Virus record (IMG/VR): IMGVR_UViG_3300046692_000385
From: a virus
Taxonomy: Duplodnaviria > Heunggongvirae > Uroviricota > Caudoviricetes
Length of the DNA stretch: 64,000 nucleotides
Direction: 5' to 3' (one strand)
The notes beneath the pieces are model-generated. The model had not been told where the DNA came from. It saw nothing but the letters and a program-made list of their open reading frames with translations, and searched no databases. Every line of letters begins with the position of its first letter. Positions within the stretch are counted from its first letter, which is position 1. Below are positions 1 to 64,000 of the stretch, in pieces. The position numbers and the translations under genes were made by a program.

Positions 1-310
1 CCCTCGAGTTATCCTCGGACTTCCAGGTGACCTTGGGCATCTTGTTGATCCAGTCGCGGTCCATGGCGTACTTCAGAACCGAGTGGACGTTGGTCAACTT
101 GCGGTTGATCGTGCTGTCCTTCAGAACACCTTCCATGGAATCGACGAAGGCATCGATATGGACCGTCTTGACATCTTTGAGCGGAAGGTCACCGACACAG
201 GCGATGAAAGCCTCCACATTCGTGATGGCCGTGCTGCAGTAAGCCTTACCGAGCCACAGGGGCTTCTTGGCGATCTGCAGGAGTTCCTTGAGGGTCGTAG
301 GGGCTTTCAT
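1..310 (-). CDS. int: tyrosine integrase, N-terminal part only (continues beyond left edge)
   Basis: Minus-strand ATG at 310 preceded by GGGAGA; translation MKAPTTLKELLQIAKKPLWLG...KTVHIDAFVDSMEG...STINRKLTNVHSVLKYAMDRDWINKMP resembles the SAM-like core-binding domain of phage integrases; absent from ORF track because it runs off the window. Confidence 0.45.
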   Translation of the reverse strand, partial: MKAPTTLKELLQIAKKPLWLGKAYCSTAITNVEAFIACVGDLPLKDVKTVHIDAFVDSMEGVLKDSTINRKLTNVHSVLKYAMDRDWINKMPKVTWKSEDNSR

Positions 311-388
311 GCTGGTCTCCCGTTCGGTGGTGCGTTGGTATAGGTAGGATAATAATGCGTTATGTAGGTTTGTGCAAGTATTGTGACG

Positions 389-418
389 AAAAAACCCCCA
401 CCTTGTGAGGGTAGGGGT
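389..418 (-). terminator. rho-independent terminator after gene 424..1542
   Basis: On minus strand ACCCCUACCC-UCACAA-GGUGGGGG followed by UUUUUU (8 bp stem with one G.U). Confidence 0.5.
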
Positions 419-423
419 AATAC

Positions 424-1542
424 TTACTTCTTGTTAGTGGCTAGGATTGCGCGTTCCGCCCATCGCACCGCCTTGGTGAATGACTTCAGGTCGCACGGAC
501 AGTAGGGGTTGCTCGTGCTGAACGTGTTATGCCATCCGTCTGCGATTCGCCAGTCAGGCAGTGCCGCATCCTTTTCGGCGTCCGCACGCTCAGGCGTAGG
601 GGCTGCGCTTTTAAGACAAGCAAAGCATCCGTTTCCACCGCAATGAGCGCACGTGGTATCAAAAGTGCCGTCATAGTTGAGCGTTGTTCTCGGCCCCACC
701 GGCTGCGCCTCACGCGGTGCGCACTCAGGCGTAGGGGCTGCGAGAAGCTCTTCGAATTCGTCCATCAATATGCTGCGCAATGCGTGACGATTTCCGCCGT
801 CCGGCCGCTCGTGGTATGTGTCAACCGCCGCCATAACGCGCTTCGCTCGCTCGACTGCATCCTTCGTGATATAGCCGCGTCCTTTGCGCTCGGCGTGCGA
901 CGTGATCAGACGAGATTCGCCTAGAGTCAATCCACACGAAATGCACGCGATTTCTGAGTCGTCTTCCTTCTCGATATTCACCGGCTGCACCTCACGCGCG
1001 GCGGTGTAGAGCACGTTGCGATAATCGGCCTGCCAGTTGACCCAAACCGGTTCACTCACAATCTGCCAAAACCGACCTTCGCTGCTTACCAGATAGATCG
1101 GCTGCGCCTCACGCGGTGCAGGAACGGGCGCAAAGTCCTCCATAGCGTCGATCATGCCGGAGCCGCAAGGCGCACGCTCAGGCGTAGCGCACTCTCTATC
1201 AACGACAAGGCGCGGCGGCTCATTGCTGCCAAAATAACCTGTCTCAATCCACATACGCGGTGCGCACTCGGCTTGCGGGGCGGTGTAGAGCGGGACACTC
1301 CCCAATTTCTGCGGGAAGCTGTGCACCGTGAACATGCCCGCGCTTTTTCTGGACAGTGCGCTGATTGCTTCGGGCGTTGTATACGCCACCGCCTCACCCT
1401 TGCCGCCATCGGCTATGTCAAGCATGAAAGCGTCCCATTCTTCGCGGATCGCATCGGGCAGATAGCCCTTATCGTCTGCGCGCTCCATTGCCTCAACGAG
1501 TTTGCCTAGCCCCTTCACGCGAACTGTTTCCCAATCGTTCAT
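424..1542 (-). CDS. Cys-rich hypothetical protein with 4 internal APTPECAPREAQP-like repeats
   Basis: 372-aa ORF; repeated peptide (TAPQAECAPRMW / APVPAPREAQP / APTPECAPREAQP / AAPTPERADAEKD) mirrored by repeated DNA block gcgcactcaggcgtaggggctgcg; CxxC and CHC clusters. Confidence 0.6.
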   Translation of the reverse strand: MNDWETVRVKGLGKLVEAMERADDKGYLPDAIREEWDAFMLDIADGGKGEAVAYTTPEAISALSRKSAGMFTVHSFPQKLGSVPLYTAPQAECAPRMWIETGYFGSNEPPRLVVDRECATPERAPCGSGMIDAMEDFAPVPAPREAQPIYLVSSEGRFWQIVSEPVWVNWQADYRNVLYTAAREVQPVNIEKEDDSEIACISCGLTLGESRLITSHAERKGRGYITKDAVERAKRVMAAVDTYHERPDGGNRHALRSILMDEFEELLAAPTPECAPREAQPVGPRTTLNYDGTFDTTCAHCGGNGCFACLKSAAPTPERADAEKDAALPDWRIADGWHNTFSTSNPYCPCDLKSFTKAVRWAERAILATNKK

Positions 1543-2030
1543 TTCTTCTCTCCTGCAATGGCGGCGTCGATCTTGGAGCTATTGACTTGGCCGCGAACAA
1601 CGAGCCACCTATACCGCTCCGCATCCCGCGCATCGCTCGAATCCTTGCCGCCGGCGGTGCGAAGGATCTCGTCAAAGTAGCCAAGCCGTAGTGCTTCTGC
1701 GAACGCACCCTCGATCGCGAGCCGCGTCGTCTTCGGCATCCCGCCACTGCTGCACACGCGCAGGTAAGCGCCCATCGCATCGGTCATGCGCGACGCAGGC
1801 TGCGAATCGGCCGCCTCGATACGCGACTTGTGGAAGGCCTCCGCGTAGTCGCGCATCTGGTCCATCGTGTAGAGGGCCGTGCCTTCGACAGACGTGTCGT
1901 TGGCGAGAACCGCCTGAATGGCTTCAGCCGCGTCACCGGCGCGCACATTACCCAACACGCACACCTGCGGCTCCCATGAAAGGCAGCAGATCATGAGGTC
2001 GGTCAGGACTTTCTTCTGTTCTTTGGTCAT
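1539..2030 (-). CDS. hypothetical protein
   Basis: 163-aa ORF, 4-nt overlap with upstream gene, same-strand operon. Confidence 0.5.
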   Translation of the reverse strand: MTKEQKKVLTDLMICCLSWEPQVCVLGNVRAGDAAEAIQAVLANDTSVEGTALYTMDQMRDYAEAFHKSRIEAADSQPASRMTDAMGAYLRVCSSGGMPKTTRLAIEGAFAEALRLGYFDEILRTAGGKDSSDARDAERYRWLVVRGQVNSSKIDAAIAGEKK

Positions 2031-2245
2031 ATCGACTCCTTCGTCGGCACGAGGCCGTAAAACGCCGAAGCCTGCTCGTCGGTCCAGCGGTCCTTATTCT
2101 CGCGGCCTTCGAGCTTCTTCTGCGCGTCGTCGCACTCGTGGTAAATCTTCAGGGCGAGCTTCTTGTTGCCGTCCGTGAGCGCTGCGTGAAGCTGGCTGCC
2201 GGGCGCGGCCCACGTGTCCTTGAATTGGATCGAGCGGCGGTTCAT
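2027..2245 (-). CDS. hypothetical small protein (72 aa, start MNRRSIQFKD)
   Basis: Internal ATG at 2245 overlaps the stop of the upstream peptide gene (ATGA); 4-nt overlap with downstream gene. Confidence 0.35.
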   Translation of the reverse strand: MNRRSIQFKDTWAAPGSQLHAALTDGNKKLALKIYHECDDAQKKLEGRENKDRWTDEQASAFYGLVPTKESI

Positions 2246-2355
2246 GCCTTTCTCCACATGAGATAGAGGCCGAAGCCCACGATGACAGTCAGGCCAACAC
2301 CAGTGGTGATGCCCCAACCGAAGGTAGCGGCGACGCCGCCCAATGTGCAGATCAT
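2242..2355 (-). CDS. small hydrophobic peptide (37 aa, MICTLGGVAATFGWGITTGVGLTVIVGFGLYLMWRKA)
   Basis: ATG at 2355 overlaps stop of 2357..2689 gene; single predicted TM helix; below ORF-track size cutoff. Confidence 0.25.
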   Translation of the reverse strand: MICTLGGVAATFGWGITTGVGLTVIVGFGLYLMWRKA

Positions 2356-2356
2356 T

Positions 2357-2689
2357 TCAGTCCTCAAATCGTTGCCATGAGGTAATCGCCACCGCCTTGT
2401 AGCCGTGCTTGTCGATCACCAAGTTCTTGATGTGTTCCAGATCGGCCGTGTCGCGGATCGGCTTCTCCAGCGTGAGCTCCAACCATCCGCTGCCAAACGA
2501 GTTGTCGTAGCCCGAGTGGTTGTAGGCGATGAAGTAGCGGTGCTTCTCGGGCTCCGGCTCATTGCTGAAAAGCTCAAACAGGCGGCGCGCGTTCTCCTTG
2601 CACTCGTCGTCGAGCTTGTTGTGGTGCGCAAAGGCGATCTCGATGCCGAGATCCTCCAGATGGCGCGCCTTCAGGTGGATCGTTTTCAT
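2357..2689 (-). CDS. hypothetical protein
   Basis: 110-aa ORF translationally coupled to exonuclease gene. Confidence 0.5.
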   Translation of the reverse strand: MKTIHLKARHLEDLGIEIAFAHHNKLDDECKENARRLFELFSNEPEPEKHRYFIAYNHSGYDNSFGSGWLELTLEKPIRDTADLEHIKNLVIDKHGYKAVAITSWQRFED

Positions 2690-3261
2690 GCCGCCACCTT
2701 CAGCTTTTCGATGAAGTCAGCCGGCAACGTCCACGTGCCGCCGCGCTTCACGCATTCGAAAAACGCATTCATCATGCGTTCCACGTCATACTCAGCAGCA
2801 TGGGCAGCGCTCGCATCAAATGGCACGTTCAGCGCGAAGCACAGTTCTTCCAGGCGCGGTAATTTCCCGTCCGCACACGCCCACCGCGACTCGCTGCACG
2901 TGTCAAAGCCATCGACGTCGGGCAACGTCATGCCGCACGCCTTGAACTCCTCGTAGAGAAAGCCCAGGTCGAAGGCGATGTTGTGCGCGATCACGAGGTC
3001 GCTCTTGGCGAAGCGCTCGCGCACCTCCTCAGCAATGTCGGCGAACTTCGGCATGCCCGTGAGATCGCTGTAGGCGATGCCGTGAACCTCCTGGGCCTTC
3101 GCCGAGATGGGCCGCTCCGGGTCGCAGCGCTGGACGTATTTGTCGACCAGCTTGCGCGTGTGGAAGTCGTAGGTCAGGAGAGCGACTTCGATGATCTTGT
3201 CGCCCTTCTCCGCCTCGAGCCCGGTGGTTTCTGTGTCGAAACCGGTCACGAGGATCGTCAT
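2686..3261 (-). CDS. DnaQ-like 3'-5' exonuclease (DEDDh, Pol III epsilon-like)
   Basis: From internal ATG at 3261 (ATGA overlap with upstream stop): MTILVTGFDTETTGL...HNIAFDLGFL...AAEYDV exo I/II/III motifs; long ORF N-terminus is Arg-rich out-of-context extension. Confidence 0.75.
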   Translation of the reverse strand: MTILVTGFDTETTGLEAEKGDKIIEVALLTYDFHTRKLVDKYVQRCDPERPISAKAQEVHGIAYSDLTGMPKFADIAEEVRERFAKSDLVIAHNIAFDLGFLYEEFKACGMTLPDVDGFDTCSESRWACADGKLPRLEELCFALNVPFDASAAHAAEYDVERMMNAFFECVKRGGTWTLPADFIEKLKVAA

Positions 3262-3641
3262 GCCGTCACCGCGCCCTTCAACTCGGCCTGCAGATCCAGC
3301 ACGCTTTGCTTGACCGTGCCACCGTCGTGCTCGATCTTGCGTCCGAGATTGAGCAGGTAGTGGGCTTCCGGCAGCTCGTTCCTGTTCACCAAGTCCTGCA
3401 CCCACACTTCGGGCGGCAGCAGCGGCGTGATCGCGCCCACTTCCAGGTTGAACTGCTCTTGCCACTCCGGGTGCATCTCCTTCTTCTCGATGCGCCCCAA
3501 GTCCATCAGCACCTCGCCGCGCATGACGCGTCGCACGATGAAGCCATCGGTCTTGTAGACCGCCTTCACGAGCTTGTGCAAGTCATCGACTTGGATCATC
3601 AGGGCGCGCACTTCTTTGGTTTCGATCAGCAACGTTGCCAT
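3258..3641 (-). CDS. hypothetical protein
   Basis: 127-aa ORF with GAGGAGAAA RBS; first gene downstream of motif copy at 3686. Confidence 0.5.
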   Translation of the reverse strand: MATLLIETKEVRALMIQVDDLHKLVKAVYKTDGFIVRRVMRGEVLMDLGRIEKKEMHPEWQEQFNLEVGAITPLLPPEVWVQDLVNRNELPEAHYLLNLGRKIEHDGGTVKQSVLDLQAELKGAVTA

Positions 3642-3685
3642 CGTGTTTTCTCCTCGAACGGGTTAAACGCTTAGTCTTGCGTCAA

Positions 3686-3701
3686 TAGTCAGTAATGACT
3701 A
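3686..3701. promoter_or_regulatory. palindromic motif TAGTCAGTAATGACTA
   Basis: Intergenic; ~50 nt upstream of ATG 3641; flanked by GTTAAACGC direct repeats. Confidence 0.5.
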
Positions 3702-3741
3702 ATGACGCAATGTTAAACGCTCAAGCTTGGGCTTGCAATGC

Positions 3742-4569
3742 TCACTTCGCTTGGATCAGCGTATTGCCGGTCTGCCCGATAATCATCGTGCAGTGCTGAT
3801 TCCCGGCGCAGGCTTGCAGCGCTTGGTTGTATTCGTGCTGCAGGAAGGCTGGCGTGAGGGTTTTCTGGAGCTCGTCATTGGCATGCGCCTGACCTTCGGC
3901 CTTGATGCGGCTGATGTTGGCGTCGCGCAACGCAACGGTCGCTTCCTTGTCCTTTTGCGCGATCTGTTGGTCAGCAAGGACTGTTGCTCGAATGGACGCA
4001 TCGATCGAGGGGTCGGTCATGATCTTGCGCACCACGACGCGCGTCACCACGAATGTGCCCTTTACGGCCGGATCGGCATCGAGGAGCTTTTGCGTCTGGT
4101 CCTTGATCGCCAATTCGAGCTCCGTGCGGTTCTGGTTCAGCGTCAGGCTGTCGAAGTCCTTCACGGAGTCGTAGATGGCACCCCGACTCAGGTTCGACAC
4201 CAGGTTGTAGCCGGGTCGAGCGAAGCCCTCGTGCTCGAATCTGGCGGACTGACCGGCATGTGAGGAGACGAACTTGGCGATCGTGCCCGGGACGCCGCGG
4301 TAGTAGACCGTGACTTCCAGATCCTTGACTGTGAGCTTGTCTTTGGCGCGCGGGGTGAGGTCGTTCAGGTCGATCGACGTCTCCTTGACCGTGTATTCGT
4401 CCACGTGCGAGAAGACAGCCAGATAGACGCCCTGGCCCTCTTCCTGTTGGGAGACGTCGCCCATCGTGGTGCGCACGCCGACCGAGCCAGTTTCAATGAT
4501 GCCGCCACAGCCCGAGAGGCCAAAGCACAGTGCGAGCGCAGCCAGTGCGCCGGAAATGATGCGTTTCAT
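3742..4569 (-). CDS. putative lipoprotein
   Basis: Signal peptide plus lipobox LSGC (MKRIISGALAALALCFGLSGCGG). Confidence 0.55.
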   Translation of the reverse strand: MKRIISGALAALALCFGLSGCGGIIETGSVGVRTTMGDVSQQEEGQGVYLAVFSHVDEYTVKETSIDLNDLTPRAKDKLTVKDLEVTVYYRGVPGTIAKFVSSHAGQSARFEHEGFARPGYNLVSNLSRGAIYDSVKDFDSLTLNQNRTELELAIKDQTQKLLDADPAVKGTFVVTRVVVRKIMTDPSIDASIRATVLADQQIAQKDKEATVALRDANISRIKAEGQAHANDELQKTLTPAFLQHEYNQALQACAGNQHCTMIIGQTGNTLIQAK

Positions 4570-4586
4570 GCTGGTGTTGTTCCTTG

Positions 4587-4784
4587 TTAGTGGCGTTCGA
4601 CCGCGATGATGAAAGCCAGAGTCGCCACGGTCAGGGCGATTGAGGCGAAAATCAGAATGCTTCGAAGCAGGATGCGACGCTGCCGCTGGCGGTCCGCGAA
4701 ATACGGGGTGGTCGTGGCGACCACACCGAGCACGTAAAGGCCGCAGGCGAGCAGCACCGCGACCATGAAGGCGCGGGCAAGCAT
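4587..4784 (-). CDS. small membrane protein
   Basis: 65 aa, two hydrophobic segments. Confidence 0.35.
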   Translation of the reverse strand: MLARAFMVAVLLACGLYVLGVVATTTPYFADRQRQRRILLRSILIFASIALTVATLAFIIAVERH

Positions 4785-4787
4785 GGC

Positions 4788-5147
4788 TTAGGATTCAGCG
4801 AGTTCTTCGACCTGGATGCCGGCCGCTTGCTCGGGCACCTCGCCCGAACCCGGCAGCGTCGGCTCGTCGGCGATCGTCTTGGCTGCGCGCTGCGGCAACA
4901 GGGCGCGGATCGCATCGGCGTTGTGGGTGACGAATTGAGCGAGTTCGCCGAACGTGATTTCGATCAGGTGCTCGCGCGCCGTCTCGCCGGTGTCGGTGAG
5001 TGCGCCATAGGGGCGGACCTTCTCGTCGACCAATACAACCAGCGCATCGATGCGATCCAATTCCTTCTGGTGCGCCTGCGCATCCTTCTTGTCGGTGAAG
5101 ATTTGGCCGTCGGTGGTTTCGTAGCTCGCTACGCGCTTGATTTTCAT
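4788..5147 (-). CDS. hypothetical protein (start MKIKRVASYE)
   Basis: ATG at 5147 with GAAGGAG RBS; ORF-track N-terminus comes from a GTG that reads through the upstream palindrome motif. Confidence 0.5.
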   Translation of the reverse strand: MKIKRVASYETTDGQIFTDKKDAQAHQKELDRIDALVVLVDEKVRPYGALTDTGETAREHLIEITFGELAQFVTHNADAIRALLPQRAAKTIADEPTLPGSGEVPEQAAGIQVEELAES

Positions 5148-5173
5148 GTGTTGCTCCTTCGTCTTGTGAGTGT

Positions 5174-5189
5174 TAATCAGTTTTGACTG
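5174..5189. promoter_or_regulatory. motif TAATCAGTTTTGACTG
   Basis: Intergenic, 27 nt upstream of ATG 5147. Confidence 0.5.
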
Positions 5190-5249
5190 TGCTATTTTCA
5201 CAGCAAAATCATGGGGTTACAGCGGGAGAACGTGTGCCCTCCACTCTCC

Positions 5250-5669
5250 TTAAAACGGAATCAGATCGTCCTCGTCTTTCACGAACCGACTGTTGGCCGT
5301 GTAGACCGCTTTGTATGCCCTCTTGGCCGCCCCGCACGCCCGGAAGAACCTGTCCGTGCGCGTGAAAGCTGCCGTGCGCAGGGCATACCACCGCTGGCGG
5401 AACCAACGCGTGCTGCCAAAGCGCAGCAACTCGTTGTCGATCCACTCCATCGCCTCTGTGTAGTCGTAGCGGTTGATGTGCGCGGGAAGCCTTCCTTGCC
5501 ACACGATTTCTACCGGACGCGTCTCCTTCGTGTAGTGGACGGTCAGATCACGGCCGCGAAGCGTGAAGTCCCAGGCGCCGTTGATGACCGTGCCCTCGAT
5601 GGCGCCGTCCGTCTCCTTGCACTCGCAAAGCAGGCTGACGGTGCGGTTCGAACCGATGGCGATCAGCAT
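5250..5669 (-). CDS. hypothetical protein with SSB-like C-terminal tip (..DEDDLIPF)
   Basis: 139-aa ORF; last 8 residues mimic the bacterial SSB C-terminal acidic tip DDDIPF. Confidence 0.5.
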   Translation of the reverse strand: MLIAIGSNRTVSLLCECKETDGAIEGTVINGAWDFTLRGRDLTVHYTKETRPVEIVWQGRLPAHINRYDYTEAMEWIDNELLRFGSTRWFRQRWYALRTAAFTRTDRFFRACGAAKRAYKAVYTANSRFVKDEDDLIPF

Positions 5670-5884
5670 GGGTCAACCATGTCCGCGTGCAGCATGAACA
5701 TATCGATCAGGGGTTGGTCGACGTCGATCGCCCAGATCGGCGCTCTGGGATGGCCCATGTTTTCGACGCCGGTGATGCGCATGTCTTGCGACTGGCGAAT
5801 TGCTTCGGCGCTCGTGAGGTGCAGATCGGCGTAACCGCGGTCATTAAGGCGCACGCGCTGCCCGACTGTAGGCTTGGTGTTCAT
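5663..5884 (-). CDS. hypothetical protein (start MNTKPTVGQR)
   Basis: Internal ATG at 5884 with GAGG RBS. Confidence 0.4.
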   Translation of the reverse strand: MNTKPTVGQRVRLNDRGYADLHLTSAEAIRQSQDMRITGVENMGHPRAPIWAIDVDQPLIDMFMLHADMVDPC

Positions 5885-5891
5885 GTCGGCC

Positions 5892-6368
5892 TCAATACAA
5901 GAGGTTGCTGCGATGATGACGCGCGTCCAGCAGCAGCCCGCGACCAACCTTCGGGTCGAACGGCTCGTCGTATTCCTGGAACAGTCGCAGCACGCGGCGC
6001 TTGAAAAGCTTCTTGCCGGACATGCCCTTGATCTGCTCGCCGCTCAACTCGCTGTCCTTGTAGCCACAGCCATGCCCCTCGAACAGATCGCCCTCCAGGT
6101 GATTCAACTGGAAGAATTGGCGCAGTGCGGTAAAGCCGTATTGTCGGTAGGTTGCCGATTCACACATCGGCTGACCATTCCACTCCGCCGGCTTCAGGCC
6201 GCGCTCGTTCATCGCCGGGTGCATCGCGAGCCAGCCGCCCGCACAGGCGATCGTGCCGCAGCTCGGGCCCGCGCCCTTCGTGCGCCACATGTCGAGATCG
6301 AAGGCACGCTTGGGAATGCCGTCGATGATGGCGAACGCGTCGCGCAGCAGTTCAAAATTCGGTCGCAT
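5892..6368 (-). CDS. hypothetical protein
   Basis: 158-aa ORF in operon. Confidence 0.5.
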   Translation of the reverse strand: MRPNFELLRDAFAIIDGIPKRAFDLDMWRTKGAGPSCGTIACAGGWLAMHPAMNERGLKPAEWNGQPMCESATYRQYGFTALRQFFQLNHLEGDLFEGHGCGYKDSELSGEQIKGMSGKKLFKRRVLRLFQEYDEPFDPKVGRGLLLDARHHRSNLLY

Positions 6369-7156
6369 TATGCACCCTCCTTCACTCGACGCACGGCGGC
6401 CCAGAGGACGTTCTTCACCATGTCGTAGGACACGTCCGGGTCTTTCACCTGCACGCGCGTCGTCTCACGGCTGTCGGGGTTGAAGACCAGAAAGCCGCGC
6501 GCCAGCTTCATTTTGGTGTCGCCGCTGTCGATCATGTTGCGGCCGACCTGCTTGATGATCGAGTGGCCGATCGGAGGCAGAACGTCCAGGTTGTAATGCA
6601 CCAGGTCGTAGTAGAGCTGGAACACATATTCGCGGTCTGCACCGCCCAGCACGCGCGCCACAGCAGCGAGCTTCATGGGCGCAGCCGAGAAGAACTTGTT
6701 GCAGGCGCCACACCGGGCGATCAGTTCAGCCGCCGTGTCACCGATTGCCGCATTCATGCGCTCCAGCTCCTTCGGCGTCACACGGCTGCTACCGCTCAGC
6801 ACGCGGGCTGCGAGGCGCACCACTTCCGCCTGGCGCGGTTGAATGCGAAGGATGTCGCTCGCGGTGCGGCGCGTTCCCTGGTCGAGCACGGCAAAGCTCT
6901 CTGATGGCGCATCGAAGGTCACGTTCATCGCGACCGGCATGTTTGCCGCGACGATTGCCTCGAGGCGGTGCTGGCCGTCCAGAACATTGCCGCCGGTGTC
7001 GAACGCGATCCCCTGATGCGTCTTCAGGAACTCGCCCCGAGTGATAGCATCCGCCAGATCCTTCACGTGACCGCGGCGAAGCGGGCGATTGCCGATGTTT
7101 GCCTTGAGATATTCCTTCGCCATGACGGGCGTAATTACCATTTCACGCGTGTTCAA
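6368..7156 (-). CDS. ParB/Srx-like nuclease-domain protein
   Basis: N-terminal GNRPLRRGHVKDL...IAFDTGGNVLDGQHRLEAI matches ParB N-terminal / sulfiredoxin fold (DGQHR motif). Confidence 0.6.
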   Translation of the reverse strand: MNTREMVITPVMAKEYLKANIGNRPLRRGHVKDLADAITRGEFLKTHQGIAFDTGGNVLDGQHRLEAIVAANMPVAMNVTFDAPSESFAVLDQGTRRTASDILRIQPRQAEVVRLAARVLSGSSRVTPKELERMNAAIGDTAAELIARCGACNKFFSAAPMKLAAVARVLGGADREYVFQLYYDLVHYNLDVLPPIGHSIIKQVGRNMIDSGDTKMKLARGFLVFNPDSRETTRVQVKDPDVSYDMVKNVLWAAVRRVKEGA

Positions 7157-7173
7157 GTCACTCTCCAGTGTGG

Positions 7174-7596
7174 TCAGATTTCACGAAAACTTTTGGCTTC
7201 GAGCGCCTTGCCCACGCTCGCAAACCAGTCCTGCGCCTCTTTCGCGGTGTCGAACTCTCGCACCGCCCTCTTGCCGCCAAAGCGGCCCATCCAAACCTGC
7301 TCCGCTCCCACCGTCCACGTGACTGTGGTGAGCGCCGACCCATCGGAAAACGAGCGCTTCATCTCCAGCGGCTCTGTCGGACAGAGCGCCTGCGCCTCGC
7401 TGATCAGGTCGATAAAATCCTTCTTCAAGAGCCCCGAAACCGTCATGAAAAGCACGTCGATTCCGGTGCTGAATTGGTGCGGGGTCAGGCGCCCCTGCGA
7501 CACCGCATACGTGAGCCATTCGAGCGTCTCAAACGCCTTGCGGTCGATCTCTTCCTGGAGAGTGGGTAACTCAGTTCTGACTAATTTAGCCGACAT
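7174..7596 (-). CDS. hypothetical protein (start MSAKLVRTEL)
   Basis: ATG at 7596 with GAGGGAAAA RBS; codons 4-9 contain a second motif copy. Confidence 0.45.
   Translation of the reverse strand: MSAKLVRTELPTLQEEIDRKAFETLEWLTYAVSQGRLTPHQFSTGIDVLFMTVSGLLKKDFIDLISEAQALCPTEPLEMKRSFSDGSALTTVTWTVGAEQVWMGRFGGKRAVREFDTAKEAQDWFASVGKALEAKSFREI
7569..7583. promoter_or_regulatory. motif ACTCAGTTCTGACTA (within codons 4-9 of 7174..7596)
   Basis: Second copy of pair with 7670 site. Confidence 0.4.
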
Positions 7597-7669
7597 GCTG
7601 CTTTTCCCTCTTCTCGTCTCGCGCAACGCTGCGCACAAACTGAATATTACAGATCGAAGCTAGGGAAGA

Positions 7670-7685
7670 CAATCAGTTTTGACTG
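7670..7685. promoter_or_regulatory. motif CAATCAGTTTTGACTG inside 34-bp extended palindrome CTAGGGAA...TTCCCTAG
   Basis: Followed on coding strand by TTGTCT-N17-TAATAT. Confidence 0.5.
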
Positions 7686-7710
7686 TTCCCTAGCTTTTTC
7701 CCAACAGACT

Positions 7711-8346
7711 TCAGTGCAACAACAGCCCTTCCGTGCGCTCGGCCTGGATGATTTGCATGGTGCGAGCCTGAGCCCGACCCACCGCAAACTCGATCGCCTC
7801 GACCCGTTCGTTGACCGAGAGGGTCTTGCGCGGGATGTAGAAGTGGATCGGCTTTACCCGCTCATCAGCCGTCAGCCCCAGGCAGATCGAGTTGAGTTGC
7901 TCCATGTAGGCCGCATTCGCCACCGCCTTGCCCTCCTCCGCGACGATCGGAATACCGGGCTGAACCAGCACCAGCACGCCAAACCGCCTGTTGGTCACTT
8001 CGATGCACCGTTGCACGTAGTGCGCGAACCGCTCCTGATCCTCCGGCGCGACTCGATCGCCATACGCTTCAGCCATCGTGTAGGCCAGCATGTCGATGGG
8101 GCTTCTATCGGTAACAAAATCCTCGCCGGCACACTCCGCGTAGATGGCATCGATCCGCGTCAGGATGCGCTCCTGATGGTCGAGCCGCTCCGCGAAGCTG
8201 TGCTCCTTCGACAAGTCAAAGCCAAACTCCTTGTTGATGGCGCTGACCGACGTTTCGAGGAATCTCGCGCCCGACTTCAGCGCATACGCCTTCGCGAGCG
8301 TTGTCTTGCCCGTTCTATGAGCGCCGACGAGAGAAAGCGCTGTCAT
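7711..8346 (-). CDS. P-loop kinase, probable (deoxy)nucleoside/nucleotide kinase
   Basis: Walker A GAHRTGKTTLAK and later DRSPID segment reminiscent of dNK/dNMP kinases. Confidence 0.5.
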   Translation of the reverse strand: MTALSLVGAHRTGKTTLAKAYALKSGARFLETSVSAINKEFGFDLSKEHSFAERLDHQERILTRIDAIYAECAGEDFVTDRSPIDMLAYTMAEAYGDRVAPEDQERFAHYVQRCIEVTNRRFGVLVLVQPGIPIVAEEGKAVANAAYMEQLNSICLGLTADERVKPIHFYIPRKTLSVNERVEAIEFAVGRAQARTMQIIQAERTEGLLLH

Positions 8347-9014
8347 GCTGCCTTCGTTTCGTCGTTGGCAGCCGGCGCCACGTCGATCACGTCGCCTTCG
8401 AGGACCGCGCGCTCCTTCGCCAGATCACGGTTTTCGTGCTGTGCGTCGTAGGCGCTGAACTTCTCCGGGAAGCGGGCGCGGAGCTTCGCGATGTTCTTCG
8501 CGCGAATGTCGTCCAGGTCAGCGCCGGCCGCATCGACGCCCACCGCCGTATACCACTGCATGTCGCCCAGTTCTTCGGCAAAGTTCACCGGATCGAACTT
8601 GCCCGTCTCCAGCGCGATCAAGAGCGCTTCGAGCGCCTCGCCCGACTCCGTGAAGAGGCCCACACCGGCGTGCAGCAGACGCGGGTTGAGGTTGCTCAGC
8701 TTCGCACGCAGGATGCCCACCGGCACTTGCGCGTCGCTTGGCAGCGAATCCGCGTCGAGCGGGTTGTCGAGCTGGCCCGCCTGGTTGTGGCTGAAGAGGA
8801 AGTTTGCGGTGCCGGCGATCTGCTGCAGCATGGCTGCGACTTCTTCCTGGTTCAGCGGCGTGCCGTAGTAAATCTTGCGCTTCGCACGGTCGAGCAGCTT
8901 GGACGTGACGACTGCGAGCGACAGGACCGCGTGCAGGCCGACGGTTCCAAAAGCGATGTGTGCCGGACGCGATTCGGTCGAGATGGCTTGGTCGACGTAT
9001 TCTTTCGAGTTCAT
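8343..9014 (-). CDS. mazG: MazG-like nucleotide pyrophosphohydrolase
   Basis: Start MNSKEYVDQ at 9014 with AAGGAGAAA RBS; ESGEALEALLIA...DMQWY...DAAGADLDDIRAKNIAKLRARFPE typical of MazG/NTP-PPase fold. Confidence 0.65.
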   Translation of the reverse strand: MNSKEYVDQAISTESRPAHIAFGTVGLHAVLSLAVVTSKLLDRAKRKIYYGTPLNQEEVAAMLQQIAGTANFLFSHNQAGQLDNPLDADSLPSDAQVPVGILRAKLSNLNPRLLHAGVGLFTESGEALEALLIALETGKFDPVNFAEELGDMQWYTAVGVDAAGADLDDIRAKNIAKLRARFPEKFSAYDAQHENRDLAKERAVLEGDVIDVAPAANDETKAA

Positions 9015-9055
9015 GGGGTGTTTCTCCTTACGGTTGAGGTAAAAGGGTTGAGTAA

Positions 9056-9232
9056 TCAGCCGAACGTCGCCTGGGTGACGACGCCCTTCTTGATGGAAAG
9101 GTTGCAGCGGTTGTGGTTGACGTCGGCGGTCATCATGTATTTCACGCCGTTCTTCTCCACGATCCGCCACGTGTGCAGCTTTTCGGTCAGAAGCTTGGTG
9201 GCTTCCTCCAGCGTCAGTCCGATGAGCTTCAT
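9056..9232 (-). CDS. hypothetical small protein (start MKLIGLTLEE)
   Basis: ATGA overlap with thyX stop. Confidence 0.35.
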   Translation of the reverse strand: MKLIGLTLEEATKLLTEKLHTWRIVEKNGVKYMMTADVNHNRCNLSIKKGVVTQATFG

Positions 9233-10077
9233 GCGGCCGCTCCAAAGACTTCGTGCTCGACGCGCTCGCGCCACTGACGCCAACCGCGGAAGTTCTTGCT
9301 TTGGGCCGTCGCCAGCCGCATCGGATAGCCCTGGTGCTCGGTCGGTGAGGCATGCAGCGGCCGCGAGCCCACGAGGCGCTCGTAGAGCCCCAGATCCTTC
9401 TCGATCACCGGGTTCGCGCCGTCATGCGTCAGATAGGATGTGCGTGCGCAGCGTGCGCCGGACGCCTTAGCCAACAGCTCGGGCTGCTCGCGGTGGAAGT
9501 AGCGCTCCTCCATTGCCACGTAGGGCAGATGCCAGTTCATCGCGTCGGTGCGATCGAGGATGCGCAGCGTCGGTTCGGAATGATCCATCGCCACGCGTAT
9601 CTGCTTTGCCAACTGCTCGATCTCCGGCTGTGCGTCCGGGTGGTCGCGCAGTTCAAAGAAGTTCGCCCACTCGGTGGCGGTGACGACGAGGCTGATGTGA
9701 CCGAACCATTCGGTCGGGCGGTTCGCCCACTGCTTGTGCAGGCCGAGCTCCGACAGTTCGATTGCACCGGCCGCGCACACTTCGGCCATGTTTCGCCAGA
9801 TCGCCTGAGCGCGCGCCAGCTTCTCGCCTTCGAGGTTCTGCTCCGACGCCTGCATGCCCGGCTGATTCAGACCCCACCGCAGCGGCTCGACCATCTCCCG
9901 CAGCGAGGCGCTGACGAGCTTTGCCACCGGCATTGCGCGGCTGCTCGATCCGTTGCGACTCTTGTCCCGATGGGTCATAAAGTCGGCATGCACCATGCGC
10001 GGATACTTCAGTTGCAGCGTCGTGAGGCGTGCGCCTGCTTCGCTGATGGAGTCTTCGATGACTTTCGCTTCGATCAT
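9229..10077 (-). CDS. thyX: flavin-dependent thymidylate synthase ThyX
   Basis: ThyX-like motifs incl. HRDKSRNGSSSRA (RHR-x7-S signature region). Confidence 0.7.
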   Translation of the reverse strand: MIEAKVIEDSISEAGARLTTLQLKYPRMVHADFMTHRDKSRNGSSSRAMPVAKLVSASLREMVEPLRWGLNQPGMQASEQNLEGEKLARAQAIWRNMAEVCAAGAIELSELGLHKQWANRPTEWFGHISLVVTATEWANFFELRDHPDAQPEIEQLAKQIRVAMDHSEPTLRILDRTDAMNWHLPYVAMEERYFHREQPELLAKASGARCARTSYLTHDGANPVIEKDLGLYERLVGSRPLHASPTEHQGYPMRLATAQSKNFRGWRQWRERVEHEVFGAAA

Positions 10078-10079
10078 GC

Positions 10080-10601
10080 TTAGCGACCCCGACCGTAGCT
10101 GCCGTAACCGCGGCTGCTGGTTGCGATGGAGCTCGTCTTGCCGTAGCCGCCGTAGCCGCTCGTCGTGGCTGTGGGCTTCGGTGCCGCTGCGACGCCAAGC
10201 GGGCGCGACTGGAACGCCGGCGCGGGCTTGGCGACGACTGCCGGCGCCGGTGTCGGTTGCACGTAGGTCTTGTTGATCGTCACGTTCTTGGTGACGTTCG
10301 TCGTGGCGGGCGCGGGGCTGTTCACGTAGTGGTGCTCGACGCGCGAACCGCCACCGCCCATGCCGCTCAGCATGTGCCCCGCCAGCAAGCCAGTGAGGAA
10401 GCCGTCATGTGCCGGTGCCTGGTTCACGATCACGGGCGCTGCTGCGACCGGTGCCGGTGCGTAAGCGGGCGCGGCTGCGACGACTTGCTGCTGCGGTGCG
10501 TAGGCGTAATCCGGGGTGCGACGCGAGCACGAGGCGATGATGCACAGCACGGCGATTCCACCGCCGACGGCGAGCGCGATCTTTTTCTGGTTGGGTGTCA
10601 T
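10080..10601 (-). CDS. putative lipoprotein, Ala/Pro-rich with glycine-zipper C-terminus
   Basis: Start MTPNQKKIALAVGGGIAVLCIIASC (lipobox) at 10601 with GAGGAAC RBS; alternative upstream ATG at 10655 would place a GC hairpin inside the CDS. Confidence 0.5.
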   Translation of the reverse strand: MTPNQKKIALAVGGGIAVLCIIASCSRRTPDYAYAPQQQVVAAAPAYAPAPVAAAPVIVNQAPAHDGFLTGLLAGHMLSGMGGGGSRVEHHYVNSPAPATTNVTKNVTINKTYVQPTPAPAVVAKPAPAFQSRPLGVAAAPKPTATTSGYGGYGKTSSIATSSRGYGSYGRGR

Positions 10602-10625
10602 GGGTTCCTCAAGTGGGATCAAAAC

Positions 10626-10646
10626 GCCCCGATCACCGACCGGGGC
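10626..10646 (-). other. GC-rich hairpin + U-tract in 5' leader (attenuator or terminator-like)
   Basis: GCCCCGG-ucggugau-CGGGGC followed by GUUUUGAU on minus strand, 25 nt downstream of motif+TATAAT. Confidence 0.4.
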
Positions 10647-10672
10647 AAACTGCATTTCAGATACTTATATTA

Positions 10673-10688
10673 TAGTCAGTTTTGACTA
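10673..10688. promoter_or_regulatory. motif TAGTCAGTTTTGACTA fused to TATAAT
   Basis: Minus strand reads AGTCAAAACTGACTATAAT. Confidence 0.55.
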
Positions 10689-10913
10689 ATACTGACCGGC
10701 TGTTTTAGACCGGGTATTGCTGATCCAGTCCGACCACGTTGCTCCACCAGTTCGCCTGCACCTTGACGAGCGCGAGTGCGGCCGGCGTGCCAAGACCCAG
10801 AAGCTTCAGGTAGGCGAACTGCAGCTCGGCGCCGGCACGAATCATCTTGAGGGCCTGCCGGTGGTGAACCGTGTCGGTCCGATCGGGGCTGTCGAGTCGA
10901 TTGGCGGTCATCG

Positions 10914-11906
10914 TCACTCCCAGTCGTCGAGCGTGCCGACGGCGTAGTCGCCGACCTTCGCCTCGAAGAAGTTGGACTCCTCGCCTTCTGAGAACTTCTT
11001 GAACCACGGCACCGGGTTCTTCACGCCCGGATAGAGCGGCGCCAATCCAATGTCTGCCGCGTGCTCGTTGGCCGTTGCCTGCAGGAAGCCCGTGATGATC
11101 GGCGCGGTCACGCCAAGCACGCCCTTGCTCACGATGTAGCCGCCCCACTTGCCTTCCAGATCCACCGCGTCGCGCAACAAGAAGTCGGCGTCCTGCCAGA
11201 ACTTGGCGTCGTAAAGCTCGGGCCGCTCCTGCATCATCGTCTTGTGCATCTGCTTGAACAGGCCCAAGTGCGTGCGCTCGTCGCGGTGAATCAATTTCAC
11301 GCTGTCAGCGCTGCCAGTCATCTTTCCGTTGCGTGCGAGCGCATAGAAGACAAGGAACGCGCTGTAGAAGTAGATCCCTTCGAGCGCAATGTTTGCCACG
11401 ATGGAGCGAGCAAACTGGGCCGGAGTCTTGTCGCCCGCCAGGATTCGGCTCTGCGCGAGGATGTGCTCGTTCTTGGCCGCCAGCATGCCGTCTTTTTCGA
11501 AGCGCATGTAGACCGACATCGGGTCGGCCGAAACCGTCTCGACCATTTCGCTGTAGGCATCGACGTGCAGCGCCTCTTCATACATCTGGCGTTTGATGCA
11601 CATCTCCACTTCCGGCGACGTGATGCACGCCTCGATGTTCGAGAGGCTGTGAAGCTGGATGCCGTCGAGGTTCGAGGCGAACGAGAGCGCGCTGTCGTAG
11701 GCGAAGCGTTCGCCCTCGGTGAGCCGCGTGCGGTAGCAGGGACCGTCCTCGGTCAGATCGGTTTCGTGGAGATCCCAGTTGTTGCTTTTCATCTGCTTCC
11801 AGATGTCGCGCGCCCACTTGTGCTTTGCAGGCGAGATCGCCATCAGGTCCGACTTCGGGCCGAACGCCAGGCGCCGGTCGTTGATGATTTGGGCGTAGTT
11901 GCTCAT
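10914..11906 (-). CDS. nrdB: ribonucleotide reductase class I beta subunit
   Basis: Start MSNYAQIIND at 11906; ferritin-like EExxH segments (EMVETV...HRDERTH), adjacent to nrdA. Confidence 0.75.
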   Translation of the reverse strand: MSNYAQIINDRRLAFGPKSDLMAISPAKHKWARDIWKQMKSNNWDLHETDLTEDGPCYRTRLTEGERFAYDSALSFASNLDGIQLHSLSNIEACITSPEVEMCIKRQMYEEALHVDAYSEMVETVSADPMSVYMRFEKDGMLAAKNEHILAQSRILAGDKTPAQFARSIVANIALEGIYFYSAFLVFYALARNGKMTGSADSVKLIHRDERTHLGLFKQMHKTMMQERPELYDAKFWQDADFLLRDAVDLEGKWGGYIVSKGVLGVTAPIITGFLQATANEHAADIGLAPLYPGVKNPVPWFKKFSEGEESNFFEAKVGDYAVGTLDDWE

Positions 11907-12178
11907 GCCACGTCTCCGGCGGTCGGCTGCATACGGAACACGCTCATTGCGTTCTGCGCCTTGATGCCGTGATCGAACCCGGCGCGGCCGTAGAAAATCA
12001 GTGCATCGCACATTTCATCGAGCCAGGAGGCGGGCATCGTCACCATCTGGTCGGGGTCGCGCACGACCGGGGCCGGCGCCTTCGGAACAGGCATGATCGG
12101 CATCGCCGGAATCGGCACGGGTGCGGCGGGTGCGCTCGCAGCTTGGCGCGGGCGGAATTGCAGAACTTCAGCGGACAT
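11903..12178 (-). CDS. hypothetical Pro/Ala-rich small protein between nrdA and nrdB
   Basis: 91 aa, AGGAGAAA RBS, ATGA overlap with nrdB. Confidence 0.4.
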   Translation of the reverse strand: MSAEVLQFRPRQAASAPAAPVPIPAMPIMPVPKAPAPVVRDPDQMVTMPASWLDEMCDALIFYGRAGFDHGIKAQNAMSVFRMQPTAGDVA

Positions 12179-12189
12179 GGTTTCTCCTG

Positions 12190-12216
12190 GGAAAACTCCC
12201 CGCACGTGGCGGGGAG
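12190..12216 (-). terminator. rho-independent terminator / 5' leader hairpin after nrdA
   Basis: Perfect 8-bp stem CUCCCCGC-CACGU-GCGGGGAG followed by UUUU on minus strand. Confidence 0.55.
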
Positions 12217-12217
12217 A

Positions 12218-12233
12218 TAGTCAGTTTTGACTG
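12218..12233. promoter_or_regulatory. motif TAGTCAGTTTTGACTG between nrdA stop and hairpin
   Basis: Immediately 5' of 8-bp GC hairpin. Confidence 0.5.
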
Positions 12234-12238
12234 TTTTG

Positions 12239-14509
12239 TTACTGGCAGCTTTCGCAGTTCGGGTTGTCGATGGAGCACAACGACACGCCGATGTCCTGCT
12301 CCATCACATCGACAGCAGCCGGCGCGGCCTGAGCGACCGGTGCTTCTTCCTTCGCCTTCACCGACTCGGTGCGCAGGTAGTAGGTCGTTTTCAGACCGAG
12401 CTTCCACGCCGTCAGATAGATTTCGGAGAGCACCTTGCCCTTCGTGCCAGCCTTGATCCAGATGTTGGTCGACTGCGCCTGGTCGATCCACTTCTGGCGA
12501 CGGGCGGCCGCCTTCACGATCCACATCGGGTCGATTTCGAAGGCGGTCTTGACCTTCTGACCCGGCGTGGCGTAGCGCAGGCTCGGCGCGATCACGAGGA
12601 ACTTGCCGCCCATGTTCTTCTTGCTGTGGAACAGTTCGAAGTTCGGCTCGATGCAGGGCGACACGCCGATGATGTTGCTGATCGTGGCCGTCGGCGCGAT
12701 CGCCATCGTGTTGCTGTTGCGCATGCCGTAGGTCATCACGTGGTGCGTCAACTCGTCCCAGTCATAGAGGCCCGTGCGCGACTGGTCGCGAGCGGTATCG
12801 ATCGGCAAAATCCCCTGACTCCACTTCGAGCCCGCGAACGTGCTGTAGGCACCGCGCTCGATTGCAAGCTCCACCGACGCGCTGATCGCCTCGAACGACA
12901 GGGCTTCGAGCACCAGATCGTTCATCACGAGGCACTCTTCCGACTCCCAGTCGATGTTGGACTGCGCGAGCAGGTCCGACAGGCCCATCAAGCCGAGACC
13001 CACCGGGCGGTGACGCAGGTTGGCCGTCCTGGCGCGATCGGACGGGTAGAAGTTGATGTCGATCACGTTGTCCAGCATGCGCATCGCCGTCTTCACCACG
13101 CGGCTAAAGCGCGCCGGATCGGCGATCGGGTTGACCTTCGCCACGTTCACGCTGCCCAGATTGCACACGAACGTCTCGTCCGGGCCATTGTTCAGGGCGA
13201 TTTCCGTGCAGAGGTTCGAGTTGTGGATGATGCCGACGTGCGACTGCGGGTTGCGCCGGTTCATCTCGTCCTTGAACGTGATCCAGGGGTTGCCCGTCTC
13301 GAACAAGGCGGTCAGCATCTTGCGCCAGAGCTCCACCGCCGGAATCTCACCGACGTAGGCGCCAGCCGCTTCGAGCTCCTCGTAGCGCGCTTTGAAGGCG
13401 TCGCCGTAGAGTTCGTGCAGGTCCGGGTGGCTGTGCGGATCGAAGAAGTGCCACACGCCCTTCTCTTCCACGCGCTGCATGAAGAGGTCGGGAATCCAGT
13501 TGGCCGGGAAAATGTCGTGCGTGCGCTCGTGGTCATCGCCCGTGTTCTTCTTCAGGTCCAGGAACGCCGGCAGGTCCGGGTGCCAGGTCTCCAGATACGG
13601 CGCGAAGCTGCCTTTGCGCTTGCCGCCCTGGTTCACGGCGACGGCCGTGTCGTTGTAGACCTTCAGATACGGCACGACACCGCTCGACTTGCCGTTGGTG
13701 CCCTTGATGTGGCTGTTCTTGCCGCGCACCTTCGTCCAGTCCGTGCCGATGCCGCCGGCGTATTTCGAGAGCAGCGCGCACTCGGTGATGGAGCCGTAGA
13801 TCGAGTCGTAGGGGTGGTCGCCCGGCTCCGCCACGATCTGGTCGCCCACCTGGTTGCCGTAGCAGGACGACATTTGCTGGTGCAGCGTGCCGGAGTTGAA
13901 GAGGGTCGGCGTCGAGGACATGAATTCGAAGCTCGACAGGACGTTGTAGAACTCGATGGCGCGCGCCGTCGGGTTGGCTTCGCGTAGTGCGAGACCCATC
14001 GCCACGCGCATGAAGAAGTGCTGCGGCATCTCCATGATCCGGCCGTCCGGCGTCTCGCGGATGAAGTAGCGATCGGCGAGCGTTTGCAGGCCCAGGTAGT
14101 CGAACTGGTAGTCGCGATCCGGGACGATGGCGGCATCGAGCGCGTCCAGGTCGAAGCGGCCGTCAGCCATGACTGCCGTGAGCTTGAGCGCCCCGATTGC
14201 CTCGCCGATGTAATCGCCCAGACGCGGATAGTCGATCGAGCCGACCGATTCCTTGAAAATCTGCTGCTTCAGGAGGCGCGCGGCGACGAACGTGTAGTCC
14301 GGCGCTTCGAGGCTGATCAGCCCGCCCGCGGCGAGAATGGTCGCGCGGTGGATCTGCTCGGTGCTCATGCCGTCAAACAGCATGTCGCCCACGCTCGTTT
14401 CAAGCTCGGACTGGGACACGTCAAGCCCTTCGCAGGCCCAGGCGACGCACTTCTGGATTTTCTCGATGTTCAGGGCTTCGCGCGATCCGTCGCGCTTGAT
14501 GACTTCCAT
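12239..14509 (-). CDS. nrdA: ribonucleotide reductase class I alpha subunit
   Basis: 756 aa; N-terminal ATP-cone (VIKRDGSREALNIEKI), RNR catalytic core, C-terminal CESCQ cysteine pair. Confidence 0.85.
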   Translation of the reverse strand: MEVIKRDGSREALNIEKIQKCVAWACEGLDVSQSELETSVGDMLFDGMSTEQIHRATILAAGGLISLEAPDYTFVAARLLKQQIFKESVGSIDYPRLGDYIGEAIGALKLTAVMADGRFDLDALDAAIVPDRDYQFDYLGLQTLADRYFIRETPDGRIMEMPQHFFMRVAMGLALREANPTARAIEFYNVLSSFEFMSSTPTLFNSGTLHQQMSSCYGNQVGDQIVAEPGDHPYDSIYGSITECALLSKYAGGIGTDWTKVRGKNSHIKGTNGKSSGVVPYLKVYNDTAVAVNQGGKRKGSFAPYLETWHPDLPAFLDLKKNTGDDHERTHDIFPANWIPDLFMQRVEEKGVWHFFDPHSHPDLHELYGDAFKARYEELEAAGAYVGEIPAVELWRKMLTALFETGNPWITFKDEMNRRNPQSHVGIIHNSNLCTEIALNNGPDETFVCNLGSVNVAKVNPIADPARFSRVVKTAMRMLDNVIDINFYPSDRARTANLRHRPVGLGLMGLSDLLAQSNIDWESEECLVMNDLVLEALSFEAISASVELAIERGAYSTFAGSKWSQGILPIDTARDQSRTGLYDWDELTHHVMTYGMRNSNTMAIAPTATISNIIGVSPCIEPNFELFHSKKNMGGKFLVIAPSLRYATPGQKVKTAFEIDPMWIVKAAARRQKWIDQAQSTNIWIKAGTKGKVLSEIYLTAWKLGLKTTYYLRTESVKAKEEAPVAQAAPAAVDVMEQDIGVSLCSIDNPNCESCQ

Positions 14510-14548
14510 ATTGACCTTCTCGTTTCGGTTGGCGGGTTGAGGATGATA

Positions 14549-14563
14549 AATCAGTTCTGACTG
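14549..14563. promoter_or_regulatory. motif AATCAGTTCTGACTG upstream of nrdA
   Basis: ~40 nt upstream of ATG 14509; TATCAT 3 nt after motif on coding strand. Confidence 0.5.
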
Positions 14564-14584
14564 TCGTTCTATATGAGCCGGCGA

Positions 14585-15079
14585 TTACCAGGCGTCGTCG
14601 GTGGTGAGCGGCTTGTCGCGGGAGGTGCCAAGACGCACTGGCTCGCGGAGCAGAGGGCTCCGTTTCCTTTCGGCCGGCATGTAGCGCGCGGCGTCAATTT
14701 CGTGGTCGTGGGTGCCGGGGTGAATCATGTATTCCTTTTCGAATTCCTTCGCTATCACGCCATACCCCTCATCCAGCTTGATCCTGTCCCATTTGACCTT
14801 GCCGGTGCGCTGCTCCCACGCTTCGGCGTCCAGATCCTTCTTGCAGCGGTTGCCGCGATGGTGTGCGTCTTTGCAGCGCAGGCCGCAGTGAACCGTCATT
14901 GATTTTGGCTCTACCTGGTCGTGCATCTCGATGTTCCCGCACCCGCTGCACTTATCAGCCGCCATCAGCATCAAGCGGGCAAAGCCTTCAACCTTGCGCA
15001 CGTTGGGGTCGCGCCAATCGTTGGCGATCTTGATCTGAAGGGGTGCTTCTGCGAGGGTTTTCTTGGCGACGGCGCCCAT
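14585..15079 (-). CDS. zinc-ribbon protein, possibly HNH-like
   Basis: CSGCGN ... HCGLRCKDAHHRGNRCKK Cys/His cluster; ATG at 15079 with GGAGAG RBS. Confidence 0.4.
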   Translation of the reverse strand: MGAVAKKTLAEAPLQIKIANDWRDPNVRKVEGFARLMLMAADKCSGCGNIEMHDQVEPKSMTVHCGLRCKDAHHRGNRCKKDLDAEAWEQRTGKVKWDRIKLDEGYGVIAKEFEKEYMIHPGTHDHEIDAARYMPAERKRSPLLREPVRLGTSRDKPLTTDDAW

Positions 15080-15091
15080 GTTGCTCTCCGG

Positions 15092-15106
15092 GGTCAAAAC
15101 TGACTA
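15092..15106. promoter_or_regulatory. motif copy A (GGTCAAAACTGACTA) of inverted pair
   Basis: Overlaps RBS region of 14585..15079. Confidence 0.5.
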
Positions 15107-15117
15107 TGTGCATATTA

Positions 15118-15133
15118 TAGTCAGTTTTGACTG
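15118..15133. promoter_or_regulatory. motif copy B TAGTCAGTTTTGACTG fused to TATAAT
   Basis: Minus strand CAGTCAAAACTGACTATAATATGCAC then second inverted copy. Confidence 0.55.
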
Positions 15134-15150
15134 TTACACATCAGGCACTT

Positions 15151-15735
15151 TTAGGCAGCGACCCGCAGCCCGCGCATCAGCGACAAAATGCCCTTCAGTT
15201 GGTCGGTCTTGATGCCTGCCTCGATCGCCCCCACCGCGTCCGCCAGGTGTTCGTTGGCGGCGACCGGCACCATCTGACCGGCGCGCTTGGTGAGCAGCCA
15301 GTTGGCAGCGGGAAACTTGCTCATCGCCCACTCGATCATTTCGTCCTTCGTGCCCGACTTGTAGCCTGTGCCGGCGAGCTTCACTTCTGAAGGCGTCACC
15401 TGAATGAGCGGGATCGGACATGCCGCCAGGACGCCCACACAGACCCCATACGACGCCATCGCGCGCGCGGACTGCGATCCCACGGGAACTTCAGCGATCG
15501 CCAGGGAGGCGCCCTGGCAGGCCTCCACCATGCCTTCGTAGAGCTTCCTTGCGCGCTCCAGATCCTCCGAGTTCTTGCGCACGGTCTTTTTGAGCTTCTT
15601 GTCCTTCTCGTTCTCGGTTTTGACCAGCACGAGGTCGTCCACCGTGTAGTGCAGGGTGTTGATGTCGAGCGTCGCCTTGACGATGCCGAAGTTGCTCAAA
15701 CTTGGGTCGAGCCCCACGATCTTGATGCCGTTCAT
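15151..15735 (-). CDS. RuvC-like Holliday-junction resolvase
   Basis: Start MNGIKIVGLDPSLSNFG at 15735 (GAGGA RBS), RuvC fold motif. Confidence 0.6.
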   Translation of the reverse strand: MNGIKIVGLDPSLSNFGIVKATLDINTLHYTVDDLVLVKTENEKDKKLKKTVRKNSEDLERARKLYEGMVEACQGASLAIAEVPVGSQSARAMASYGVCVGVLAACPIPLIQVTPSEVKLAGTGYKSGTKDEMIEWAMSKFPAANWLLTKRAGQMVPVAANEHLADAVGAIEAGIKTDQLKGILSLMRGLRVAA

Positions 15736-15974
15736 ACGATCCTCTGGTTGTGAATGGTTGCTGGCGGCCGCTGATACGGCTTGCCGGTTTTCATGGCGGT
15801 GCTCACCGCGTTCCACCAATCGCGCTTCGTTGGCAAGTCATCGACGGTATGGGTTCGAGCGCACGTGTCACACACGGCGACGTCGCGCACCGGCTCCCAC
15901 ATCGGCGTGGTCGCGCCGCAGATTGCGCAGTTTTCGTGAGGCGGCCCCCACGGATTGGGATTCGTTTCAATCAC
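15732..15974 (-). CDS. zinc-ribbon protein
   Basis: CAICG...CDTC pairs; ATGA-coupled to resolvase. Confidence 0.4.
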   Translation of the reverse strand: MIETNPNPWGPPHENCAICGATTPMWEPVRDVAVCDTCARTHTVDDLPTKRDWWNAVSTAMKTGKPYQRPPATIHNQRIV

Positions 15975-15996
15975 CGCCGCTTCCTTTCTTTTGCGT

Positions 15997-16713
15997 TCAC
16001 CATGATCCGAACTCCTGGTAGCTCTCGGCGGCCGCTGCGTTGCGCTCGATCTCCTCTGCCTTGCGGGCCTGCGCTGCGATCTCCTCTTTCGCCGCCATCA
16101 CGTCCTTGAGCACTTCGTGCATATAGATTGGGAAGGCCGCGCCGAATGCGCTCTTGCACTGCTTCTCGGGAATTTCGAGGAATTCGAAGTCGCACGGGTA
16201 TGTCGGCTTGAAGACGATGATCGTGCCTTTCTTCTTGCCGACATACGCGCGCACCGGGGTGAACTCCTCCCCGCCGATGAACGGCCTGATCTTGAATTCC
16301 TTGCCGTTCTTGGTCGTGTGCTTGCCGGGCGCGGTGAGCATGAAGCTGCCTGGGGTCTCGGAGAAGGCGCTCTCGTATTGACCGACGAGCTTGGCGAGCT
16401 CCTCTTCTTCCGGTGTGACGGGTGTTGCTTCCATGTTGTCGACCTCCTCGTCGATCGGTTTCTGGTTCAGTTTGTATTGCGGGCGTGGTTTGGTTCCGTT
16501 GCGGCGATGCAGCTCCTCCCGATAGGCGTCCGGGCCGCCCGGGAAGCTGGCGGCGTCGTCGCTGTTAAAGCCTGGGATCGTCAGGTCAGACACGAGCGTC
16601 GTGCCGACCGATCGACCCTTGAGAATGGCGAACCGCGGCTCGTCTTTCGTGCGCGGCTCGGGTTTTATCCCGAGCGCCTTGTCGAAGAATTTGTCGGTAT
16701 TAAACGGAGCCAC
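15997..16713 (-). CDS. hypothetical protein, C-terminus ..QEFGSW
   Basis: GTG at 16713 with CAGGAGC RBS; longer ORF-track N-terminus is an Arg-rich overlap with sbcC. Confidence 0.45.
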   Translation of the reverse strand: MAPFNTDKFFDKALGIKPEPRTKDEPRFAILKGRSVGTTLVSDLTIPGFNSDDAASFPGGPDAYREELHRRNGTKPRPQYKLNQKPIDEEVDNMEATPVTPEEEELAKLVGQYESAFSETPGSFMLTAPGKHTTKNGKEFKIRPFIGGEEFTPVRAYVGKKKGTIIVFKPTYPCDFEFLEIPEKQCKSAFGAAFPIYMHEVLKDVMAAKEEIAAQARKAEEIERNAAAAESYQEFGSW

Positions 16714-18649
16714 GTTCGGTCGCTCCTGACACCTTCGAGACGCCACCTTCCTTCTCGACCGTGATGATGTTGTCCACCCAGTCCGCCAGCGAGTTGTGGC
16801 TGATGACGAGGACCGTGCCGCGCTCGCGAGCCTTGCGTTCAAGGACGCTCATGAGGCGCTCGAGCCCTGCTTCGTCGAGCGCGTGGTCGATTTCGTCGCC
16901 GATCCAGAGGTTGATCGGCTTGGTCGCGCGCGTCGCTACCATGTCCTGCAGCGCCATTGAGGCGGCCAGGCGTGCTTTGCGCTTTTCACCGCCCGAGAGG
17001 CCCGCGAACGACTTGGCGCCCTTGTCGTTGGTGACGTCGATGTTGAACTTCTCCTTCAACTCTCCCTTCGCCGTCTTCGCGAGCGTGTTCCAGGTCGCGT
17101 GAATGTTGCCGTCGGCCAAGATGCCGAGATAGTCGGAAGTCTGCTCGTTGAGAATCGGCGTCACCGTGTCGAGGATGTGGGCGCGCACACCGGCGGGTCC
17201 GTAGACCTTGACGACGGCTGCCGCCAGCTCGACCGCTTCGACTGCCTTGTCGAGCGCAGCCTGTGCGTCACCCAGACGGTTCTCGGCCTTTTGGCGCTTC
17301 TCGCGCGCAGCAGCCTCCACCTTCGCCCAGGGGTTCTCCGCCTTCAGATGCGCGGTGGCGGCCGCCTTCAGTGCGTCAATCTGAGCGCCGAGCGTCGATT
17401 GCTGCCGCTTGAGCGTGCGAATCTCGTTCAGGGCATTGTTCAAAAGCGTGCTCTTGCGTGCCACTTCGCTAACGTCAGTCATCGACGCTTTGAACTTCGT
17501 GGCGGCTTCTTGCAGCGCTTTGAGTTCTTCCTGTCGCTCGCGAAGCGACTTCGCCACCGGCACGAGTTCGCCCTTCGTCTCGGCGATGTTTTTCACACGC
17601 GCTGCCTTCGCCGCTTCGAGGTCGTGCTCGCAATACGACTTGCCGCACTCGCCGCATGGCTTGCCAATGAGCGATTCGACTTCAGTCAGCCCCTTCTGTT
17701 GGAGTTCGAGCCGCTTCTTTCCAGCAACCAGCGTTACCGTCGTGGTGGCAATCTCGCGCTCCTTCGCCGACACCGCGCGGTTATGGTCGTCCATGAGCCG
17801 CTGCTCGGCCTTCTGGTCGTCGAGCTTCGTCTGCAGGGCGTCGATTTCGTTGGCGAGATCCACTTCGCTCGCGTGCGCGGCGATCTTTGTCTCGACTTCC
17901 TTGACCTGTGCCTGGATCGGCGGCACCTTCGCGAGCTCCAGCTTCGCGCGGTCCTTGCGCTGCGATTCGAACAGGGCCTTCTGCTCCTCTGCCGACTTCA
18001 CTTCGTCACCCGCAGCACTGACCGCGGCGATGGCGTTGTCGCGCTCGCTGCGTGCGATCTTCTCGGTGGATTCAGCGGCGAGCGCGCGCTTGCGAGCCTC
18101 CGCGTAGGCTTCGGTCAGAATCTCGACGCCGGCCGACTCCTCGATCAGCGCCTTGAGGTTCTTGTCGGTCATGCCCGGCAGGTCGGGCATTTTTTCTTGC
18201 CCAGCATATACGGCAGCCGCGAAGACCTCTTTGGACGAGCCGACGATCTTGTCGACCACCTTCTGCGTCTCCTTGTCGGTGCCCTTCGAGAGATCGTTCC
18301 AGCCAAGCGGCGTTTGTTGCTTGGCGATCAGCGCGTTCTTGATCTCCTTGCTCTTGCGACCGCGAGCAATTTCGTAGACGTGCGGACCGTCCTCGATGAT
18401 CACCGACACGTGGCAATCCTTGCCGGCGGTGTCGTTGATCACGTCATCACCCGAGACGCCACGCGCGGTTTCGCCATAGAGCACCCAGAACAGCGCGTCG
18501 ACGATGGAGCTTTTGCCCGCACCGTTGGACTTCGCTGACGGGTCGTCGAGGTTCTCGCCCTGGATGAGCAGCAGCCCGCGGTTGTCCAGCTCGAGCTTGG
18601 CTTCCCCGATCGTGAGGAAGTTTTTGATTGAAAGCGATTTGATGTCCAT
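16700..18649 (-). CDS. sbcC: SbcC/Rad50-like ATPase
   Basis: N-terminal Walker A GENLDDPSAKSNGAGKSS, long coiled coil, CGECG zinc hook-like, C-terminal signature and D-loop. Confidence 0.75.
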   Translation of the reverse strand: MDIKSLSIKNFLTIGEAKLELDNRGLLLIQGENLDDPSAKSNGAGKSSIVDALFWVLYGETARGVSGDDVINDTAGKDCHVSVIIEDGPHVYEIARGRKSKEIKNALIAKQQTPLGWNDLSKGTDKETQKVVDKIVGSSKEVFAAAVYAGQEKMPDLPGMTDKNLKALIEESAGVEILTEAYAEARKRALAAESTEKIARSERDNAIAAVSAAGDEVKSAEEQKALFESQRKDRAKLELAKVPPIQAQVKEVETKIAAHASEVDLANEIDALQTKLDDQKAEQRLMDDHNRAVSAKEREIATTTVTLVAGKKRLELQQKGLTEVESLIGKPCGECGKSYCEHDLEAAKAARVKNIAETKGELVPVAKSLRERQEELKALQEAATKFKASMTDVSEVARKSTLLNNALNEIRTLKRQQSTLGAQIDALKAAATAHLKAENPWAKVEAAAREKRQKAENRLGDAQAALDKAVEAVELAAAVVKVYGPAGVRAHILDTVTPILNEQTSDYLGILADGNIHATWNTLAKTAKGELKEKFNIDVTNDKGAKSFAGLSGGEKRKARLAASMALQDMVATRATKPINLWIGDEIDHALDEAGLERLMSVLERKARERGTVLVISHNSLADWVDNIITVEKEGGVSKVSGATERGSV

Positions 18650-18924
18650 TATTCTTGCCCCTCGATGTATTCCTTGATGACGTCGCCATGACAGGCGAGC
18701 GGTTTGCAGAAGCAGCCCAGGCGCTTGCCTTTGAGCGCCATCACCCGGTCGTGAAAGCCCGGATCGGCGCGCAGCTTCTCCCTGAAGTGCGAGCGGTAGC
18801 CCTCGATCACTTCGTCACGCGTGCCATTGGGTCCGATCTGATACGGATTTCCAAACTCGGACCCTCGCCCGATGTAGACGTCGAACGAATCGCGCCGCTT
18901 GTTGACGACGAGGGTTTGGCTCAT
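18649..18924 (-). CDS. DUF4326-family protein
   Basis: FDVYIGRGSEFGNPY motif; start MSQTLVV at 18924. Confidence 0.5.
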   Translation of the reverse strand: MSQTLVVNKRRDSFDVYIGRGSEFGNPYQIGPNGTRDEVIEGYRSHFREKLRADPGFHDRVMALKGKRLGCFCKPLACHGDVIKEYIEGQE

Positions 18925-19091
18925 ACTTTCACCCGATCGCACAGTTGTTCGTAGGTCAGCGCGCCCGGCAGGTCGCGCAGGTAGCGGAACCCCAGGCGCT
19001 CATTGCCCCAGTGGGCGAACAGCTTCCCGAACCACGCCTCGAACTGCCCCATCGGCTGCGAGAGCTTTTCGGCATCGGTCAGCGTGCTCAT
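18921..19091 (-). CDS. hypothetical small protein (56 aa, MSTLTDAEKL..)
   Basis: ATGA overlaps at both ends (sbcD stop, DUF4326 start); below ORF-track size cutoff. Confidence 0.3.
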   Translation of the reverse strand: MSTLTDAEKLSQPMGQFEAWFGKLFAHWGNERLGFRYLRDLPGALTYEQLCDRVKV

Positions 19092-20149
19092 GCTTCCACC
19101 GCGCGCACGGAATCAAGCACGTCCTGACACAGCTTCGCGACGTCTGCCTCGCGCGCGAGCCCCATCCCCTTCACGAAGTCGTGGACCGATGCGTCGAGCG
19201 TCGTGCCCGCTTTGATGCCGCCACCCGTGCGCACGATGGCGGTCGGGCTTTTCTGCACGTTGAGCACGACCCCCTTCGCGCCGTGCGTGAAGAGGAACTC
19301 GCGCAGGCCCTCGATCTCCTCGACCTTCGCCGAGTGAATGGAGGCGCGCACGTAGTTGCCATCGACGATCAGCGGCACGTCATCCGGGTCCGTGCTCGCA
19401 TCGAGCTCCACGAATTCCGGTGCGTGCGACTTCATCCACTTGACGCTCGTCTCGTCCACGATCAGAAAGCCCGCCTTCGCGCCGATGTCCGACCAGGTTT
19501 GAGGCGTGAGTGAGCCGATGCTGTAGACGCCACCGCCCAGATCACGATGCGCATGGTAGTGGCCTGCAAAGATGCGACGAAAGCCGAGCGACTGCAGGTA
19601 GGCGGGGTCGAGACCGTGATCGGGGATGCCGGGGATCACGCCATCGATCGGCGCGTGGATCATCAGGTCGCATGCCGGGCGATCCGCCGGGTCGATCGAC
19701 TCGATCTGAGCCTTCAGACCTGCGATTGACGGATTCCAGGGGATCATCGCCACGTGGTCGCTTGCGGCCAACCCCCTGAAGCTGAATTCGTTGACGATGG
19801 TGCAGCCGATGCCTTCGAGCGCGGTGATGGCGCTGCTGATGCGCGACGCCTCTTTATGCTCAAGGTCGTGATTCCCTGCGAGGATCACGATCTGCACGCC
19901 CATGTTCAAAATCGACTTGTAGGTGTCGATGGTCGGGTTGAGCACGGAGGGCGCGATCGATCCGCGCACATGGAACAGGTCGCCCGCGTGATACATGACC
20001 GAGCCGCCCGCCTTCTTCACCTCCCACGCGCAGCGGACCGTCTCATCCAGAATCATCTGGAGGCGGGAATTCACACCATTCGGCAGCGTCGTTGCGAACG
20101 CATTCCACGAATGATTGTGTGTGTCTGAAATTACGCCATACGGTCGCAT
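19088..20149 (-). CDS. sbcD: SbcD/Mre11-like nuclease
   Basis: Calcineurin-like phosphoesterase motifs (GVISDTHNH, GDLFH, GNHD). Confidence 0.8.
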   Translation of the reverse strand: MRPYGVISDTHNHSWNAFATTLPNGVNSRLQMILDETVRCAWEVKKAGGSVMYHAGDLFHVRGSIAPSVLNPTIDTYKSILNMGVQIVILAGNHDLEHKEASRISSAITALEGIGCTIVNEFSFRGLAASDHVAMIPWNPSIAGLKAQIESIDPADRPACDLMIHAPIDGVIPGIPDHGLDPAYLQSLGFRRIFAGHYHAHRDLGGGVYSIGSLTPQTWSDIGAKAGFLIVDETSVKWMKSHAPEFVELDASTDPDDVPLIVDGNYVRASIHSAKVEEIEGLREFLFTHGAKGVVLNVQKSPTAIVRTGGGIKAGTTLDASVHDFVKGMGLAREADVAKLCQDVLDSVRAVEA

Positions 20150-20159
20150 TCTTTCTCCT

Positions 20160-20175
20160 TAGTCACTTTTGACTC
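20160..20175. promoter_or_regulatory. motif TAGTCACTTTTGACTC abutting sbcD RBS
   Basis: GAGTCAAAAGTGACTAAGGAGAAAGAATG on minus strand. Confidence 0.45.
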
Positions 20176-20181
20176 ATCCTG

Positions 20182-20583
20182 CTATCTGAAAAACACATGG
20201 TTTCCGGCGGCATAGACACGCTCCATGTCCCGGTCCCAAACTGGGTGGACTTCGCGCACGTGGTAATACATCGCGCCGCGCGTGAAATCGTGGGCTTTCT
20301 TCTTCAACGTCACATACGCCACCGCACGCGCGAGCCTCCAGGCTTTCTCGTCACGCGGTAACGCCCGGTTGGTGATCTTCCAGCGCCCTTTCTGGCGAAT
20401 CACGAGCTTGTTCGTCCAGGAGAACTGCTTGGGCGCCATCACCACCTTGCAGACATTCGCGGGGTCTCCCTCTGCCCGGTTCATCGTCGTCATTGCGACT
20501 GCGAGTTGGCCCGCTATGGGTTCTCCTCTAGCCTCATGAAACACGTTAAGAGCCATACACAGGAAAGCACTCGCTAATATCAT
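20182..20583 (-). CDS. SleB-like cell-wall hydrolase
   Basis: ALNVFHEARGEP...GQLAVAMTTMNRA...CKVVMAPKQFSW matches SleB (Hydrolase_2) core; ORF-track start is TTG inside the promoter, ATG at 20583 assumed. Confidence 0.5.
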   Translation of the reverse strand: MILASAFLCMALNVFHEARGEPIAGQLAVAMTTMNRAEGDPANVCKVVMAPKQFSWTNKLVIRQKGRWKITNRALPRDEKAWRLARAVAYVTLKKKAHDFTRGAMYYHVREVHPVWDRDMERVYAAGNHVFFR

Positions 20584-20626
20584 CAATTCCTCATCAAATT
20601 GCTCACAAAAGACATTATACAACGCA

Positions 20627-20642
20627 CAGTCAGGGATGACTG
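20627..20642. promoter_or_regulatory. motif CAGTCAGGGATGACTG + extended -10 TGTATAAT
   Basis: 7 nt spacing to TGTATAAT upstream of SleB-like gene. Confidence 0.55.
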
Positions 20643-21008
20643 TTATCGTAACGACATCGCCTTCGCAATTCCCTTCGCAGTTTTACCCGGATGATGGCGA
20701 AAACGGATCAGCGGGAGCCCTCTTTGCCGCGTCGTGCCCCAGTGCGCGAACGAGTGCGGGTCATCGAAGAAGTCTTCCACGAAGGTGAGGTAGAGCTTGC
20801 CGGTCTTGCCGGTAGTCTTCACGCCCACTACCTTGATGCCGCGCGCCCTGCACTCTTCGAGCGTAGCCACGTCCAGACACCAGGCGTTTCGCTTCTGGTA
20901 GACCTCGCGGCTCTTGCGCGAGGCGACGTAGCAGGCCCGACCGGAATCGAGGTAGTGCCACCAGCCATACATGCGGCCGTGAACGGTGTGGATGTAGCGG
21001 TTTGCCAT
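20643..21008 (-). CDS. hypothetical protein
   Basis: 121-aa ORF. Confidence 0.45.
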   Translation of the reverse strand: MANRYIHTVHGRMYGWWHYLDSGRACYVASRKSREVYQKRNAWCLDVATLEECRARGIKVVGVKTTGKTGKLYLTFVEDFFDDPHSFAHWGTTRQRGLPLIRFRHHPGKTAKGIAKAMSLR

Positions 21009-21289
21009 CAGAAGCCGCCCCAGTCGTCGCCCTCGTAGTGCTCGACCATCTCCAGCGCTTCAATCTCGCGCGCCGCTTCTGCCATCCGACGCTGAACCTT
21101 CAGCGCGCGACGATGCGCCTTACCCGTCTTGCCGAGTGCGGGTGTTTTGGGCGATGCGTTCTCCAGCACTTTGCTCATCGGCACGACCTTGCCTTTCGGC
21201 ACATATTGGCCGCCTTCGGGCCACATACCGCTCGGCTGTTGACTGTAGCCCGCTTCCTGCTTTTGCCACCGCTCTTGCTCGCGATACAT
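21008..21289 (-). CDS. hypothetical protein, C-terminus ..DDWGGF
   Basis: 93-aa ORF. Confidence 0.4.
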   Translation of the reverse strand: MYREQERWQKQEAGYSQQPSGMWPEGGQYVPKGKVVPMSKVLENASPKTPALGKTGKAHRRALKVQRRMAEAAREIEALEMVEHYEGDDWGGF

Positions 21290-21687
21290 CAGAAACCTCC
21301 CCAGTCCATCGATTCGTAAACCGCGGCCTTCTCAGCCGCTTCCCGCTCTGCTGCGCGCTTCGCCTCGCGCTTCTCTGCCGTGTATTCCTCCGGCAGCAGG
21401 TAGCTGTATTGGGCGCGGCAGCGTTCGTCATCGATGATCTTGTCGAGGATCGCCGTGAGCAGCTCGGGATCGAACTGGACGTGCATCTCCGACTTCGGGT
21501 GCGGATCGAGGTGCTTGTCGAGCAGCCAGCAGAGGTAGGTCGGATGCTTTTCGAGGATGTGGCTGACCTGCATCTCCCTGTATTTGCCGAAGCCAAAGAA
21601 GCCGTCGAGCTTCAGGGTCGGCCGATACTGAGCGTTGCGCAGCTTGACGGGCGTGACTTCCAGTTCCGTGCTCACCATGCACCCCAC
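21289..21687 (-). CDS. DUF3820-like protein, C-terminus ..DWGGF
   Basis: FGFGKYREMQVSHILEKHPTYLCWLLD matches FGKYKG...YLxWL signature. Confidence 0.45.
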   Translation of the reverse strand: MGCMVSTELEVTPVKLRNAQYRPTLKLDGFFGFGKYREMQVSHILEKHPTYLCWLLDKHLDPHPKSEMHVQFDPELLTAILDKIIDDERCRAQYSYLLPEEYTAEKREAKRAAEREAAEKAAVYESMDWGGF

Positions 21688-22058
21688 TCGTCACCGTAGG
21701 TGGTGACAAAGGCGACCGGAGCGGATTGCTCGCGGGTAGCCGGCGTGGGCGTCGGCAGGTCATACATGCGGGGGTCGTCGACCTCACAAGCGTTCTCGGC
21801 CGCAGCCATCGTTACCATGAAGTCGGGCGGGTTCGTCGTCCAGTTGGCGAAATCTCTCCGCTGTTTGGCCGACGCGCGCGAGACGAGCCAGCCATCCAGT
21901 TTTCTATTCACCACGTCGTCGAAGAACGCCTGGCGTTTGGTTTTGGCGATGTTGTCGCGCAGCCACAGCAGGTAGGTGGCTTCTTCCGAGAGTATGTCTT
22001 TGATCATGCGGCCCTTGTGCTTGCCAAAGGCCATCACATCACTCAATCCGTTGCTCAT
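21672..22058 (-). CDS. DUF3820-like paralog, C-terminus ..EWGAW
   Basis: AFGKHKGRMIKDILSEEATYLLWLRD; paralog of previous gene. Confidence 0.45.
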   Translation of the reverse strand: MSNGLSDVMAFGKHKGRMIKDILSEEATYLLWLRDNIAKTKRQAFFDDVVNRKLDGWLVSRASAKQRRDFANWTTNPPDFMVTMAAAENACEVDDPRMYDLPTPTPATREQSAPVAFVTTYGDEWGAW

Positions 22059-22405
22059 TCAATCCTCCGCAGGAATATCACTGTGGTTTTCTTCGTGGGT
22101 GTGGCTATGTGCGGCCCGTTGATCTTCTGTAACAGGCTCATCAGCCGCTCCGCGTTGTTCCCATCCGGCGTATCCAGCTCCGTGTGGTTGGTCGCGGCGT
22201 GCTGCGCGCACATTTCAGCCAGGCGCCCCACCTCTACTTTCTCGACAACTGCTTTGCCAAAGACCTCGCGGGCTTTCGAGTCCATGAGGAACACTTCCTC
22301 GCCCTCAGTCAGATGCTTGGCGTAGAAGCCGCCAATTCGAAACGTATTGAACTGCCCTTCGACGCCGACGACCGGCGGAATAAAATCGACTACGCGCGTT
22401 TTCAT
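22055..22405 (-). CDS. hypothetical protein (possible ASCH/PUA-like)
   Basis: 116-aa ORF, weak resemblance only. Confidence 0.35.
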   Translation of the reverse strand: MKTRVVDFIPPVVGVEGQFNTFRIGGFYAKHLTEGEEVFLMDSKAREVFGKAVVEKVEVGRLAEMCAQHAATNHTELDTPDGNNAERLMSLLQKINGPHIATPTKKTTVIFLRRIE

Positions 22406-22438
22406 GGGACGACCCCGACTAAGTTGTGATGCTTTAAT

Positions 22439-22458
22439 CTTAGTCAGGGCCGACTAAG
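22439..22458. promoter_or_regulatory. variant palindrome CTTAGTC-AGGGCC-GACTAAG plus extra half-site GACTAAG at 22417
   Basis: Same TAGTC-N6-GACTA spacing as main motif. Confidence 0.45.
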
Positions 22459-22463
22459 CGCCG

Positions 22464-23552
22464 TTAGGCAGCTTTTTCCAGCTTCGCTACGGGCGTTTCA
22501 AACTCCGTCTCGATCGCCGTCGAGGGCAGGAACTTCAGCAACTCGGCACGCGTGCCTTCTGCGTTGATCTTCGCGGCCAACGCCTTCAGGTAATACTTCT
22601 TGCCATCCGTCCACGTGATGTAGCCCGCGTTGAACGGAATCAGCTTGTTCTCCGTCAGGAACTCCAGCGTGCTGTGGACCGGATCGAAGCGCGCCACGTC
22701 GTTCTCGTCAAACATCATGCGCAGTTGCGCCTTCTTGAACGGCTTGGTGAGCTTCGACTTAACCACGTGGATCTTGATGTTCTGACCGACGAACTCCTTG
22801 CCGGAGCCCTTGACCTCAACCATGATCTTTTCCCGTGCGAGCGAGAGCCGAGCCGTCGAGTAAAACTCCATCGCCGATCCGCCCGGCGTGGTCGTCGGGT
22901 CGCCAAACATCACGCCGATCTTCTGGCGAATCTGGTTCAGATAGACCAACGTCGCGTCCGTGTCCTCTGCGTGCTGCGCCATCACCTTGAGAGTGGTGGA
23001 GGTCACGCGCGAGAGCGCCGACGTGTCATTCATCGTCAGTTCGTCGATGCCGCGCTCCTTACCCTTGCCGTCGACCAACATCGACTTCGGGATGGCGGAA
23101 GCGATCGAGTCCTGGATCACGAGAATCGGCGCGTCGGCAGGGATTGCGCCCGAACCGCGGATCGCATGAATCGCCTTCGCCGCGATCGTGTTGCCCTCTT
23201 CCCATGTGCGCGGCTTCACGTAAATCCAGTGCGGACGCTCCACCTTGAGCCCGAACTCTTGTGCCAGGCCCACATCGAACGAACGCTCGTAGTCGACGAA
23301 GATGGCGCAGCCGCCCATGCGCTGTGCCTGCACCATGAATTCGGTCGCCATCGCGGTCTTGCCCGATGACGAGCCGCCAAAGATTTCAATCAAGCGACCG
23401 AACGGCAGGCCGCCGTCGTAGCGGCCCGAGATCGCGTAGTTCAGCGGCGGGTAGCCGGTGTCGATAAATCGCGTCACGGCCTGACCAGCGTGGTTCTCAC
23501 CGATCGCGGCGTCGAGTGCATCGCAGAGGTCATCAAGTTTGCTCATTTTCAT
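22464..23552 (-). CDS. RecA-family recombinase
   Basis: Walker A FGGSSSGKT, Walker B LVIQDSIAS, RecA-like core. Confidence 0.75.
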   Translation of the reverse strand: MKMSKLDDLCDALDAAIGENHAGQAVTRFIDTGYPPLNYAISGRYDGGLPFGRLIEIFGGSSSGKTAMATEFMVQAQRMGGCAIFVDYERSFDVGLAQEFGLKVERPHWIYVKPRTWEEGNTIAAKAIHAIRGSGAIPADAPILVIQDSIASAIPKSMLVDGKGKERGIDELTMNDTSALSRVTSTTLKVMAQHAEDTDATLVYLNQIRQKIGVMFGDPTTTPGGSAMEFYSTARLSLAREKIMVEVKGSGKEFVGQNIKIHVVKSKLTKPFKKAQLRMMFDENDVARFDPVHSTLEFLTENKLIPFNAGYITWTDGKKYYLKALAAKINAEGTRAELLKFLPSTAIETEFETPVAKLEKAA

Positions 23553-23568
23553 TACTCAATTTTGACTG
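23553..23568. promoter_or_regulatory. motif TACTCAATTTTGACTG forming the whole FEN/recA spacer
   Basis: TAA-CAGTCAAAATTGAGTA-ATG on minus strand. Confidence 0.45.
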
Positions 23569-24477
23569 TTAATGTGTGGGCTTGAAAGCGTGGACCCAGG
23601 CGGAAACGTCTTTCGTGATGCTTCGAAACGCCAGCTCCTCGCAGACTTCGGTGAACTTGTCCACGTCGAGCTTTCCTGTCACCACGCGCATGTCGTTCGG
23701 GCTTGGCTTCTCGACCTTGAGGAGCTGCATGAGCCGGAGGTTACGGGCGAAGATCGCGCGTCCCTCTTTCGATGCGAGATTCGCGTGATGCTTATACTTG
23801 GGAACGAAGTCACCGCTGTCACAGCGCTGCCAAAACTTGCGCACAGAACCGAACTCAGCGATGAATAATGGCGCGCGTGTATCACCGAGCCCGCCGGTCC
23901 CATTGATCACGTCAGACGTGTCGCCCACCAGACACTTCCCTTCGAGGAAGGTGTAAGGGGTCGGGAAGCCCGTCTTGTCCATGAAATTCGCGAGCGTGAT
24001 GCGCTTGTCCTCGTCCCGGTGATCCTGCCACGTGACGTTCGGGCGAACCAGTTGGGCCCAGTCCTCGTCGCCCGTAATCAGTTCGATCACGTTCTCGGGC
24101 TTCTTGGTGAGTTCGGCCACGAAGTAGCCCGCCATGTCGTCGGCTTCGTGCTTCATTGCCGTGACCTGACGCACGCCCAGGTGTTCGAGGGCGGTCGCGA
24201 TATACGGGCGCTGCTTCTTGTAGGACTCGCGCTCGGCTTTCTTCTTCGGGTCCGACTCTCGATTGCTTTTGTAGGGAGGATGAAGATCGAAACGCCACTG
24301 CGCCCTTCCATCCCAGAGCCACAAGATGGTGGCATCCGGGCTGCGCTGGCGAAGCGCCCGAGCGGTGCGGATCGAGCCAAAGACGGCTTGAGTTTCGAGG
24401 TCGCCCGAGCGAAGCTTCGTGCCTCGATGAGCGGCATGCCCAACGGAGTTACCGTCAACGATGATGGTTTTAGACAT
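23569..24477 (-). CDS. 5'-3' exonuclease / flap endonuclease
   Basis: N-terminal PIN-like IIVDGNSVGHAAH...WDG...YKSNRE. Confidence 0.75.
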   Translation of the reverse strand: MSKTIIVDGNSVGHAAHRGTKLRSGDLETQAVFGSIRTARALRQRSPDATILWLWDGRAQWRFDLHPPYKSNRESDPKKKAERESYKKQRPYIATALEHLGVRQVTAMKHEADDMAGYFVAELTKKPENVIELITGDEDWAQLVRPNVTWQDHRDEDKRITLANFMDKTGFPTPYTFLEGKCLVGDTSDVINGTGGLGDTRAPLFIAEFGSVRKFWQRCDSGDFVPKYKHHANLASKEGRAIFARNLRLMQLLKVEKPSPNDMRVVTGKLDVDKFTEVCEELAFRSITKDVSAWVHAFKPTH

Positions 24478-24997
24478 TGATGTGACTCCAAGTCTTGCCG
24501 GTGCGGATTTGACTCACCACGGTAGTTGAAACGCCGTGCCTGGCAGCCAAGTCAATACCGCGCTCGCCTTTTGCAAGACCTTTCTTTATTTCAATCACGA
24601 TCGCCTCAGACGTCGTTGCCATCGGGTGCTGCGTGCCGATGGTGGCGGTGCCATGCTTGCGGCGATCTTCCCAATTGCCCTTCGGCGTATCCCACCGCAG
24701 GTTTTCTACTGCGCAGTTAGACTTGTTGCCGTCCTCGTGGCAGCCCTCCATTCCTTCCGGTCGCGAGCCAACAAACGTCGACAAAACGAGCTTGTGGACG
24801 TTGTGCTTGACCGTCTTGCCGTCGCGGTCCGTCAGCGACACGCGCAGGTATCCTTTGTGGTTCGGCGTCTGGACCATGACACGCGACGAGATCGTATTCC
24901 GACCGGCCTTGTCCTTTCGCTCGACACTGCGGATCACGCCAAGCGTAGAGGCTTGATACAGCCCTTCGTAGCCGGGAATGTCTTTGAAAACTTCCAT
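24470..24997 (-). CDS. HNH homing endonuclease (NUMOD4 + HNH_3)
   Basis: IPGYEGLYQAS (NUMOD4) and HNVHKLV...CHEDGNKSNCAVENLRWDT (HNH). Confidence 0.7.
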   Translation of the reverse strand: MEVFKDIPGYEGLYQASTLGVIRSVERKDKAGRNTISSRVMVQTPNHKGYLRVSLTDRDGKTVKHNVHKLVLSTFVGSRPEGMEGCHEDGNKSNCAVENLRWDTPKGNWEDRRKHGTATIGTQHPMATTSEAIVIEIKKGLAKGERGIDLAARHGVSTTVVSQIRTGKTWSHINV

Positions 24998-25014
24998 TAA
25001 TCCTCCACGTGGAC

Positions 25015-25048
25015 GAGAAAAAGGACTGGCACCCGAAAGTGCCAGTCC
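25015..25048 (-). terminator. rho-independent terminator
   Basis: Perfect 10-bp stem GGACUGGCAC-uuucgg-GUGCCAGUCC followed by UUUUUCU on minus strand, after SSB-like gene. Confidence 0.6.
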
Positions 25049-25064
25049 TCAAGGCGTGCGTTGC

Positions 25065-25898
25065 TTACGTGCCGGTGGCTTCCAGGTCGCCCAGGAGGTC
25101 GTCCAGCTCGTCGCTGAGTGCGACGCTTGCGGCCGACGGACCTGCTTCGACCTTCGCATGCGCCATCTCGACTTCACGCAGTTCGTCGTCACCGTCCAGC
25201 TCCGGCGTGCTCGGCTTGTCACGGCTGGCTACGGACGGAGCCGGCAGCAGACCCGCGACATTCGAGATCGCCGACAGCGCGCGACGCGTTTGCTCCTCGT
25301 TCTCCTGGGCGACATACTCGTCCAGGTTGTGGAGCTTGGCTTGCGTGCCCGCTGCCAGTGCGTGCTTCTTCGGCGAAATCTGAACCGAATACTTGGTGTT
25401 CAGACCCTTGCCGTCGCGCTGGATCACGACGATTTGCGGCGTCTCCGCATCGAACATCTGCGGACCCCACTCCTCGATCGTGTCGACCAACTGCGTGAAC
25501 GCCGACTTGCCCAGTTCGTAGATCACCGGGTCTTCCTTCGTCGGACCGTCGAGGTCCAGCACGTTGAGCACAAAGCCTTGCTTCGACTTCGCCTGCTTGA
25601 GCAGCTCCACCGTCTCGTCGTCGGTGGTGACGCGCATCGCCGAATTCAGGCCCGCGCACGCTTGGCAGGGCTTGCCGAACGTTGCTTCGTTGCAGGGGAT
25701 GACTGCCTGGATTTCACCTGCTGCGTTCTTGATGAAGTGCTGACCCCACTCGTGGAAGAACGTTTCCGGGTCTTCCTTGCGCCAGCCGCCGAGAATCACA
25801 AGGCGGTTCGCGCCAGGACGCGGCTTGACCGTTTTTTCCTTCGGCTTGAGTGCGGCCTTCTTTTGCTTCATCAGGGCCATCAGCTTGCTCGTATCCAT
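25065..25898 (-). CDS. putative ssDNA-binding protein (zinc motif, acidic tail)
   Basis: IPCNEATFGKPCQAC zinc-site-like; acidic C-tail DELDDLLGDLEATGT. Confidence 0.4.
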   Translation of the reverse strand: MDTSKLMALMKQKKAALKPKEKTVKPRPGANRLVILGGWRKEDPETFFHEWGQHFIKNAAGEIQAVIPCNEATFGKPCQACAGLNSAMRVTTDDETVELLKQAKSKQGFVLNVLDLDGPTKEDPVIYELGKSAFTQLVDTIEEWGPQMFDAETPQIVVIQRDGKGLNTKYSVQISPKKHALAAGTQAKLHNLDEYVAQENEEQTRRALSAISNVAGLLPAPSVASRDKPSTPELDGDDELREVEMAHAKVEAGPSAASVALSDELDDLLGDLEATGT

Positions 25899-25944
25899 CT
25901 TGTTTCCTTTTTCGTTTGGTAGTTAAAAGATGCCTTTTAGAGTT

Positions 25945-25963
25945 CGCGGTGAGGATCACCGCG
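25945..25963 (-). other. 5'-leader hairpin
   Basis: Perfect CGCGGUGA-ucc-UCACCGCG about 12 nt downstream of motif+TATAAT. Confidence 0.4.
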
Positions 25964-25986
25964 TCATCGTTTCAGCAAATAAATTA

Positions 25987-26002
25987 TAGTCAGGATTGAC
26001 TA
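25987..26002. promoter_or_regulatory. motif TAGTCAGGATTGACTA fused to TATAAT
   Basis: Minus strand TTAGTCAATCCTGACTATAAT. Confidence 0.55.
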
Positions 26003-26019
26003 AGATTCGATGGCAATTT

Positions 26020-27204
26020 TCAGCCGTTTGCGACCCGCGCTGCATTCACAGCCCGGTTGGTCAAATGGTCGCGCTCGGCTTGCGCCGCCAGCACGCGTGC
26101 CTGACCCTTGCTCTCGTCGCGACGATCCGCACCCAACTGGATGACCATATCGCGGCGATCGTTGAGCGCTTCCTTGCACGACTTCGCAACAGCCGCGATC
26201 GACTCAGCCTCGATCACCATCATCTTCATGGCGATCCACTTCGGATCGGTCTTGACCGCGTTCTCGACGGCCTTCTCGGTCGCCTTCTCGCCTGCTTCGA
26301 CGAACGCCTTGCGGTGGTGGTTGTAAAGCTGCGCCTCCTTGACCTCGAAGCGCGCCTTGATGGACGACGCCTGGGCTTCTGCGCGAGCCGCGACCGCACC
26401 GTGATAGGCACGCAGCGACGCCTGACTCATCATGCAGTTGTCCAGGTTCGTTTCCGTCACCTGCATTTCCGCCTTGAACTCGTCCACGTCGATGTAGTAG
26501 TCGAGTGCGGCGCGCGCCTTCTTCTTCGTGGCGGCCGCAATCGCTTCCTCGTCTTCCGCCGAGAGCGTCGGGGCGGGCGTGGGCGTGGGTGCGGGCTTCG
26601 GGGCCGGTGCGGGCTTCGCCGGTTCAGGTTCCGGCTTCGCTTTACCCATCTGGAAGGTTTTCATAGCCTCCTCCAGTTCGCTCACGTCCTGGCCGGCAGC
26701 TTTCGCCGCCGCGATCGACCTTTCGACGTGGGCTCGCTGCGCAGCGCCGATCTTAGCCATCTCGTTCCCGATGACTGCTGCCAGGTCCGGTTCGGCCGCT
26801 ACGGGCGTCGGAGCAGCTTCTTCCTGCCAGGGCGGCGTCTCGGGCGCAGCGACCGTTCCTGACGCGATTTCAGCCTCCAGAGCGGCCAGTTCGTCATCGA
26901 CGCTCGGCTCGGGTGCGGCGCTCAGCGACGCGGGCAGCACCATCGTCGTGCCATCCTCGCTCTCCATCACGACCGAGCCGCTCGGGTCTTCTTCGAGCAC
27001 GGGTTCCGGTGCGGGCTTGGTCGCTTCGACTTCATCTTCGAGGCCGTCGAGATCCTCGTCGCTCAGTTCCGGCTCAGCGGCCGGGGTGGGTGCAGGCGCG
27101 GGCTTCGCGGGCGGGGTCGCCGCGGTCGAAACACCGGTCGCCTCCTCCAGCTCTGCCATCAGGGATTCGAGTTCGTCGTCCGACACCGGAATTTCGTTTG
27201 CCAT
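26020..27204 (-). CDS. acidic hypothetical protein with Pro/Ala/Glu linker
   Basis: Start MANEIPVSDDELE at 27204 (GAGGAG RBS). Confidence 0.5.
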   Translation of the reverse strand: MANEIPVSDDELESLMAELEEATGVSTAATPPAKPAPAPTPAAEPELSDEDLDGLEDEVEATKPAPEPVLEEDPSGSVVMESEDGTTMVLPASLSAAPEPSVDDELAALEAEIASGTVAAPETPPWQEEAAPTPVAAEPDLAAVIGNEMAKIGAAQRAHVERSIAAAKAAGQDVSELEEAMKTFQMGKAKPEPEPAKPAPAPKPAPTPTPAPTLSAEDEEAIAAATKKKARAALDYYIDVDEFKAEMQVTETNLDNCMMSQASLRAYHGAVAARAEAQASSIKARFEVKEAQLYNHHRKAFVEAGEKATEKAVENAVKTDPKWIAMKMMVIEAESIAAVAKSCKEALNDRRDMVIQLGADRRDESKGQARVLAAQAERDHLTNRAVNAARVANG

Positions 27205-27272
27205 GTTTGCTCCTCGTGTTGTGTGAATTTCACTGACTGACCGCAATGATAGCGATCAGTCTTAGGGTTTGC

Positions 27273-27288
27273 TAGTCAGTTTTGACTG
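27273..27288. promoter_or_regulatory. motif TAGTCAGTTTTGACTG 9 nt after dnaE stop
   Basis: Upstream of 26020..27204. Confidence 0.5.
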
Positions 27289-27296
27289 TTGCCACT

Positions 27297-30665
<3,369 letters not shown>

Positions 30666-30703
30666 CTTGGCTCCTGTGTGTTGTTGCGCATGCGTCTATT
30701 GTT

Positions 30704-31438
30704 TCAAGCGCGCGCAGGGGATAGTTCGAGGCGACCGTCGTTTTCGACGGCAATTTGAAACCGCGTCATGATCGGCCAGGCCTGGGAGACATGCGATCCG
30801 GCCGAGCCATCGCCCCAACCGAGCTCCTGCATCAAGCGCTGCTTTAGAGCGCTTCTCGTCGTGCCACCGCTGATCAGTGCGTCGCAGACAACGCGCATAA
30901 ACTCTGGCTTGCTCTGAGCGAACGTATTCACGCCGGCCTGCAAGTCTTTGCGCATTGCGTCGATCAAACCGGCTTTGATGAATCGCGCCGCGTGCTCGGC
31001 GGCTTTCTTGGGCAAGAGCGCCAGGATCTCGGCGTCGTCGTGCGTCACCGGCATCTCCACCTTCTCGACCTTCGTCGTGCGCGCGACCGGCGTCTTCGGC
31101 AGCTCGGTGCGCTTTTCAGGAGCGGCCGCGACCACCTCGTCATCATCCTGCTCGGCCATCGCCTGGGCGACCGATGTCGCCTGCATGGCGGCAGCCTGCG
31201 CGCGCAGTGCGGGTCCAGGCATCACGCCCTGCCCCTTCCGAGCCGCAGCGTGACGGCGCAGCAAGTCCTGCACGTTGACGGTGGACTGGATCGCTTCGAG
31301 GGTCTTGAGCGAGGCGCCGGCGCAGTCATCGAACACGCCACACTGACGACAGACTTCCGAGTCGTGGCTGAAGACGCTGGCGGCGGCGTAGCACCCGGGC
31401 GCCTGGATCGGTGCGACTACTTCGGCGAAAAGCTCCAT
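30704..31438 (-). CDS. hypothetical protein
   Basis: 244-aa ORF. Confidence 0.5.
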   Translation of the reverse strand: MELFAEVVAPIQAPGCYAAASVFSHDSEVCRQCGVFDDCAGASLKTLEAIQSTVNVQDLLRRHAAARKGQGVMPGPALRAQAAAMQATSVAQAMAEQDDDEVVAAAPEKRTELPKTPVARTTKVEKVEMPVTHDDAEILALLPKKAAEHAARFIKAGLIDAMRKDLQAGVNTFAQSKPEFMRVVCDALISGGTTRSALKQRLMQELGWGDGSAGSHVSQAWPIMTRFQIAVENDGRLELSPARA

Positions 31439-31448
31439 GCTGAATTCC

Positions 31449-32102
31449 TTACAGTGTGTCGATGATGTGCCGCACTTCCCGGCCGGCAGCGGCGATGTCT
31501 TTGTGGCTGAGTTCCGGCGACACGAGCCGCAGGAACTTGCAGATGAAGGAGATGTTCACGCCCGCGCCGTTGCGACAGGCGACGCCGAGACTGCGGCTGT
31601 GATTCGCGTAGGCTTCGTGCTTGGCGATCTCAGCGAGCAGCGCCGGCGGCGGGCTCACGACCCACTCGACGATCAGGCGAGCGATCGGGCTCAAGCCATC
31701 GGTCAGCTTCCCAATCGCGGCGGCCGCTTCCTGGCGCTGCTCGAGGAACTGCTCCGGGGTCTTGGCGTCGCTTGCGATCCGCTCGACTGCGGCCATGTCC
31801 TCGTCGGTCGTCAGCTCCTCGAAGCTGCGCACGCCGTTCTCGATGCGCTCCTCCTGGACGATTGCGGCGACGCGGCCGATCTTGTTGAAGGCGGCGCGGC
31901 CAAAATACGTGCAAAACTCAAAACCCTGTTCCGGGTCGAACTTGGCGTGTGCTGCGAGAAACGCCTCACGGACGTCGCCAAACACGTCGTCGTAGTCCAG
32001 CGAGGCGCCCATCCCCTGGAGTCGTCCGTAGCACTTGCGTGCTACCTGATGGACGAACCCCAGGTTGCCCGCATAGCACTCTGCTGCGTCAGTGCTATAC
32101 AT
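31449..32102 (-). CDS. sigma-70 family (ECF-like) sigma factor
   Basis: Region-2-like ECYAGNLGFVHQVARKCYG ... YFGRAAFNKIGR and C-terminal HTH LSPIARLIVEWV. Confidence 0.5.
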   Translation of the reverse strand: MYSTDAAECYAGNLGFVHQVARKCYGRLQGMGASLDYDDVFGDVREAFLAAHAKFDPEQGFEFCTYFGRAAFNKIGRVAAIVQEERIENGVRSFEELTTDEDMAAVERIASDAKTPEQFLEQRQEAAAAIGKLTDGLSPIARLIVEWVVSPPPALLAEIAKHEAYANHSRSLGVACRNGAGVNISFICKFLRLVSPELSHKDIAAAGREVRHIIDTL

Positions 32103-32108
32103 GGCGAC

Positions 32109-33302
32109 TTACCCGAAAATTCTTTGGGCAAGGCCATCGACGACCTCACGGTCGATCTTGGACAGCTTGTTGATGAAGGAGAGTTGAATCCCCTGGCGCC
32201 ACGAGCCACGCTTCACGCCGATCTTCGCTGCGTAGATCAGGGTGCGCGGCGAAATCACGTCGCTGATCTTGGCACCGTCATACGACTCGCGAACCAGAGC
32301 GGCGAAGTCCACGAGCTTGTCGGCGTCGTCAGCACGCAGCCCGCAGCGCTTTTGCAGGATCAGGCTCTCGAACTTCTTCTGCATGTATTGCTTGTGGATG
32401 ACCATGCCGAAGCGGTCGTAGTTGGCGCTGTTTTGCAGCGACGTGCCCTGATAGAGCCCCGTCTCGTCGCCCGAGCCGTTGGTGTTGCCGGTCGCGGCGA
32501 ACCGGAAGTTCGGGTGCGGCTTGATGATGCGGTTCGCGGCGTCCGCTTCCTTGATGACGAGCGGCTTGCCTTCGAGCACGGCCTGATAGACCGAGAGGAC
32601 CGACGGCAGCGTGAAGTCGTATTCGTCGGCAGCGTAGACCCAACCGTGCAGCATCGCGAGCGGCAGCGGCCCGAGTTCGAATTCGGTCGATCCGCCCTTC
32701 ACCGTCCACTGACCGACGATGTGGCTTTCTTCCGTGTTGACCGTGTGCTGGACGCGGATCATCGCGCGCCCGGTGCGTGCGCAGATTTGCTCGTAGAGCT
32801 CCGACTTGCCCGAGCCCTTGTGACCCCAGACGTAGGTCGGGATGTTGAGCTCCAGCGCGAGGATGACGTTCTTCAGTTCATCCACGTCGTAGACGTAATC
32901 GTCGGAGATGGTCGGCACCATATCCGGGTGCGTCGGCTCGGTGATCACGCTGATCGGGATCGCCTCTTTCTTCGTGGAGAGCGCGGCCGGGATCTTGCCC
33001 AGACCGAACACTTCGTGAAACGCAGCGCGCGTCGGCGTGCCCTTCGGCATGAGTGCCGTCACGCTTGCGAGTGCTGCACCACCGGTGCCTGCCATCTCGA
33101 CCGGGAGCGGTGCGCCCGCTGCCTTCTTTTCTTCGGCCTTCTTCTTCAGTTGGGCGATGGCGAGGTCCGAGAGGGTCGGCGCGTCGGGGAACTGCGCCTG
33201 GTATTCCTCGATGCTCGTTTCCGGGTGGTCGGCCTTCAGGTGGGCCTTCATCACGTGGACGTGCGCACCGCAGATTTTGCATTCGATTTTGGCGTCGCTC
33301 AT
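32109..33302 (-). CDS. CobS-like AAA+ ATPase with N-terminal C2H2-like zinc finger
   Basis: CKICGAHVHVMKAHLKADH; Walker A GHKGSGKS; MoxR/CobS topology; paired with downstream vWA protein. Confidence 0.6.
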   Translation of the reverse strand: MSDAKIECKICGAHVHVMKAHLKADHPETSIEEYQAQFPDAPTLSDLAIAQLKKKAEEKKAAGAPLPVEMAGTGGAALASVTALMPKGTPTRAAFHEVFGLGKIPAALSTKKEAIPISVITEPTHPDMVPTISDDYVYDVDELKNVILALELNIPTYVWGHKGSGKSELYEQICARTGRAMIRVQHTVNTEESHIVGQWTVKGGSTEFELGPLPLAMLHGWVYAADEYDFTLPSVLSVYQAVLEGKPLVIKEADAANRIIKPHPNFRFAATGNTNGSGDETGLYQGTSLQNSANYDRFGMVIHKQYMQKKFESLILQKRCGLRADDADKLVDFAALVRESYDGAKISDVISPRTLIYAAKIGVKRGSWRQGIQLSFINKLSKIDREVVDGLAQRIFG

Positions 33303-33391
33303 GGATTCTTCTCCGTTTAGTGGTGAGTTCTTACTGAGTGCAGCAACGTTGCTGCGATATGAGAATGATAATGTCGCTTGTTCGGGAACGC

Positions 33392-33407
33392 TAGTCAGTA
33401 ATGACTG
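33392..33407. promoter_or_regulatory. motif TAGTCAGTAATGACTG inside 38-bp extended palindrome TTCGGGAAC...GTTCCCGAA
   Basis: Upstream of CobS-like gene. Confidence 0.5.
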
Positions 33408-33427
33408 TTCCCGAACAAAAACAACAA

Positions 33428-35410
33428 TTACCCGATCAAGAGCTGGCGCAGCTCCTTCATGACCCGGGCAGGCAGCTCAGTCACGTCGTTCAGGACCATG
33501 TGGCGGTTGTAGAACTTGGTCACTTCCATCGACTCGATGCCGATGCCGACGACGCGCACACCCGCCTTCTCGATGCCCTCGATCTGCTCCTTCAGGTGAT
33601 GGCGCAGCTCCGAACCGCCCTTGTAGCAGGCCGGTGCTCCGTCGGAGAGGACGATCATGATCTTGCCCGCTTCGCGCCGAGCCATCAGGCGTCGTGCGGC
33701 GATGGCGATCGACTCCCCGTCGACGTTGTTCGCCAGGTGCCCGGAGTGCGGCAACCAGCCGAAGCGGCTCTTGACTTCAGTGGACGTCATGCGCTCGTTG
33801 AACTGTTTCAAGATCGGCATGTAGAGGCTCTCAACCCGCGAGAAGTGACCCTTGCCCTTGAGCAGCGCCTCTTCCTTCTCGATGCGCTCCCAGATACCGG
33901 ACGGCAGCCCGCCAGTGGTGAAGCAGATCACCTCGCACTTGATATTGATCCGGTCCAGCACCGATGCGAGGGCATACGCGGCCTTCGCGGCGGTGTGGAT
34001 CTTCGAGCCGCCCATCGAGCCCGACATGTCGACGACCAGCTCCACCGCGACGTCTTTGGAGGTCGACTCGTGTTTCTTGCGGAATACGCGCGTGTCACCG
34101 ACCGCCAAGCGCGAGAGATTGCCCGAGTGCATGCGCCCCGAGCGCCGGCCGTTCTCCCACACCGAGAGCGAGCGGGCGGAAATCGCGCGCTCCAGGTCTT
34201 TCTGCAGCGGCGCGACCATGTGGTCGACCGCATCGGCCATGTTCTTGACCATGCTCGCGTTGAAGCCCGCACCGATCTTGAGCGGCTCCACGAGGTCGTC
34301 GTCCTTCGAGAAGACCAGGTAGTTCGACTTGCGAGCCGCCTCGACCGCTTCGTTGGTGATCAGGTTGCTCATGGCTTCGTCGAAGCCGTTGGCGATTTCC
34401 TTGTTGAGCGCTTCGAAGAAGCCCGACGAGCTGCCGTCGGTCGAGGATTCGTTGTCCTCGTCCTCGTCGCTCTCGTCCTCGTCGCCTTCGCCGGCAGCAG
34501 CGCCCTCCTCGCCCTCGTCCTTCTCGTCGTCGCTTTCGTCGCCCTCTTCGCCTTCGCCCTCGTCCTTCTCGTCGTCTTCGTCCTTCTCGCCCTTGCCCTT
34601 GCCCGAGCCGCCCTTCTCTTCCTCCTCGTCCTTCTCTTCTTCCTCGTCGCCTTCTTCGCTCGACGAGCCACCGCTCTTGCCGCCCTTCGGTTTCGCACCG
34701 TGCTTGGCAGGAGCGGGCTTCGCCTTCTTCGGCTTCGGGGCACCGGGACCAGCGCCACCGCTACCGCCCGGTGTGCCGAGTGCGTCGAGCACTTCCTTCG
34801 CGATGGCGATTGCGTCGGTGGTGCTCGCGCAGTGTTCGATTTGCTTTTGCAGGTGCGCGATCTTGGCAACCTCGTCGGCGACCGCGGCTTCCATGTCGGG
34901 GTGATTCGACATGAACTCCTTGAAAATCTGCTGTCCAGCGAGCGCGCGGATCGCCGGGACCATCACCGACGCCTTCACGCCGTTGACGTCGCCCTTCTTG
35001 GCGGCGGCCGCGACCGTCGGCTTCGTGTATTTGTCGAGGAAGAACTTGCCCGTCACCGAAATGTTGTGGCCCGAGCCGGTGAAGCGCTGCGCCATCGCCT
35101 TTTCGATCCGGGCGTCTTCGATCAGGTTGACCATGCTGTGGAGCGTCGGGTCGGTGATCTTGCCCATCGCCTTGAAGTCGGTGAACAGGATGTGCGCGAC
35201 TTCGTGGTCGAGAAAGCCCTGGATCGCGTCGCACAGTTCGTGGCTGGCGCTATCCGGGATGAACGGCAGGTTCACGCGCTTCGGCTCACCGTCGGCGCCC
35301 GATTCCACATAGGCTTGCACGCCTTGCTGCGTGACCAAGATGCCCTTACCGGCGAGCATTTGCGTGAGCTTCACGACCGCCTCACGCATTACTGCTACAC
35401 GTTCATTCAT
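33428..35410 (-). CDS. CobT-like vWA-domain protein with long acidic low-complexity insert
   Basis: MIDAS VVDMSGSMGGS; ~100-aa Gly/Glu/Asp/Lys-rich insert. Confidence 0.6.
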   Translation of the reverse strand: MNERVAVMREAVVKLTQMLAGKGILVTQQGVQAYVESGADGEPKRVNLPFIPDSASHELCDAIQGFLDHEVAHILFTDFKAMGKITDPTLHSMVNLIEDARIEKAMAQRFTGSGHNISVTGKFFLDKYTKPTVAAAAKKGDVNGVKASVMVPAIRALAGQQIFKEFMSNHPDMEAAVADEVAKIAHLQKQIEHCASTTDAIAIAKEVLDALGTPGGSGGAGPGAPKPKKAKPAPAKHGAKPKGGKSGGSSSEEGDEEEEKDEEEEKGGSGKGKGEKDEDDEKDEGEGEEGDESDDEKDEGEEGAAAGEGDEDESDEDEDNESSTDGSSSGFFEALNKEIANGFDEAMSNLITNEAVEAARKSNYLVFSKDDDLVEPLKIGAGFNASMVKNMADAVDHMVAPLQKDLERAISARSLSVWENGRRSGRMHSGNLSRLAVGDTRVFRKKHESTSKDVAVELVVDMSGSMGGSKIHTAAKAAYALASVLDRINIKCEVICFTTGGLPSGIWERIEKEEALLKGKGHFSRVESLYMPILKQFNERMTSTEVKSRFGWLPHSGHLANNVDGESIAIAARRLMARREAGKIMIVLSDGAPACYKGGSELRHHLKEQIEGIEKAGVRVVGIGIESMEVTKFYNRHMVLNDVTELPARVMKELRQLLIG

Positions 35411-35432
35411 TCGAATTCCCCTCTTGTGTGTG

Positions 35433-35447
35433 TGTCAATAGTGACTG
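35433..35447. promoter_or_regulatory. variant motif TGTCAATAGTGACTG (operator-position copy)
   Basis: Lies after candidate -10 TAGAAT upstream of CobT-like gene. Confidence 0.4.
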
Positions 35448-35486
35448 AACAAACGTAATTCTAGAGAACGATCTCAGGGTGTGCAA

Positions 35487-35502
35487 CAGTCATTATTGAC
35501 TA
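35487..35502. promoter_or_regulatory. motif CAGTCATTATTGACTA abutting TTGCAC-N17-TAGAAT
   Basis: Candidate sigma-70-like promoter for CobT-like gene. Confidence 0.5.
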
Positions 35503-35559
35503 CCTGCACAGGCAAACAAAAAGCGGCCGAAGCCGCTTTCCGATGCTACGGGCGAGGGA

Positions 35560-35787
35560 CTAGCAGAGGCTGATGAGCGCGGTGGCCCCTGAGTCAGTGC
35601 TGATCAACAACATCAGGCCGAGCGTGGGGTGCAGGACCTTGTTGATCATTGCCGAGCCGAGGTCCATGCGACTGACCTGCGCGCCTTGCTCCATATAGTC
35701 CACGTATTGATCCTGCTCGATCATGCTGCCCAGTTGTGCCATCGAAATTCCCTCTTGCTGCGCGACCGCGCTTTGACCCGTCAACAT
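35560..35787 (-). CDS. hypothetical small protein
   Basis: 75-aa ORF, lower-GC island. Confidence 0.3.
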   Translation of the reverse strand: MLTGQSAVAQQEGISMAQLGSMIEQDQYVDYMEQGAQVSRMDLGSAMINKVLHPTLGLMLLISTDSGATALISLC

Positions 35788-35839
35788 CGTATTGAACTCC
35801 CGAAAGTTTTATTCAGTTTGATTCGCTGCTGAAACATTA

Positions 35840-35855
35840 TAGTCAGTGCTGACTA
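35840..35855. promoter_or_regulatory. perfect-arm motif TAGTCAGTGCTGACTA in divergent regulatory region
   Basis: First of a cluster of AGTCAG / CTGACT half-sites (35840-36065) ending with TGACTAGCTATAAT before HTH gene 36073. Confidence 0.5.
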
Positions 35856-36072
35856 TTTTTCACACAATTTATCGTCTTTTCTTAGCCACGCGGGATTGCG
35901 CGGTCGGTAAAAATGTATAGAATCCAAGACATAGGGAGTGTTCGTCAGTGCTGACACACGGGTATAGACGAGCGCCGTCCCACCAAGTCAGTCAATGATT
36001 ACTATCTGACTAGCTATAATCGATTCGAACAGAGTTACCGGGGCCGTCCCGCAGTCAGATAAGGAGAAAAAC

Positions 36073-36495
36073 ATGACCACGAAGAAGCAGCACAAAGAAG
36101 CCATGAGCGTCGCCGAATACTTCGACGCCCAGGTCAACCTACGCCAGATGACGCTCGCTCAGTTGAGCAAGGACATTGGGGGCGTGCTCAAGCCAAACAT
36201 GTTGTCGATGATTCGAGCGGGCCACACAAAGGTGCCGCTGATTCACGTAGGCCGCATTGCCCGAGCGCTCGGCATCGACCCGATGTTTCTGATGAAGATG
36301 GCGCTGCAGGAATACCAACCGGACAACTGGAAGGCGATTCAGGAAGTGTTCGGCGACCAGCCGGTGCTGACCCGCAATGAGATTGCCCTCATCAACGCGA
36401 TCCGCGAAGCCAACCCGAACAATCCGCGACTCAACGACGCGGACGCCGAAAAGTTCGCGAAGGTGGTGGCAACGTTGCATGGCGATAACGAGTGA
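36073..36495 (+). CDS. XRE-family HTH transcriptional regulator
   Basis: MTLAQLSKDIGGVLKPNMLSMIRAGHTKVP HTH; upstream 230 bp packed with motif half-sites; AAGGAGAAAAAC RBS. Confidence 0.6.
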   Translation: MTTKKQHKEAMSVAEYFDAQVNLRQMTLAQLSKDIGGVLKPNMLSMIRAGHTKVPLIHVGRIARALGIDPMFLMKMALQEYQPDNWKAIQEVFGDQPVLTRNEIALINAIREANPNNPRLNDADAEKFAKVVATLHGDNE

Positions 36496-36529
36496 AGTCG
36501 ATTTCATAGCGGCACGAGCAGCAAACTGG

Positions 36530-36554
36530 AAGCACCCTTCGGGGTGCTTTTTTT
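36530..36554 (+). terminator. rho-independent terminator
   Basis: GCACCC-uucg-GGGUGC followed by UUUUUUU. Confidence 0.6.
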
Positions 36555-36722
36555 ACGCCTGAACATTCAGGGGTTGGGCTCGGGACTGTATATCCATACA
36601 GTGTCGAGCCAGTGAGGAGATTGTAGGATCAAAGACAACGAAAGACAACCACTAGTTGCCATTTTGTTAGTGAATGTTTCAGAGCCTGTGACGAAAATCA
36701 CACAGCCCCAATCTGGCAGAAT

Positions 36723-37400
36723 TTACCTGATCGCCGCCGAATCCTTTAAGCTACGGCGGTCCGACCGTGTAATAACGCCCACAACACGGATCGGTTGGCC
36801 GAACGTGTCCTTGAAAACCTCGAATACTCCCTCTAGGTTTACCCCTATGTCACGCTTGTGTTCACCCTCGAAAAATACACGTGTCAATCCTTCTTGAAGC
36901 ATGCGATTGTAAAGTGCATCAACCACGGGTTTATTCTTTTCTGACAATAGGGCGCGGAAGTTTTCATGCGTTGCTTCCATACCAGGGGGTGCACAGAGGT
37001 GCTCACGTGCTAACGGACTCCAGTGGCAAACACCCGTTAGCAGGTTTTCCTCGATCACCCCGGCGTCTAATAGATTGATGGCAATGTGGAGGCGTCGTTC
37101 GCTGGCGATACAAGCTTCTAAGTAGGCTCGCCTCTTCTGAGCAAAGGCGTCATCAGGCTCTGGCTGCACTGAACGTAGTGCCTCATCCCCGTAACCTAAC
37201 CAGACCCAATTGACGTCCAAGTATTTGGAGACATCTCTCAAGCTCTTGTAATTTATTGCCCCACCCTTCAACCACTTTCCGACAGCTTGCGGAGATACTC
37301 CAATCGCTCTGGACAAAGATGCGGCAGTCTCTTGCTTGGCTTCTAGAAGCGAGCGTAGTCGTTCTGGGAAAGTGGCCTCTTTCTCAGTGGCGTTGGTCAC
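36723..37400 (-). CDS. HTH (XRE/cI-like) regulator with uncharacterised C-terminal domain
   Basis: N-terminal LRSLLEAKQETAASLSRAIGVSPQAVGKWLKGG. Confidence 0.5.
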   Translation of the reverse strand: MTNATEKEATFPERLRSLLEAKQETAASLSRAIGVSPQAVGKWLKGGAINYKSLRDVSKYLDVNWVWLGYGDEALRSVQPEPDDAFAQKRRAYLEACIASERRLHIAINLLDAGVIEENLLTGVCHWSPLAREHLCAPPGMEATHENFRALLSEKNKPVVDALYNRMLQEGLTRVFFEGEHKRDIGVNLEGVFEVFKDTFGQPIRVVGVITRSDRRSLKDSAAIR

Positions 37401-37658
37401 AGCTTCATCCTTTATTGTTCTCTCAACACGTTTGGCTTCACTACTATAGGGATAGTGATATTACTGTAACTAAATACACTTAAAAGCACTTTGGTATAAC
37501 GTGCTTTTTGTTTTTTGTCTGATAGATTCTACCCTCAGTTGGTGCACTGGAAGATCGCACGCTCCCGAGGTTGCCCTCTATATAACAATTCCCATATCTC
37601 GTTAAATCCCGAGCATTATAGAAAGCCAACTATTAGCGCACCCACCTTGCTTGCTACG

Positions 37659-37698
37659 TTGGTATTTTGGTATCTAGATACCTTGGTATCTTGGTATG
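37659..37698. repeat. candidate partition (centromere-like) site: TTGGTAT heptads around 14-bp palindrome GGTATCTAGATACC
   Basis: Four TTGGTAT copies within 40 bp plus a fifth near 37487, ~100 bp upstream of parA in AT-rich spacer. Confidence 0.4.
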
Positions 37699-37787
37699 AA
37701 GCAAGATGGCACACTTGAGAAGTTACTTGAAGACGAGCCATGTATGAATTAGGCTATGGACAAAACTTGTGATGGAGAGGGCAATCT

Positions 37788-38441
37788 ATGTCCGTTGTTA
37801 TGGTGGGAACTGAGAAGGGAGGTGTGGGCAAATCTACCTTTACACAGAACTTGGCTTCTATCCGCGCATCGCTCAAACGGCGAGTCGCCGTGTTCGACCT
37901 GGACGGGCAGAACAGCACGGCGAAGTGGGCTTCGCGTCGGGCCGATAATCCCGCCCTGGCGCCGGTCCACGTCGAGCGGTGGGAGCCGCGAACGCCGATC
38001 ACGAAGGAAGAGTTTGGCGCCGTCATCGCGCGCCTGATTGACACCTACGACGACGTTTTTATCGATGTCGGTGGGCGTGATTCGGACGGCTTTCAATGGG
38101 GCTTAGGCGTCGCTGACCGGGTGATTGCACCGCTCGTGCCGTCGCAGATGGACCTAGACACTGTGCCCGATCTTCACGCTCTCGTTGGCACCTATGCGAA
38201 GAAAATTAACCTGAGTGTGGTGCTCAATATGGCCGACAAACGCAAGCGATTCACGAAGGCGATGGTGCAGAAAATGGAGCCCTACGCCGATCGTCTCCCG
38301 CTCATGAGTCACATGGTCGCGCCGCGAGAAAGCTACAAATTCGCCAACGCTCAGGGCAGGGGAGTGGGCGAGCTTTCGGGTTCCGAGTGGGATGCCAGTG
38401 CGGCCAACGAAATGAAAGACCTATATTTGGGAACGTTCTAA
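37788..38441 (+). CDS. parA: ParA-family partition ATPase
   Basis: Deviant Walker A KGGVGKST; GGAGAGGG RBS. Confidence 0.8.
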   Translation: MSVVMVGTEKGGVGKSTFTQNLASIRASLKRRVAVFDLDGQNSTAKWASRRADNPALAPVHVERWEPRTPITKEEFGAVIARLIDTYDDVFIDVGGRDSDGFQWGLGVADRVIAPLVPSQMDLDTVPDLHALVGTYAKKINLSVVLNMADKRKRFTKAMVQKMEPYADRLPLMSHMVAPRESYKFANAQGRGVGELSGSEWDASAANEMKDLYLGTF

Positions 38442-38443
38442 TC

Positions 38444-38821
38444 ATGAGCAAAGCCAACGTGATGTCGGAGCCAAAGAGTAAGCAGTATTTGGCGGACCTG
38501 GAGGCGGTCGACACCTCGCGCTCGGCGCCTGCACCTGCTAACCCGCCCGAGAGGATTGAGGACGAGGAGGTGGTAGCACCGGCGGTAGTGACAGAGGGGA
38601 GGGCGCTTGCTCGCCCGGGGAGGGGCGTGGACTTACAAGCCCTGCGCGCCGCGCTGCCGAAGAAGGAAGCTCCGGTGCAGCAGCCGGTTCGTATTCCGCC
38701 GTCGTTGAAGGAGGACCTGACGCTGATCTGTTTCGCGCTTGGTAAGACCAAGAACGACTTCATCGTGGACATACTGCGAAAGGAAGTCGCGCGTGAGAAG
38801 AAGCGCATGGGCCTGGACTGA
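38444..38821 (+). CDS. ParG-like ribbon-helix-helix partner protein
   Basis: Start MSKANVM right after parA stop; C-terminal RHH RIPPSLKEDLTLICFALGKTKNDFIVDILRKE. Confidence 0.5.
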   Translation: MSKANVMSEPKSKQYLADLEAVDTSRSAPAPANPPERIEDEEVVAPAVVTEGRALARPGRGVDLQALRAALPKKEAPVQQPVRIPPSLKEDLTLICFALGKTKNDFIVDILRKEVAREKKRMGLD

Positions 38822-38844
38822 CCACCCTCCTGCAGACTGCTTTT

Positions 38845-39125
38845 CGGGTTTTGAGATAGGGGTCTATTGGGAGGTTTTCCGGGTTGGATCGGGTTTTGAG
38901 ATAGGGGTCAGGGTAGTTAGAAGATAGTTATAAAGGATTAGGGCCTGTGGAAAGGACTTGTAAGTCACTGAAAACATAAGCCTTTTTTTGCATGCCTTCT
39001 ATCTCAAACCCCGACAATTCCTATCTCAAACCCCGTTAGCGGCTATCTCAAAACCCGAGTTTCTATCCCAAACCCCGAACGAAAAATATCTCAAAACCCG
39101 ATAGTTATGCACATCTCAATCCGAG
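38845..39125. repeat. iteron-type replication origin: 2 inverted + 6 direct copies of TATCTCAAA(A/C)CCCG at ~22-bp spacing
   Basis: Direct copies at 39000, 39022, 39044, 39064, 39087, 39112 (last degenerate); inverted copies at 38845 and 38890; flanked by 16-bp inverted repeat GCCTTTTTTTGCATGCC (38980) / GGCATGCAAAAAAA (39145). Confidence 0.75.
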
Positions 39126-39147
39126 CCCTGCGTGCTACTTTCTCGGC

Positions 39148-39969
39148 ATGCAAAAAAACACCGCCATCGACATCCTGAAACGCCGAGAAGCCACGCAGCG
39201 AAAGGCATCGACGGCGCCCGTCCAACTGGAGTTCTGGTCCGAGAAGGTTCGTGGTCTGCCTAACACGCTCGCGCGCTGCGCGCTATTTACCGCGGCCGGC
39301 AAGAAAGAGGATCGGGCCAAATTCAGCGAGCATGTCGTTTTCTCGACCAAGGGTTTCACACTGACCTACACCGGCGAGGAACTACGTCAGGATGACCAGG
39401 ACGTTTTCCTGCAGCTCGTCCACATGACGCGCGGCATTCCCATCGGCCACAAGCTGAACGTCACGGGCTACACCATTCTGGGGGCGCTCAGTTGGGGCAA
39501 GGGCGGCAAAGACTACGCGCGCCTTCGCGAGAGCATTGAGCGGCTCTCCGACACCAGGATAAAGCTCGAAGGCGAGAACATACGCTTCAAGGGCGGATTG
39601 CTGCCCTCGATGACCCAAGTCGGTGACTCGGCTGCGAGTCGGTTTCGACTGTGGCTGGACCCGAGCGTGATCGAACTCTTTGGCGAGAACGAGTATTCAC
39701 TGGTCGACTGGGAGGATCGGCTCTCGCTGTCGGCCCTGGCGAAGTGGCTCCACAGCTTCTACTTCACGCACCGAGAGCCGCACCCATATCGAATCAAAAC
39801 CATTCACGAGCTTTGTGGCAGCCGGCAGAAGGAGCTCTGGGCCTTTAAGCAGAAGCTCAAGTTGGCGCTCGATGAACTGGTGCTGATTGGCTTTCTCGCC
39901 AAATACGAAATCCTGGGCGATCTGCTGGCCGTGCGCCGGCAGTATGCGGTTGCGGCACTTCGCAACTAA
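39148..39969 (+). CDS. TrfA-like plasmid replication initiator
   Basis: LPNTLARCALFTAAG segment typical of TrfA family; immediately downstream of iterons. Confidence 0.55.
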   Translation: MQKNTAIDILKRREATQRKASTAPVQLEFWSEKVRGLPNTLARCALFTAAGKKEDRAKFSEHVVFSTKGFTLTYTGEELRQDDQDVFLQLVHMTRGIPIGHKLNVTGYTILGALSWGKGGKDYARLRESIERLSDTRIKLEGENIRFKGGLLPSMTQVGDSAASRFRLWLDPSVIELFGENEYSLVDWEDRLSLSALAKWLHSFYFTHREPHPYRIKTIHELCGSRQKELWAFKQKLKLALDELVLIGFLAKYEILGDLLAVRRQYAVAALRN

Positions 39970-40348
39970 CCGTCCAGCGCCCGACCCTACTTATGCACAG
40001 AAACGGTGGACAACCCTGTGGAGCAATGATCGATGCTGGTCGACGTCTCCCCGATGCGTGAGCGCGGCAAGGCACTGCCTCAACACGCCGTGCAGAGCGG
40101 CCCGGCGGTCCACGGCGATCTTGTGATCGGCCAGGAGAAATCCTCCGCACTCAACCGCTACACCAACATCGCACGCTTCCAGACGGCAGGCGCCACCGAT
40201 CCGCAGCCACTTCCGTCGCTTCACGACGCCGCGCTTTCCTGGATGGGTCCGCTTGGGTTCGTCCTGACGGGCGTGGAATTCGTCGACGGCACTGCTTACT
40301 CACAGTCTTGGTGGTGCCGTCCGAGCTAGACGGAGGCCCGACGGGATC

Positions 40349-40813
40349 TTGCGCGGACCACCGGAGATTGCAATGGATCTACTGAACCTACTCGAAGGCG
40401 TCGCGGCAGTCTTAGCCATTTACATCTCAGTTGGGAAACTCCAAAGAGGGCTCTTAAAAAACTGGCTCACTGCCTGGCGCATCATGGCTAGCGTTGGGGT
40501 CGTCGCCGTCTGTGGGTGGATGCTGGTTTTCCAGGTGACCGGCAATATCGACGAAATAATTCACTATCCGCGCGCGGGCCTGTTTCGCAGCCTATCCGTC
40601 GCCGCGCTAGTGATCTGGGCAGCGGTCGTGACGGTCTGGGGCACCTGGAAGCCCTACCACGTCAAGACGATGAACATTCAGGAGAGGCGCTGGCACTTCG
40701 GAATCATGTTCTTGGTGTGCGTTCTCATCGTAGTGGCCGCGAAGATTCCACGCTGCTCAGGCAGTGCCTTATACGATTCTGCATGGGGAGTCTGGTGGTG
40801 CCAGCAGGGCTAG
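40349..40813 (+). CDS. membrane protein
   Basis: 154 aa, 4 predicted TM helices. Confidence 0.4.
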   Translation: MRGPPEIAMDLLNLLEGVAAVLAIYISVGKLQRGLLKNWLTAWRIMASVGVVAVCGWMLVFQVTGNIDEIIHYPRAGLFRSLSVAALVIWAAVVTVWGTWKPYHVKTMNIQERRWHFGIMFLVCVLIVVAAKIPRCSGSALYDSAWGVWWCQQG

Positions 40814-41463
40814 GCCTTGCCGCTGCGGCCCCAGCCGAGCGCTGCTGGGCGGCTGTAGTTGGCGAACTTCACCTTGAGCCAGTCTCTTGAGCGCCCGCGC
40901 TGATACGGCGAGTCGAGTCGCTTGCCGACCATACCCTCGAAATCGTGCTCCTTGACCTGCTCGAAGACCCATGCGCCGGCCGCCACGATGCCGGTTACGT
41001 AGACCAACACGGCCGTATTGTCGAAGGAGTCGCGCAGCGCCTGCTTGCGCTCGACAAGCGGCAGGTGCCGAATGTCGCGATCGCCATCGGCGAGCATGTC
41101 AAACACGTAGAGGCGGGCCGGGTGCAGCCTCATCGCGGCCCGCACGTTCGCTGCGACCGAGGTCCGCGCCCGAATTTGCAGGCGCTCGAATGAGGACTGC
41201 CCAGTCGGCTCATCCACAGTGAGCTCCGCGTCCCAGATGAAATCGCCGGGCACCTGCGCGACCGCCGCGAGCACGTCAGGAAACGAGCGGTTCATGAGGT
41301 TGCCCTGCCGCGAAATTAGCTCGACGCGCGCGCCAACCTTCCGAACCAGACAGCGATGGCCGTCGTATTTAAGTTCGAACAACCAGTCTTCGCGGGAAAA
41401 CGGTGCGCGGTTGAGCGTGGCGAGCATCAGGTCGCTGGCGTCGATGAGCGGAATGCCACTCAC
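40810..41463 (-). CDS. ATP-dependent DNA ligase nucleotidyltransferase domain only (no OB domain)
   Basis: Motif I KYDGHR, III FIWDAEL, IV LYVFDML, V EGMVGK; 217 aa. Confidence 0.6.
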   Translation of the reverse strand: MSGIPLIDASDLMLATLNRAPFSREDWLFELKYDGHRCLVRKVGARVELISRQGNLMNRSFPDVLAAVAQVPGDFIWDAELTVDEPTGQSSFERLQIRARTSVAANVRAAMRLHPARLYVFDMLADGDRDIRHLPLVERKQALRDSFDNTAVLVYVTGIVAAGAWVFEQVKEHDFEGMVGKRLDSPYQRGRSRDWLKVKFANYSRPAALGWGRSGKA

Positions 41464-41642
41464 GGCTTTGGCAATCGGGCGCTGACATAGGCGAGCTTCG
41501 CCCAGGCGTTGTCAGGATCGCACCCGGAATAGGCGCAGAAATGCTCGAAGTCGTCGAACACGGTATGGCCCGCGTCGTTGGTTTGCAACGTGCGGCCATC
41601 AATGACTTTCTTCAGCAATTCGACTGGATCGCCATAGCACAT
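41460..41642 (-). CDS. hypothetical small protein
   Basis: 60 aa, coupled to ligase-domain gene. Confidence 0.3.
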   Translation of the reverse strand: MCYGDPVELLKKVIDGRTLQTNDAGHTVFDDFEHFCAYSGCDPDNAWAKLAYVSARLPKP

Positions 41643-41744
41643 AATGACCCCTCCGGTTGACGCGAACGGCCAAGCAAACCCGGTGCCCGCGCATCAAAAT
41701 GATCCGCCCCAAAACGTTGCTAATGAAACGCCCGAGGATGAACT

Positions 41745-41969
41745 ATGAAAACTTGGACCTACGAGGAAGTCACGGCGGAAGCCGAGCGCCAAATTAAACG
41801 CGGGGTGGAGGATGCGGAAACGGCCGACCTTCAGTCAACAAAGAACATGAATGCAGATTTCGCTTTCGGCGCATATTTATTCTGGCTGGGACTGACAGCC
41901 GAGGTCGCGACGATTGAAGATCAACGGCGCTTAGAGGCGTTAGCTAAGAGTTCCGAGAAAAGACGATAA
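41745..41969 (+). CDS. hypothetical small protein
   Basis: 74 aa. Confidence 0.3.
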   Translation: MKTWTYEEVTAEAERQIKRGVEDAETADLQSTKNMNADFAFGAYLFWLGLTAEVATIEDQRRLEALAKSSEKRR

Positions 41970-42050
41970 TCAGTATTATGTCAACCACGGTGCGCGGTGA
42001 CGCGCCCTGGCTGCTCGCGCTATGATGAAAGCCTCACAGTGAGGTGTCTC

Positions 42051-42245
42051 ATGGGAAATATGTGGACTGAGCCTGCCGTCAGCGGGCACGACACGAAGGA
42101 AGAAGCCGAAGCCTACGACAAGTGGTTCCGCGAAGAGGTGCGGCTCGCTCTCGAAGAGGATGCGCCGAGCATTCCGCACGACGAGGCTGTTGCAATGTTG
42201 CGCGCCCGGGCCGCGGAGCGAAGGAAGGCGCAGAATGATCGTTGA
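42051..42245 (+). CDS. type II antitoxin (ParD/RelB-like)
   Basis: Start MGNMWTEP with GTGAGG RBS; 11-nt overlap with toxin gene. Confidence 0.5.
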   Translation: MGNMWTEPAVSGHDTKEEAEAYDKWFREEVRLALEEDAPSIPHDEAVAMLRARAAERRKAQNDR

Positions 42246-42507
42246 CTGGCGCCCGCGCGCCTTGCGCCGCCTTTACCAGATCCACGAACACATCAGCCAA
42301 GACAGCATCGACGCCGCAGATTTCGTGCAGGAGACGATTATTTCGGCGGCGGCCGATCTGCCCGCCCATCTCTACGTCTACCGCGAAGGTCGTGTGCCAA
42401 ACACGCGGGAGATGGTCGTGCTGCCGAACTACATCATCGTCTATCGGATCAAGAAGGATCGAATCGACATCGTGAACGTCCTGCACTCGCGGCGACGCTA
42501 CCCATGA
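42235..42507 (+). CDS. RelE/ParE-family toxin
   Basis: MIVDWRPRAL...IIVYRIKKDRIDIVNVLHSRRRYP ParE/RelE fold signature. Confidence 0.65.
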   Translation: MIVDWRPRALRRLYQIHEHISQDSIDAADFVQETIISAAADLPAHLYVYREGRVPNTREMVVLPNYIIVYRIKKDRIDIVNVLHSRRRYP

Positions 42508-42698
42508 CCGACGAAGAATGGCAACAGGCTTTGGCGAAGCTTGATCAGATCGATGGCAAGCTTGAAGAGATCGCTGGCGAATTTGAGGCGATGCAGCGCG
42601 ACTGGCGTCAGAGACTTACCAAGATCGACGCCACTCTGACACGCATCGAAGTTAGTTCGAGAGCCACATCAGGCGCTCGACCTCGACGTCCAGCTTGA
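42504..42698 (+). CDS. hypothetical coiled-coil small protein
   Basis: 64 aa. Confidence 0.3.
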   Translation: MTDEEWQQALAKLDQIDGKLEEIAGEFEAMQRDWRQRLTKIDATLTRIEVSSRATSGARPRRPA

Positions 42699-43284
42699 TC
42701 ACTGTGCGGTAGGCGCGGCGCAGCTCGGGCCACTCCATATCGAACACGTCCGCGAGCTCCAGCGATAGACCGAAAAGCGGTGCGACCGTGCCGTTGAGCT
42801 CCTGCCAGAAGACATACGGGGTTCGCAGGTGGCGCGGGGTGAGCCGCAGCACGTCGAGCGCCAGTTTCGAGAGCGTGCCATTTGTGCGAAGCGTCTGGGC
42901 CCGGTCCCACTTGAGGGTGATCAGGTCGTCGATCTCCAGGTTCGCCTCGAGGCCGAACAGCACCGCTGCCGGCCGGGGCCGGGCAAGCTGCTCTAAACCG
43001 GTTCGAATGTCGCCAAGCGTGATGCGCTCTTGCGGAATCGCGAAGCGCATGAGCGGCACTTCTGGCACCTCGCCCCGTGCGTGTGCTGCGCGCACCTGTG
43101 CAAGCACCGTCTCAACGATCAGCTTCCCCTCTTCACCGCGGTTGTCCATATTCAGACGCGTGAGAAAGGCGTGAAGCTGCATCGGGTGCGCTCGTTCGAG
43201 CGCCGTTTCCCAGATGGGGGAATCTGTAAGGGCTGATTTGCCCAGGAGAGGCGTGATCTCTCCGACGTCTTTGAGCGCCTGCAT
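42652..43284 (-). CDS. hypothetical protein
   Basis: 210-aa ORF. Confidence 0.45.
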   Translation of the reverse strand: MQALKDVGEITPLLGKSALTDSPIWETALERAHPMQLHAFLTRLNMDNRGEEGKLIVETVLAQVRAAHARGEVPEVPLMRFAIPQERITLGDIRTGLEQLARPRPAAVLFGLEANLEIDDLITLKWDRAQTLRTNGTLSKLALDVLRLTPRHLRTPYVFWQELNGTVAPLFGLSLELADVFDMEWPELRRAYRTVIKLDVEVERLMWLSN

Positions 43285-43320
43285 GAATGTTCTCCAGAGG
43301 CGCTCAAAGATACCACAGGG

Positions 43321-43635
43321 TCAATCCTGAAAGGTATGGCGCGCGATGACCGTGCGCAGGTGACTCTGGAGCTCGAGGGTCTCCTTGTGAAGCTCGACAA
43401 GTCGGTCCTGGCGCACCTGCCCTTCCGCGACCAGCCGGTTCAAGAGATCGGCATGCTCTCGCGTGCGCCTGCTCATGAGCCGCTGGTAGAGCCTGCCGGT
43501 CAAGAAAAACGCGGCAAGCTGAGTGAGCCAGATGAGGCTGAAGATCATCACCATCTCAGTGCCGCTCTGCGCGCGCTGAGCGATGGCGTAGCTGAGCGCG
43601 ATGTTGGCGGCCACCCAAATCAGTGTAAAGCTCAT
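43321..43635 (-). CDS. membrane protein
   Basis: 104 aa, 3 TM segments. Confidence 0.4.
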   Translation of the reverse strand: MSFTLIWVAANIALSYAIAQRAQSGTEMVMIFSLIWLTQLAAFFLTGRLYQRLMSRRTREHADLLNRLVAEGQVRQDRLVELHKETLELQSHLRTVIARHTFQD

Positions 43636-44300
43636 GCCGCCACCTGCTGGATCGGGTGTGCACCGTCGAGCCCGAGCACGCGCGCCTTGATGACGCGCAC
43701 GACCGAATCCTCGTTGTCGCGGTTGAAGACCGGCACGTAGACGTCAATGTCCTCGCCGCCGGCGACCTTTGCCCAGTGCTGCTCGGTCGTGAGCATCTCC
43801 TTCATGCGACCGGCATAGTTCTTCACCACCGCGGCCGCTGCTGCCGGGTCTTTGTGGATCATCGCTTCGGCGATGTCGATGCCCGCACGCTTGAGAAATC
43901 GCTCGGCGATGACTTCAGGCGGATTGTCCACGTAGACCGAGACGTGCGGCACGTCGTTCTTCTTGGCCCACTCCCTGATCTGGCGCATACCGATCGGCTC
44001 GCAGACGAGCACGACGTCACTGCCGTCCACGAACGCCTGGCGCGCTTCCTTCTCGGTCAGGCCGTAGTGGTTGCTGCCGAACTTCACGTGCTCGATGAAG
44101 GCGCCCTGCGCTTCGAGACGCTTGAACTGGCTGCCATCCACGAAGTGATAGTTCTTGCCGTCGACCTCGCCCGTGCGCGGAGTGCGGGTCGTGGTGCTGA
44201 TGAGAGCCGCAAATCCCTCGCCGCGCAGCAAGCCTTCGAGGGTCGTTTTGCCCGAGCATGTCGGGCCAGTGAGGGTGACAATCGTGCGCTTAGTCAGCAT
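43632..44300 (-). CDS. guanylate-kinase-like nucleotide kinase
   Basis: GPTCSGKTTL P-loop and TTRTPRTGEVDGKNYHFV; start codon embedded in motif copy. Confidence 0.6.
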   Translation of the reverse strand: MLTKRTIVTLTGPTCSGKTTLEGLLRGEGFAALISTTTRTPRTGEVDGKNYHFVDGSQFKRLEAQGAFIEHVKFGSNHYGLTEKEARQAFVDGSDVVLVCEPIGMRQIREWAKKNDVPHVSVYVDNPPEVIAERFLKRAGIDIAEAMIHKDPAAAAAVVKNYAGRMKEMLTTEQHWAKVAGGEDIDVYVPVFNRDNEDSVVRVIKARVLGLDGAHPIQQVAA

Positions 44301-44508
44301 TGACTTTCTCCTGCGGCGCCACTTTGAGCGCCAGTTTGTTCGTGATGACCTCCAGGAAGCGGCACATCGTGATCAGGTCCACCTCCTGGTTCTGGTTGTT
44401 GACGACGACGATGCGCCCGCCGATCATGCCGGGCCCGGCCGGCAGAATGTGGTGCCGCCAGGGCATCGTCGCTTGCAGCGCCTTGAATTCCTTCTCATCC
44501 ATTTCCAT
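44290..44508 (-). CDS. hypothetical small protein
   Basis: 72 aa. Confidence 0.3.
   Translation of the reverse strand: MEMDEKEFKALQATMPWRHHILPAGPGMIGGRIVVVNNQNQEVDLITMCRFLEVITNKLALKVAPQEKVNAD
44291..44305. promoter_or_regulatory. motif TAGTCAGCATTGACT overlapping gmk-like start codon
   Basis: GGAGAAAGTCAATGCTGACTAAG on minus strand. Confidence 0.4.
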
Positions 44509-44919
44509 TCACCAGGTTTTGATTTCTTCGAGCTTCAGTTCGATTTCGGGCGACGCCTCGATCGTGCGCAGCGCGAGCAGGCGCATGTCGTTCAAATGCG
44601 CGCGCACCGCTGCCAATTCCGCTTTGTGCGATTCGGTCGCTTCACCGCTCGATGGACGGAATCCCTGCTTGTAGAGCGCGTCGAAAAGCGCTTGCGCGGC
44701 TTTATGCGTGAGCGTGAACATCGGCTCCGGCGGCATCGCCTGACCGGTCGGCACGTTCTCGACTTCAAACGAGCCGAACGGCTTGATGACGCCCACGCCG
44801 GTCGTGCCTCGATACGACAGGCCGTGAACGTCAAGACCGCCCACGCCCATGTTCTCGCGCATCATCACCTCCTCCAGCCACAGAGTCGGGACCGCCTTTG
44901 GGGTGGACGACGTGCTCAT
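44509..44919 (-). CDS. hypothetical protein
   Basis: 136 aa. Confidence 0.45.
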   Translation of the reverse strand: MSTSSTPKAVPTLWLEEVMMRENMGVGGLDVHGLSYRGTTGVGVIKPFGSFEVENVPTGQAMPPEPMFTLTHKAAQALFDALYKQGFRPSSGEATESHKAELAAVRAHLNDMRLLALRTIEASPEIELKLEEIKTW

Positions 44920-46313
44920 GCTGCGAGCGCCTCCACCTTCTTGCCGGTGACAGCATTCGCGCGAGCGGCGATCACTTCTTCCAGCGAGTCGGCCGTCTCC
45001 TTGTCCGTGCGATAGCTGGCTTCAGCCATGCGCGGCAGGAACAGGCTATGCAGCGGGTTGCTGTCGGAGGGCTTCATGATTTCGTTGAAGCGAATCGGCC
45101 ACACGTGACCGATGAAAGCTTCGCGGTCGGCGTCGATGGCGTCACGCAGCGCTTCGTTCTTCACCGCCACATTGACCTGCAGCAGACCGTCGCGGGTTTC
45201 CATCGTGACGCGCCCTGCCCGCCCTTCGTTCTTCGTGCCCGGTTCGCCGTCGAGGATGGCGGTCGAGACGAGATCCACATCGATTTCCAGCTTGAGCTTG
45301 ACCACATCGGCGTTGCCGCTCGACGTGTCTTTCCAGACGCCGGCGCCGTTCTTGAGCACCGTGCCTTCCTTGCCTTCGATCTGCAGGCTCGCGCAGTGTG
45401 CATAGGCTTCGTCGAGCGAGTGGACGATCTTCGTCGGGATCAGGCGCACCGAAGCGCCGCCCGAGCGCATGATTTGCGTGAGCAGGCCTCTGAAGCGCTC
45501 GCGATACGGCGTGTCGCAACTGCCCTTTGGCAGCGCCAGTTCGAGCGGGATCTGATCCCAGGCGAAGAAAACAGGCTTCTCGTTCGGAGCGAAGCTGCCG
45601 CCCGCCAGCACGCTGTTCAGAATGCCGTTGCCGAGTTCACGCGAGGCGACCACGCCGTCGACCAGCACCACGATCTCGCCGTGCGTCTGCGTGCCAGGTG
45701 AAAAGGTTTTGCGCGCTTCGTGTTCGATGGCGGGGAACGCCTCGATCGGCAGTTCGTTGCCCTGGCGCGTGGTCAGGCGCACGACGCCGGCCGTATCGTG
45801 GTCAACGTTCGTGAATGCGCCGTCTGCCTTGTGCTGGCTGAACGCGCCCGCCTTCCAGTCCCACTTGTCGAACTTCGCCTTCTCCGGCAGCACGCAGCGC
45901 ATGTAGGGGAAGCTGCGGATCGTGCCCTTCTTCGCCTTGTTGACGGTTTCGGCCGAGAAGCCCGCGCGCAGGTCTTTCTTGATGATGCGCCAGAAGAGTT
46001 CCGACGAGGCGGGCTCAAGGCGCTCCATCTCCGCGCGCACTGCGTCGATTGCCGCGTTGCCGGTGAGGTCACGCGCGGCGAGGCGCTTGATGATCGCGTA
46101 GGTGTCTGCGTCGAACATCGCACCACCAACCTTCGCCGCGTCATTTTCCGGGCGTTTGCTGATGCCGTAGCTGATCAGCGGGTCGAGCGCGAACAGCAGC
46201 ACGTCCCGAAAGTCGACATCCTCGATGTTCGCGGCGACGAGCGCCTGCTTTTCGTTCTTGCTGCTGGTCGAGGCGATCGTATCGATCAGCAGGAAAATCT
46301 CTTTCGAATTCAT
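44916..46313 (-). CDS. ATP-dependent DNA ligase (full length)
   Basis: Motif I region QHKADGAF, adenylation + OB domains, N-terminal DNA-binding domain. Confidence 0.7.
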   Translation of the reverse strand: MNSKEIFLLIDTIASTSSKNEKQALVAANIEDVDFRDVLLFALDPLISYGISKRPENDAAKVGGAMFDADTYAIIKRLAARDLTGNAAIDAVRAEMERLEPASSELFWRIIKKDLRAGFSAETVNKAKKGTIRSFPYMRCVLPEKAKFDKWDWKAGAFSQHKADGAFTNVDHDTAGVVRLTTRQGNELPIEAFPAIEHEARKTFSPGTQTHGEIVVLVDGVVASRELGNGILNSVLAGGSFAPNEKPVFFAWDQIPLELALPKGSCDTPYRERFRGLLTQIMRSGGASVRLIPTKIVHSLDEAYAHCASLQIEGKEGTVLKNGAGVWKDTSSGNADVVKLKLEIDVDLVSTAILDGEPGTKNEGRAGRVTMETRDGLLQVNVAVKNEALRDAIDADREAFIGHVWPIRFNEIMKPSDSNPLHSLFLPRMAEASYRTDKETADSLEEVIAARANAVTGKKVEALAA

Positions 46314-46334
46314 GGTTCCCCTTTGTGCGTGTGG

Positions 46335-47012
46335 TTATGCCGATGCGCGGGCTTCGCGCATGCGTTTTGCGAACTCCAGCATCGATTCGCCCGGTGCTGG
46401 CTTGAGATTGACGGTCTTGATCGGCTCGGCGGGCTTCACCGGCTCGACAGGTTTCGGCGCAGGCTTCGGTGCGACCGGGGCCGGCGTGGGTGCACTTGCT
46501 TCCTGCATTGCTGCGTTGATGGCGGCCGCATAGCCGTTGTCTGCGCCGATGATCGGGGCCGGTGTGGGCTTCGGTGCGGGTGCAGGCGGCGGATTGTTCT
46601 TGCGCTCCTCGCGAGCCTGGCGCGCGTCCTTGCCCGCAGCCTTGAGCTCGTCGAGGAAAGCGGACGTGACCGGCGCCTTCATCTGCGCGGTGAACCACTC
46701 GCGTTGCTTCTCGCGGTCCACGTAGTAGAGCGCCCGCCCTTCGAGCGCTTCCTTGTCACGCATGCCAAGCGCCGGGCAGGTCTTCCACTGAATGGCGCCC
46801 GCGCACCCGCCCAGTTGGGCCTCGTTCATGCGCCCTTCCTCGATCGCCCTGATCTTGTTCAGGCAGACCGCGTAACCGGGGCGCTGGCCGCCGGTCGTGC
46901 AGTATTCGAGGTAGAAGGCGTTCTTGCCGGCCGCTGACTGCGACGGCGGATAGAAGGTGTCATCCGTGAAGACGGCTCGTTCGGCGACTGCCATGTGTTC
47001 TCTCCTTACCAT
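46335..47012 (-). CDS. hypothetical protein with Pro/Ala-rich C-terminal half
   Basis: 225 aa. Confidence 0.45.
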   Translation of the reverse strand: MVRREHMAVAERAVFTDDTFYPPSQSAAGKNAFYLEYCTTGGQRPGYAVCLNKIRAIEEGRMNEAQLGGCAGAIQWKTCPALGMRDKEALEGRALYYVDREKQREWFTAQMKAPVTSAFLDELKAAGKDARQAREERKNNPPPAPAPKPTPAPIIGADNGYAAAINAAMQEASAPTPAPVAPKPAPKPVEPVKPAEPIKTVNLKPAPGESMLEFAKRMREARASA

Positions 47013-47281
47013 TCGCCCCAGTCGGGGCAGGACGTTTCAAATTCAGCTTGGTTGCCCGCGTGAGCGAGCAGCATGTTGGCGAAGGTGTTGATGACCGCCT
47101 TCTTTTCGGCTGCCTGGCGCATCACGCTTCCCAGGCGGAACTTCGCGTCGAACTCGACCAGGCGGCGAACGTCCGGCGACATGGCTTCGAGCAGCATGTC
47201 CGCGCCCTCGATGCGGCCGTCGTCGCGCCCCTCGAAGTAGGCGAGGTTCTCTGCCGCGTCGTATTCGTATGTCGTCACCAC
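47006..47281 (-). CDS. hypothetical protein, C-terminus ..DWGEW
   Basis: 91 aa. Confidence 0.4.
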   Translation of the reverse strand: MVTTYEYDAAENLAYFEGRDDGRIEGADMLLEAMSPDVRRLVEFDAKFRLGSVMRQAAEKKAVINTFANMLLAHAGNQAEFETSCPDWGEW

Positions 47282-47736
47282 GACCCCCAGTTCTCGCCGC
47301 GATCAACCGGCACTTCCTCGCGCTTGGGCGCAAGCTCCTCATCGATCGCCGTGTGGATGCTCTCGAGCCCGAGCAGCGCAATCACGCGCGCCCGAAGGGC
47401 TGAATCGTTGTAGTGCTGGCCCAGCTTGACGCGAAAGGCTGTCGGCACGAGCGCACCGACATTCGAATGAAACGCGTGCGCCGATTTTTCGACCTTGTAG
47501 CCGCCCTTCTCTTTGGCAGCGACCTGCTTGTCGACCGAGCGGTCCAAGTCCCACTTGGACGTATGCGGAATGACGTTTACCTGCCCTCCACCCGAGTGAA
47601 GCGCCTCGACCTTGCCCCATCGACGCACCTCGACATGCTTGTGGGAGAGCGGGTCGAAAAACTTCACAATCTCGTAGAACTTGGTGCCGCCCGCGTGCAG
47701 CAAGGCGACCGGATCAACAGCGATCTCTTTATCCAT
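47275..47736 (-). CDS. possible WGR-domain protein, C-terminus ..NWGSW
   Basis: RRWGKVE...GGGQV reminiscent of WGR. Confidence 0.35.
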   Translation of the reverse strand: MDKEIAVDPVALLHAGGTKFYEIVKFFDPLSHKHVEVRRWGKVEALHSGGGQVNVIPHTSKWDLDRSVDKQVAAKEKGGYKVEKSAHAFHSNVGALVPTAFRVKLGQHYNDSALRARVIALLGLESIHTAIDEELAPKREEVPVDRGENWGSW

Positions 47737-47807
47737 CGATTCCTCTCTCGCGCTTTACTGTCGCGCTTTCAATAGAAAACATTGTAGCGTTCGATGCTCG
47801 GGAATTG

Positions 47808-47823
47808 TAGTCAGTTTTGACTA
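47808..47823. promoter_or_regulatory. motif TAGTCAGTTTTGACTA fused to TACAAT
   Basis: Minus strand TGACTACAAT. Confidence 0.55.
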
Positions 47824-47840
47824 TTGCCTGTGGCAAATTT

Positions 47841-48923
47841 TCAACGTCCCTTCATGAGCTTCATGCGGGTGGCGGCCATCGGGTTGATGGTCGTTGCCTT
47901 CCAGAAGGCGTCGCGCACCACTGCCGCCGGCACCTCGTTCGGGTCGCGCCCTTCCGGGAGCACCGCCACGCGCGCGGTGAGCCCGATCTTCTTGACCATC
48001 AGCGCCGCTTCGATGGCCGCGTCGATCGCCTTATCTTCGCCGTCCCACATGAACGTGACCATCTCTAGGCCGCCGTCGCGCAGCTTCGCGAGCTTTGCCA
48101 TCTGGGAGTGGTCATCGCCGTGCGAGAGGTGCTTGCCGAAGCTTCCGATCGGCACCACGTCGCGCAGCTCCATCTGCTCATCGAGCGCGATCTTGGTGGC
48201 AGCCACGTCGAACACGCCCTCCCCGATCACCACGTGCTTTGCCGCGTGCGCGTTCTGGCCGTTGTAGAGCACCGAGCCCGTCGAGGCGAAGCCCGGCGGA
48301 AACAAATACTTCTTCGGCGCCTCGCCCGTGATGTCGCGGCCCTGGAACGTCACGAGGTCGCCCTCCAGGTCGAACACCGGGATGATGACGCGGTGGCTGT
48401 AGTCCTGCGCGAGCGTCTTGCCGTTATCGTCCTGGTAGACGAACTCGCCGTCGTGCGAGTAGCGCAGGCTGAAATATTGGGAGATCGCGCCGGTGATGTT
48501 GCGGTTGTCCAGATACTTCAGGTTGCGCTGGTTGTGCGGCAGCGCGATCGACTTCGGCAGCTTGAGCGCCGTGTCCAGGTTCACCGCGACCGCGACCTTG
48601 CGCTTCGGGCGCCAGCCCTGGCTCTTGGCGAAGCTCGTGATGTGCTCCACCACGTCCCGGTTGCTGTCCGAGCCGAGCTGTGCCTTGATGAAGGACCACT
48701 TGTTGAACTTGGTTTCGCAGTCACCGGCGAAGCAGTTCCCCAGACCCGTCTCCAGACCGATGTAGACCTTCCAGTTCGAGTTGCCGCAGCACGGACACTC
48801 CTTGACGTTGGCCTGCCGGCCGCGCGCACCACGTGCTTGCTTATACGTCACGCCCTGATCGTCGAGCCACGCTTCGATGTCCAGCGTCTCAATTGCTTCC
48901 TGAAGCTCCGCGTTATCGCTCAT
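47841..48923 (-). CDS. DNA primase (zinc ribbon + TOPRIM)
   Basis: CPCCGNSNW zinc finger; TOPRIM-like region. Confidence 0.7.
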   Translation of the reverse strand: MSDNAELQEAIETLDIEAWLDDQGVTYKQARGARGRQANVKECPCCGNSNWKVYIGLETGLGNCFAGDCETKFNKWSFIKAQLGSDSNRDVVEHITSFAKSQGWRPKRKVAVAVNLDTALKLPKSIALPHNQRNLKYLDNRNITGAISQYFSLRYSHDGEFVYQDDNGKTLAQDYSHRVIIPVFDLEGDLVTFQGRDITGEAPKKYLFPPGFASTGSVLYNGQNAHAAKHVVIGEGVFDVAATKIALDEQMELRDVVPIGSFGKHLSHGDDHSQMAKLAKLRDGGLEMVTFMWDGEDKAIDAAIEAALMVKKIGLTARVAVLPEGRDPNEVPAAVVRDAFWKATTINPMAATRMKLMKGR

Positions 48924-48963
48924 ACGTCACACCGTTATTGATCACATGCGCGCACGATACGCG

Positions 48964-48991
48964 CGAAAATCAGGGGTTTGTGAGACCCCTG
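48964..48991 (-). terminator. hairpin + U-tract between helicase and primase genes
   Basis: CAGGGGU-cucacaa-ACCCCUG followed by AUUUUCG on minus strand. Confidence 0.4.
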
Positions 48992-49101
48992 TGAAACTGC
49001 CTATCCGCACGCCACGGCAAGTAGCGTGATGGGGACGGGCAGCGTGAACCGCCCGCCACTGAAGAGGATCAGGAGAAGCAGGAAGACCCAGGGGTGCGCC
49101 A

Positions 49102-50523
49102 TCACTCGACTCTCAAAATGCCCTTGATGAACGTCATCGTCGCCATGTCCTGTTGAATGAACACGGTGAAACCCGACTCCTGATTTCGTGATGCGGCAAA
49201 GTAGAGCCGCGCCTCGTTCTTCGAGCGCTCCTCGTCGGTGATGTTGATGGAGATCACCAAGTCGGCAATTCGGATGCGGTTAAAGTCTTCCGCCACGTGC
49301 TCGGCTTTCGCCACCGTGGACTTGAAGCCCTCCCGGTTCGTCTGCGTCGCCGACAGCATCGCGAAGCCCTCGACCAGCGCAATTGCGCGCATGTCGGTGT
49401 AGATGGACTTCGAGTTCTCCACCGAGTCGGGCGTGCGGTAGTTCGGCGCCATGATGTCGAGGTAGTCGCACACCACCAGGTCGAAGATGACGCCCTTCGC
49501 CTTGTAGCGATCGATCAATGCCTGCATCGAGTTCGGCGTGAACTTCGAGGACGGGAACTCATGCACCTTCAGCAGACCCGAGCGCGCACGCAGCGCCTTG
49601 ATCTTGCTGTCGGTGTCGTGGATGTTCTTCGTCAGCTCCTTGATCAAATTCTCGGAGATGGACGCATCCAGACGTTTCGCGATAATGTCCGCGCCGAGCT
49701 CCAGCGTCACATACAGGACGTTCTTGCCGACGAGCGAGGCGTTCTTCGCGAAGTTGATCAAGGCCGTCGACTTGCCCGCCTTAGCCCCGCCCATGAACAG
49801 CGTCAGTTCTTTGCGGCCGAAGCCTTTGTGCATCAGCAGTTCATCGAGCTTGGACAAACCGGTAGAAATTCCCTTCGGCGCCGTCTTGCCGCTCGCTTCG
49901 TCGAGGCGTTCTTCCGTGCGCGATTCGATCTGCGCCCAGTAGTCGTAGCCGTCGTCGGCCTCGTTCAGCCCGACGTCATACGCTTCCTTGATCGCCTTCA
50001 GGATCGGATCGAATTTCTTTTTCTCCAGCAGGCTCACCGACGACAGAATCGCCTGGCTCACCGCCTGGTGTCGTGCGAACTCCGCGACCTTCTCGGCCAC
50101 GTAGTCACGGTCGCCCACCGGGTGATCCTTGAGCACCTTGAACGCACGCACCACTTCGGCAGCCGCGTCCTTACGCATGCGTGCGCTCGTTACTGCGTCG
50201 CGAATCAGTGTCGGGAACACCGCGGCTTCAGGCGTGCGCTTGAAGCGCTCGAAATAGCGCAACGTCAGGTCCACTACGCCCGCTTCACCGTCGTTCTCGA
50301 AATACTCGGGCTTGAGCAGGTGCGACGAACGGCGCATGAATTCCGTGTCCCGCAGCGCGAGCGTCGCGATGATGGTCTGGAACTCGTCGTCGAATTCGAA
50401 CTTGTTGGCGATGAACTCTTCCACGCTCTCGGATTCGGCAGCAGGTGCGGCAGCGCCGCTATACGCAGCGCCCACCATCTTTGCGACCGATTCCTCGACG
50501 CTTGCGATGGCGGCTTCGCTCAT
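49102..50523 (-). CDS. dnaB: DnaB-family replicative helicase
   Basis: RecA-like C-terminal domain with Walker A GGAKAGKST; N-terminal DnaB-like domain. Confidence 0.8.
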   Translation of the reverse strand: MSEAAIASVEESVAKMVGAAYSGAAAPAAESESVEEFIANKFEFDDEFQTIIATLALRDTEFMRRSSHLLKPEYFENDGEAGVVDLTLRYFERFKRTPEAAVFPTLIRDAVTSARMRKDAAAEVVRAFKVLKDHPVGDRDYVAEKVAEFARHQAVSQAILSSVSLLEKKKFDPILKAIKEAYDVGLNEADDGYDYWAQIESRTEERLDEASGKTAPKGISTGLSKLDELLMHKGFGRKELTLFMGGAKAGKSTALINFAKNASLVGKNVLYVTLELGADIIAKRLDASISENLIKELTKNIHDTDSKIKALRARSGLLKVHEFPSSKFTPNSMQALIDRYKAKGVIFDLVVCDYLDIMAPNYRTPDSVENSKSIYTDMRAIALVEGFAMLSATQTNREGFKSTVAKAEHVAEDFNRIRIADLVISINITDEERSKNEARLYFAASRNQESGFTVFIQQDMATMTFIKGILRVE

Positions 50524-50954
50524 TGGAAGTGACCTGCTTCCGGGAGGGCGCCGGGTTCTACGATGCGAACCGTCTCCCCTGTGATGAGAGTGGTGGCGCG
50601 CGGCAGCGGTTTGAACTGCTGGATCGCGTGCTTGAACACCACGTGCGTCCAGCCTTTCACTTCGAGCGAAATCGTAAAGGCGTCGGCCGCGCGGATCTTG
50701 CCAACGAGGACCGTTTCGTCGTCACGCATATAGACTTCGATCTCAGCACCGGAATCCTGCAGCGCCTTCAGAAAGGCCTGGTGCCCGGTCGGTGCGTTCT
50801 TCGGCTTCACGCGCGGTGCGGGGCGCTGCGTGGGGCGCTCGTAGCCAGGGCGCGCACCGAGACGCGGGCGGGCGCTCTGAGGTGTGCCCTCGTCGCAGCG
50901 GGCCAGGCGCTGTCCTTCACGAAGTTGTTCGATGCGCAGTTGTTCGGGGGTCAT
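50520..50954 (-). CDS. Hfq-like (Sm fold) protein
   Basis: QAFLKALQDSGAEIEVYMRDDETVLVGKIRAADAFTISLEVKGWTHVVFKHAIQQFKP aligns with Hfq Sm1/Sm2 (..YKHAIST..); start MTPEQL at 50954 with GGAGAG RBS. Confidence 0.5.
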   Translation of the reverse strand: MTPEQLRIEQLREGQRLARCDEGTPQSARPRLGARPGYERPTQRPAPRVKPKNAPTGHQAFLKALQDSGAEIEVYMRDDETVLVGKIRAADAFTISLEVKGWTHVVFKHAIQQFKPLPRATTLITGETVRIVEPGALPEAGHFQ

Positions 50955-51011
50955 GAAGCTCTCCAACACGGGTATGGGTAGAAAATGAATGTCACTCTGA
51001 CGCAAACATTA

Positions 51012-51027
51012 TAGTCAGTTTTGACTA
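51012..51027. promoter_or_regulatory. motif TAGTCAGTTTTGACTA fused to TATAAT (contains stop codon of 51025..51783)
   Basis: Minus strand CATTAGTCAAAACTGACTATAATG; upstream of Hfq-like gene. Confidence 0.55.
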
Positions 51028-51783
51028 ATGCTCACCGGCTATTTGAAGCGCTGCGTCCACGACTCCCGCAGGAAAGTGGGCGAGCGCGGCTTCGATGCGC
51101 AGGATGCCGTGGGTGTAGAGGGCCGCCGACAGGGAAAACTTCGGGTGCGCCCGCTGCTTGATCTGCTTGATGAGGAACGCCTCGTAGGCGATCTGGTCGG
51201 CGTGTCCGAACCAGTTGGCGGCCAGGTAGCGCTCGTCGGCGCAGATTTGGAGGCTGTTGCGGCACTCCTCTTCCCAGGCGAGCACCATGTCGGCCAACAT
51301 CTCGTCGTTGGCGTTCATGTGCGAGGGGCGCGGCGCGTGGTGCCAGCTCCGGGCCATCATCCAGTTCATTGCGAAACGCAGGAAAAAATTGTAACGAATG
51401 CCGAGCTGATCTCCCGTTTGCCGGAGCTGCCAGAGCGCTTTCTTTTCCTTTGCGACCATGAAGTCATCGCCGCCCTTGAACGGCCGCATGAACTTGCCGC
51501 GTTCGAAGTCGAGCGTCGTCACCATGAAGTCCTGATAAGCCTTCCGGTAGCACTGCGCGAAGAGGTAGGTCGCCTTCGTCGGGTGCATCCGCCGGTAGTC
51601 GAACCACTTGGTCGTGAGGAGCTCGGGTTCGCGCTTGAGAATCTTGCCGTCGATGTTGGCAATTGCCGCGACCTCGCAGCGCAGGAACGACAGGTCGTGT
51701 CCGTAGAATTCCCCGAACCATTCCGTGAGCTTGGGTTCCGCGATTGTGACTTGGGTCATCCTCTCCGCCTCGTATATAAACAA
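51025..51783 (-). CDS. hypothetical protein
   Basis: 252 aa; start ambiguous (MFIYEAER vs MTQVTIAE); stop codon TAG lies inside a motif copy. Confidence 0.5.
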   Translation of the reverse strand: MFIYEAERMTQVTIAEPKLTEWFGEFYGHDLSFLRCEVAAIANIDGKILKREPELLTTKWFDYRRMHPTKATYLFAQCYRKAYQDFMVTTLDFERGKFMRPFKGGDDFMVAKEKKALWQLRQTGDQLGIRYNFFLRFAMNWMMARSWHHAPRPSHMNANDEMLADMVLAWEEECRNSLQICADERYLAANWFGHADQIAYEAFLIKQIKQRAHPKFSLSAALYTHGILRIEAALAHFPAGVVDAALQIAGEH

Positions 51784-51918
51784 TAAACAATGAATAGTTT
51801 TAGTCTTAAAGACTTCTTTCTTTTACGGGAACGCATTGGGAACCCAAGTCGCGGACCCAAGAACCCAAGTCTAGGGAGCGGACCCAACGCGGGCCCGCAT
51901 CTCCACATCACAGAAGGA

Positions 51919-52197
51919 TCAGAACTTGGTCGGTGCCGCCACCGCCCGCGTGAGAGCCATCAGACCCGTCTGCAGGTCGGTCATGCCGATGGACGCCCAC
52001 CGCAGCGGCGCCGTGACGGTCGACCCAACCGGGAAGCTCTCGGGCAGCGGCCCCTTCTCGCGCTCGATGCAGTAGTGCTGGACCTTCGTGACAAGATCGC
52101 GCAGGGTGCTGCCGGCCGCGGCGATTTCGTTCATCAGGTCGATCTCGGCCTGGGGCAAGTCGCGATACCCCGTAATGCGTTGATGTTGGTCTTTCAC
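51919..52197 (-). CDS. hypothetical protein (92 aa, GTG start)
   Basis: GTGA overlap with phoH stop, AAGGAAG RBS; C-terminal part of a longer out-of-frame ORF-track entry. Confidence 0.35.
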   Translation of the reverse strand: MKDQHQRITGYRDLPQAEIDLMNEIAAAGSTLRDLVTKVQHYCIEREKGPLPESFPVGSTVTAPLRWASIGMTDLQTGLMALTRAVAAPTKF

Positions 52198-52952
52198 GCT
52201 GCTTCCTTTTCGTAGCTGGACAATATTTCCTGGATGACGCCGTGCCGCACGACATCCTCTTTGGAGAAGCGCACGTGGCCGACAGTCGGAATCCACGTCA
52301 CGCGCTCGATTGCGTCCTGCAGACCGGACTTGCCGCGGATGTCGCACTGGCCGATGTCGCCGTTGACGATCATTCGGGAGCCTTCCCCGATCCGGGTCAG
52401 GAACATCTTCATCTGCTCGGGCGTGGTGTTCTGCGCCTCGTCCAAGATGACGATTGCATGTTTGAAAGTGCGGCCGCGCATGTAGGCGAGCGGCGCGCCT
52501 TCGATGTTGCCCATGCGCTTGTGATACTCGTAGGCGCCGGTGCCGAGGCGCTCGATCATCACTTCCTCGAACGGCACGAGGTAGTGGCTGAACTTCTCTT
52601 CCATCTCGCCCGGCAGAAAGCCCAGACTCTCGCCCGCCTCCACCGCCGGTCGGGTCACGATGATTCGCTCGATGCGTTTCTCGCGCAGGGCATCCGCTGC
52701 GAGGGACGCGCATACCCACGTTTTGCCGGTCCCGGCGGGGCCCGTCGCGAAAGTGATCGTCTTGCCCTTGATGGACGCGATGTAGCGCCCCTGGGCTGCT
52801 GTGCGGGCTTCGATCGGGTCATACGACGGACGCACCACCTTGCGCCGCGCTTGCTCGGCAGCGGGGTCGAAGTGTGCGGTCTGGTCCTCATTGCGCCGAC
52901 GGTCGGTGCGGGTCTTCTGACGGGATTGTTGCGGTTGCTTCTGGCGGGGCAT
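52194..52952 (-). CDS. phoH: PhoH-like ATPase
   Basis: Walker A ATGPAGTGKT and PhoH core. Confidence 0.8.
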   Translation of the reverse strand: MPRQKQPQQSRQKTRTDRRRNEDQTAHFDPAAEQARRKVVRPSYDPIEARTAAQGRYIASIKGKTITFATGPAGTGKTWVCASLAADALREKRIERIIVTRPAVEAGESLGFLPGEMEEKFSHYLVPFEEVMIERLGTGAYEYHKRMGNIEGAPLAYMRGRTFKHAIVILDEAQNTTPEQMKMFLTRIGEGSRMIVNGDIGQCDIRGKSGLQDAIERVTWIPTVGHVRFSKEDVVRHGVIQEILSSYEKEAA

Positions 52953-52990
52953 GAGGGCGTCCTAGGTTGGTTCTAAGAGCCCCCATTATT

Positions 52991-53005
52991 ACTCAGTTTT
53001 GACTG
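52991..53005. promoter_or_regulatory. motif ACTCAGTTTTGACTG followed by TAATAAT
   Basis: Upstream of phoH. Confidence 0.5.
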
Positions 53006-53017
53006 TTCATCTATAAG

Positions 53018-53335
53018 TTAGTCACGCACGAGCAACGAACCAATCACCATAAGGTGCTGGCCGTCGCTCCCGTCCACCTGAAAGCGCACGCCGTAGGTGG
53101 TGCTGCTCTGACCGCCGCCAACGAGTGCCGAGACGACCATGCCGTCGATCGTGGCCGCGCCCTGCACCATCGACTGGGTGTTCGGTGCGGCGACGTTCAG
53201 GCCCACCACGTCGACCGTGGCAGCGGAGATGATCACGCCCGCCGGCAGGAGCTTGGCGAAGTTGACGGAGAAGCGCTCGACATCCTCCGGGCGCTTGGGG
53301 CTGAAACTCAGATCGGGCGTAATTTTCATGGTCAT
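53018..53335 (-). CDS. hypothetical protein (possible virion component)
   Basis: 105 aa, precedes fibre genes. Confidence 0.4.
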   Translation of the reverse strand: MTMKITPDLSFSPKRPEDVERFSVNFAKLLPAGVIISAATVDVVGLNVAAPNTQSMVQGAATIDGMVVSALVGGGQSSTTYGVRFQVDGSDGQHLMVIGSLLVRD

Positions 53336-53337
53336 TC

Positions 53338-55101
53338 TCAGTTGGAGCGGGTTCGAGCGGGTGCGAAAAGGTGACGGCTGCGGCTTCCCGGCTGCGCGCT
53401 CTGCTCGCGGGCTTGTGCGGTGAGGCTGCGCGTGCGGGTCGGAGTGAGGCTGCGCACGCGCGACGGCACGAACTTGGCCGGCACCACCTGCGTCTGAGCC
53501 GTGAGGGTGAGCGCCGCGTCGAGCCGGGTTTCGATGGCGAGCTCCGCCGACAGATCCAGGGGCTCGATGTCGCCCATCCAGGCCGCGAGGGTCGAGTTAG
53601 TCTGAAGGTCAGCGGCGAGCGGCACATCCATGCGCAGCGCCGCGGCAAGTGTTGCGGCCGGCAGCAGCTCCGCGGCGAGATCGATCGGCGTCAGCACCTG
53701 GCCGAGCGTCGCGTCGGCGTCGAGGGTCGTGCCCGCGTGCAGGTCGGCTGCGATTGCCTTGTGGATCGTCAGGTCGGCCGTGAGCGAACTGGAGGCCTCG
53801 AGATCCACGCTGATCGCGCGTGCACTGCCCACCGCCGCAATCAGGCTCGACTGCGTGTGGAGGCTCGCTTCGAGGGAGGTCGAAAGGCCCGCGGCCGCGG
53901 TGAGCTGAGATCCACCCGTGAGTGCGGCCTCGAGCTGCACGCCACGCGTGGCGCCGGAGATGAGGCTCGATCCGGCGATAAGCGTCGCGGCAAGCGGCCG
54001 GTCGATCGTGACCGCGCCGGCGAGGCTTGCGCCGGCCGTGAGGCTGGTTGCGAGTGAGGTTGAGAGTGCGGCGGTCGCCGCGAGGCCCGAACCGCTGGCA
54101 AGACTTGCCGCGAGCGGGACGGCTTTGCTTGCGTTCGCTGCGAGCGACGATGTGCCCTGCAAGCTCGCATTGAGCCCGGTAGCGAGTCCAGCCGTGCCCG
54201 TGAGTGTCGATGCGCTCGCAAGCGCTGCGGCAAGCCCTGTCGCGAGACTGACGGTGCCCGAGAGGGTCGATGCCGTCGTGAGTGCGGCAGATACGGCGAT
54301 ACCGGTCGACACCGGCGTGTAGGTGATGCGGATCTGGCCGCCCGCAGCCGTGCCGCCCGTGCTCGAACCCCAACCACCGCCGCCCGAACCACCGCCCGGA
54401 AAGCCGCCGTTGCCGCCGTTGTTGCCGTTCGACGTCGAGCCGGTGTTACCACCGCCACCACCGCCACCGCCGCCACCGCCGTTTGCGTTCGAGCCGCCGG
54501 CGCCGCCGTTACCGGTGCCGGTCGCAGCGCCTGCTGTGCCCTTTGCTCCGCCCAGGCTGTTGTCACCTGCGCCACCTGCACCGCCCGCGCTGGTTGTGGG
54601 TGCGACGCCTACCGCGCCGACGCCATCCGGGCCTGGCGCGCCACCACCGCCACCACCACCGCCGTTCGTCGCGTTGCGCCCGTTGCCGCCGGCAGTGCCC
54701 GCGCGCTTGACCTGGCCGTTAGCGCCGGTCGTGGTTGCGCCGAGACCGCCCGTCGACGAGCCGCTGATCGGTGCCTTACCGCCGTTTGCTGACACGACGC
54801 CCGATGCGACGGAGGTGCCATCGAACCAGGTGCCGGTGCCGTCGAAACCAAAGCCGTTGCCGGTCGACGATGCCGGCCCACCCACGCCCAAGCCAATCGG
54901 GACTTGGCGACCAGGCGTATAGCCGGTGAGATTGGCGCTGCTCGAATAGCCACCCGAGCCACCGCCTGGTGAGCCGTTGGGTGCGTCGGCGTTACCGCTC
55001 GCGCCTGCGCCATGTGTTTCGACGGAATCAAGGGTGCCGGAGCAGTTCGCCGGCACTTCCCATACATCACCTGCTGTGAGGATGACGACTACTTGCGCCA
55101 T
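53338..55101 (-). CDS. Gly-rich fibre-like structural protein
   Basis: 587 aa; long GGxGG tracts then repetitive Ala/Leu/Thr beta-like repeats. Confidence 0.55.
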   Translation of the reverse strand: MAQVVVILTAGDVWEVPANCSGTLDSVETHGAGASGNADAPNGSPGGGSGGYSSSANLTGYTPGRQVPIGLGVGGPASSTGNGFGFDGTGTWFDGTSVASGVVSANGGKAPISGSSTGGLGATTTGANGQVKRAGTAGGNGRNATNGGGGGGGGAPGPDGVGAVGVAPTTSAGGAGGAGDNSLGGAKGTAGAATGTGNGGAGGSNANGGGGGGGGGGGNTGSTSNGNNGGNGGFPGGGSGGGGWGSSTGGTAAGGQIRITYTPVSTGIAVSAALTTASTLSGTVSLATGLAAALASASTLTGTAGLATGLNASLQGTSSLAANASKAVPLAASLASGSGLAATAALSTSLATSLTAGASLAGAVTIDRPLAATLIAGSSLISGATRGVQLEAALTGGSQLTAAAGLSTSLEASLHTQSSLIAAVGSARAISVDLEASSSLTADLTIHKAIAADLHAGTTLDADATLGQVLTPIDLAAELLPAATLAAALRMDVPLAADLQTNSTLAAWMGDIEPLDLSAELAIETRLDAALTLTAQTQVVPAKFVPSRVRSLTPTRTRSLTAQAREQSAQPGSRSRHLFAPARTRSN

Positions 55102-55160
55102 GACTACCCCTGCCCTTGCGGCATCGGTTCAATGGGGGAAGTCAGGCGCACGTAGCCCAC

Positions 55161-55175
55161 AGTCAGGTTTGACTA
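55161..55175. promoter_or_regulatory. motif AGTCAGGTTTGACTA
   Basis: Upstream of Gly-rich fibre gene. Confidence 0.45.
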
Positions 55176-55184
55176 TGGCTTGCG

Positions 55185-55619
55185 TTACGACAGCGTGAGA
55201 GCCATCTGCGCGGGCGAGAACGACACCGTGTTGCCGATGCCGACCGTCTGCGCGGAGGTGAGCGCGCCGTAGAACAGCAGATTGCCGCCCGTGAGTGCGT
55301 CGTAGATCGCCACACCGACCACCGAGCCCCAGGCAGCGGTGGGCGTCGCAAAGCCGATCGCTGCGTTGTTGGAGGTCTTGCCGGTGGCGCCCGAGCTTGC
55401 GACCGTCGAGCCGTCGGCTTGCGTGCCCGCCCAGTTGGCGAGGCTCGATGCCACGCCCACGCGCGCGTAACTGCCGCCCGAGACTTCGGTGCCGCCACCG
55501 GAGGGGCCGGCCGTTGCCGTCATCAGCGCGACGTAGACCGTGGCCGGCGGGGTGAACGCCTGACCGCGCAGCAGCCAGTCGATGATCTTGTTTTCGAGAT
55601 ATGCCGAGAAAGCTGCCAT
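55185..55619 (-). CDS. tail-fibre-associated protein
   Basis: MAAFSAYLENKIIDWLLRG...YVALMT family often found beside phage tail fibres. Confidence 0.4.
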   Translation of the reverse strand: MAAFSAYLENKIIDWLLRGQAFTPPATVYVALMTATAGPSGGGTEVSGGSYARVGVASSLANWAGTQADGSTVASSGATGKTSNNAAIGFATPTAAWGSVVGVAIYDALTGGNLLFYGALTSAQTVGIGNTVSFSPAQMALTLS

Positions 55620-55660
55620 CTAGAGGCTCCTGTTTGAGTGTCTGAAATATACCACGAAAC

Positions 55661-55674
55661 AGTCAGTTTTGACT
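55661..55674. promoter_or_regulatory. motif inside perfect 10-bp-arm palindrome GAAACAGTCA-GTTT-TGACTGTTTC
   Basis: Stop codon of upstream gene lies in first arm; TATATT follows 4 nt after on coding strand. Confidence 0.5.
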
Positions 55675-55677
55675 GTT

Positions 55678-56979
55678 TCAGTGGATCAGGGATTTCACGA
55701 TCGAGTGGTCGATTTCGTGCCCTTCGCGGTGATACCACTTGCCGCCTGAGACCGCAAAATCCGTCACCGCCACGTAGTCGAAGTTGGTCGAGCGCGTCTG
55801 GGTGTCGACGTTCACCAGGACAAAGCCGTTGTGCCAGCGCTCCCCTTCGCAGTAGGAGGCGGAACGCTTGTGGCCGCTACCGAGCTGGTGCCATTCGTAG
55901 GCGCCGTAGATCGGCGAGAACTGGCTCCAGACCTGGTGCCGGTGATGGTGGCCGTTCACGCCCGGCAGGCCCATGTTGCGCGCGTGCGGGAAGTGGTGGC
56001 AGAGGACCGTATCGAAGTAGACCTTGTAGTTGTTCGCCAGCTCGCGCTCGAAGTCGCGCTTGGTGAAGGCCGCGAGGTCCGCCTTGGCGATGTAGTTGAT
56101 CTGGAACTGGTCGAGACCCAGGAGCTTGCTGACCGTCATCCCGTGCAGGTCGGACAGAACCGAGCGCAGCGCGGGCGTGGCGTCGCTCATGTGACGCAGG
56201 AGGCGCGCTTCGTGGTTGCCTTCGATGAAGTCGATCTGGGCGTCGGGACAAGCGCGGCGCAGCGGCCCGAGGATGTTCTCGTGGGTGAACTTGATGCGAC
56301 CGGTCACGTCCCACTCGCGCGGGTCGACCCCGTATTTGCCGAATTCGGGCAGGTCGAAGATGTCGCCGTTGAGCACAATCACGTCCGGCTGCACGCGCTT
56401 GGCGGTGTCGACCAGCACGCGCAGATAGAACAGGTCAATCTCCTTGTCGTGCAGGTCCGAGCACACCAGCATCGTCTTGAAGCGGCCCGGGTTCGTGCGC
56501 ACGTAGCGCTCGGCCCAGTCACGACGCTCCTCGTTCGCGCGCCGGTAGTGGTCGACCGAGACGTGCTTGGCGATCTGCCGCTCGAGCTGGTGTTGCTGGC
56601 GGTTGAGCTCCAGTTGGGCCTGGCGCTTGAATTCGAGGAAGGAGCCGAAGTGACAGTTCCAGGCCGACTCAGCGAGCGGCCCGTATTTGCGGAACGAATC
56701 GCGCGTGACGGGCTTCTCCGGGTTCAGCAGAGCGAACGTGCGCAGCGCCTCGACGCACTCTTCGGCCGTCGCTTCGGTGATCCGGTTGACGTTCTCCGAC
56801 TCCGGCAGTTCCACGCCGTTGCGGTTGATGATCTTGCCCGCGTAAAGCTTCGTGCGACGCAGCGCGACCGCCTTGTTCTTGACCGTCTGCACCGAGAGGC
56901 CAAGCTCGCGCGCGACGTCCTGCATGGTCGGAAACTGCTTGGTGTTGTTGAAGGTCTTGACGAATTGGTCGTGCAACAT
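55678..56979 (-). CDS. HTH-containing calcineurin-like metallophosphoesterase
   Basis: N-terminal HTH MQDVARELGLSVQTVKNKAVALR; GDIFD and GNHE phosphoesterase motifs. Confidence 0.6.
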   Translation of the reverse strand: MLHDQFVKTFNNTKQFPTMQDVARELGLSVQTVKNKAVALRRTKLYAGKIINRNGVELPESENVNRITEATAEECVEALRTFALLNPEKPVTRDSFRKYGPLAESAWNCHFGSFLEFKRQAQLELNRQQHQLERQIAKHVSVDHYRRANEERRDWAERYVRTNPGRFKTMLVCSDLHDKEIDLFYLRVLVDTAKRVQPDVIVLNGDIFDLPEFGKYGVDPREWDVTGRIKFTHENILGPLRRACPDAQIDFIEGNHEARLLRHMSDATPALRSVLSDLHGMTVSKLLGLDQFQINYIAKADLAAFTKRDFERELANNYKVYFDTVLCHHFPHARNMGLPGVNGHHHRHQVWSQFSPIYGAYEWHQLGSGHKRSASYCEGERWHNGFVLVNVDTQTRSTNFDYVAVTDFAVSGGKWYHREGHEIDHSIVKSLIH

Positions 56980-57001
56980 TCGATCTTCCTGGCGTGGATG
57001 T

Positions 57002-57026
57002 GGAAACGGCCCGTTTGTAGCGGGCC
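57002..57026 (-). terminator. hairpin + short U-tract after spanin genes
   Basis: GGCCCG-cuacaaa-CGGGCC followed by GUUUCC on minus strand. Confidence 0.35.
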
Positions 57027-57032
57027 GGCGGG

Positions 57033-57338
57033 TTACTTCGAATTGGCTTGTTGGTCGAGGATCTGATTCACCCAGGCGACGAGCGCGTCGTGGTAGGTGG
57101 CGAGGTCGTGATACATCGCCACCACTTCGAGGTCGTTGTCGACGAACTCTTTAAGGGTGACGGGCCGCTCCGGCAGCAGCGGGAGCGCTCGCGACGTCTG
57201 CATCGCCGCTTGGGGCGGCACTAACAGCGATTCCTTGGCGGGCAGCGTTGAGCAGCCGGACAGTATCGACGTCGAAAGGCAGAAGCTGATCACCAGCGGT
57301 CGCAGGTTCTTCACAGCCAGGCGCTTGAGAGGTGTCAT
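57033..57338 (-). CDS. o-spanin (outer-membrane lipoprotein, Rz1-like)
   Basis: Signal peptide + lipobox LSGC; overlaps i-spanin gene in a different frame. Confidence 0.55.
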   Translation of the reverse strand: MTPLKRLAVKNLRPLVISFCLSTSILSGCSTLPAKESLLVPPQAAMQTSRALPLLPERPVTLKEFVDNDLEVVAMYHDLATYHDALVAWVNQILDQQANSK

Positions 57339-57606
57339 GTTGGGTTGCGGTTTTTCGGGGTTGGTCGAGCCGCGCGTTGACGGCCTTCACTACGCTTTGC
57401 ACCGCCGCTTCTTTGGTTGCCGCGACGGTCTCGATCTTCTGGCTCGCTGCGGTCGATTGCTGGATCGCGGCTGCCGTGTTCTTCACTTCCTTCTGGACTG
57501 CGACGACCTGCGATGCCTGGTTGAACTTGTGCTCGGTGTAGAACCCCGCACCGAACGCGAGTGCCACGACGATCGCGAGGATGCCGAGCTTGGAGAGGAT
57601 GCTCAT
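57151..57606 (-). CDS. i-spanin (Rz-like)
   Basis: N-terminal TM helix, periplasmic coiled coil, overlapping o-spanin. Confidence 0.55.
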   Translation of the reverse strand: MSILSKLGILAIVVALAFGAGFYTEHKFNQASQVVAVQKEVKNTAAAIQQSTAASQKIETVAATKEAAVQSVVKAVNARLDQPRKTATQHDTSQAPGCEEPATAGDQLLPFDVDTVRLLNAARQGIAVSAAPSGDADVASAPAAAGAARHP

Positions 57607-57609
57607 GAA

Positions 57610-57858
57610 TTACTCCGGTTTGGGCGGGATGCCCGGGCTCTCCTTCTTCATCGACATCCACACTCCGATGCCGGCAAACAGAGCCGCGGCGCCGGTGCCG
57701 AACGAGGTCGCAGAGAACGCGACCTTGTTGACCACCGTGTCCCACGTCTGGTTGAAAAGGAAGTCGAGCGAGGTGATAGCGGCCGCATACTTCGCCAGAT
57801 CAGGCGTCGCGTTATCCACCTCGGCGAACATCTTGTGGAGGAAGTCCTTGACGCTCAT
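57610..57858 (-). CDS. holin-like small membrane protein (start MSVKDFLH)
   Basis: ATGA overlap with endolysin stop; single TM FGTGAAALFAGIGVWMSM. Confidence 0.4.
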   Translation of the reverse strand: MSVKDFLHKMFAEVDNATPDLAKYAAAITSLDFLFNQTWDTVVNKVAFSATSFGTGAAALFAGIGVWMSMKKESPGIPPKPE

Positions 57859-58406
57859 GCCGCGCGCCCTCCGAGAAAGAGCTTTGCTTCGGCCTGGCGG
57901 CGACGCAGCAGACCCGCGATGTGCTGGCCGCCTGCCATGTCCCACTTCTCGAACTCGTGCGCCGCACCCATGTCGTCGCCCGAATTGAGGCGCTTGAGGA
58001 GCGTCGAGCCCGCGAAGTTTCCCGCGCCGATGTTGAACACCAGGTCCACCAGCGCGTCGAACTCGTCCTGCGTCAAGCCGTCTTGCTGCTTGGCGATGAT
58101 CACGAGGCGGTTGACGGCCGCGACCGCCCCTGCCACGTCAGCGATCAGTTGCGCGTCAATCTGGTCGTCGGTCCAGACGAGCCCGTATTTGACTTCGGGG
58201 CCGGTGTGACCGACGCCGATGGTCCAGGGTGCGCCCGAGAGCTTGAGCAGAGCCGAGGCGATCACGCCCGTCTTGAGCGCGTTCTGCCACATGCCAAGGC
58301 GTTGCAGCTCTTTGCCAAGCGGGGATGCGGGATCGGGATAGGCGAATTTGTAGCGCCCCTCGAACTGCGAGGTGAGCGCGATGCCGGATTTGGAATATTG
58401 CATCAT
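57855..58406 (-). CDS. endolysin, GH24 lysozyme
   Basis: SQFEGRYKFAYPD ... WTIGVGHTG catalytic-Glu region of T4/lambda-R-type lysozymes. Confidence 0.75.
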   Translation of the reverse strand: MMQYSKSGIALTSQFEGRYKFAYPDPASPLGKELQRLGMWQNALKTGVIASALLKLSGAPWTIGVGHTGPEVKYGLVWTDDQIDAQLIADVAGAVAAVNRLVIIAKQQDGLTQDEFDALVDLVFNIGAGNFAGSTLLKRLNSGDDMGAAHEFEKWDMAGGQHIAGLLRRRQAEAKLFLGGRAA

Positions 58407-58408
58407 GG

Positions 58409-58807
58409 TCAGTGCGCCACGAACTTGACGATGCCGACCAGAGCGCCGCTGCCGATGAGACCGCCGAGGATCGTGTAGACCACCTTCAGCGTGCCCGCCA
58501 TGCCCTTCACGGTCGCGACGTGCTCGATGTTGGTTTCGTTGAGCTTCGTGACGGCTTTGTTCGTTTCGACCAGGCGATCTTCGAGTTTCTCAACCCGCAT
58601 CTGAGTCGCCTGATGACGCTCCTCGAGAATGGCGAGTTTGGTGATGGCTGTCGCGATTTGCGAGAGCGCCCCTTTGATTTCGCCGACGTCGCGCTGGACG
58701 TCGTTGACTTGTTGCTCCAATGCGCCAAGATCAACAGGCATGTCATCGTTCCCAATCGTCACTACGAAATTCCCCTTGTCTGTCTCTTGCAAAGGCCAAG
58801 CCGGCAT
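58409..58807 (-). CDS. coiled-coil protein with C-terminal TM anchor (holin/antiholin candidate)
   Basis: C-terminal VVYTILGGLIGSGALVGIV; first gene of lysis cassette after paired motif copies. Confidence 0.4.
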   Translation of the reverse strand: MPAWPLQETDKGNFVVTIGNDDMPVDLGALEQQVNDVQRDVGEIKGALSQIATAITKLAILEERHQATQMRVEKLEDRLVETNKAVTKLNETNIEHVATVKGMAGTLKVVYTILGGLIGSGALVGIVKFVAH

Positions 58808-58811
58808 GATA

Positions 58812-58825
58812 AGTCAAAACTGACT
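58812..58825. promoter_or_regulatory. motif copy A (AGTCAAAACTGACT) of inverted pair
   Basis: Abuts start of lysis-cassette first gene. Confidence 0.5.
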
Positions 58826-58833
58826 GTGGGTAA

Positions 58834-58848
58834 AGTCAGTTTTGACTA
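58834..58848. promoter_or_regulatory. motif copy B AGTCAGTTTTGACTA
   Basis: 8 nt from copy A, opposite orientation. Confidence 0.5.
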
Positions 58849-58872
58849 TCGGTTCAACGACTTGGGACCGCC

Positions 58873-59205
58873 TTACTCGACGATCTCGCCGCCCGCCAGC
58901 ATGTAGCGGCTCGCCTGATACGGCATCGTCACCACCGCGCTCGAATCCCCTTCCGGTTCCGGCTTGATGAGCTCCTGCTCGACGAACGCAAAGCCGTCCT
59001 GGCCGTCTGCCGGGAAGCCTTGAATCGAGACCGGCTGCGGGAACGAGACCGGCTGCTTGCCTGCCTTGAAGGTCTCTGCCGAGACGTAGCTCACGACCGT
59101 GGCTGTGACGAACTTGTTCATGCGATCGAGGCTCACGCTCGACACGTAGTGGTAGGCGGCGACGCCGCCGGTGGTGTCGAGGGTGATCTCTTTTGCGATT
59201 GCCAT
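58873..59205 (-). CDS. hypothetical protein
   Basis: 110 aa, CAGGAG RBS. Confidence 0.4.
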   Translation of the reverse strand: MAIAKEITLDTTGGVAAYHYVSSVSLDRMNKFVTATVVSYVSAETFKAGKQPVSFPQPVSIQGFPADGQDGFAFVEQELIKPEPEGDSSAVVTMPYQASRYMLAGGEIVE

Positions 59206-59228
59206 GTCAAAACTCCTGATGGAATGAA

Positions 59229-59244
59229 TAGTCAGTTCTGAGTG
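59229..59244. promoter_or_regulatory. variant motif TAGTCAGTTCTGAGTG
   Basis: 22 nt upstream of ATG 59205. Confidence 0.45.
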
Positions 59245-59256
59245 TAACTCAGGGCA

Positions 59257-59802
59257 TTATATAAGGCCAGCGATGGTCTTGAAAATCTTGCCCGGCGTGA
59301 AGCAGATCGGCGCGCGCCATTGCGGACCCCAGGGCGAGCTTTTCCATTTCGGATTGCCCCGCTCGTCCAGACCCTCGAAGTAGTTCCACGCCTTCCAGCC
59401 GAGTTTGGTGCCGGTCGCGGTCATGATATTGAAGTAGCGCCCGTCTTTCGTGCGCGCATGAAAGTCGCATGTGCCGTCCGCGTGTCGTATGAAATTGACG
59501 ATCACCCAGTCTGCCGGCACGAAGTCGATTCCAAGCGGCCAGTAGCAGAAGCCATAAGCAGGATTGCGCCAGAGCCATTTCGTGCGTAGCCACCAGAGTG
59601 CAAAGCCGGTCGGTGGGCTCGCGAATAGACCGAAGTAGCCGTCACGCCAGCCCGCGTCGAGCGGTGCGTCGAAGGTCTGGAACCAGGCGAGCCAGTTCGG
59701 CAGCCAGCCATCACGCCGGCAGAAGGCTGCGACCACGGGCGCGGCGATGACCGCGAACACCGTGAACAGCAGGTTGATGAGAGTCAGGATTGCGTAGACC
59801 AC
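59257..59802 (-). CDS. Trp-rich membrane protein
   Basis: N-terminal TM helix; 181 aa. Confidence 0.45.
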   Translation of the reverse strand: MVYAILTLINLLFTVFAVIAAPVVAAFCRRDGWLPNWLAWFQTFDAPLDAGWRDGYFGLFASPPTGFALWWLRTKWLWRNPAYGFCYWPLGIDFVPADWVIVNFIRHADGTCDFHARTKDGRYFNIMTATGTKLGWKAWNYFEGLDERGNPKWKSSPWGPQWRAPICFTPGKIFKTIAGLI

Positions 59803-60254
59803 AGAGGCTCCAGGTGGGTTGCGGGTTGAAGGATTGCAGCGAAGGTGTTCGGGTCGTAGCGCCAGGCTTCGCGATAGCCGAGTGCTGCCGCGACCGCTTC
59901 GCTACAGAACCACTTGTCTTTCTCGCCCTCGTAGTGACGCCAGGCAAAGCCAAGCAGGCCGAGCGTGTCGTAGGGCTCGCCCTTGTGCTGGCTGAACCAG
60001 GCGAGCGCGGCCGCTTCTTGCGCGGGCGTCGTGCGAATCTCGATCACGTCCCAGTCGGCGAGGTCAAGCACCAGCTCCGCGCGGCGCACGCCCTTATCCA
60101 GATAGGTCGAGCTCCAGCAGATGCTCTTGCCGTCGGCAGTCTCACCCACCACCAGCTCCGCGTGGCTATAGGGGCCGTCCGTCCACCACTTCGTCATCAC
60201 GCCGAGCCAGCCTCTCACGCCCGGGTGACGCCCCTTAAAAAATGCGACCTTCAT
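59784..60254 (-). CDS. possible papain-fold (Cys/His) peptidase-like protein
   Basis: Start MKVAFFKG at 60254 with AAGGAG RBS; conserved-looking Cys (WFCSEAV) and His residues. Confidence 0.35.
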   Translation of the reverse strand: MKVAFFKGRHPGVRGWLGVMTKWWTDGPYSHAELVVGETADGKSICWSSTYLDKGVRRAELVLDLADWDVIEIRTTPAQEAAALAWFSQHKGEPYDTLGLLGFAWRHYEGEKDKWFCSEAVAAALGYREAWRYDPNTFAAILQPATHLEPLWSTQS

Positions 60255-60262
60255 GTGGCTCC

Positions 60263-60751
60263 TTATTGGATCGCTGCTGCGGTTTCGTTGATCTTCGCCA
60301 CGATGTCGTCGTAGGCGCTTCGGGCTGCTGCTGAAGAGGTGGCGGCGAGGATCTCGTATTTGCGCATGCGCAACACGCCGAGTGCGGAGAGCGCCCCGTT
60401 CAGACCGACCGCTTGCGCGAGGATCAGATCCGCGGCCTGCTGGTTGGTCTTGCCGGCAGGCGTTGCGAAGCCTGTCACCCACGGGCCGGGGTCGCCCGTG
60501 TAGCCAGCATCCTTAAAGGCCTGAGCCGCCGCCTCGCGCGACAGGTATTCCTGCTGAAAGCGGGTCCAGTTCGCGTAGACCGATGCCACCAACGAGTCGA
60601 TCTGCGCGGGCAGATCATCCTTCAGGTAGTCGAGCCAGCCCGCGTCGGTGTCGGCGATGAGCGCGTTCAGGGTGCCGTCATCGGCGGCGGCCCACACCTT
60701 GTTCGTGCTGACCATCCCCGTCACGGGATCGATCGCCTTCAGATACTTCAT
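60263..60751 (-). CDS. hypothetical protein
   Basis: 162 aa, coupled to tail-fibre gene. Confidence 0.45.
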   Translation of the reverse strand: MKYLKAIDPVTGMVSTNKVWAAADDGTLNALIADTDAGWLDYLKDDLPAQIDSLVASVYANWTRFQQEYLSREAAAQAFKDAGYTGDPGPWVTGFATPAGKTNQQAADLILAQAVGLNGALSALGVLRMRKYEILAATSSAAARSAYDDIVAKINETAAAIQ

Positions 60752-63700
60752 GCTGCCGCTCCTTCAAGTGCTGCAATGCGCGCGAGTGCGCTGTCGAGTT
60801 TGGCGGTGAGCGCCTGCACCGTTTTCATCAGCGGATCGATCAGGTCGGTCTTGTCAGCGACTTCCTTGACCGCTTCGATGAGCGGAGCCACGAGGTCGGT
60901 GTAGGCGACGCCGAGGTAGTCTTCCTTGCCCGGGCCAGCGCCATGAGCCGTGACCGCATCGGGGAAGTGCTTCTGAATCTCCTGCGCGATCACGCCGTAG
61001 TGCTTTTCGCCGCTTGCCTTGTAGACGTAGCTGACGCCACGAATCGCGCGGATTTTGGCGAGCGATCCCTTGAGCGTCTTGATCTTCTTCTTCAGGCGCT
61101 TGTCTGAACCGTTGCTGCCAACGCCGCTGCCCGAGATAACGAAGCGACCCACTTCGGACGTGTTGTTGTAGTTCACCGTGCGCAGCACGATGCCGCCCGC
61201 CGCTCCGCCGTTGTTACACGCAAGCCAGAGCGCGCCGTCGCCGTTGTTGTCGTTCCAGCTCATCGTGCCGCCGCCTTGGGTCAAGCCATAGCCGCCGCCA
61301 TAGCCGCTACCCGAGCAGCGCAGGTGATGTCCGCTGATTTCGGAAATGCCAAAAACCGAGCCGTTGAAGGTGCCGCCCGATTGCGACATTGGGTTCGACA
61401 CACCATTGACGCTACCCGCCGAGTTCGCGTAGTTGACGTTGAAATTGGACGGGTTCCAGACATACATATTGGTGCCGTCGCTGCCACCCCAGACCCAACT
61501 CGGCTGACCGCCCTGACCCGACCAGTTCCAGGTGCTGTCCGTCGTCGTCCCGTTGATGCGCACATGCGACGCGGTATAGATCAGGCCGTTCGTTTGCGCG
61601 GGGCTTGCCAGATTGCCGCTATGCCAAATCGTGTTGGGTGCGCCATAGTTGCCGCCGTTAGTCGCGAGCTGGAGCGTGCCGTTGTAAAGAAGACGGCACG
61701 ACGCGTTGCCGGATGCTTCGCTGCCGGCAATGACATAGCCACCGACCGCATGGAGGTTGCCGTTCGCATAGAGGTCAGCCCGCGCCGTGACATACCCCGT
61801 ATCACTGACTGTCAGATTGACGGCGGTGTTGGCGCTGTTGACGAACTCGATCGTGCTGTTGGCGAGGTTCGAGCGAAGCACCGGCACATAGCTGCCCGAG
61901 GAGAGCTTCAACTGCGCCATCGTGCCGTGATAGATATTGACCTGCGCGGTCTGAAGCTGAAGCGTGCCTGCGCCCGGCGTGCCCGAGATGCCGCCCGAGG
62001 CAATGATCCGCGAGTCGAAGTCGTTGGCCGTTCCCGAGCTGTGGAAGTCGATGAACGGCGTCATCGTGGCGGTGGTCGAGCCAAACTCGAAACTGCCGCC
62101 GAGCACGTTGAAGCCGCCGCCCACATTGAGCGCGCCCGTCACGTTCGCACCGCCCGTCACCTGGAGCTTGTTGGTGCCATCATCGGTCGCCGACCCAATC
62201 AGCACGCGACCGCCATACGTCATGCGCATGACGAGCGACTGGTTAATGTCGCTTGCTGCGTCGTTGGTGGTGTTGTTCAGGAAGAAGTCGAGATATTCCG
62301 TCCCATATGCGCCCGTGAAGCCCGAGTGCATCGAGGCAACCAGGCGCTGGCCCGTATCGGTGCCGGTGCCGAAGGTGCTGTAAAAGCGCAGCTTGCTCTC
62401 GCGCCCAATCGCGCCGCTCGATGCCTTGAGGTTCAGGTGCGCGTTGGTTGCGCTCGACACCATATCGATCGTGGTGGCGGCCGCAATCGTGCCGCCGGCC
62501 GACTTGTCGAACGGCGTGACGTTGGCGCTATCCCACGGGGTGGCCGTGCCAAAGACCGGACGCTGAGTGAACGTGGCGACGCCCGTTGCGGAGGCGATCG
62601 AAAGCGGGTTGTCGGCGAACGTGCCGCTCGTGTAGCGCTGAACGTTGAAGTTGTCCGCGGTCGAGGACTGAAGCCCCCAGGCTGTGGCGCCTGCGCTCTT
62701 GAACAGGACGTTCTTAGCCTGCCCCGCTGCCGTCGAGTCGAGCGTGAGCGTGGTCGAGGCATCCTTCAGGTAGATGTCGCCCCCGACCTGCAACGCGTTC
62801 GCGCCGTCGTCGGTGGTGGTGCCGACCAGCACGCGCGCGCCTGCGCTGACCCGGAACGCTTCTGCCGAGCCGTTCGAGAACGCGAGCGTGTTTGCGGCAG
62901 GCGAGTTGATGTAGGCGCCACCAGCGTTGAAGAGGATCTTCGGACCGGCGCCGGTAAGCGCGACGTTTCCGTTCACCTGGAACTTGTTCGTGCCGTCGTC
63001 GGTGGTCGAGCCCACGATCACGTTGCCGCCCGCCTCGCCGATCTTGATTGCGCCGGTCGAGCCGATGATGCGCAGGCGCGTCGCGGTGCCGTTCGCGTCC
63101 GACACGTAGAAGCCGAAGCTGCCGTCCGAGTCGCGCCCGAACATGCGCATGAGCGTGGTGCCCGAGTAGAGGTCGTAGCGCGCTTCCGAGCCGGTTGCAA
63201 CGGCGCTGCGGATCGTGCCGGCTGCCTGAATCAGCGCCGCGCCGTCATCGGTGACGTTACCCACCAGCACGCGACCCGCCGACGGCATCAGCTTCATCAC
63301 GCCCAGACCGATGCCGCCGCCCGCCGGGCGCGACACGCTGATCGCATCTTGCGACGAGCTGTAGGCGTCGTTCATCGAGCGAATCGCGAACGTGCCCGAC
63401 GAGTTGACGATGGTTTCCCAGGTCTTCTCGTCAGCGGCCGCGCCCTCGCGCGTAAGGAACATCGAGGTCTGCCCGGTGCCGCTGCCATTCGATGCGCGCA
63501 GTGCGCCCGAAGCCTTCGTGCCCTCGATCGAGCCGTTCACCTGCAGCGCATTGACGCCATCATCGGCCGTCGTGCCGACGAGAATGCGACCCGAGTTGGT
63601 GACGCGCATGCGCTCGACCTTGGCAACCGCGCCGCTCGGGGTCGTGTAAAGACGCAAGCCTGCCGGCGCGCTTGCGCTCGTCACATCGCCTTCAGCCCAC

Positions 63701-63939
63701 GCGTCGATCGAGGCCATGTCCTGATAGGCGGCACCATCGTAGCCGCGGAAGGTCAGCGTGCCTGACTGCCCGCCCGAGGCGAGAGCGCTCGGTGCGGAGA
63801 CGGTTCCAGCCGCGCCGCGCATGACAAGCGAGCCGCCCGTGCCGTAGCGTGTCGACTGAAACTTGGCGTTGTCGACCAACAGGTCGCCCGTCATCGTGTC
63901 GCCCGACTTCGAGACCGGGTTGCCGATCGAATTTGCCAC
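60748..63939 (-). CDS. tail fibre / tailspike with C-terminal S74 intramolecular chaperone
   Basis: C-terminal SDKRLKKKIKTLKGSLAKIRAIRGVSYVYKASGEKHYGVIAQEIQKHFPDAV is the autoproteolytic chaperone domain. Confidence 0.7.
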   Translation of the reverse strand: MANSIGNPVSKSGDTMTGDLLVDNAKFQSTRYGTGGSLVMRGAAGTVSAPSALASGGQSGTLTFRGYDGAAYQDMASIDAWAEGDVTSASAPAGLRLYTTPSGAVAKVERMRVTNSGRILVGTTADDGVNALQVNGSIEGTKASGALRASNGSGTGQTSMFLTREGAAADEKTWETIVNSSGTFAIRSMNDAYSSSQDAISVSRPAGGGIGLGVMKLMPSAGRVLVGNVTDDGAALIQAAGTIRSAVATGSEARYDLYSGTTLMRMFGRDSDGSFGFYVSDANGTATRLRIIGSTGAIKIGEAGGNVIVGSTTDDGTNKFQVNGNVALTGAGPKILFNAGGAYINSPAANTLAFSNGSAEAFRVSAGARVLVGTTTDDGANALQVGGDIYLKDASTTLTLDSTAAGQAKNVLFKSAGATAWGLQSSTADNFNVQRYTSGTFADNPLSIASATGVATFTQRPVFGTATPWDSANVTPFDKSAGGTIAAATTIDMVSSATNAHLNLKASSGAIGRESKLRFYSTFGTGTDTGQRLVASMHSGFTGAYGTEYLDFFLNNTTNDAASDINQSLVMRMTYGGRVLIGSATDDGTNKLQVTGGANVTGALNVGGGFNVLGGSFEFGSTTATMTPFIDFHSSGTANDFDSRIIASGGISGTPGAGTLQLQTAQVNIYHGTMAQLKLSSGSYVPVLRSNLANSTIEFVNSANTAVNLTVSDTGYVTARADLYANGNLHAVGGYVIAGSEASGNASCRLLYNGTLQLATNGGNYGAPNTIWHSGNLASPAQTNGLIYTASHVRINGTTTDSTWNWSGQGGQPSWVWGGSDGTNMYVWNPSNFNVNYANSAGSVNGVSNPMSQSGGTFNGSVFGISEISGHHLRCSGSGYGGGYGLTQGGGTMSWNDNNGDGALWLACNNGGAAGGIVLRTVNYNNTSEVGRFVISGSGVGSNGSDKRLKKKIKTLKGSLAKIRAIRGVSYVYKASGEKHYGVIAQEIQKHFPDAVTAHGAGPGKEDYLGVAYTDLVAPLIEAVKEVADKTDLIDPLMKTVQALTAKLDSALARIAALEGAAA

Positions 63940-64000
63940 CTGGTCCGCATGGGCAGCGGAGGCGGCCGCATTGGTCTCGGACGTCTTGGCGTTGGTTTCG

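Follow-up and report, generated by a model that had tools for sequence, protein, structure and literature searches.

The 64,000-nucleotide stretch of DNA analyzed here (the window) probably represents about 60% of a siphovirus-like temperate Burkholderiaceae phage of ~110 to 115 kb, with a three-layer lysogeny locus between 35.5 and 42.7 kb. This island is composite, consisting of an immunity region (the regulators HTH1 and HTH2 and their operators), a swappable ParA-ParG-origin-TrfA cassette, and variable cargo. An earlier sequence-only reading had described an island of lower GC content with an AT-rich stretch, mostly on the plus strand, that encoded two HTH regulators, a ParA protein with a KGGVGKST motif and a ribbon-helix-helix (RHH) ParG-like partner, an iteron origin directly upstream of a TrfA-like initiator, and a small membrane protein, and had placed it in a genome with phage replication, lysis, and tail genes. 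All of these features were recovered, and the proposal that a low-copy replication and partition set within a phage genome marks a phage-plasmid was supported; other parts of that reading were revised, as described below.

The GC content of the island (positions 35500 to 42700) was 0.561, versus 0.610 and 0.629 in the flanks (positions 1 to 35400 and 43300 to 64000, respectively), and fell to 0.408 at positions 37401 to 37787. The dip derived chiefly from long intergenic regions (0.41 to 0.49) and the HTH2 gene (0.516), with parA (0.581) and trfA (0.588) barely below the flanks. The majority of island genes were on the plus strand, unlike the remaining window, which was nearly entirely minus strand. 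ORFs elsewhere in the window were annotated as encoding DnaE, a DnaG-type primase, DnaB, an ATP-dependent ligase, RecA, gp32, an SbcC-like ATPase, metallophosphoesterases, ribonucleotide reductase (RNR), a cell-wall hydrolase, and a tail fibre, and every backbone gene in the window was a long, undamaged ORF whose coding signal was strong. On its left, the slot was bordered by a gene for a CobT-like VWA protein (positions 33428 to 35410, minus strand; PHROG 1576, 3e-204, and CobT families) that adjoined the slot in all relatives. A small conserved gene (positions 35560 to 35787, minus strand; 43 to 70% identity in relatives L002, L008, L009, and L010), the product of which matched no family in the Pfam search, headed a leftward operon running to CobT-CobS-sigma-DnaE. 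The first backbone gene to the right (positions 42652 to 43284, minus strand) encoded a 210-amino-acid protein of no known family, with 60 to 68% identity in L002, L009, and L010 and 27% in an Acinetobacter phage-plasmid.

The backbone was gene-for-gene syntenic with the Acinetobacter "AB" phage-plasmids, which are deposited as circular plasmids and lack an annotated Rep in the slot, and it also showed synteny with SSU5-related phage-plasmids. The order DnaB-primase-ligase-guanylate kinase-[slot]-CobT-CobS-sigma-DnaE-gp32-RecA-SbcCD-RNR-Thy1 was shared by the window, an Acinetobacter baumannii plasmid (NZ_CP027608.1; DnaE, 58% identity), and a plasmid of 107,329 bp, sequenced to a complete circle, from Cupriavidus metallidurans grown in pure culture (NZ_CP083720.1; DnaE, 51%). 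The Cupriavidus plasmid carried tail, tape-measure, capsid, portal, and TerL genes, showed no integrase annotation within the ~87 kb examined, and had HTH-ParA-x-iterons-TrfA in the same position as in the window. This synteny with circular plasmids, together with the content of the Cupriavidus slot, supports the phage-plasmid reading. A separate 111,078-bp contig of Burkholderia gladioli (GCA_048654765.1; four assemblies) likewise carried this backbone and had ParA-x-iterons-TrfA in its slot, and a 111,519-bp JGI contig (L027) carried ParA-x-TrfA next to the same backbone genes. More than 1,000 PLSDB plasmids showed 65 to 72% DNA identity over DnaE-CobS; these were mostly non-mobilizable, came from Klebsiella, Escherichia, Acinetobacter, Yersinia, and Salmonella, and were ~100 to 135 kb in length among the matches listed. 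The phage likely belongs to a broad group that includes the AB phage-plasmids, Rhizobium phage RHEph10/pLM21S1, and Pseudomonas phage nickie, with SSU5 more distant; AB has previously been grouped with RHEph10/pLM21S1/Nickie and linked to SSU5 (Pfeifer 2021, PMC7969092).

Comparison with close relatives (DnaE 81 to 86% identical, counted where DnaE fell within the retrieved locus) showed that the slot is a cassette-exchange site. Among these relatives, other modules in the slot were ParA-ParG-iterons-Rep_3 or Xis-Int-attP(tRNA-Cys), and one relative with the latter was integrated within a Paraburkholderia contig. L009 and L016 (DnaE, 81% in L016) had Xis-Int-attP in place of ParA-ParG-origin-Rep; the integration site of L016 was tRNA-Cys, beside uvrC-pgsA. 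Because the two modules replace one another, the cassette tracks the plasmid mode of lysogeny, and because it is missing from L009 and L016, it is probably dispensable for lytic growth. Integration is a trait of sister phages in which Int-Xis-attP takes the place of the plasmid cassette. The sequence-only reading had proposed an integrase at the left end of the window and an element able either to integrate or to persist as an episome, and neither proposal was supported within the 64 kb; an integrase could lie in the part of the element beyond the window. The ORF at positions 424 to 1542 had no Pfam or PHROG match, no other ORF of 150 amino acids or more within 1 to 12 kb encoded a recombinase, tblastn of four integrases from relatives against the 64 kb gave no match, and the window contained no attP-like tRNA fragment.

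The parA gene (positions 37788 to 38441, plus strand) encodes a small Walker-type ParA of 217 amino acids without an N-terminal HTH, a predicted type Ib partition ATPase that matched Pfam MipZ (5e-13), CbiA (3e-12), and AAA_31 and was 64 to 71% identical to ParA of same-backbone relatives. The adjacent gene (positions 38444 to 38821, plus strand) encodes a ParG-like predicted centromere-binding protein with a disordered N-terminal tail and a probable C-terminal ribbon-helix-helix. The window protein had no Pfam match of its own; four of eight homologues matched PF10723, a family of the RHH clan. Its AlphaFold2 (AF2) model, of medium confidence (pLDDT 82 to 88), placed residues 78 to 85 in an extended conformation followed by helices at 86 to 99 and 103 to 122, and the best Foldseek matches were RHH proteins at nonsignificant E values of 0.66 or worse. 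The AT-rich parA leader (positions 37401 to 37787; GC, 0.41) contained four TTGGTATN repeats at positions 37659 to 37698, in a cluster that included the palindrome GGTATCTAGATACC. Their position and clustering suggest a candidate centromere and par operator. At the equivalent place before parA, L002 had GGTATCAAGATACC and the Cupriavidus plasmid had many CATATGAT repeats. By acting on these TTGGTATN repeats of the window, ParA and its ParG-like partner would segregate the copies in type Ib fashion.

Seven TATCTCAAAMCCCG iterons, five direct and two inverted, lay within positions 38845 to 39100, compared with 0.45 expected in the whole window; seven copies were reached in none of 100 shuffles. 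The inverted copies were at positions 38845 to 38858 and 38890 to 38903 (minus strand), and L002, the B. gladioli contig, and the Cupriavidus plasmid likewise had inverted copies at this point. Next in the window came an AT-rich spacer (positions 38910 to 38996; GC, 0.39), a candidate region for DNA unwinding. It contained the motif GATTAGGGCCTGTGGAAA, which the Cupriavidus and B. gladioli origins shared with it despite their different iterons. The five direct iterons, TATCTCAAAMCCCG(A), occupied positions 39000 to 39100 on the plus strand with start-to-start distances of 22, 22, 20, and 23 bp, and a DnaA-box-like TTATGCACA (positions 39105 to 39113, plus strand) lay right behind the last one, where B. 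gladioli again had TTATGCACA and L002 had TTGTCCACA. A degenerate iteron, CATCTCAATCCGAG, was located between this box and trfA, just ahead of the gene, and a second TTATGCACA (positions 39991 to 39999, plus strand) began 22 nucleotides past the trfA stop codon; four copies of TTATGCACA were observed in the window versus 1.36 expected, a statistically weak excess. The trfA gene (positions 39148 to 39969, plus strand) encodes a 273-amino-acid TrfA-family replication initiator (Pfam TrfA, 1.6e-28, profile positions 31 to 279 of 282), which had no match among 50,697 phage records and was 71% identical to TrfA of L002, 49% to that of B. gladioli, 45% to that of a Burkholderia glumae plasmid, and 41% to that of Cupriavidus. 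The TrfA of this window is also carried by a 115,577-bp JGI contig. The order of inverted iterons, conserved AT-rich spacer, direct iterons, DnaA box, and trfA was the same in the window, L002, B. gladioli, and Cupriavidus, with a different iteron sequence in each. Together, positions 37.40 to 40.0 kb would constitute a self-contained low-copy replicon, in which TrfA, bound to the five direct iterons, may act with host DnaA at the neighboring TTATGCACA box to open the 87-bp AT-rich spacer. The two inverted iterons and the degenerate iteron at the trfA promoter could mediate handcuffing and autoregulation, as in iteron plasmids.

HTH1 (positions 36073 to 36495, plus strand), an XRE/Cro-type regulator of 140 amino acids (Pfam HTH_3, 7e-5), had homologues in every relative examined, including integrative ones, and in Acinetobacter and Cupriavidus phage-plasmids at 30 to 36% identity. 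HTH2 (positions 36723 to 37400, minus strand; Pfam HTH_3, 7e-6) is a cI-like regulator found in plasmid-type and integrative relatives alike. Its AF2 model combined an N-terminal HTH with Foldseek matches to 434 Cro and P22 c2 and a C-terminal PAS-fold domain that matched FixL PAS (6.5e-6) and numerous LOV/PAS structures. An operator-like palindrome, ATAGTCAGTGCTGACTAT (positions 35839 to 35856), overlapped a leftward sigma-70-like promoter (positions 35863 to 35836), and a second, GTCAGTGCTGAC, lay at positions 35944 to 35955; GTCA-N4-TGAC palindromes were present in the equivalent intergenic region of L002, L008, L009, L010, and L016. The two regulators had been counted as part of the plasmid set; because they and the operators are conserved in all close relatives, integrative ones included, they are instead assigned to a phage immunity region.

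The cargo (40.0 to 42.7 kb) began with a membrane protein with four hydrophobic segments (positions 40349 to 40813, plus strand) that had no Pfam or PADLOC match and was not present in L002 or L010. It was followed by a short ATP-dependent DNA ligase of 217 amino acids, consisting of the adenylation domain only (positions 40810 to 41463, minus strand; Pfam DNA_ligase_A_M, 8e-27), and a downstream 60-amino-acid ORF (positions 41460 to 41642, minus strand). The ligase was missing from the earlier gene list of the island. At the nucleotide level, its region (positions 40810 to 41642) was 65 to 73% identical to plasmid-borne genes of Burkholderia and Paraburkholderia, and the ligase was present in L010 and not in L002. 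The toxin-antitoxin pair, previously read as ParD/ParE-like, did include a ParE toxin (positions 42235 to 42507, plus strand; Pfam ParE_toxin, 4e-13), but the antitoxin (maximal ORF, positions 41997 to 42245, plus strand) belonged to the PaaA2 family (2e-7) and not to ParD. The pair occurred in L010 and L017 and not in L002, and as an addiction module it would kill cured cells.

The sequence-only reading had also offered the possibility that the ParA-TrfA-toxin-antitoxin block is a recently captured plasmid moron, a passenger with no lifestyle role in an integrative or virulent phage. The lower GC content of the island is consistent with this, as are the TrfA homologues, found in hundreds of plasmids and in 0 of the 50,697 deposited phage genomes, and the cargo (short ligase and toxin-antitoxin genes), whose nucleotide sequences match those of Burkholderia, Paraburkholderia, and Caballeronia plasmids at 65 to 75%. 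Recent capture is nevertheless very unlikely. The best ParA identity was 31% in the phage collection and at most 34% to any PLSDB plasmid protein, which argues against recent plasmid import. That reading had further considered that the island might be absent from close relatives; the ParA-TrfA cassette was kept in the same slot in several relatives with the same backbone, and in others the slot contained other modules. The divergence of the cassette roughly matches that of the backbone (in L002, ParA 71%, ParG 55%, and TrfA 71% versus 70 to 87% for the backbone), the origin architecture is conserved, two relatives are stand-alone replicons in cultured strains, and the window yielded no integrase; a recently captured moron is therefore not supported. 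Accessory-DNA behavior is limited to the 40.0- to 42.7-kb cargo.

It is similarly improbable that TrfA and the iterons serve as a general lytic origin, like O/ori in lambda, and not as a plasmid origin specific to lysogeny. The cassette does lie within the replication-gene region, between the DnaB-primase-ligase and CobST-DnaE blocks, and the AB phage-plasmids lack an annotated Rep in the slot; however, the slot of integrative sister phages contains neither TrfA nor Rep_3, one sister has an unrelated Rep_3 and unrelated iterons with the same ParA-ParG and replisome genes, and the linked partition system and toxin-antitoxin pair are features of low-copy maintenance. Somewhat less improbable, but still unlikely, is a defective phage-derived plasmid that replicates and segregates by TrfA/ParA and has lost virion formation. 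Among P1-like elements, phage-plasmids are documented to have turned into plain plasmids (PMC10879196), and mitomycin C did not induce the relative pLM21S1 (PMC5537653), so that some members of the lineage may be defective; moreover, the capsid and terminase part of the element falls outside the window, and a defect in capsid or packaging genes could lie there. Against this, the window backbone genes are all intact, relatives of 107 to 113 kb keep full structural modules, and IMG/VR called several relatives viral at near-complete length.

Under the phage-plasmid reading, HTH1, the XRE-PAS protein HTH2, and the paired GTCA-N4-TGAC operators would form an immunity switch at 35.56 to 37.40 kb. 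The operators would cover the promoter from which the long leftward operon of replication genes is transcribed, and repression of that operon may keep the phage quiescent. Phage-plasmids are already a known kind of element, and the window adds another example: a phage of Burkholderia type, most likely maintained in the host cell in a plasmid state, in which it would replicate and be partitioned as an episome.

Plasmid-type genes form an island at positions 35,500 to 42,700 of the window, where the sequence-only reading had placed one, with a GC content of 0.561 compared to 0.61 to 0.63 in the flanks. Four long intergenic regions (0.41 to 0.49) and the gene for the regulator HTH2 (0.516) account for most of this dip; parA (0.581) and trfA (0.588) are only slightly low. 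The strand switch noted in that reading was also observed, with most island genes on the plus strand and nearly every gene elsewhere in the window on the minus strand. ORFs predicted to encode TrfA (1.6e-28) and ParA (MipZ/CbiA), together with seven iterons, agree with its claim that a phage here carries plasmid-type replication and partition genes. Pfam matches among the island proteins were limited to HTH_3, the ParA-type ATPase, TrfA, ligase, PaaA2, and ParE. At the DNA level, the island had no matches in the phage collection and only patchy matches in PLSDB, to the cargo genes (65 to 75%) and to short TrfA and iteron fragments. Comparison with relatives from IMG/VR, JGI, and GTDB indicates that the island is made of three layers: an immunity region, a maintenance cassette, and cargo.

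The phage backbone present in the window includes ORFs annotated as RNR large and small subunits, Thy1, an SbcC-like ATPase (PHROG 77), metallophosphoesterases, RecA, a gp32-like SSB, a sigma-70-like factor, a DnaE-type polymerase, a CobS/CobT-like pair, an ATP-dependent ligase, guanylate kinase, DnaG-type primase, DnaB, Hfq, PhoH, a cell-wall hydrolase, and a tail fibre. Genes for capsid, portal, and terminase fall beyond the 64 kb; a syntenic plasmid of Cupriavidus has them. A 587-aa ORF at 53338 to 55101 (minus strand), where the GC content of the window peaks (0.68 to 0.71 at 53 to 55 kb), had neither a Pfam nor a PHROG match.

DnaE was 42 to 45% identical to its counterparts in Rhizobium RHEph10-type phages, Stenotrophomonas phages, and Pseudomonas phage nickie, and its best plasmid matches were 105- to 115-kb Acinetobacter baumannii plasmids (58%). 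More than 1,000 PLSDB plasmids of Klebsiella, Escherichia, Acinetobacter, Yersinia, and Salmonella, mostly non-mobilizable and approximately 100 to 135 kb in size among the matches listed, shared 65 to 72% nucleotide identity with the window over DnaE-CobS. The SSU5 supercommunity is as similar over this stretch (65 to 72%), yet SSU5 DnaE is only 37 to 38% identical. Elements of the SSU5/pHCM2/pKpn/pMT1 type resemble the window element in their DnaE-type polymerase, CobS/CobT-like pair, size (approximately 100 to 110 kb), and, on the SSU5 side, plasmid prophage lifestyle. One plasmid of the Acinetobacter AB group (NZ_CP027608.1; 106,967 bp) was syntenic with the window gene for gene (DnaE, 58%; CobS, 53%; ligase, 47%). 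Its order runs from DnaB and primase through ligase, another gene, guanylate kinase, and two further genes to a variable slot (small protein, ParA, small recombinase, HTH), followed by a small gene, CobT-like, CobS-like, two other genes, and DnaE. The AB group (approximately 105 to 117 kb) thus shares with the window a slot between the guanylate-kinase side and CobT, with a homologue of the regulator HTH1 and a small ParA. The contents differ, however: in AB, the slot carries ParA along with a small protein and a 196-aa site-specific recombinase, and no Rep is annotated, whereas that of the window carries ParA, ParG, iterons, and TrfA, together with a toxin-antitoxin pair and a PAS-containing second regulator. 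The hosts also belong to different clades, Burkholderiaceae for the window element and Acinetobacter for AB.

The shared syntenic backbone (DnaB, primase, ligase, CobT/CobS, DnaE, RecA, SbcCD, and RNR) marks the element as related to AB and SSU5, and the DnaE identity of 58% places it outside the Acinetobacter-only AB group. This placement is one of synteny and identity rather than of wGRR, and membership in AB-g1 or AB-g2 is not claimed. At least one locus was listed in the CobS scan of GTDB, and closer genomes may exist. Pfeifer et al. (2021; PMC7969092) defined the AB group and the SSU5 supercommunity and linked RHEph10/pLM21S1 and Nickie distantly to AB. SSU5-type elements mostly carry IncFIB (RepA) replicons (PMC7969092), compared to TrfA in the window, and the rhizobial relative pLM21S1 has a RepC-type replicon (PMC5537653).

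Close relatives of the window element carried different cassettes in this slot, which is a site of exchange. One of them, IMGVR_UViG_3300047323_000428 (L002; 111,080 bp; DnaE, 86%), has ParA (71%), the ParG-like protein (55%), iterons, and TrfA (71%), with no cargo. Another, IMGVR_UViG_3300046500_000231 (113,003 bp; DnaE, 86%), keeps ParA and ParG and has Rep_3 where TrfA would be. This Rep_3 sister variant (L010:4473-5700; L017 to L022) was found on 22 JGI contigs, one of 108,838 bp; its initiator (Rep3_N, 1.7e-34; Rep3_C, WH1+WH2) is accompanied by unrelated TGGGAGGATTTTC repeats in place of the TrfA iterons. The slot of an integrative relative, L009 (5985 to 7966), contains an HTH_17-type excisionase-like gene, a gene for a 450-aa tyrosine integrase, and a 117-bp segment that includes the 3' 53 nt of tRNA-Cys (attP). 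A second, L016 (cassette at 3627 to 5898 of the locus, which comes from a 449,862-bp Paraburkholderia MAG contig; DnaE, 81%), is integrated at tRNA-Cys, in the order uvrC, pgsA, tRNA-Gly, tRNA-Gly, tRNA-Cys / Int, Xis, HTH2, HTH1, CobT, CobS, DnaE, with a junction that matches the L009 attP segment at 97% identity. In both, Xis-Int-attP occupies the exact place of ParA-ParG-ori-TrfA in the window. A more distant relative, L012 (8012 to 8632; DnaE, 68%), has a truncated integrase with arm-binding and central domains and no catalytic domain, which may be the mark of a decayed lysogeny module.

An integrase had been proposed at the left end of the window. The ORF probably meant (424 to 1542, minus strand) had no match in Pfam or PHROGs, which also detected no recombinase in the first 12 kb among the ORFs of ≥150 aa. 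As tblastn queries, the L009, L012, L014, and L016 integrases and the L016 Xis gave no match in the 64-kb window, and the tRNA-Cys attP fragment was not found there either; neither the integrase nor the attP of an integrative temperate phage was thus detected in the 64 kb. The same left-end ORF contains several Cys pairs and repeated segments that resemble APTPE(C/R)A(P/D)REAQP.

Plasmid maintenance is documented among the relatives. The nearest plasmid by DNA, NZ_CP083720.1 of Cupriavidus metallidurans ZM02 (Burkholderiaceae), is complete, circular, 107,329 bp long, and from a pure culture. It encodes tail, tape-measure, major capsid, portal, and large terminase proteins and two ParB-like proteins, and no integrase is annotated within approximately 87 kb of the record. 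The stretch from its CobT-like gene to its ligase contains HTH, ParA (annotated as MipZ), a small protein, repeats over 670 bp, and trfA. In Burkholderia gladioli GCA_048654765.1, a separate 111,078-bp contig (JBMDMM010000028.1; L024), found in four assemblies, has the order DnaE, CobS, CobT, small gene, HTH1, HTH2, ParA, small protein, TrfA, cargo, ligase, primase, DnaB. The contig ends within dnaE, as would be expected for a circle opened arbitrarily. Its cargo beside TrfA includes H-NS-like, PAAR-motif, and Arc-like proteins. A 111,519-bp JGI contig (L027) showed the same slot layout (TrfA, 41%). The Cupriavidus and B. gladioli elements resemble the window in backbone, slot, cassette order (HTH-ParA-small protein-iterons-TrfA), and origin plan, and are distant from it in sequence (Cupriavidus DnaE, 51%, and TrfA, 41%; B. 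gladioli TrfA, 49%). From these circular and stand-alone relatives, we infer that this kind of element, presumably including that of the window, lives as a plasmid. No paper was found in the literature that describes the Cupriavidus plasmid or the B. gladioli contig as a phage-plasmid, or that treats TrfA-type phage-plasmids or these Burkholderiaceae elements.

The origin region of the maintenance cassette lies between the gene for a 125-aa protein and trfA (39148 to 39969, plus strand; PF07042, 1.6e-28, 100 bits, profile positions 31 to 279 of 282), and contains seven copies of TATCTCAAAMCCCG. Five of these are direct iterons at 39000 to 39100, spaced 22/22/20/23 bp apart, and two are inverted (38845 to 38858 and 38890 to 38903); 0.45 copies are expected per 64 kb, and seven were reached in 0 of 100 shuffles. 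An 87-bp spacer with a GC content of 0.39 parts the direct from the inverted iterons. The DnaA-box-like TTATGCACA follows directly after the last iteron, at 39105, and recurs at 39991, 22 nt past the trfA stop. A function for it is better supported by its conserved position in relatives than by its count in the window (4, compared to 1.36 expected): in B. gladioli it likewise comes immediately after the last iteron, a position taken by TTGTCCACA in L002.

Four TrfA-type elements share one origin plan (inverted iterons, AT-rich spacer, direct iterons, DnaA-box-like site, trfA), although the iteron itself differs in each: TATCTCAAAMCCCGA in the window (5 direct and 2 inverted), GTTCCTCAAAACCCGATA in L002 (5 and 2; spacing, 22/23/20/24), GTCGCTCAAACCCCG in B. 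gladioli, and CATCGSTAGAAGCACGA in Cupriavidus (11 direct and 4 inverted). The spacer motif GATTAGRG.CTGT.GGAA...TAAGTCAYTGAAA is common to the window (38910 to 38996), the Cupriavidus plasmid (L015:26757-26850), and the parG-trfA intergenic region of B. gladioli. The TrfAs of these three elements are only 38 to 49% identical and their iterons are unlike, and GATTAGRG.CTGT.GGAA may be a host-factor site.

No TrfA homologue was detected among 50,697 deposited phage genomes, compared to 638 PLSDB plasmids with one, the best at 45% identity (Burkholderia glumae). The nearest plasmid-side TrfAs found were Burkholderia proteins, at most 45 to 49% identical; IncP-1 membership is not claimed for the window protein, and none of the Pfam matches in the island points to an IncP korA/korB/incC control region. 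It shares the TrfA Pfam domain with the TrfA/oriV replicons of Burkholderiales plasmids and of IncP-1 RK2. As in the window, the direct iterons of RK2 are spaced by approximately two helical turns and accompanied by an AT-rich region; RK2 also has a DnaA box, for which the window has a candidate. In RK2, oriV and trfA are far apart, whereas the window iterons lie immediately upstream of trfA, and the window replicon is embedded in a phage. The window TrfA was recorded on a 115,577-bp JGI contig. An exact-protein look-up returned only an identical 10.6-kb Logan contig (L001, from run SRR26076607). A 40-nt exact search of metagenome contigs gave no matches, and a TrfA scan of that collection found only relatives at ≤50% identity.

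ParA and TrfA cassettes also lie beside tail-fibre genes on five IMG/VR viral contigs of 46 to 89 kb (L003 to L007; TrfA, 45 to 59%). The one annotated here, L004 (89 kb; TrfA, 57%), differs in its phage backbone, which encodes RecT, an exonuclease, SSB, and baseplate-wedge proteins, so TrfA-type phage-plasmids may exist in more than one phage lineage. The order HTH-ParA-x-TrfA, where x is another gene, was also found on a plasmid-like 90-kb contig of B. cenocepacia. In a rough neighbour-joining tree of TrfA, without bootstrap, the window and L002 proteins clustered with those of the other phage backbone and then with B. gladioli, and the Cupriavidus and L027 phage-plasmid proteins were placed elsewhere, among other TrfAs. 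The replicon therefore does not appear to track the backbone strictly, a pattern that fits repeated exchange among plasmids and phage-plasmids.

The partition genes precede the origin. ParA (217 aa; 37788 to 38441, plus strand) has KGGVGKST at residues 10 to 17, and its Pfam matches (MipZ and CbiA) begin at residue 2 or 3; it is a small deviant-Walker protein without an N-terminal HTH, as in type Ib systems. Its best identities were ≤34% in PLSDB and ≤31% in the phage collection, compared to 64 to 71% among relatives with the same backbone; it therefore looks lineage specific and not recently imported. The gene for the 125-aa partner (38444 to 38821, plus strand; no Pfam match) starts 3 nt after parA. 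Only eight database homologues were found, four of which match PF10723, which we take to be a member of the RHH clan. In the AF2 model, the N-terminal 75 residues are disordered, and an extended segment and two helices follow at the C terminus (pLDDT, 82 to 88). Best Foldseek matches were almost all RHH proteins (CopA-SO, AmrZ, TacA, Arc, and CopG), none of them significant (E ≥ 0.66), and a PDB profile search returned only the RHH antitoxin EndoAI, at an E value of approximately 1. Because the Foldseek matches are not significant, "ParG-like" is a reasonable description of the predicted protein and not an established membership.

The AT-rich leader of parA contains four TTGGTATN repeats, including the palindrome GGTATCTAGATACC, at 37659 to 37698. 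Counterparts in the relatives are GGTATCAAGATACC in L002 and a long array of CATATGAT repeats in Cupriavidus. These leader repeats are candidate centromere and operator sites. Across the window, TTGGTATC-like words are not above chance (18, compared to 20 expected), and only the local cluster is notable. The type Ib systems TP228 ParF-ParG-parH and pB171 par2 offer a parallel: there too, a small Walker ParA lacks an N-terminal DNA-binding domain, its partner (approximately 125 aa in the window) combines a flexible N terminus with a C-terminal RHH-like fold (in the window predicted, by a non-significant match), and repeats lie upstream of parA (in the window a candidate centromere). Sequence similarity to ParG and ParF was not detectable.

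To the left of the maintenance cassette, the immunity region comprises a small conserved gene (35560 to 35787, minus strand), the leftmost of the island, HTH1 (36073 to 36495, plus strand), and HTH2 (36723 to 37400, minus strand), both regulators matching Pfam HTH_3. All three are kept in close relatives regardless of what adjoins them; HTH2 is absent from the common Rep_3 variant and from Cupriavidus. The palindromes ATAGTCAGTGCTGACTAT and GTCAGTGCTGAC lie between the small gene and HTH1 (35839 to 35856 and 35944 to 35955), and one of them overlaps a leftward sigma-70-like promoter predicted to drive the long CobT-CobS-sigma-DnaE operon. Equivalent (ATA)GTCA-N4-TGAC(TAT) pairs, approximately 100 bp apart, were found at the same place in L002, L008, L009, L010, and L016, with the arms conserved and the central 4 nt varying. 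Judged from the sequence, this pattern is as expected for operators of an immunity switch.

HTH2, a cI-like regulator, is predicted to join an XRE-type HTH to a domain with a PAS fold. The C-terminal domain of the AF2 model (pLDDT, 73 to 85) matched the FixL PAS domain in Foldseek (6.5e-6) and many LOV/PAS structures (probability, 1.00), and the N-terminal domain matched 434 Cro and P22 c2. No LexA/S24-type peptidase domain was detected by Pfam or Foldseek. This predicted XRE-PAS make-up suggests signal-gated induction, perhaps by a ligand, redox state, or light. Homologues of HTH2 are few (5 clusters) and occur in plasmid-type and integrative relatives alike. It is perhaps the most interesting lead of the region.

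The cargo to the right of trfA (a membrane protein, a short ligase, and a toxin-antitoxin pair) is found in some relatives and missing from others, and the cargo genes have nucleotide matches of 65 to 75% on Burkholderia, Paraburkholderia, and Caballeronia plasmids. The membrane protein (40349 to 40813, plus strand) has four hydrophobic segments. The pair had been read as ParD/ParE, of which the toxin stands: the gene at 42235 to 42507 encodes a full-length ParE-fold toxin (Pfam ParE_toxin, 4e-13). The antitoxin gene that overlaps it (41997 to 42245) matched PaaA2 (PF21217, 2e-7) instead of ParD, and the pair is therefore of the PaaA2-ParE type. The sequence-only gene list also lacked the short ATP-dependent DNA ligase (217 aa, adenylation domain only; 40810 to 41463, minus strand). 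This ligase and a neighboring 60-aa ORF (41460 to 41642, minus strand; the pair spans 40810 to 41642) also occur in L010, and the ligase is found on Burkholderia and Paraburkholderia plasmids at 65 to 73% nucleotide identity. A full-length phage ligase is also encoded in the window, at 44916 to 46313. PADLOC returned no relevant anti-phage defence match for the cargo.

If iteron plasmids and type Ib partition systems are a guide, the HTH regulators would repress the leftward replication operon during lysogeny, and TrfA bound to the direct iterons, with host DnaA, would open the AT-rich spacer for low-copy theta replication. The inverted iterons and a degenerate promoter-proximal iteron would restrain copy number and trfA expression, ParA and its RHH-like partner would segregate the copies, and PaaA2/ParE would penalize loss of the element. 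Lytic replication would use the DnaE, DnaB, and primase set of the phage. Most likely, the cassette serves only lysogeny in the plasmid mode, because the slot of the integrative sisters has no initiator and the Rep_3 sister keeps the same replisome.

A joint reading of slot and regulator, which we consider rather unlikely but worth stating, would have cassette exchange set the mode of lysogeny and the XRE-PAS protein act as a master regulator that gates induction. ParA-ParG-ori-TrfA, ParA-ParG-ori-Rep_3, and Xis-Int-attP(tRNA-Cys) would then be alternative cassettes at one hotspot beside a shared immunity switch, and the trigger would be a ligand, redox, or light-type signal at the PAS domain rather than RecA-mediated cleavage. 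If this were true, closely related prophages of the plasmid and the integrated type would form a natural system in which two lifestyles, governed by the same signal-responsive switch, could be compared for cost and benefit.

Phage-plasmids whose phage part is conserved and whose plasmid part varies are already known, as is the backbone lineage, and phage-plasmids are recognized vehicles of gene flow between phages and plasmids. In cluster A mycobacteriophages, parABS replaces the integrase at the same locus in closely related temperate phages; unlike that system, the cassette described here supplies, besides partition genes, an initiator (TrfA or Rep_3) and an iteron origin. The mechanism is conventional, and the value of the finding is therefore taxonomic and comparative, not conceptual. 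Most described phage-plasmid groups are from Enterobacteria, Acinetobacter, Vibrio, and Firmicutes. The window, Cupriavidus, B. gladioli, and metagenomic elements indicate that a large DnaE/CobST-type phage-plasmid backbone circulates in Burkholderiaceae too, where it uses the replicons of that clade's plasmids, TrfA in the window and Rep_3 in its sisters. With RepFIB in enterobacteria and RepC in rhizobia as parallels, one backbone seems to adopt the replicon suited to its host clade. The TrfA, Rep_3, and Int-Xis variants provide a ready comparison for the genes that set a plasmid or an integrated lifestyle, and they could also be used to test the incompatibility of TrfA-type phage-plasmids with resident Burkholderia plasmids.

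Follow-up and report, generated by a model that had tools for sequence, protein, structure and literature searches.

The 64,000-nucleotide stretch of DNA analysed here (the window) has, at positions 35788-36072, a divergent control region between a 75-aa gene read leftward and an XRE-family helix-turn-helix (HTH) gene read rightward, whose 140-aa product we call XRE140. Both open reading frames singled out in an earlier note on this DNA, 36073-36495 (+, 140 aa) and 36723-37400 (-, 225 aa), are present, and each product has a Pfam HTH_3 match. The gene order DNA polymerase III alpha, sigma-like factor, CobS, CobT, small ORF and XRE is that of SSU5/pHCM2-like phage-plasmids and, with the 75-aa gene as the small ORF, is common to Cyrano, RHEph10, B1VFA, pJN2-26 and two further relatives (L018 and L019). 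T4-like recombination and nucleotide-metabolism genes and siphovirus tail genes are found in the same element, as is a plasmid replication and partition module consisting of the 225-aa HTH gene, ParA (phrog_164, 2.6e-30), an Arc-like protein, iterons (five 22-bp copies plus two inverted ones) and TrfA (PF07042, 1.6e-28). The only LexA-type box in the window, at 36586-36601, lies between the two convergent HTH genes and is conserved. A near-identity DNA search with 30000-42000 against phage and plasmid collections gave no match, and the relatives discussed below were reached through proteins only; neither an Rfam nor a tRNA scan of the whole window gave a hit. The window comes from an SSU5/pHCM2-like phage-plasmid of ~115 kb, and we consider it probable that XRE140 is the repressor that maintains its lysogeny.

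The density of half-sites does peak in this control region, as the earlier note had claimed: GTCAG/CTGAC occurs seven times in 35788-36072, where the window average is 0.66 per 285 bp and the next-best 285-bp stretch has four, and AGTCAG/CTGACT five times, where the next-best has two. Every string quoted there is present in the region. The perfect-arm site reported at 35840 is TAGTCAGTGCTGACTA at 35840-35855, and the half-site pair reported near 35945 is CGTCAGTGCTGACAC at 35943-35957, its core GTCAGTGCTGAC (35944-35955) being an exact repeat of the first core, whereas from the group placed at 36030-36066 only GCAGTCAGATAAGGAG (36051-36066) is where it had been put, AAGTCAGTCAATGA lying at 35985-35998 and CTATCTGACTAGCTATAAT at 36002-36020. 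We name the three sites of the region O1, O2 and O3 (Table 1). O1 overlaps the leftward TATAAT promoter, P_L, which drives the 75-aa gene and, we infer, also the CobT-CobS-sigma-DNA polymerase operon; O2 and O3 are in the region upstream of the XRE gene. The two perfect sites have a G+C-rich centre, GTGC, and arms of 5 bp, or 7 bp at O1 if the TA flanks are counted. Their positions, and that of O3, are conserved in the relatives L002 and L003 with the arms kept and the centres free: O1 reads TAGTCATCGCTGACTA in L002 and TAGTCATCACTGACTA in L003, the place of O2 is taken by GTCAGCACTGAC in both and by a degenerate copy, GTCAACGCTGAT, in L001, and the counterpart of O3 in L003 is GTCAATTGTTAC. 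The distal XRE promoter is putative, since it falls below the threshold of the promoter scan, and the GTATAGAATC block around its TAGAAT box is conserved in the window, L001, L002 and L003. The lone half-site at 36053-36058 is of doubtful relevance because it is not conserved in L002, and the AGTCAGTGCTGA copy inside the 75-aa gene may owe its conservation solely to the peptide LISTDSG that it encodes.

Table 1. Genes, promoter elements and palindromic sites in the window, in order of position (strand left empty where none is assigned)
Feature	Position	Strand	Remarks
GTCAGTAATGAC	3688-3699		intergenic; nested in longer palindrome with extra GTCA/TGAC half-sites
ATCAGTTTTGAC	5176-5187	-
ATCAGTTTTGAC	7672-7683	-	intergenic; 9-bp outer inverted repeat
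GTCAGTTTTGAC	10675-10686	-	followed directly by TATAAT on minus strand
GTCAGTTTTGAC	12220-12231	-	between nrdA and nrdB homologues
ATCAGTTCTGAC	14550-14561	-	upstream of nrdA homologue
GTCAAAACTGAC, reversed	15093-15104	+	pairs with site 15120 at 27 bp
GTCAGTTTTGAC	15120-15131	-	followed by TATAAT
GTCACTTTTGAC	20162-20173	-	directly 5' of Shine-Dalgarno of SbcD-like gene
GTCAGGGATGAC	20629-20640
GTCAGGGCCGAC	22443-22454
CTCAATTTTGAC	23555-23566	-	2 nt upstream of RecA/UvsX-like gene
GTCAGGATTGAC	25989-26000		followed by TATAAT; upstream of gp32-like SSB gene
GTCAGTTTTGAC	27275-27286	-	just 3' of DNA polymerase III alpha (stop codon 10 nt off, 27297); 28 nt upstream of gene 26020-27246; syntenic in L002, L003
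GTCAGTAATGAC	33394-33405		upstream of CobS; within 10-bp outer inverted repeat; syntenic in L002, L003
GTCAATAGTGAC	35434-35445		upstream of CobT
GTCATTATTGAC	35489-35500		between 75-aa gene and CobT
75-aa gene	35560-35787	-	first in leftward operon; constant XRE neighbour in temperate relatives
Fourth AGTCAGTGCTGA copy	35592-35603		in 3' end of 75-aa gene; repeat family D3; also in L002, L003
P_L -10 hexamer, TATAAT	35836-35841	-	promoter scan GTGAAA-16-TATAAT, 10/12 matches; invariant in L002, L003
O1, TAGTCAGTGCTGACTA	35840-35855		7-bp-arm palindrome at -10 box of leftward lytic promoter; position conserved
TAGAAT -10-like box	35918-35923	+	TTGCGC at 35896-35901; candidate distal XRE promoter
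O2, GTCAGTGCTGAC	35944-35955		~15-26 nt downstream of start point inferred from rightward TAGAAT box
O3, GTCAATGATTAC	35991-36002		imperfect, one mismatch to GTCA-N4-TGAC; over -35 region of proximal XRE promoter
Extra half-site, CTGACTA	36006-36012		spacer of proximal XRE promoter; pairs with AGTCAG at 35986-35991
Proximal XRE promoter -10 hexamer, TATAAT	36015-36020	+	invariant in L002, L003; TATTAT in L001
Lone half-site, AGTCAG	36053-36058		just 5' of XRE Shine-Dalgarno
XRE-family HTH gene, 140 aa	36073-36495	+	proposed master repressor; Pfam HTH_3, PHROG, AF2 model
XRE gene intrinsic terminator	36532-36554	+	GCACCC-TTCG-GGGTGC then T7, read from the sequence; equivalent hairpins in L002, L003
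GTCAGCATTGAC	44293-44304		gene junction
GTCAGTTTTGAC	47810-47821	-	followed by TACAAT; just 3' of primase gene (stop codon 19 nt off, 47841); 73 nt upstream of gene 47275-47736
GTCAGTTTTGAC	51014-51025	-	followed by TATAAT; upstream of Hfq-domain gene; the 51012 site of the earlier note
CTCAGTTTTGAC	52992-53003	-	upstream of PhoH-like gene
GTCAGGTTTGAC	55162-55173	-
GTCAGTTTTGAC	55662-55673	-	inside 10-bp-arm perfect palindrome GAAACAGTCA-AAAC-TGACTGTTTC
GTCAAAACTGAC, reversed	58813-58824	+	pairs with site 58835 at 22 bp
GTCAGTTTTGAC	58835-58846	-
GTCAGTTCTGAG	59231-59242	-	13 nt downstream of TATAAT box

The same palindrome is dispersed over the window. AGTCA-N4-TGACT is found 18 times against 0.05 expected, and GTCAGNNCTGAC with at most one mismatch 26 times against 2.7 ± 1.6 in shuffled sequences; the dominant form is GTCAGTTTTGAC, with nine exact copies on the plus strand plus two as GTCAAAACTGAC, and the distant example given earlier at 51012 is indeed there, as TAGTCAGTTTTGACTA at 51012-51027. 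Altogether there are ~29 sites in the 64 kb, almost all of them in short gaps between minus-strand lytic genes, and the longest stretch free of the motif, 35991-44293 (8.3 kb, P ~0.018), coincides exactly with the plasmid-maintenance module. A -10 box directly abuts six of the sites (a perfect TATAAT at five, TACAAT at one). The palindrome is two-fold symmetric in its arms, which are conserved to the same degree; its centre (AAAC as read on the coding strand) and its flanks (AACA vs TA) are asymmetric, and at 16 of the 18 sites that can be oriented the T-rich centre is on the plus strand. A simple symmetric operator does not account for this strong orientation bias, and a symmetric dimer does not require it. 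A sigma-70 promoter on the plus strand, built from the TTGACT of the motif, was considered and rejected, as its '-10' reads TTTAGA or TTTTCA and the neighbouring genes are all on the other strand.

XRE140 has the domain and the predicted five-helix DNA-binding fold of the XRE/lambda-434-type HTH regulators. Its match to Pfam HTH_3 (PF01381; E 7e-5) is borderline, just over the gathering score (23.2 vs 23 bits), and it matches PHROG families of transcriptional regulators and repressors (2.8e-6); a PDB sequence search gave nothing meaningful. The AF2 model has a pLDDT of 83, above 90 over residues 11-90, and residues ~10-75 superpose on 434 Cro (Foldseek, 2cro/3cro) with an rmsd of 1.7 Å over 65 residues, a TM(target) of 0.83 and 29% identity. 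The model also matches P22 c2 (Foldseek, rmsd 1.6-1.7 Å) and 434 repressor DNA-binding domains. The C-terminal half is modelled as all-helical, a three-helix extension of the Stl/SinR/DdrO kind, so that XRE140 is predicted to combine a 434-Cro-type HTH with a C-terminal domain made of helices. Neither Pfam nor NCBIfam finds in it a peptidase S24 domain, and it does not conform to the self-cleaving LexA/cI type; Pfam finds no ParB/KorB or KorA domain. The family comprises ~150 clusters, nearly all on contigs of 100-120 kb. In Cyrano, a phage of E. coli, transcription of the XRE homologue CYRAN_45 in the lysogen is ~10-fold over the prophage background (PMC9928086), and Cyrano is induced by ciprofloxacin (PMC9928086). 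Cra/Tci-like annotations were also seen in Cyrano.

In a comparison of eight related genomes, the dispersed palindrome is present in all five that bear the XRE gene and in none of the three lytic relatives that lack it, a co-occurrence that would equally fit any temperate-specific gene, such as the 75-aa neighbour, and not XRE alone. The top palindrome has a z score of 30.5, 10.6, 43.7, 14.9 and 18.7 in the XRE-positive genomes against 5.1, 4.8 and 5.7 in the XRE-negative ones, shuffled controls giving 3.7-5.1; the record of Xanthomonas phage JGB6, which is fragmented and frameshift-ridden, entered the palindrome count only. The lytic relatives express the same genes with neither XRE nor the palindrome, so XRE is not needed as an activator. 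Distant XRE-bearing relatives, those from Rhizobium and Burkholderia among them, have operators of the window type, AGT[C/A]A-N4-T[G/T]ACT: A[AG]TCA-N4-TGA[CT]T in RHEph10 (17 sites, four around gp041), AGTAA-N4-TTACT in B1VFA (23 sites, those of the XRE region at 94113, 94716 and 94992), AGTCA-N4-T[G/T]ACTTA in L018 (XRE-promoter sites at 9814 and 9933) and AGTCA-N4-TGACT in L019. The XRE-promoter sites of enterobacterial relatives are GGTAAGTGCTTACC in Cyrano and GGTAAGTACTTACC in pJN2-26, and a second palindrome, AAACAA-N-TTGTTT, is the commoner one there, a point against the XRE140 reading. In all lineages examined the XRE gene's own promoter region carries sites, and in B1VFA the palindrome is 2-4 nt 3' of a conserved GCGCTATAA box and 5' of the Shine-Dalgarno, a classic repressing position. 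Covariation between recognition helix and half-site was sought and failed: a two-class code (K/Q in the recognition helix for AGTCA, N for TAAGT) is contradicted by L018, whose GYSNPN helix is B1VFA-like and whose sites are nevertheless AGTCA. TAAGTAA-N4-TTACTTA of B1VFA was likewise dropped as a separate class, the right register being AGTAA-N4-TTACT, one symmetric base change from the window site.

These observations support the earlier proposal that the 140-aa XRE protein is the prime candidate for binding the motif and is autoregulated: the co-occurrence, the conserved operator type, the sites in its own promoter, the 434-Cro fold, the motif-free plasmid module and the expression of CYRAN_45 in the lysogen all point to it. 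XRE140 is most likely a master repressor that silences, through one palindromic motif, ~29 control sites of lytic genes. It would most likely bind as a dimer to palindromes of 14-16 bp, (T)AGTCA-N4-TGACT(A), nearly all of them in the gaps between minus-strand genes of replication, recombination and nucleotide metabolism. At the six sites fused to a -10 box the palindrome fills approximately -13 to -28, and bound repressor would therefore block RNA polymerase; the remaining sites, at which no promoter is recognisable, may act as roadblocks to read-through transcription. Binding at O1 would shut off the leftward lytic promoter, and binding at O2 and O3, which are in or just downstream of the XRE gene's own promoters, would provide negative autoregulation. 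The autoregulatory sites have G+C-rich centres as against A/T-rich centres at the lytic sites and, by analogy with the 434 operators, may bind more weakly, so that the XRE gene would be held back only at high repressor levels. The plasmid module, having no motif site, would stay expressed; it must stay on in a lysogen, and the absence of the motif there supports the repressor reading.

Several other readings of the motif have to be weighed against repression by XRE140. The orientation bias, together with a conserved and asymmetric loop, could reflect an RNA or single-strand hairpin, AGUCA-AAAC-UGACU, in intercistronic or 5'-UTR positions, which would serve in processing, stabilisation or antitermination or as a translational operator and be read by the phage Hfq-domain protein, whose gene is present, or by an N-like factor, the cluster beside the XRE gene being incidental. 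Many sites, in the window and in RHEph10, are 2-40 nt 5' of start codons or Shine-Dalgarno sequences; a terminator-like hairpin follows sites 10675 and 12220; and sites 7672 and 33394 are the tip of longer stems with apparent compensatory changes between the window and L002 (33394 folds at -19.8 kcal/mol, with a pair-preserving outer stem), all of which hints at a role at the level of RNA or of a DNA hairpin. We nevertheless think this unlikely. The core hairpin is weak, at -4 kcal/mol for the coding strand, and has no Rfam match, and the arm positions in RHEph10 vary independently (A/G vs C/T; Fisher P = 1), with A-C mismatches as frequent as under independence and no covariation, as expected of degenerate half-sites for a protein and not of a base-paired hairpin. 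The sites O2 and O3 in the divergent promoter region and the inverted pairs 15093/15120 and 58813/58835 occur in both orientations, the six sites fused to near-perfect -10 boxes would be upstream of the transcription start, and the element is missing from lytic relatives with the same genes. That the motif is instead part of a phage promoter, either activator-dependent or recognised by the ECF-like sigma factor (31449-32102), seems to us quite improbable. At the TATAAT-linked sites no -35 can be recognised, a feature also readable as activator dependence, and TnAAA(n)GCC stands 15-18 nt upstream of ~8 sites, recalling ECF -35/-10 spacing (TGAAAA-N16-GTCAAA); the sigma-like gene is conserved across the phage group and B1VFA has its conserved promoter-like box beside its palindromes. 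However, in BUCTxx99 a sigma-like homologue is retained in synteny (E 3e-7) but there is no dispersed palindrome, and the equal conservation of both arms is not needed for a -10 or -35 element. Relative to the -10-like box the palindrome is upstream in the window and downstream in B1VFA and in the L018 XRE promoter, and in RHEph10 it is adjacent to the Shine-Dalgarno, so that it behaves as an independent module.

The remaining candidates are other proteins that could bind the same sites. One is the 75-aa neighbour, as a Cro-like second ligand: it has the phyletic pattern of the XRE gene and a fixed position beside it, and is the first gene of the O1-controlled operon, the place that Cro holds in lambdoid switches. 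Yet no DNA-binding domain is detected in it (Pfam and PHROG gave no match of any kind, NCBIfam no such domain), a word-indexed search found only the protein itself, and its single-sequence AF2 model, which is of low confidence (pLDDT 58), shows three strands with a single helix, and no HTH. A host factor would have to serve hosts from Enterobacteria to Rhizobium and Burkholderia, and the motif tracks a phage gene, not the host. The consensus of IHF is WATCAANNNNTTR; judged by eye, the consensus sequences of IHF, NrdR and LexA do not fit the motif, IHF failing at the GTCA and TGAC positions, and the window's one LexA-type box is elsewhere. We therefore regard binding by the 75-aa protein, a host factor or some other temperate-specific product as very unlikely. 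The earlier note had offered as its alternative the 225-aa HTH protein, which has Pfam HTH_3 and HTH_26 matches, PHROG repressor families scoring above those of XRE140, a weak resemblance to DicA and the N-terminal domain of LexA, and a LexA-box-like site just past the 3' end of its gene, and which in L002 and L003 is likewise conserved as the neighbour of the XRE gene. This too is disfavoured, and we hold it to be highly improbable: although the Rhizobium and Burkholderia relatives share the operator type of the window, tblastn finds no homologue of the 225-aa protein in SSU5-, RHEph10- or B1VFA-type phages, only generic HTH matches of 25-29% coverage in unrelated Pseudomonas and Klebsiella phages, and it is absent from L018 despite the AGTCA-type sites there. 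Its own promoter region, 37401-37787, has no copy of the motif, and its low-G+C segment (0.51 vs ~0.60) suggests recent acquisition. Neither this protein nor the sigma-like factor tracks the motif.

Repression by XRE140 through dispersed sites would be a kind of circuit already known. The suggested analogy with cI/Cro, the switch of phages 434, P22 and lambda, fits, in that XRE140 is modelled with the DNA-binding fold of 434 Cro, 434 repressor and P22 c2, the sites are 14-16-bp palindromes with a non-conserved centre, and three of them occupy a divergent control region, overlapping both a lytic promoter and, at the opposite end, the promoter of the repressor gene; the present system differs in the lack of an S24 autocleavage domain, in operators that number ~29 copies instead of being confined to one or two control regions, and in that no recognisable Cro was found. 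The parallel drawn with KorA/KorB does not hold. The IncP plasmid RK2 also has short palindromic operators at many promoters of a TrfA-type replicon, but here the motif marks phage lytic genes and avoids the plasmid genes (there is none in 35991-44293, with parA, the Arc-like gene, iterons and trfA), XRE140 has no Kor-type domain, and TrfA has its own iterons. Better analogues, besides cI/Cro, are C1 of P1 and gp71 of mycobacteriophage L5, one repressor acting at many dispersed sites, and it is these that the circuit most resembles. P1 is a plasmid prophage silenced by one repressor at >12 operators over ~100 kb, one of them at the repressor's own gene; its operators are asymmetric 17-mers, and it adds the Coi, Lxc and immI antisense system. 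C1 is not known to be related to the XRE/HTH_3 fold family. In L5 and other Cluster A phages one small HTH repressor, gp71, acts at 20-30 genome-scattered operators or 'stoperators', which are found in short gaps between genes and follow the direction of transcription; a few serve as genuine promoter operators, one at the early lytic promoter among them, and most are not promoter-associated (PMC6550527). Some of these phages are extrachromosomal prophages bearing parA, and motif and repressor diverge together between relatives (PMC6550527). The number, co-orientation and -10 fusion of the sites here, and their presence at the repressor's own gene and at an early lytic promoter, are alike. L5 sites, however, are asymmetric 13-mers bound by a monomer with no cooperativity, whereas those of our element, whose relatives have hosts in the Proteobacteria, are palindromes fitting a dimer, and no sequence relationship was found between XRE140 and gp71. 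The two-fold symmetry of the sites makes XRE140 an analogue, not a member, of the L5 gp71 and P1 C1 protein families.

In the literature searched we found no description of repressors and operators of this type for the SSU5/pHCM2-like group, or of how these phage-plasmids are silenced as plasmids or switched to lytic growth, even though the group is widespread: they are common in Enterobacteria, including carriers of resistance genes, and occur also in rhizobia and Burkholderia. The present analysis offers a testable model of the switch, with a repressor gene, an operator, AGT[C/A]A-N4-T[G/T]ACT, and a map of ~29 sites. A wider reading, which we advance tentatively and with some doubt, is that the XRE family (~150 clusters, from Salmonella, Klebsiella and E. 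coli to Rhizobium and Burkholderia) could be the universal immunity repressor of an SSU5/pHCM2-like supergroup. The dozens of palindromes would then be operators and orientation-biased roadblocks, a dimeric Gram-negative counterpart of the 'stoperators'; SOS input would come through the LexA-type box at 36586-36601 and not through self-cleavage; and operator variation (AGTCA, AGTAA, the enteric spacing) would define immunity groups. The conserved box would give a testable route of SOS induction, and the compact repressor-operator pair could be used as a tool in Burkholderia-type hosts. Immunity groups would be predictable from sequence and, if the reading is true, would divide a set of elements some of which are clinically relevant.

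Half-sites of the motif are densest in the divergent region ahead of the XRE gene, as the earlier note had proposed: 35788-36072 holds seven GTCAG/CTGAC words, against a window mean of 0.66 per 285 bp and four in the next-best window. The palindrome itself is dispersed: AGTCA-N4-TGACT occurs 18 times where 0.05 copies are expected, and GTCAGNNCTGAC with at most one mismatch has 26 matches genome-wide, compared with 2.7 +/- 1.6 in shuffled sequences. Taking GTCA-N4-TGAC with one mismatch allowed, and keeping the matches that carry the flanking signature, we count about 29 sites, almost all in the short gaps between genes of the minus strand, which carries nearly all genes of the window. Their consensus on this coding strand is AAyA-GTCA-AAAC-TGAC-TAt, and the A 5' of GTCA and the T 3' of TGAC, though outside the search pattern, are each present in 26 of 28 sites. 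Six sites run directly into TATAAT or TACAAT, and no convincing -35 was found for these six. Site centres are mostly A/T-rich at lytic sites and G+C-rich at O1 and O2, two of the three candidate operators of the control region. The longest site-free stretch, 35991-44293, is the plasmid-maintenance module (P ~0.018 under a uniform model), and with the plasmid backbone free of the motif, the likeness to KorA/KorB that had been suggested is lost.

Within the control region, TAGTCAGTGCTGACTA is present as described (35840-35855), and the half-site pair placed near 35945 is a repeat, at 35944-35955, of its 12-mer core GTCAGTGCTGAC. The strings of the third group, assigned to 36030-36066, are real, and the last of them, GCAGTCAGATAAGGAG, lies at 36051-36066, but two were misplaced: AAGTCAGTCAATGA is at 35985-35998 and CTATCTGACTAGCTATAAT at 36002-36020. 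Alignment with two of the nearest relatives, the IMG/VR contigs L002 and L003 (XRE 75-77% identical), resolves conserved blocks with free sequence between them; the operator model gives no account of the conservation of one of these, CCACGCGGGATTGCG. The G+C-rich palindrome in the 5' UTR, which all four close relatives retain, may act as an RNA hairpin or serve a second protein as its site.

Features of the window discussed in the text (O1-O3, candidate operators; L001, a Caballeronia fragment also among the closest relatives)
Feature	Position	Description
Sites with perfect TATAAT directly after (n=5)	10675, 15120, 25989, 35842, 51014	
Site with TACAAT directly after	47810	
Sites directly 5' of Shine-Dalgarno sequence or start codon	20162, 23555	
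Sites with terminator-like hairpin after	10675, 12220	
Sites at tip of longer inverted repeat	3688, 7672, 33394, 55662	three or four
DNA polymerase III alpha	27297-30665	minus
CobS homologue	32109-33302	minus
CobT homologue	33428-35410	minus
Fourth AGTCAGTGCTGA copy	35592-35603	within 75-aa gene
Divergent gap	35788-36072	285 bp, between 75-aa ORF 35560-35787 (-) and 140-aa ORF 36073-36495 (+)
O1		fused to leftward TATAAT 35836-35841; arms invariant, centre variable (GTGC, TCGC, TCAC)
Block CCACGCGGGATTGCG	35887-35901	nearly invariant in L002 and L003
Block GTATAGAATC		after CCACGCGGGATTGCG block; candidate distal -10 box of XRE gene
O2		GTCAGYRCTGACA; ~15-26 nt past start point inferred from candidate distal -10 box
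O3		GTCAATGATTAC (L003: GTCAATTGTTAC); covers -35 region of second rightward promoter
Second rightward promoter TATAAT	36015-36020	invariant (window, L002, L003)
Extra CTGACTA		spacer of second rightward promoter
G+C-rich palindrome	36037-36052	5' UTR of XRE gene; ACCGGGGCCGTCCCGC (L002 and L001: GCGGGACGTCCCGC)
Shine-Dalgarno sequence of XRE gene		end of control region
Inverted iteron copies (n=2)	38844-38864, 38889-38909	further upstream of TrfA-like gene
Iterons	38997-39101	five direct repeats, period ~22 bp (TATCTCAAACCCCGA), immediately upstream of TrfA-like gene 39148-39969

The lytic part of the element encodes functions of nucleotide metabolism and recombination (RNR subunits, thymidylate synthase, a RecA/UvsX-like recombinase, a gp32-like SSB, SbcCD-like nucleases), together with a DnaB-like helicase, primase, ligase, PhoH and a tail fibre. 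A plus-strand island at ~36-42 kb, with a G+C content of 0.51-0.57 against ~0.60 elsewhere, encodes the XRE protein, a second HTH protein (36723-37400, minus), ParA, an Arc-like protein and TrfA, and its iteron array forms an iteron-type plasmid origin. Over 36000-38000, the segment with the second HTH gene, G+C falls to 0.51 and the AT skew changes sign, which suggests that part of the module was acquired later. The module also holds a second ATP-dependent DNA ligase homologue, reduced to the adenylation domain (40810-41463 (-), 217 aa), beside the full-length copy among the lytic genes (44916-46313 (-), 465 aa). An Hfq-domain gene (50520-51005 (-); Pfam Hfq 1.4e-8; NCBIfam Hfq 4.6e-7, below cut-off) lies just downstream of a TATAAT-linked site and has a homologue in the same position (17571-17927) in L018, a more distant XRE-bearing locus from a Burkholderia vietnamiensis sample, where an Acb2/Tad1-hairpin family protein (anti-CBASS/Thoeris sponge; 18852-19100) adjoins PhoH. 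The ORF of the nrdB homologue (region 10914-12231) starts with GTG at 12011 and matches its profile from residue 42 (profile position 54), and a good Shine-Dalgarno sequence and ATG lie ~170 nt upstream in a different frame; a frameshift, a wrongly placed start or a short leader ORF could account for this.

An identical copy of the XRE protein is found on a 115.6-kb metagenomic contig, and relatives of the RecA-like and XRE proteins belong to the ~110-kb SSU5/pHCM2-like group, which includes Stenotrophomonas BUCTxx99, Xanthomonas JGB6, Pseudomonas nickie, Rhizobium RHEph10 and B1VFA, and Klebsiella and E. coli phage-plasmids such as Cyrano. The order DNA polymerase, sigma-like gene, CobS, CobT, small ORF, XRE is identical in all temperate members examined. 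One uniform palindrome scan (5-bp arms, gaps 0-12, ~100 kb per genome) found an enriched palindrome in the genomes with an XRE homologue: the 18 AGTCA-N4 copies of the window (z 30.5), AGTCA-N8 in RHEph10 (6 vs 0.02 expected, z 10.6; also AATCA-N4), TAAGT-N8, that is AGTAA-N4-TTACT, in B1VFA (23-25 vs 0.03, z 43.7), AACAA-N1 in Cyrano (12 vs 0.32, z 14.9) and AAACA-N3 in pJN2-26 (14 vs 0.24, z 18.7). None was enriched where XRE is absent, in BUCTxx99 (z 5.1), nickie (z 4.8) and JGB6 (z 5.7), with shuffled controls at z 3.7-5.1, these three being also lytic-type genomes without the plasmid module. Distant XRE-bearing relatives share the operator type of the window: the B1VFA operator is a single symmetric base change away, RHEph10, whose XRE protein is 30-35% identical, has 17 sites of the form A[AG]TCA-N4-TGA[CT]T, and the sites of the loci L018 and L019 also belong to it.

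Every lineage has motif sites clustered at its XRE gene: around gp041 (35193-35594) in RHEph10 (34476, 35043, ~35660, the last by eye, and 35955), around gene 128 in B1VFA (94113, 94716, 94992), at 9814 and 9933 in L018 (attataGTCAnnnnT[G/T]ACTTA), the latter just 3' of a TATAAT box, upstream of the XRE gene in the distant locus L019 (AGTCActgaTGACTTA), and just upstream of the XRE start in Cyrano (GGTAAGTGCTTACC) and pJN2-26 (GGTAAGTACTTACC). In B1VFA a conserved GCGCTATAA box is followed after 2-4 nt by the palindrome, with the Shine-Dalgarno sequence coming next, whereas the palindrome of the window adjoins the -10 box on its upstream side; either placement would be expected to block RNA polymerase, and because placement differs between lineages the palindrome appears to be a module separate from the promoter. 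Many B1VFA palindromes are preceded by a conserved promoter-like consensus, TCCCaa-N11-GCGCTATAA; a spacing this short is unusual and suggests a class of promoters specific to the phage. A further palindrome, AGAAAACAA-N-TTGTTT, is dispersed over Cyrano and pJN2-26 in 11-14 copies; it outnumbers their TAAGT-type sites and mostly has a GATAAT-like box on one side and the Shine-Dalgarno sequence on the other. Being distinct from the TAAGT-type sites at the enterobacterial XRE gene, it probably marks a second regulator's regulon. The XRE model is less secure for these enterobacterial relatives because their TAAGT-type spacing departs from the N4 found elsewhere.

In the AF2 model of the 140-aa XRE protein, XRE140 (pLDDT 83), the N-terminal domain has five helices and superposes on 434 Cro (rmsd 1.7 A over 65 residues, 29% identity), as well as on 434 repressor and P22 c2. 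Three more helices follow, as in Stl, SinR and DdrO; no S24 domain was found with Pfam or NCBIfam. In Cyrano lysogens the XRE140 homologue, annotated 'putative repressor', is transcribed ~10-fold over prophage background, and ciprofloxacin gives 39-fold induction of virions (PMC9928086). The second HTH protein (225 aa), named earlier as the alternative binder, loses ground, as its homologue is absent from all these compared phages and from L018. A sigma-like protein encoded between CobS and DNA polymerase (31449-32102 (-); Sigma70_r2 8e-5 and sigma70-ECF 2.5e-8, both just under cut-offs) is kept in RHEph10 (gp045), B1VFA (gene 132) and weakly in BUCTxx99; its distribution speaks against it as binder, since BUCTxx99 has the syntenic homologue, yet not the palindrome. 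A ParB-like protein is disfavoured likewise, ParB-like genes being annotated in lytic relatives too. An attempt to detect covariation of the recognition helix with the half-site failed. The XRE gene and the 225-aa HTH gene converge, and the spacer that separates them holds a near-consensus LexA box, CTGTATATCCATACAG (36586-36601), the only CTGT-N8-ACAG within the window; L002 (CTGTGCATTCATACAG) and L003 (CTGTGAATACATACAG) keep its arms and vary in its interior, and promoter-like hexamers surround it on both strands, a minus-strand TTGTCT-17-TACAAT pointing antisense into the XRE gene. It may be an SOS input to the switch.

Some properties of the sites go beyond the needs of a symmetric dimer. 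A common orientation is shared by 16 of the 18 sites with an asymmetric centre, the two reversed ones (15093 and 58813) each having a copy in the usual orientation 22-27 bp away, and the asymmetric centre and flanks are conserved; at a few sites the outer stems differ between the window and L002 in ways that preserve pairing. Together with two terminator-like hairpins and the absent -35, these features keep alive, as minor rivals, an RNA-level role of the motif and a role as a phage-specific promoter. Against the former, the variable arm purine and pyrimidine of RHEph10 assort independently (6, 4, 4, 3; Fisher P = 1), the core RNA hairpin reaches only -4 kcal/mol, and an Rfam search gave no match.

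The CobS-upstream site is enclosed in a 9-10-bp outer inverted repeat (window 33384-33415, L002 7329-7360, L003 7310-7341) whose sequence differs among relatives with pairing kept (GTTCGGGAAC/GTTCCCGAAC vs GCTCGGGAAC/GTTCCCGAGC), and which folds at -19.8 kcal/mol. The terminator-like G+C hairpins with T-runs (10621-10646 and 12192-12216, minus strand) follow motif sites at 3-25 nt, giving the order site, hairpin, next gene, which recurs at several RHEph10 sites (473, 2751, 7575, 13523).

On balance we favour XRE140 as a lysogeny repressor acting at the dispersed palindromes, and consider this reasonably likely. We infer that an XRE140 dimer would occupy the 14-16-bp palindromes, repressing by promoter occlusion at P_L, the leftward lytic promoter, and at other TATAAT-linked sites, and by roadblock at intergenic sites without a promoter, an action that has been demonstrated for 'stoperators' of L5 (PMC6550527). 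Bound at O2 and O3, the protein would hold down its own production, and plasmid genes, having no sites, would stay on. By analogy with 434 operators, in which non-contacted central bases have an effect, the A/T-rich lytic centres and G+C-rich O1/O2 centres may rank the sites by affinity. What the data show are the sites, where they lie, how they are conserved, their co-occurrence with the XRE gene and the fold; binding by XRE140, the sign of regulation and the affinity ranking are predictions.

In function, L5/Cluster A gp71 and P1 C1 come closest, each one repressor with many dispersed sites, although XRE140 lies outside both protein families; structurally, it is closest to the 434, P22 and lambda switches, and it differs from cI/LexA-type repressors in not being of the self-cleaving type. 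Our literature search found no description of a repressor-operator network in SSU5-like phage-plasmids. The principle of one repressor at dispersed sites is already established; what these results offer for this widespread, partly clinically relevant group of phage-plasmids is a model of the switch that can be tested.
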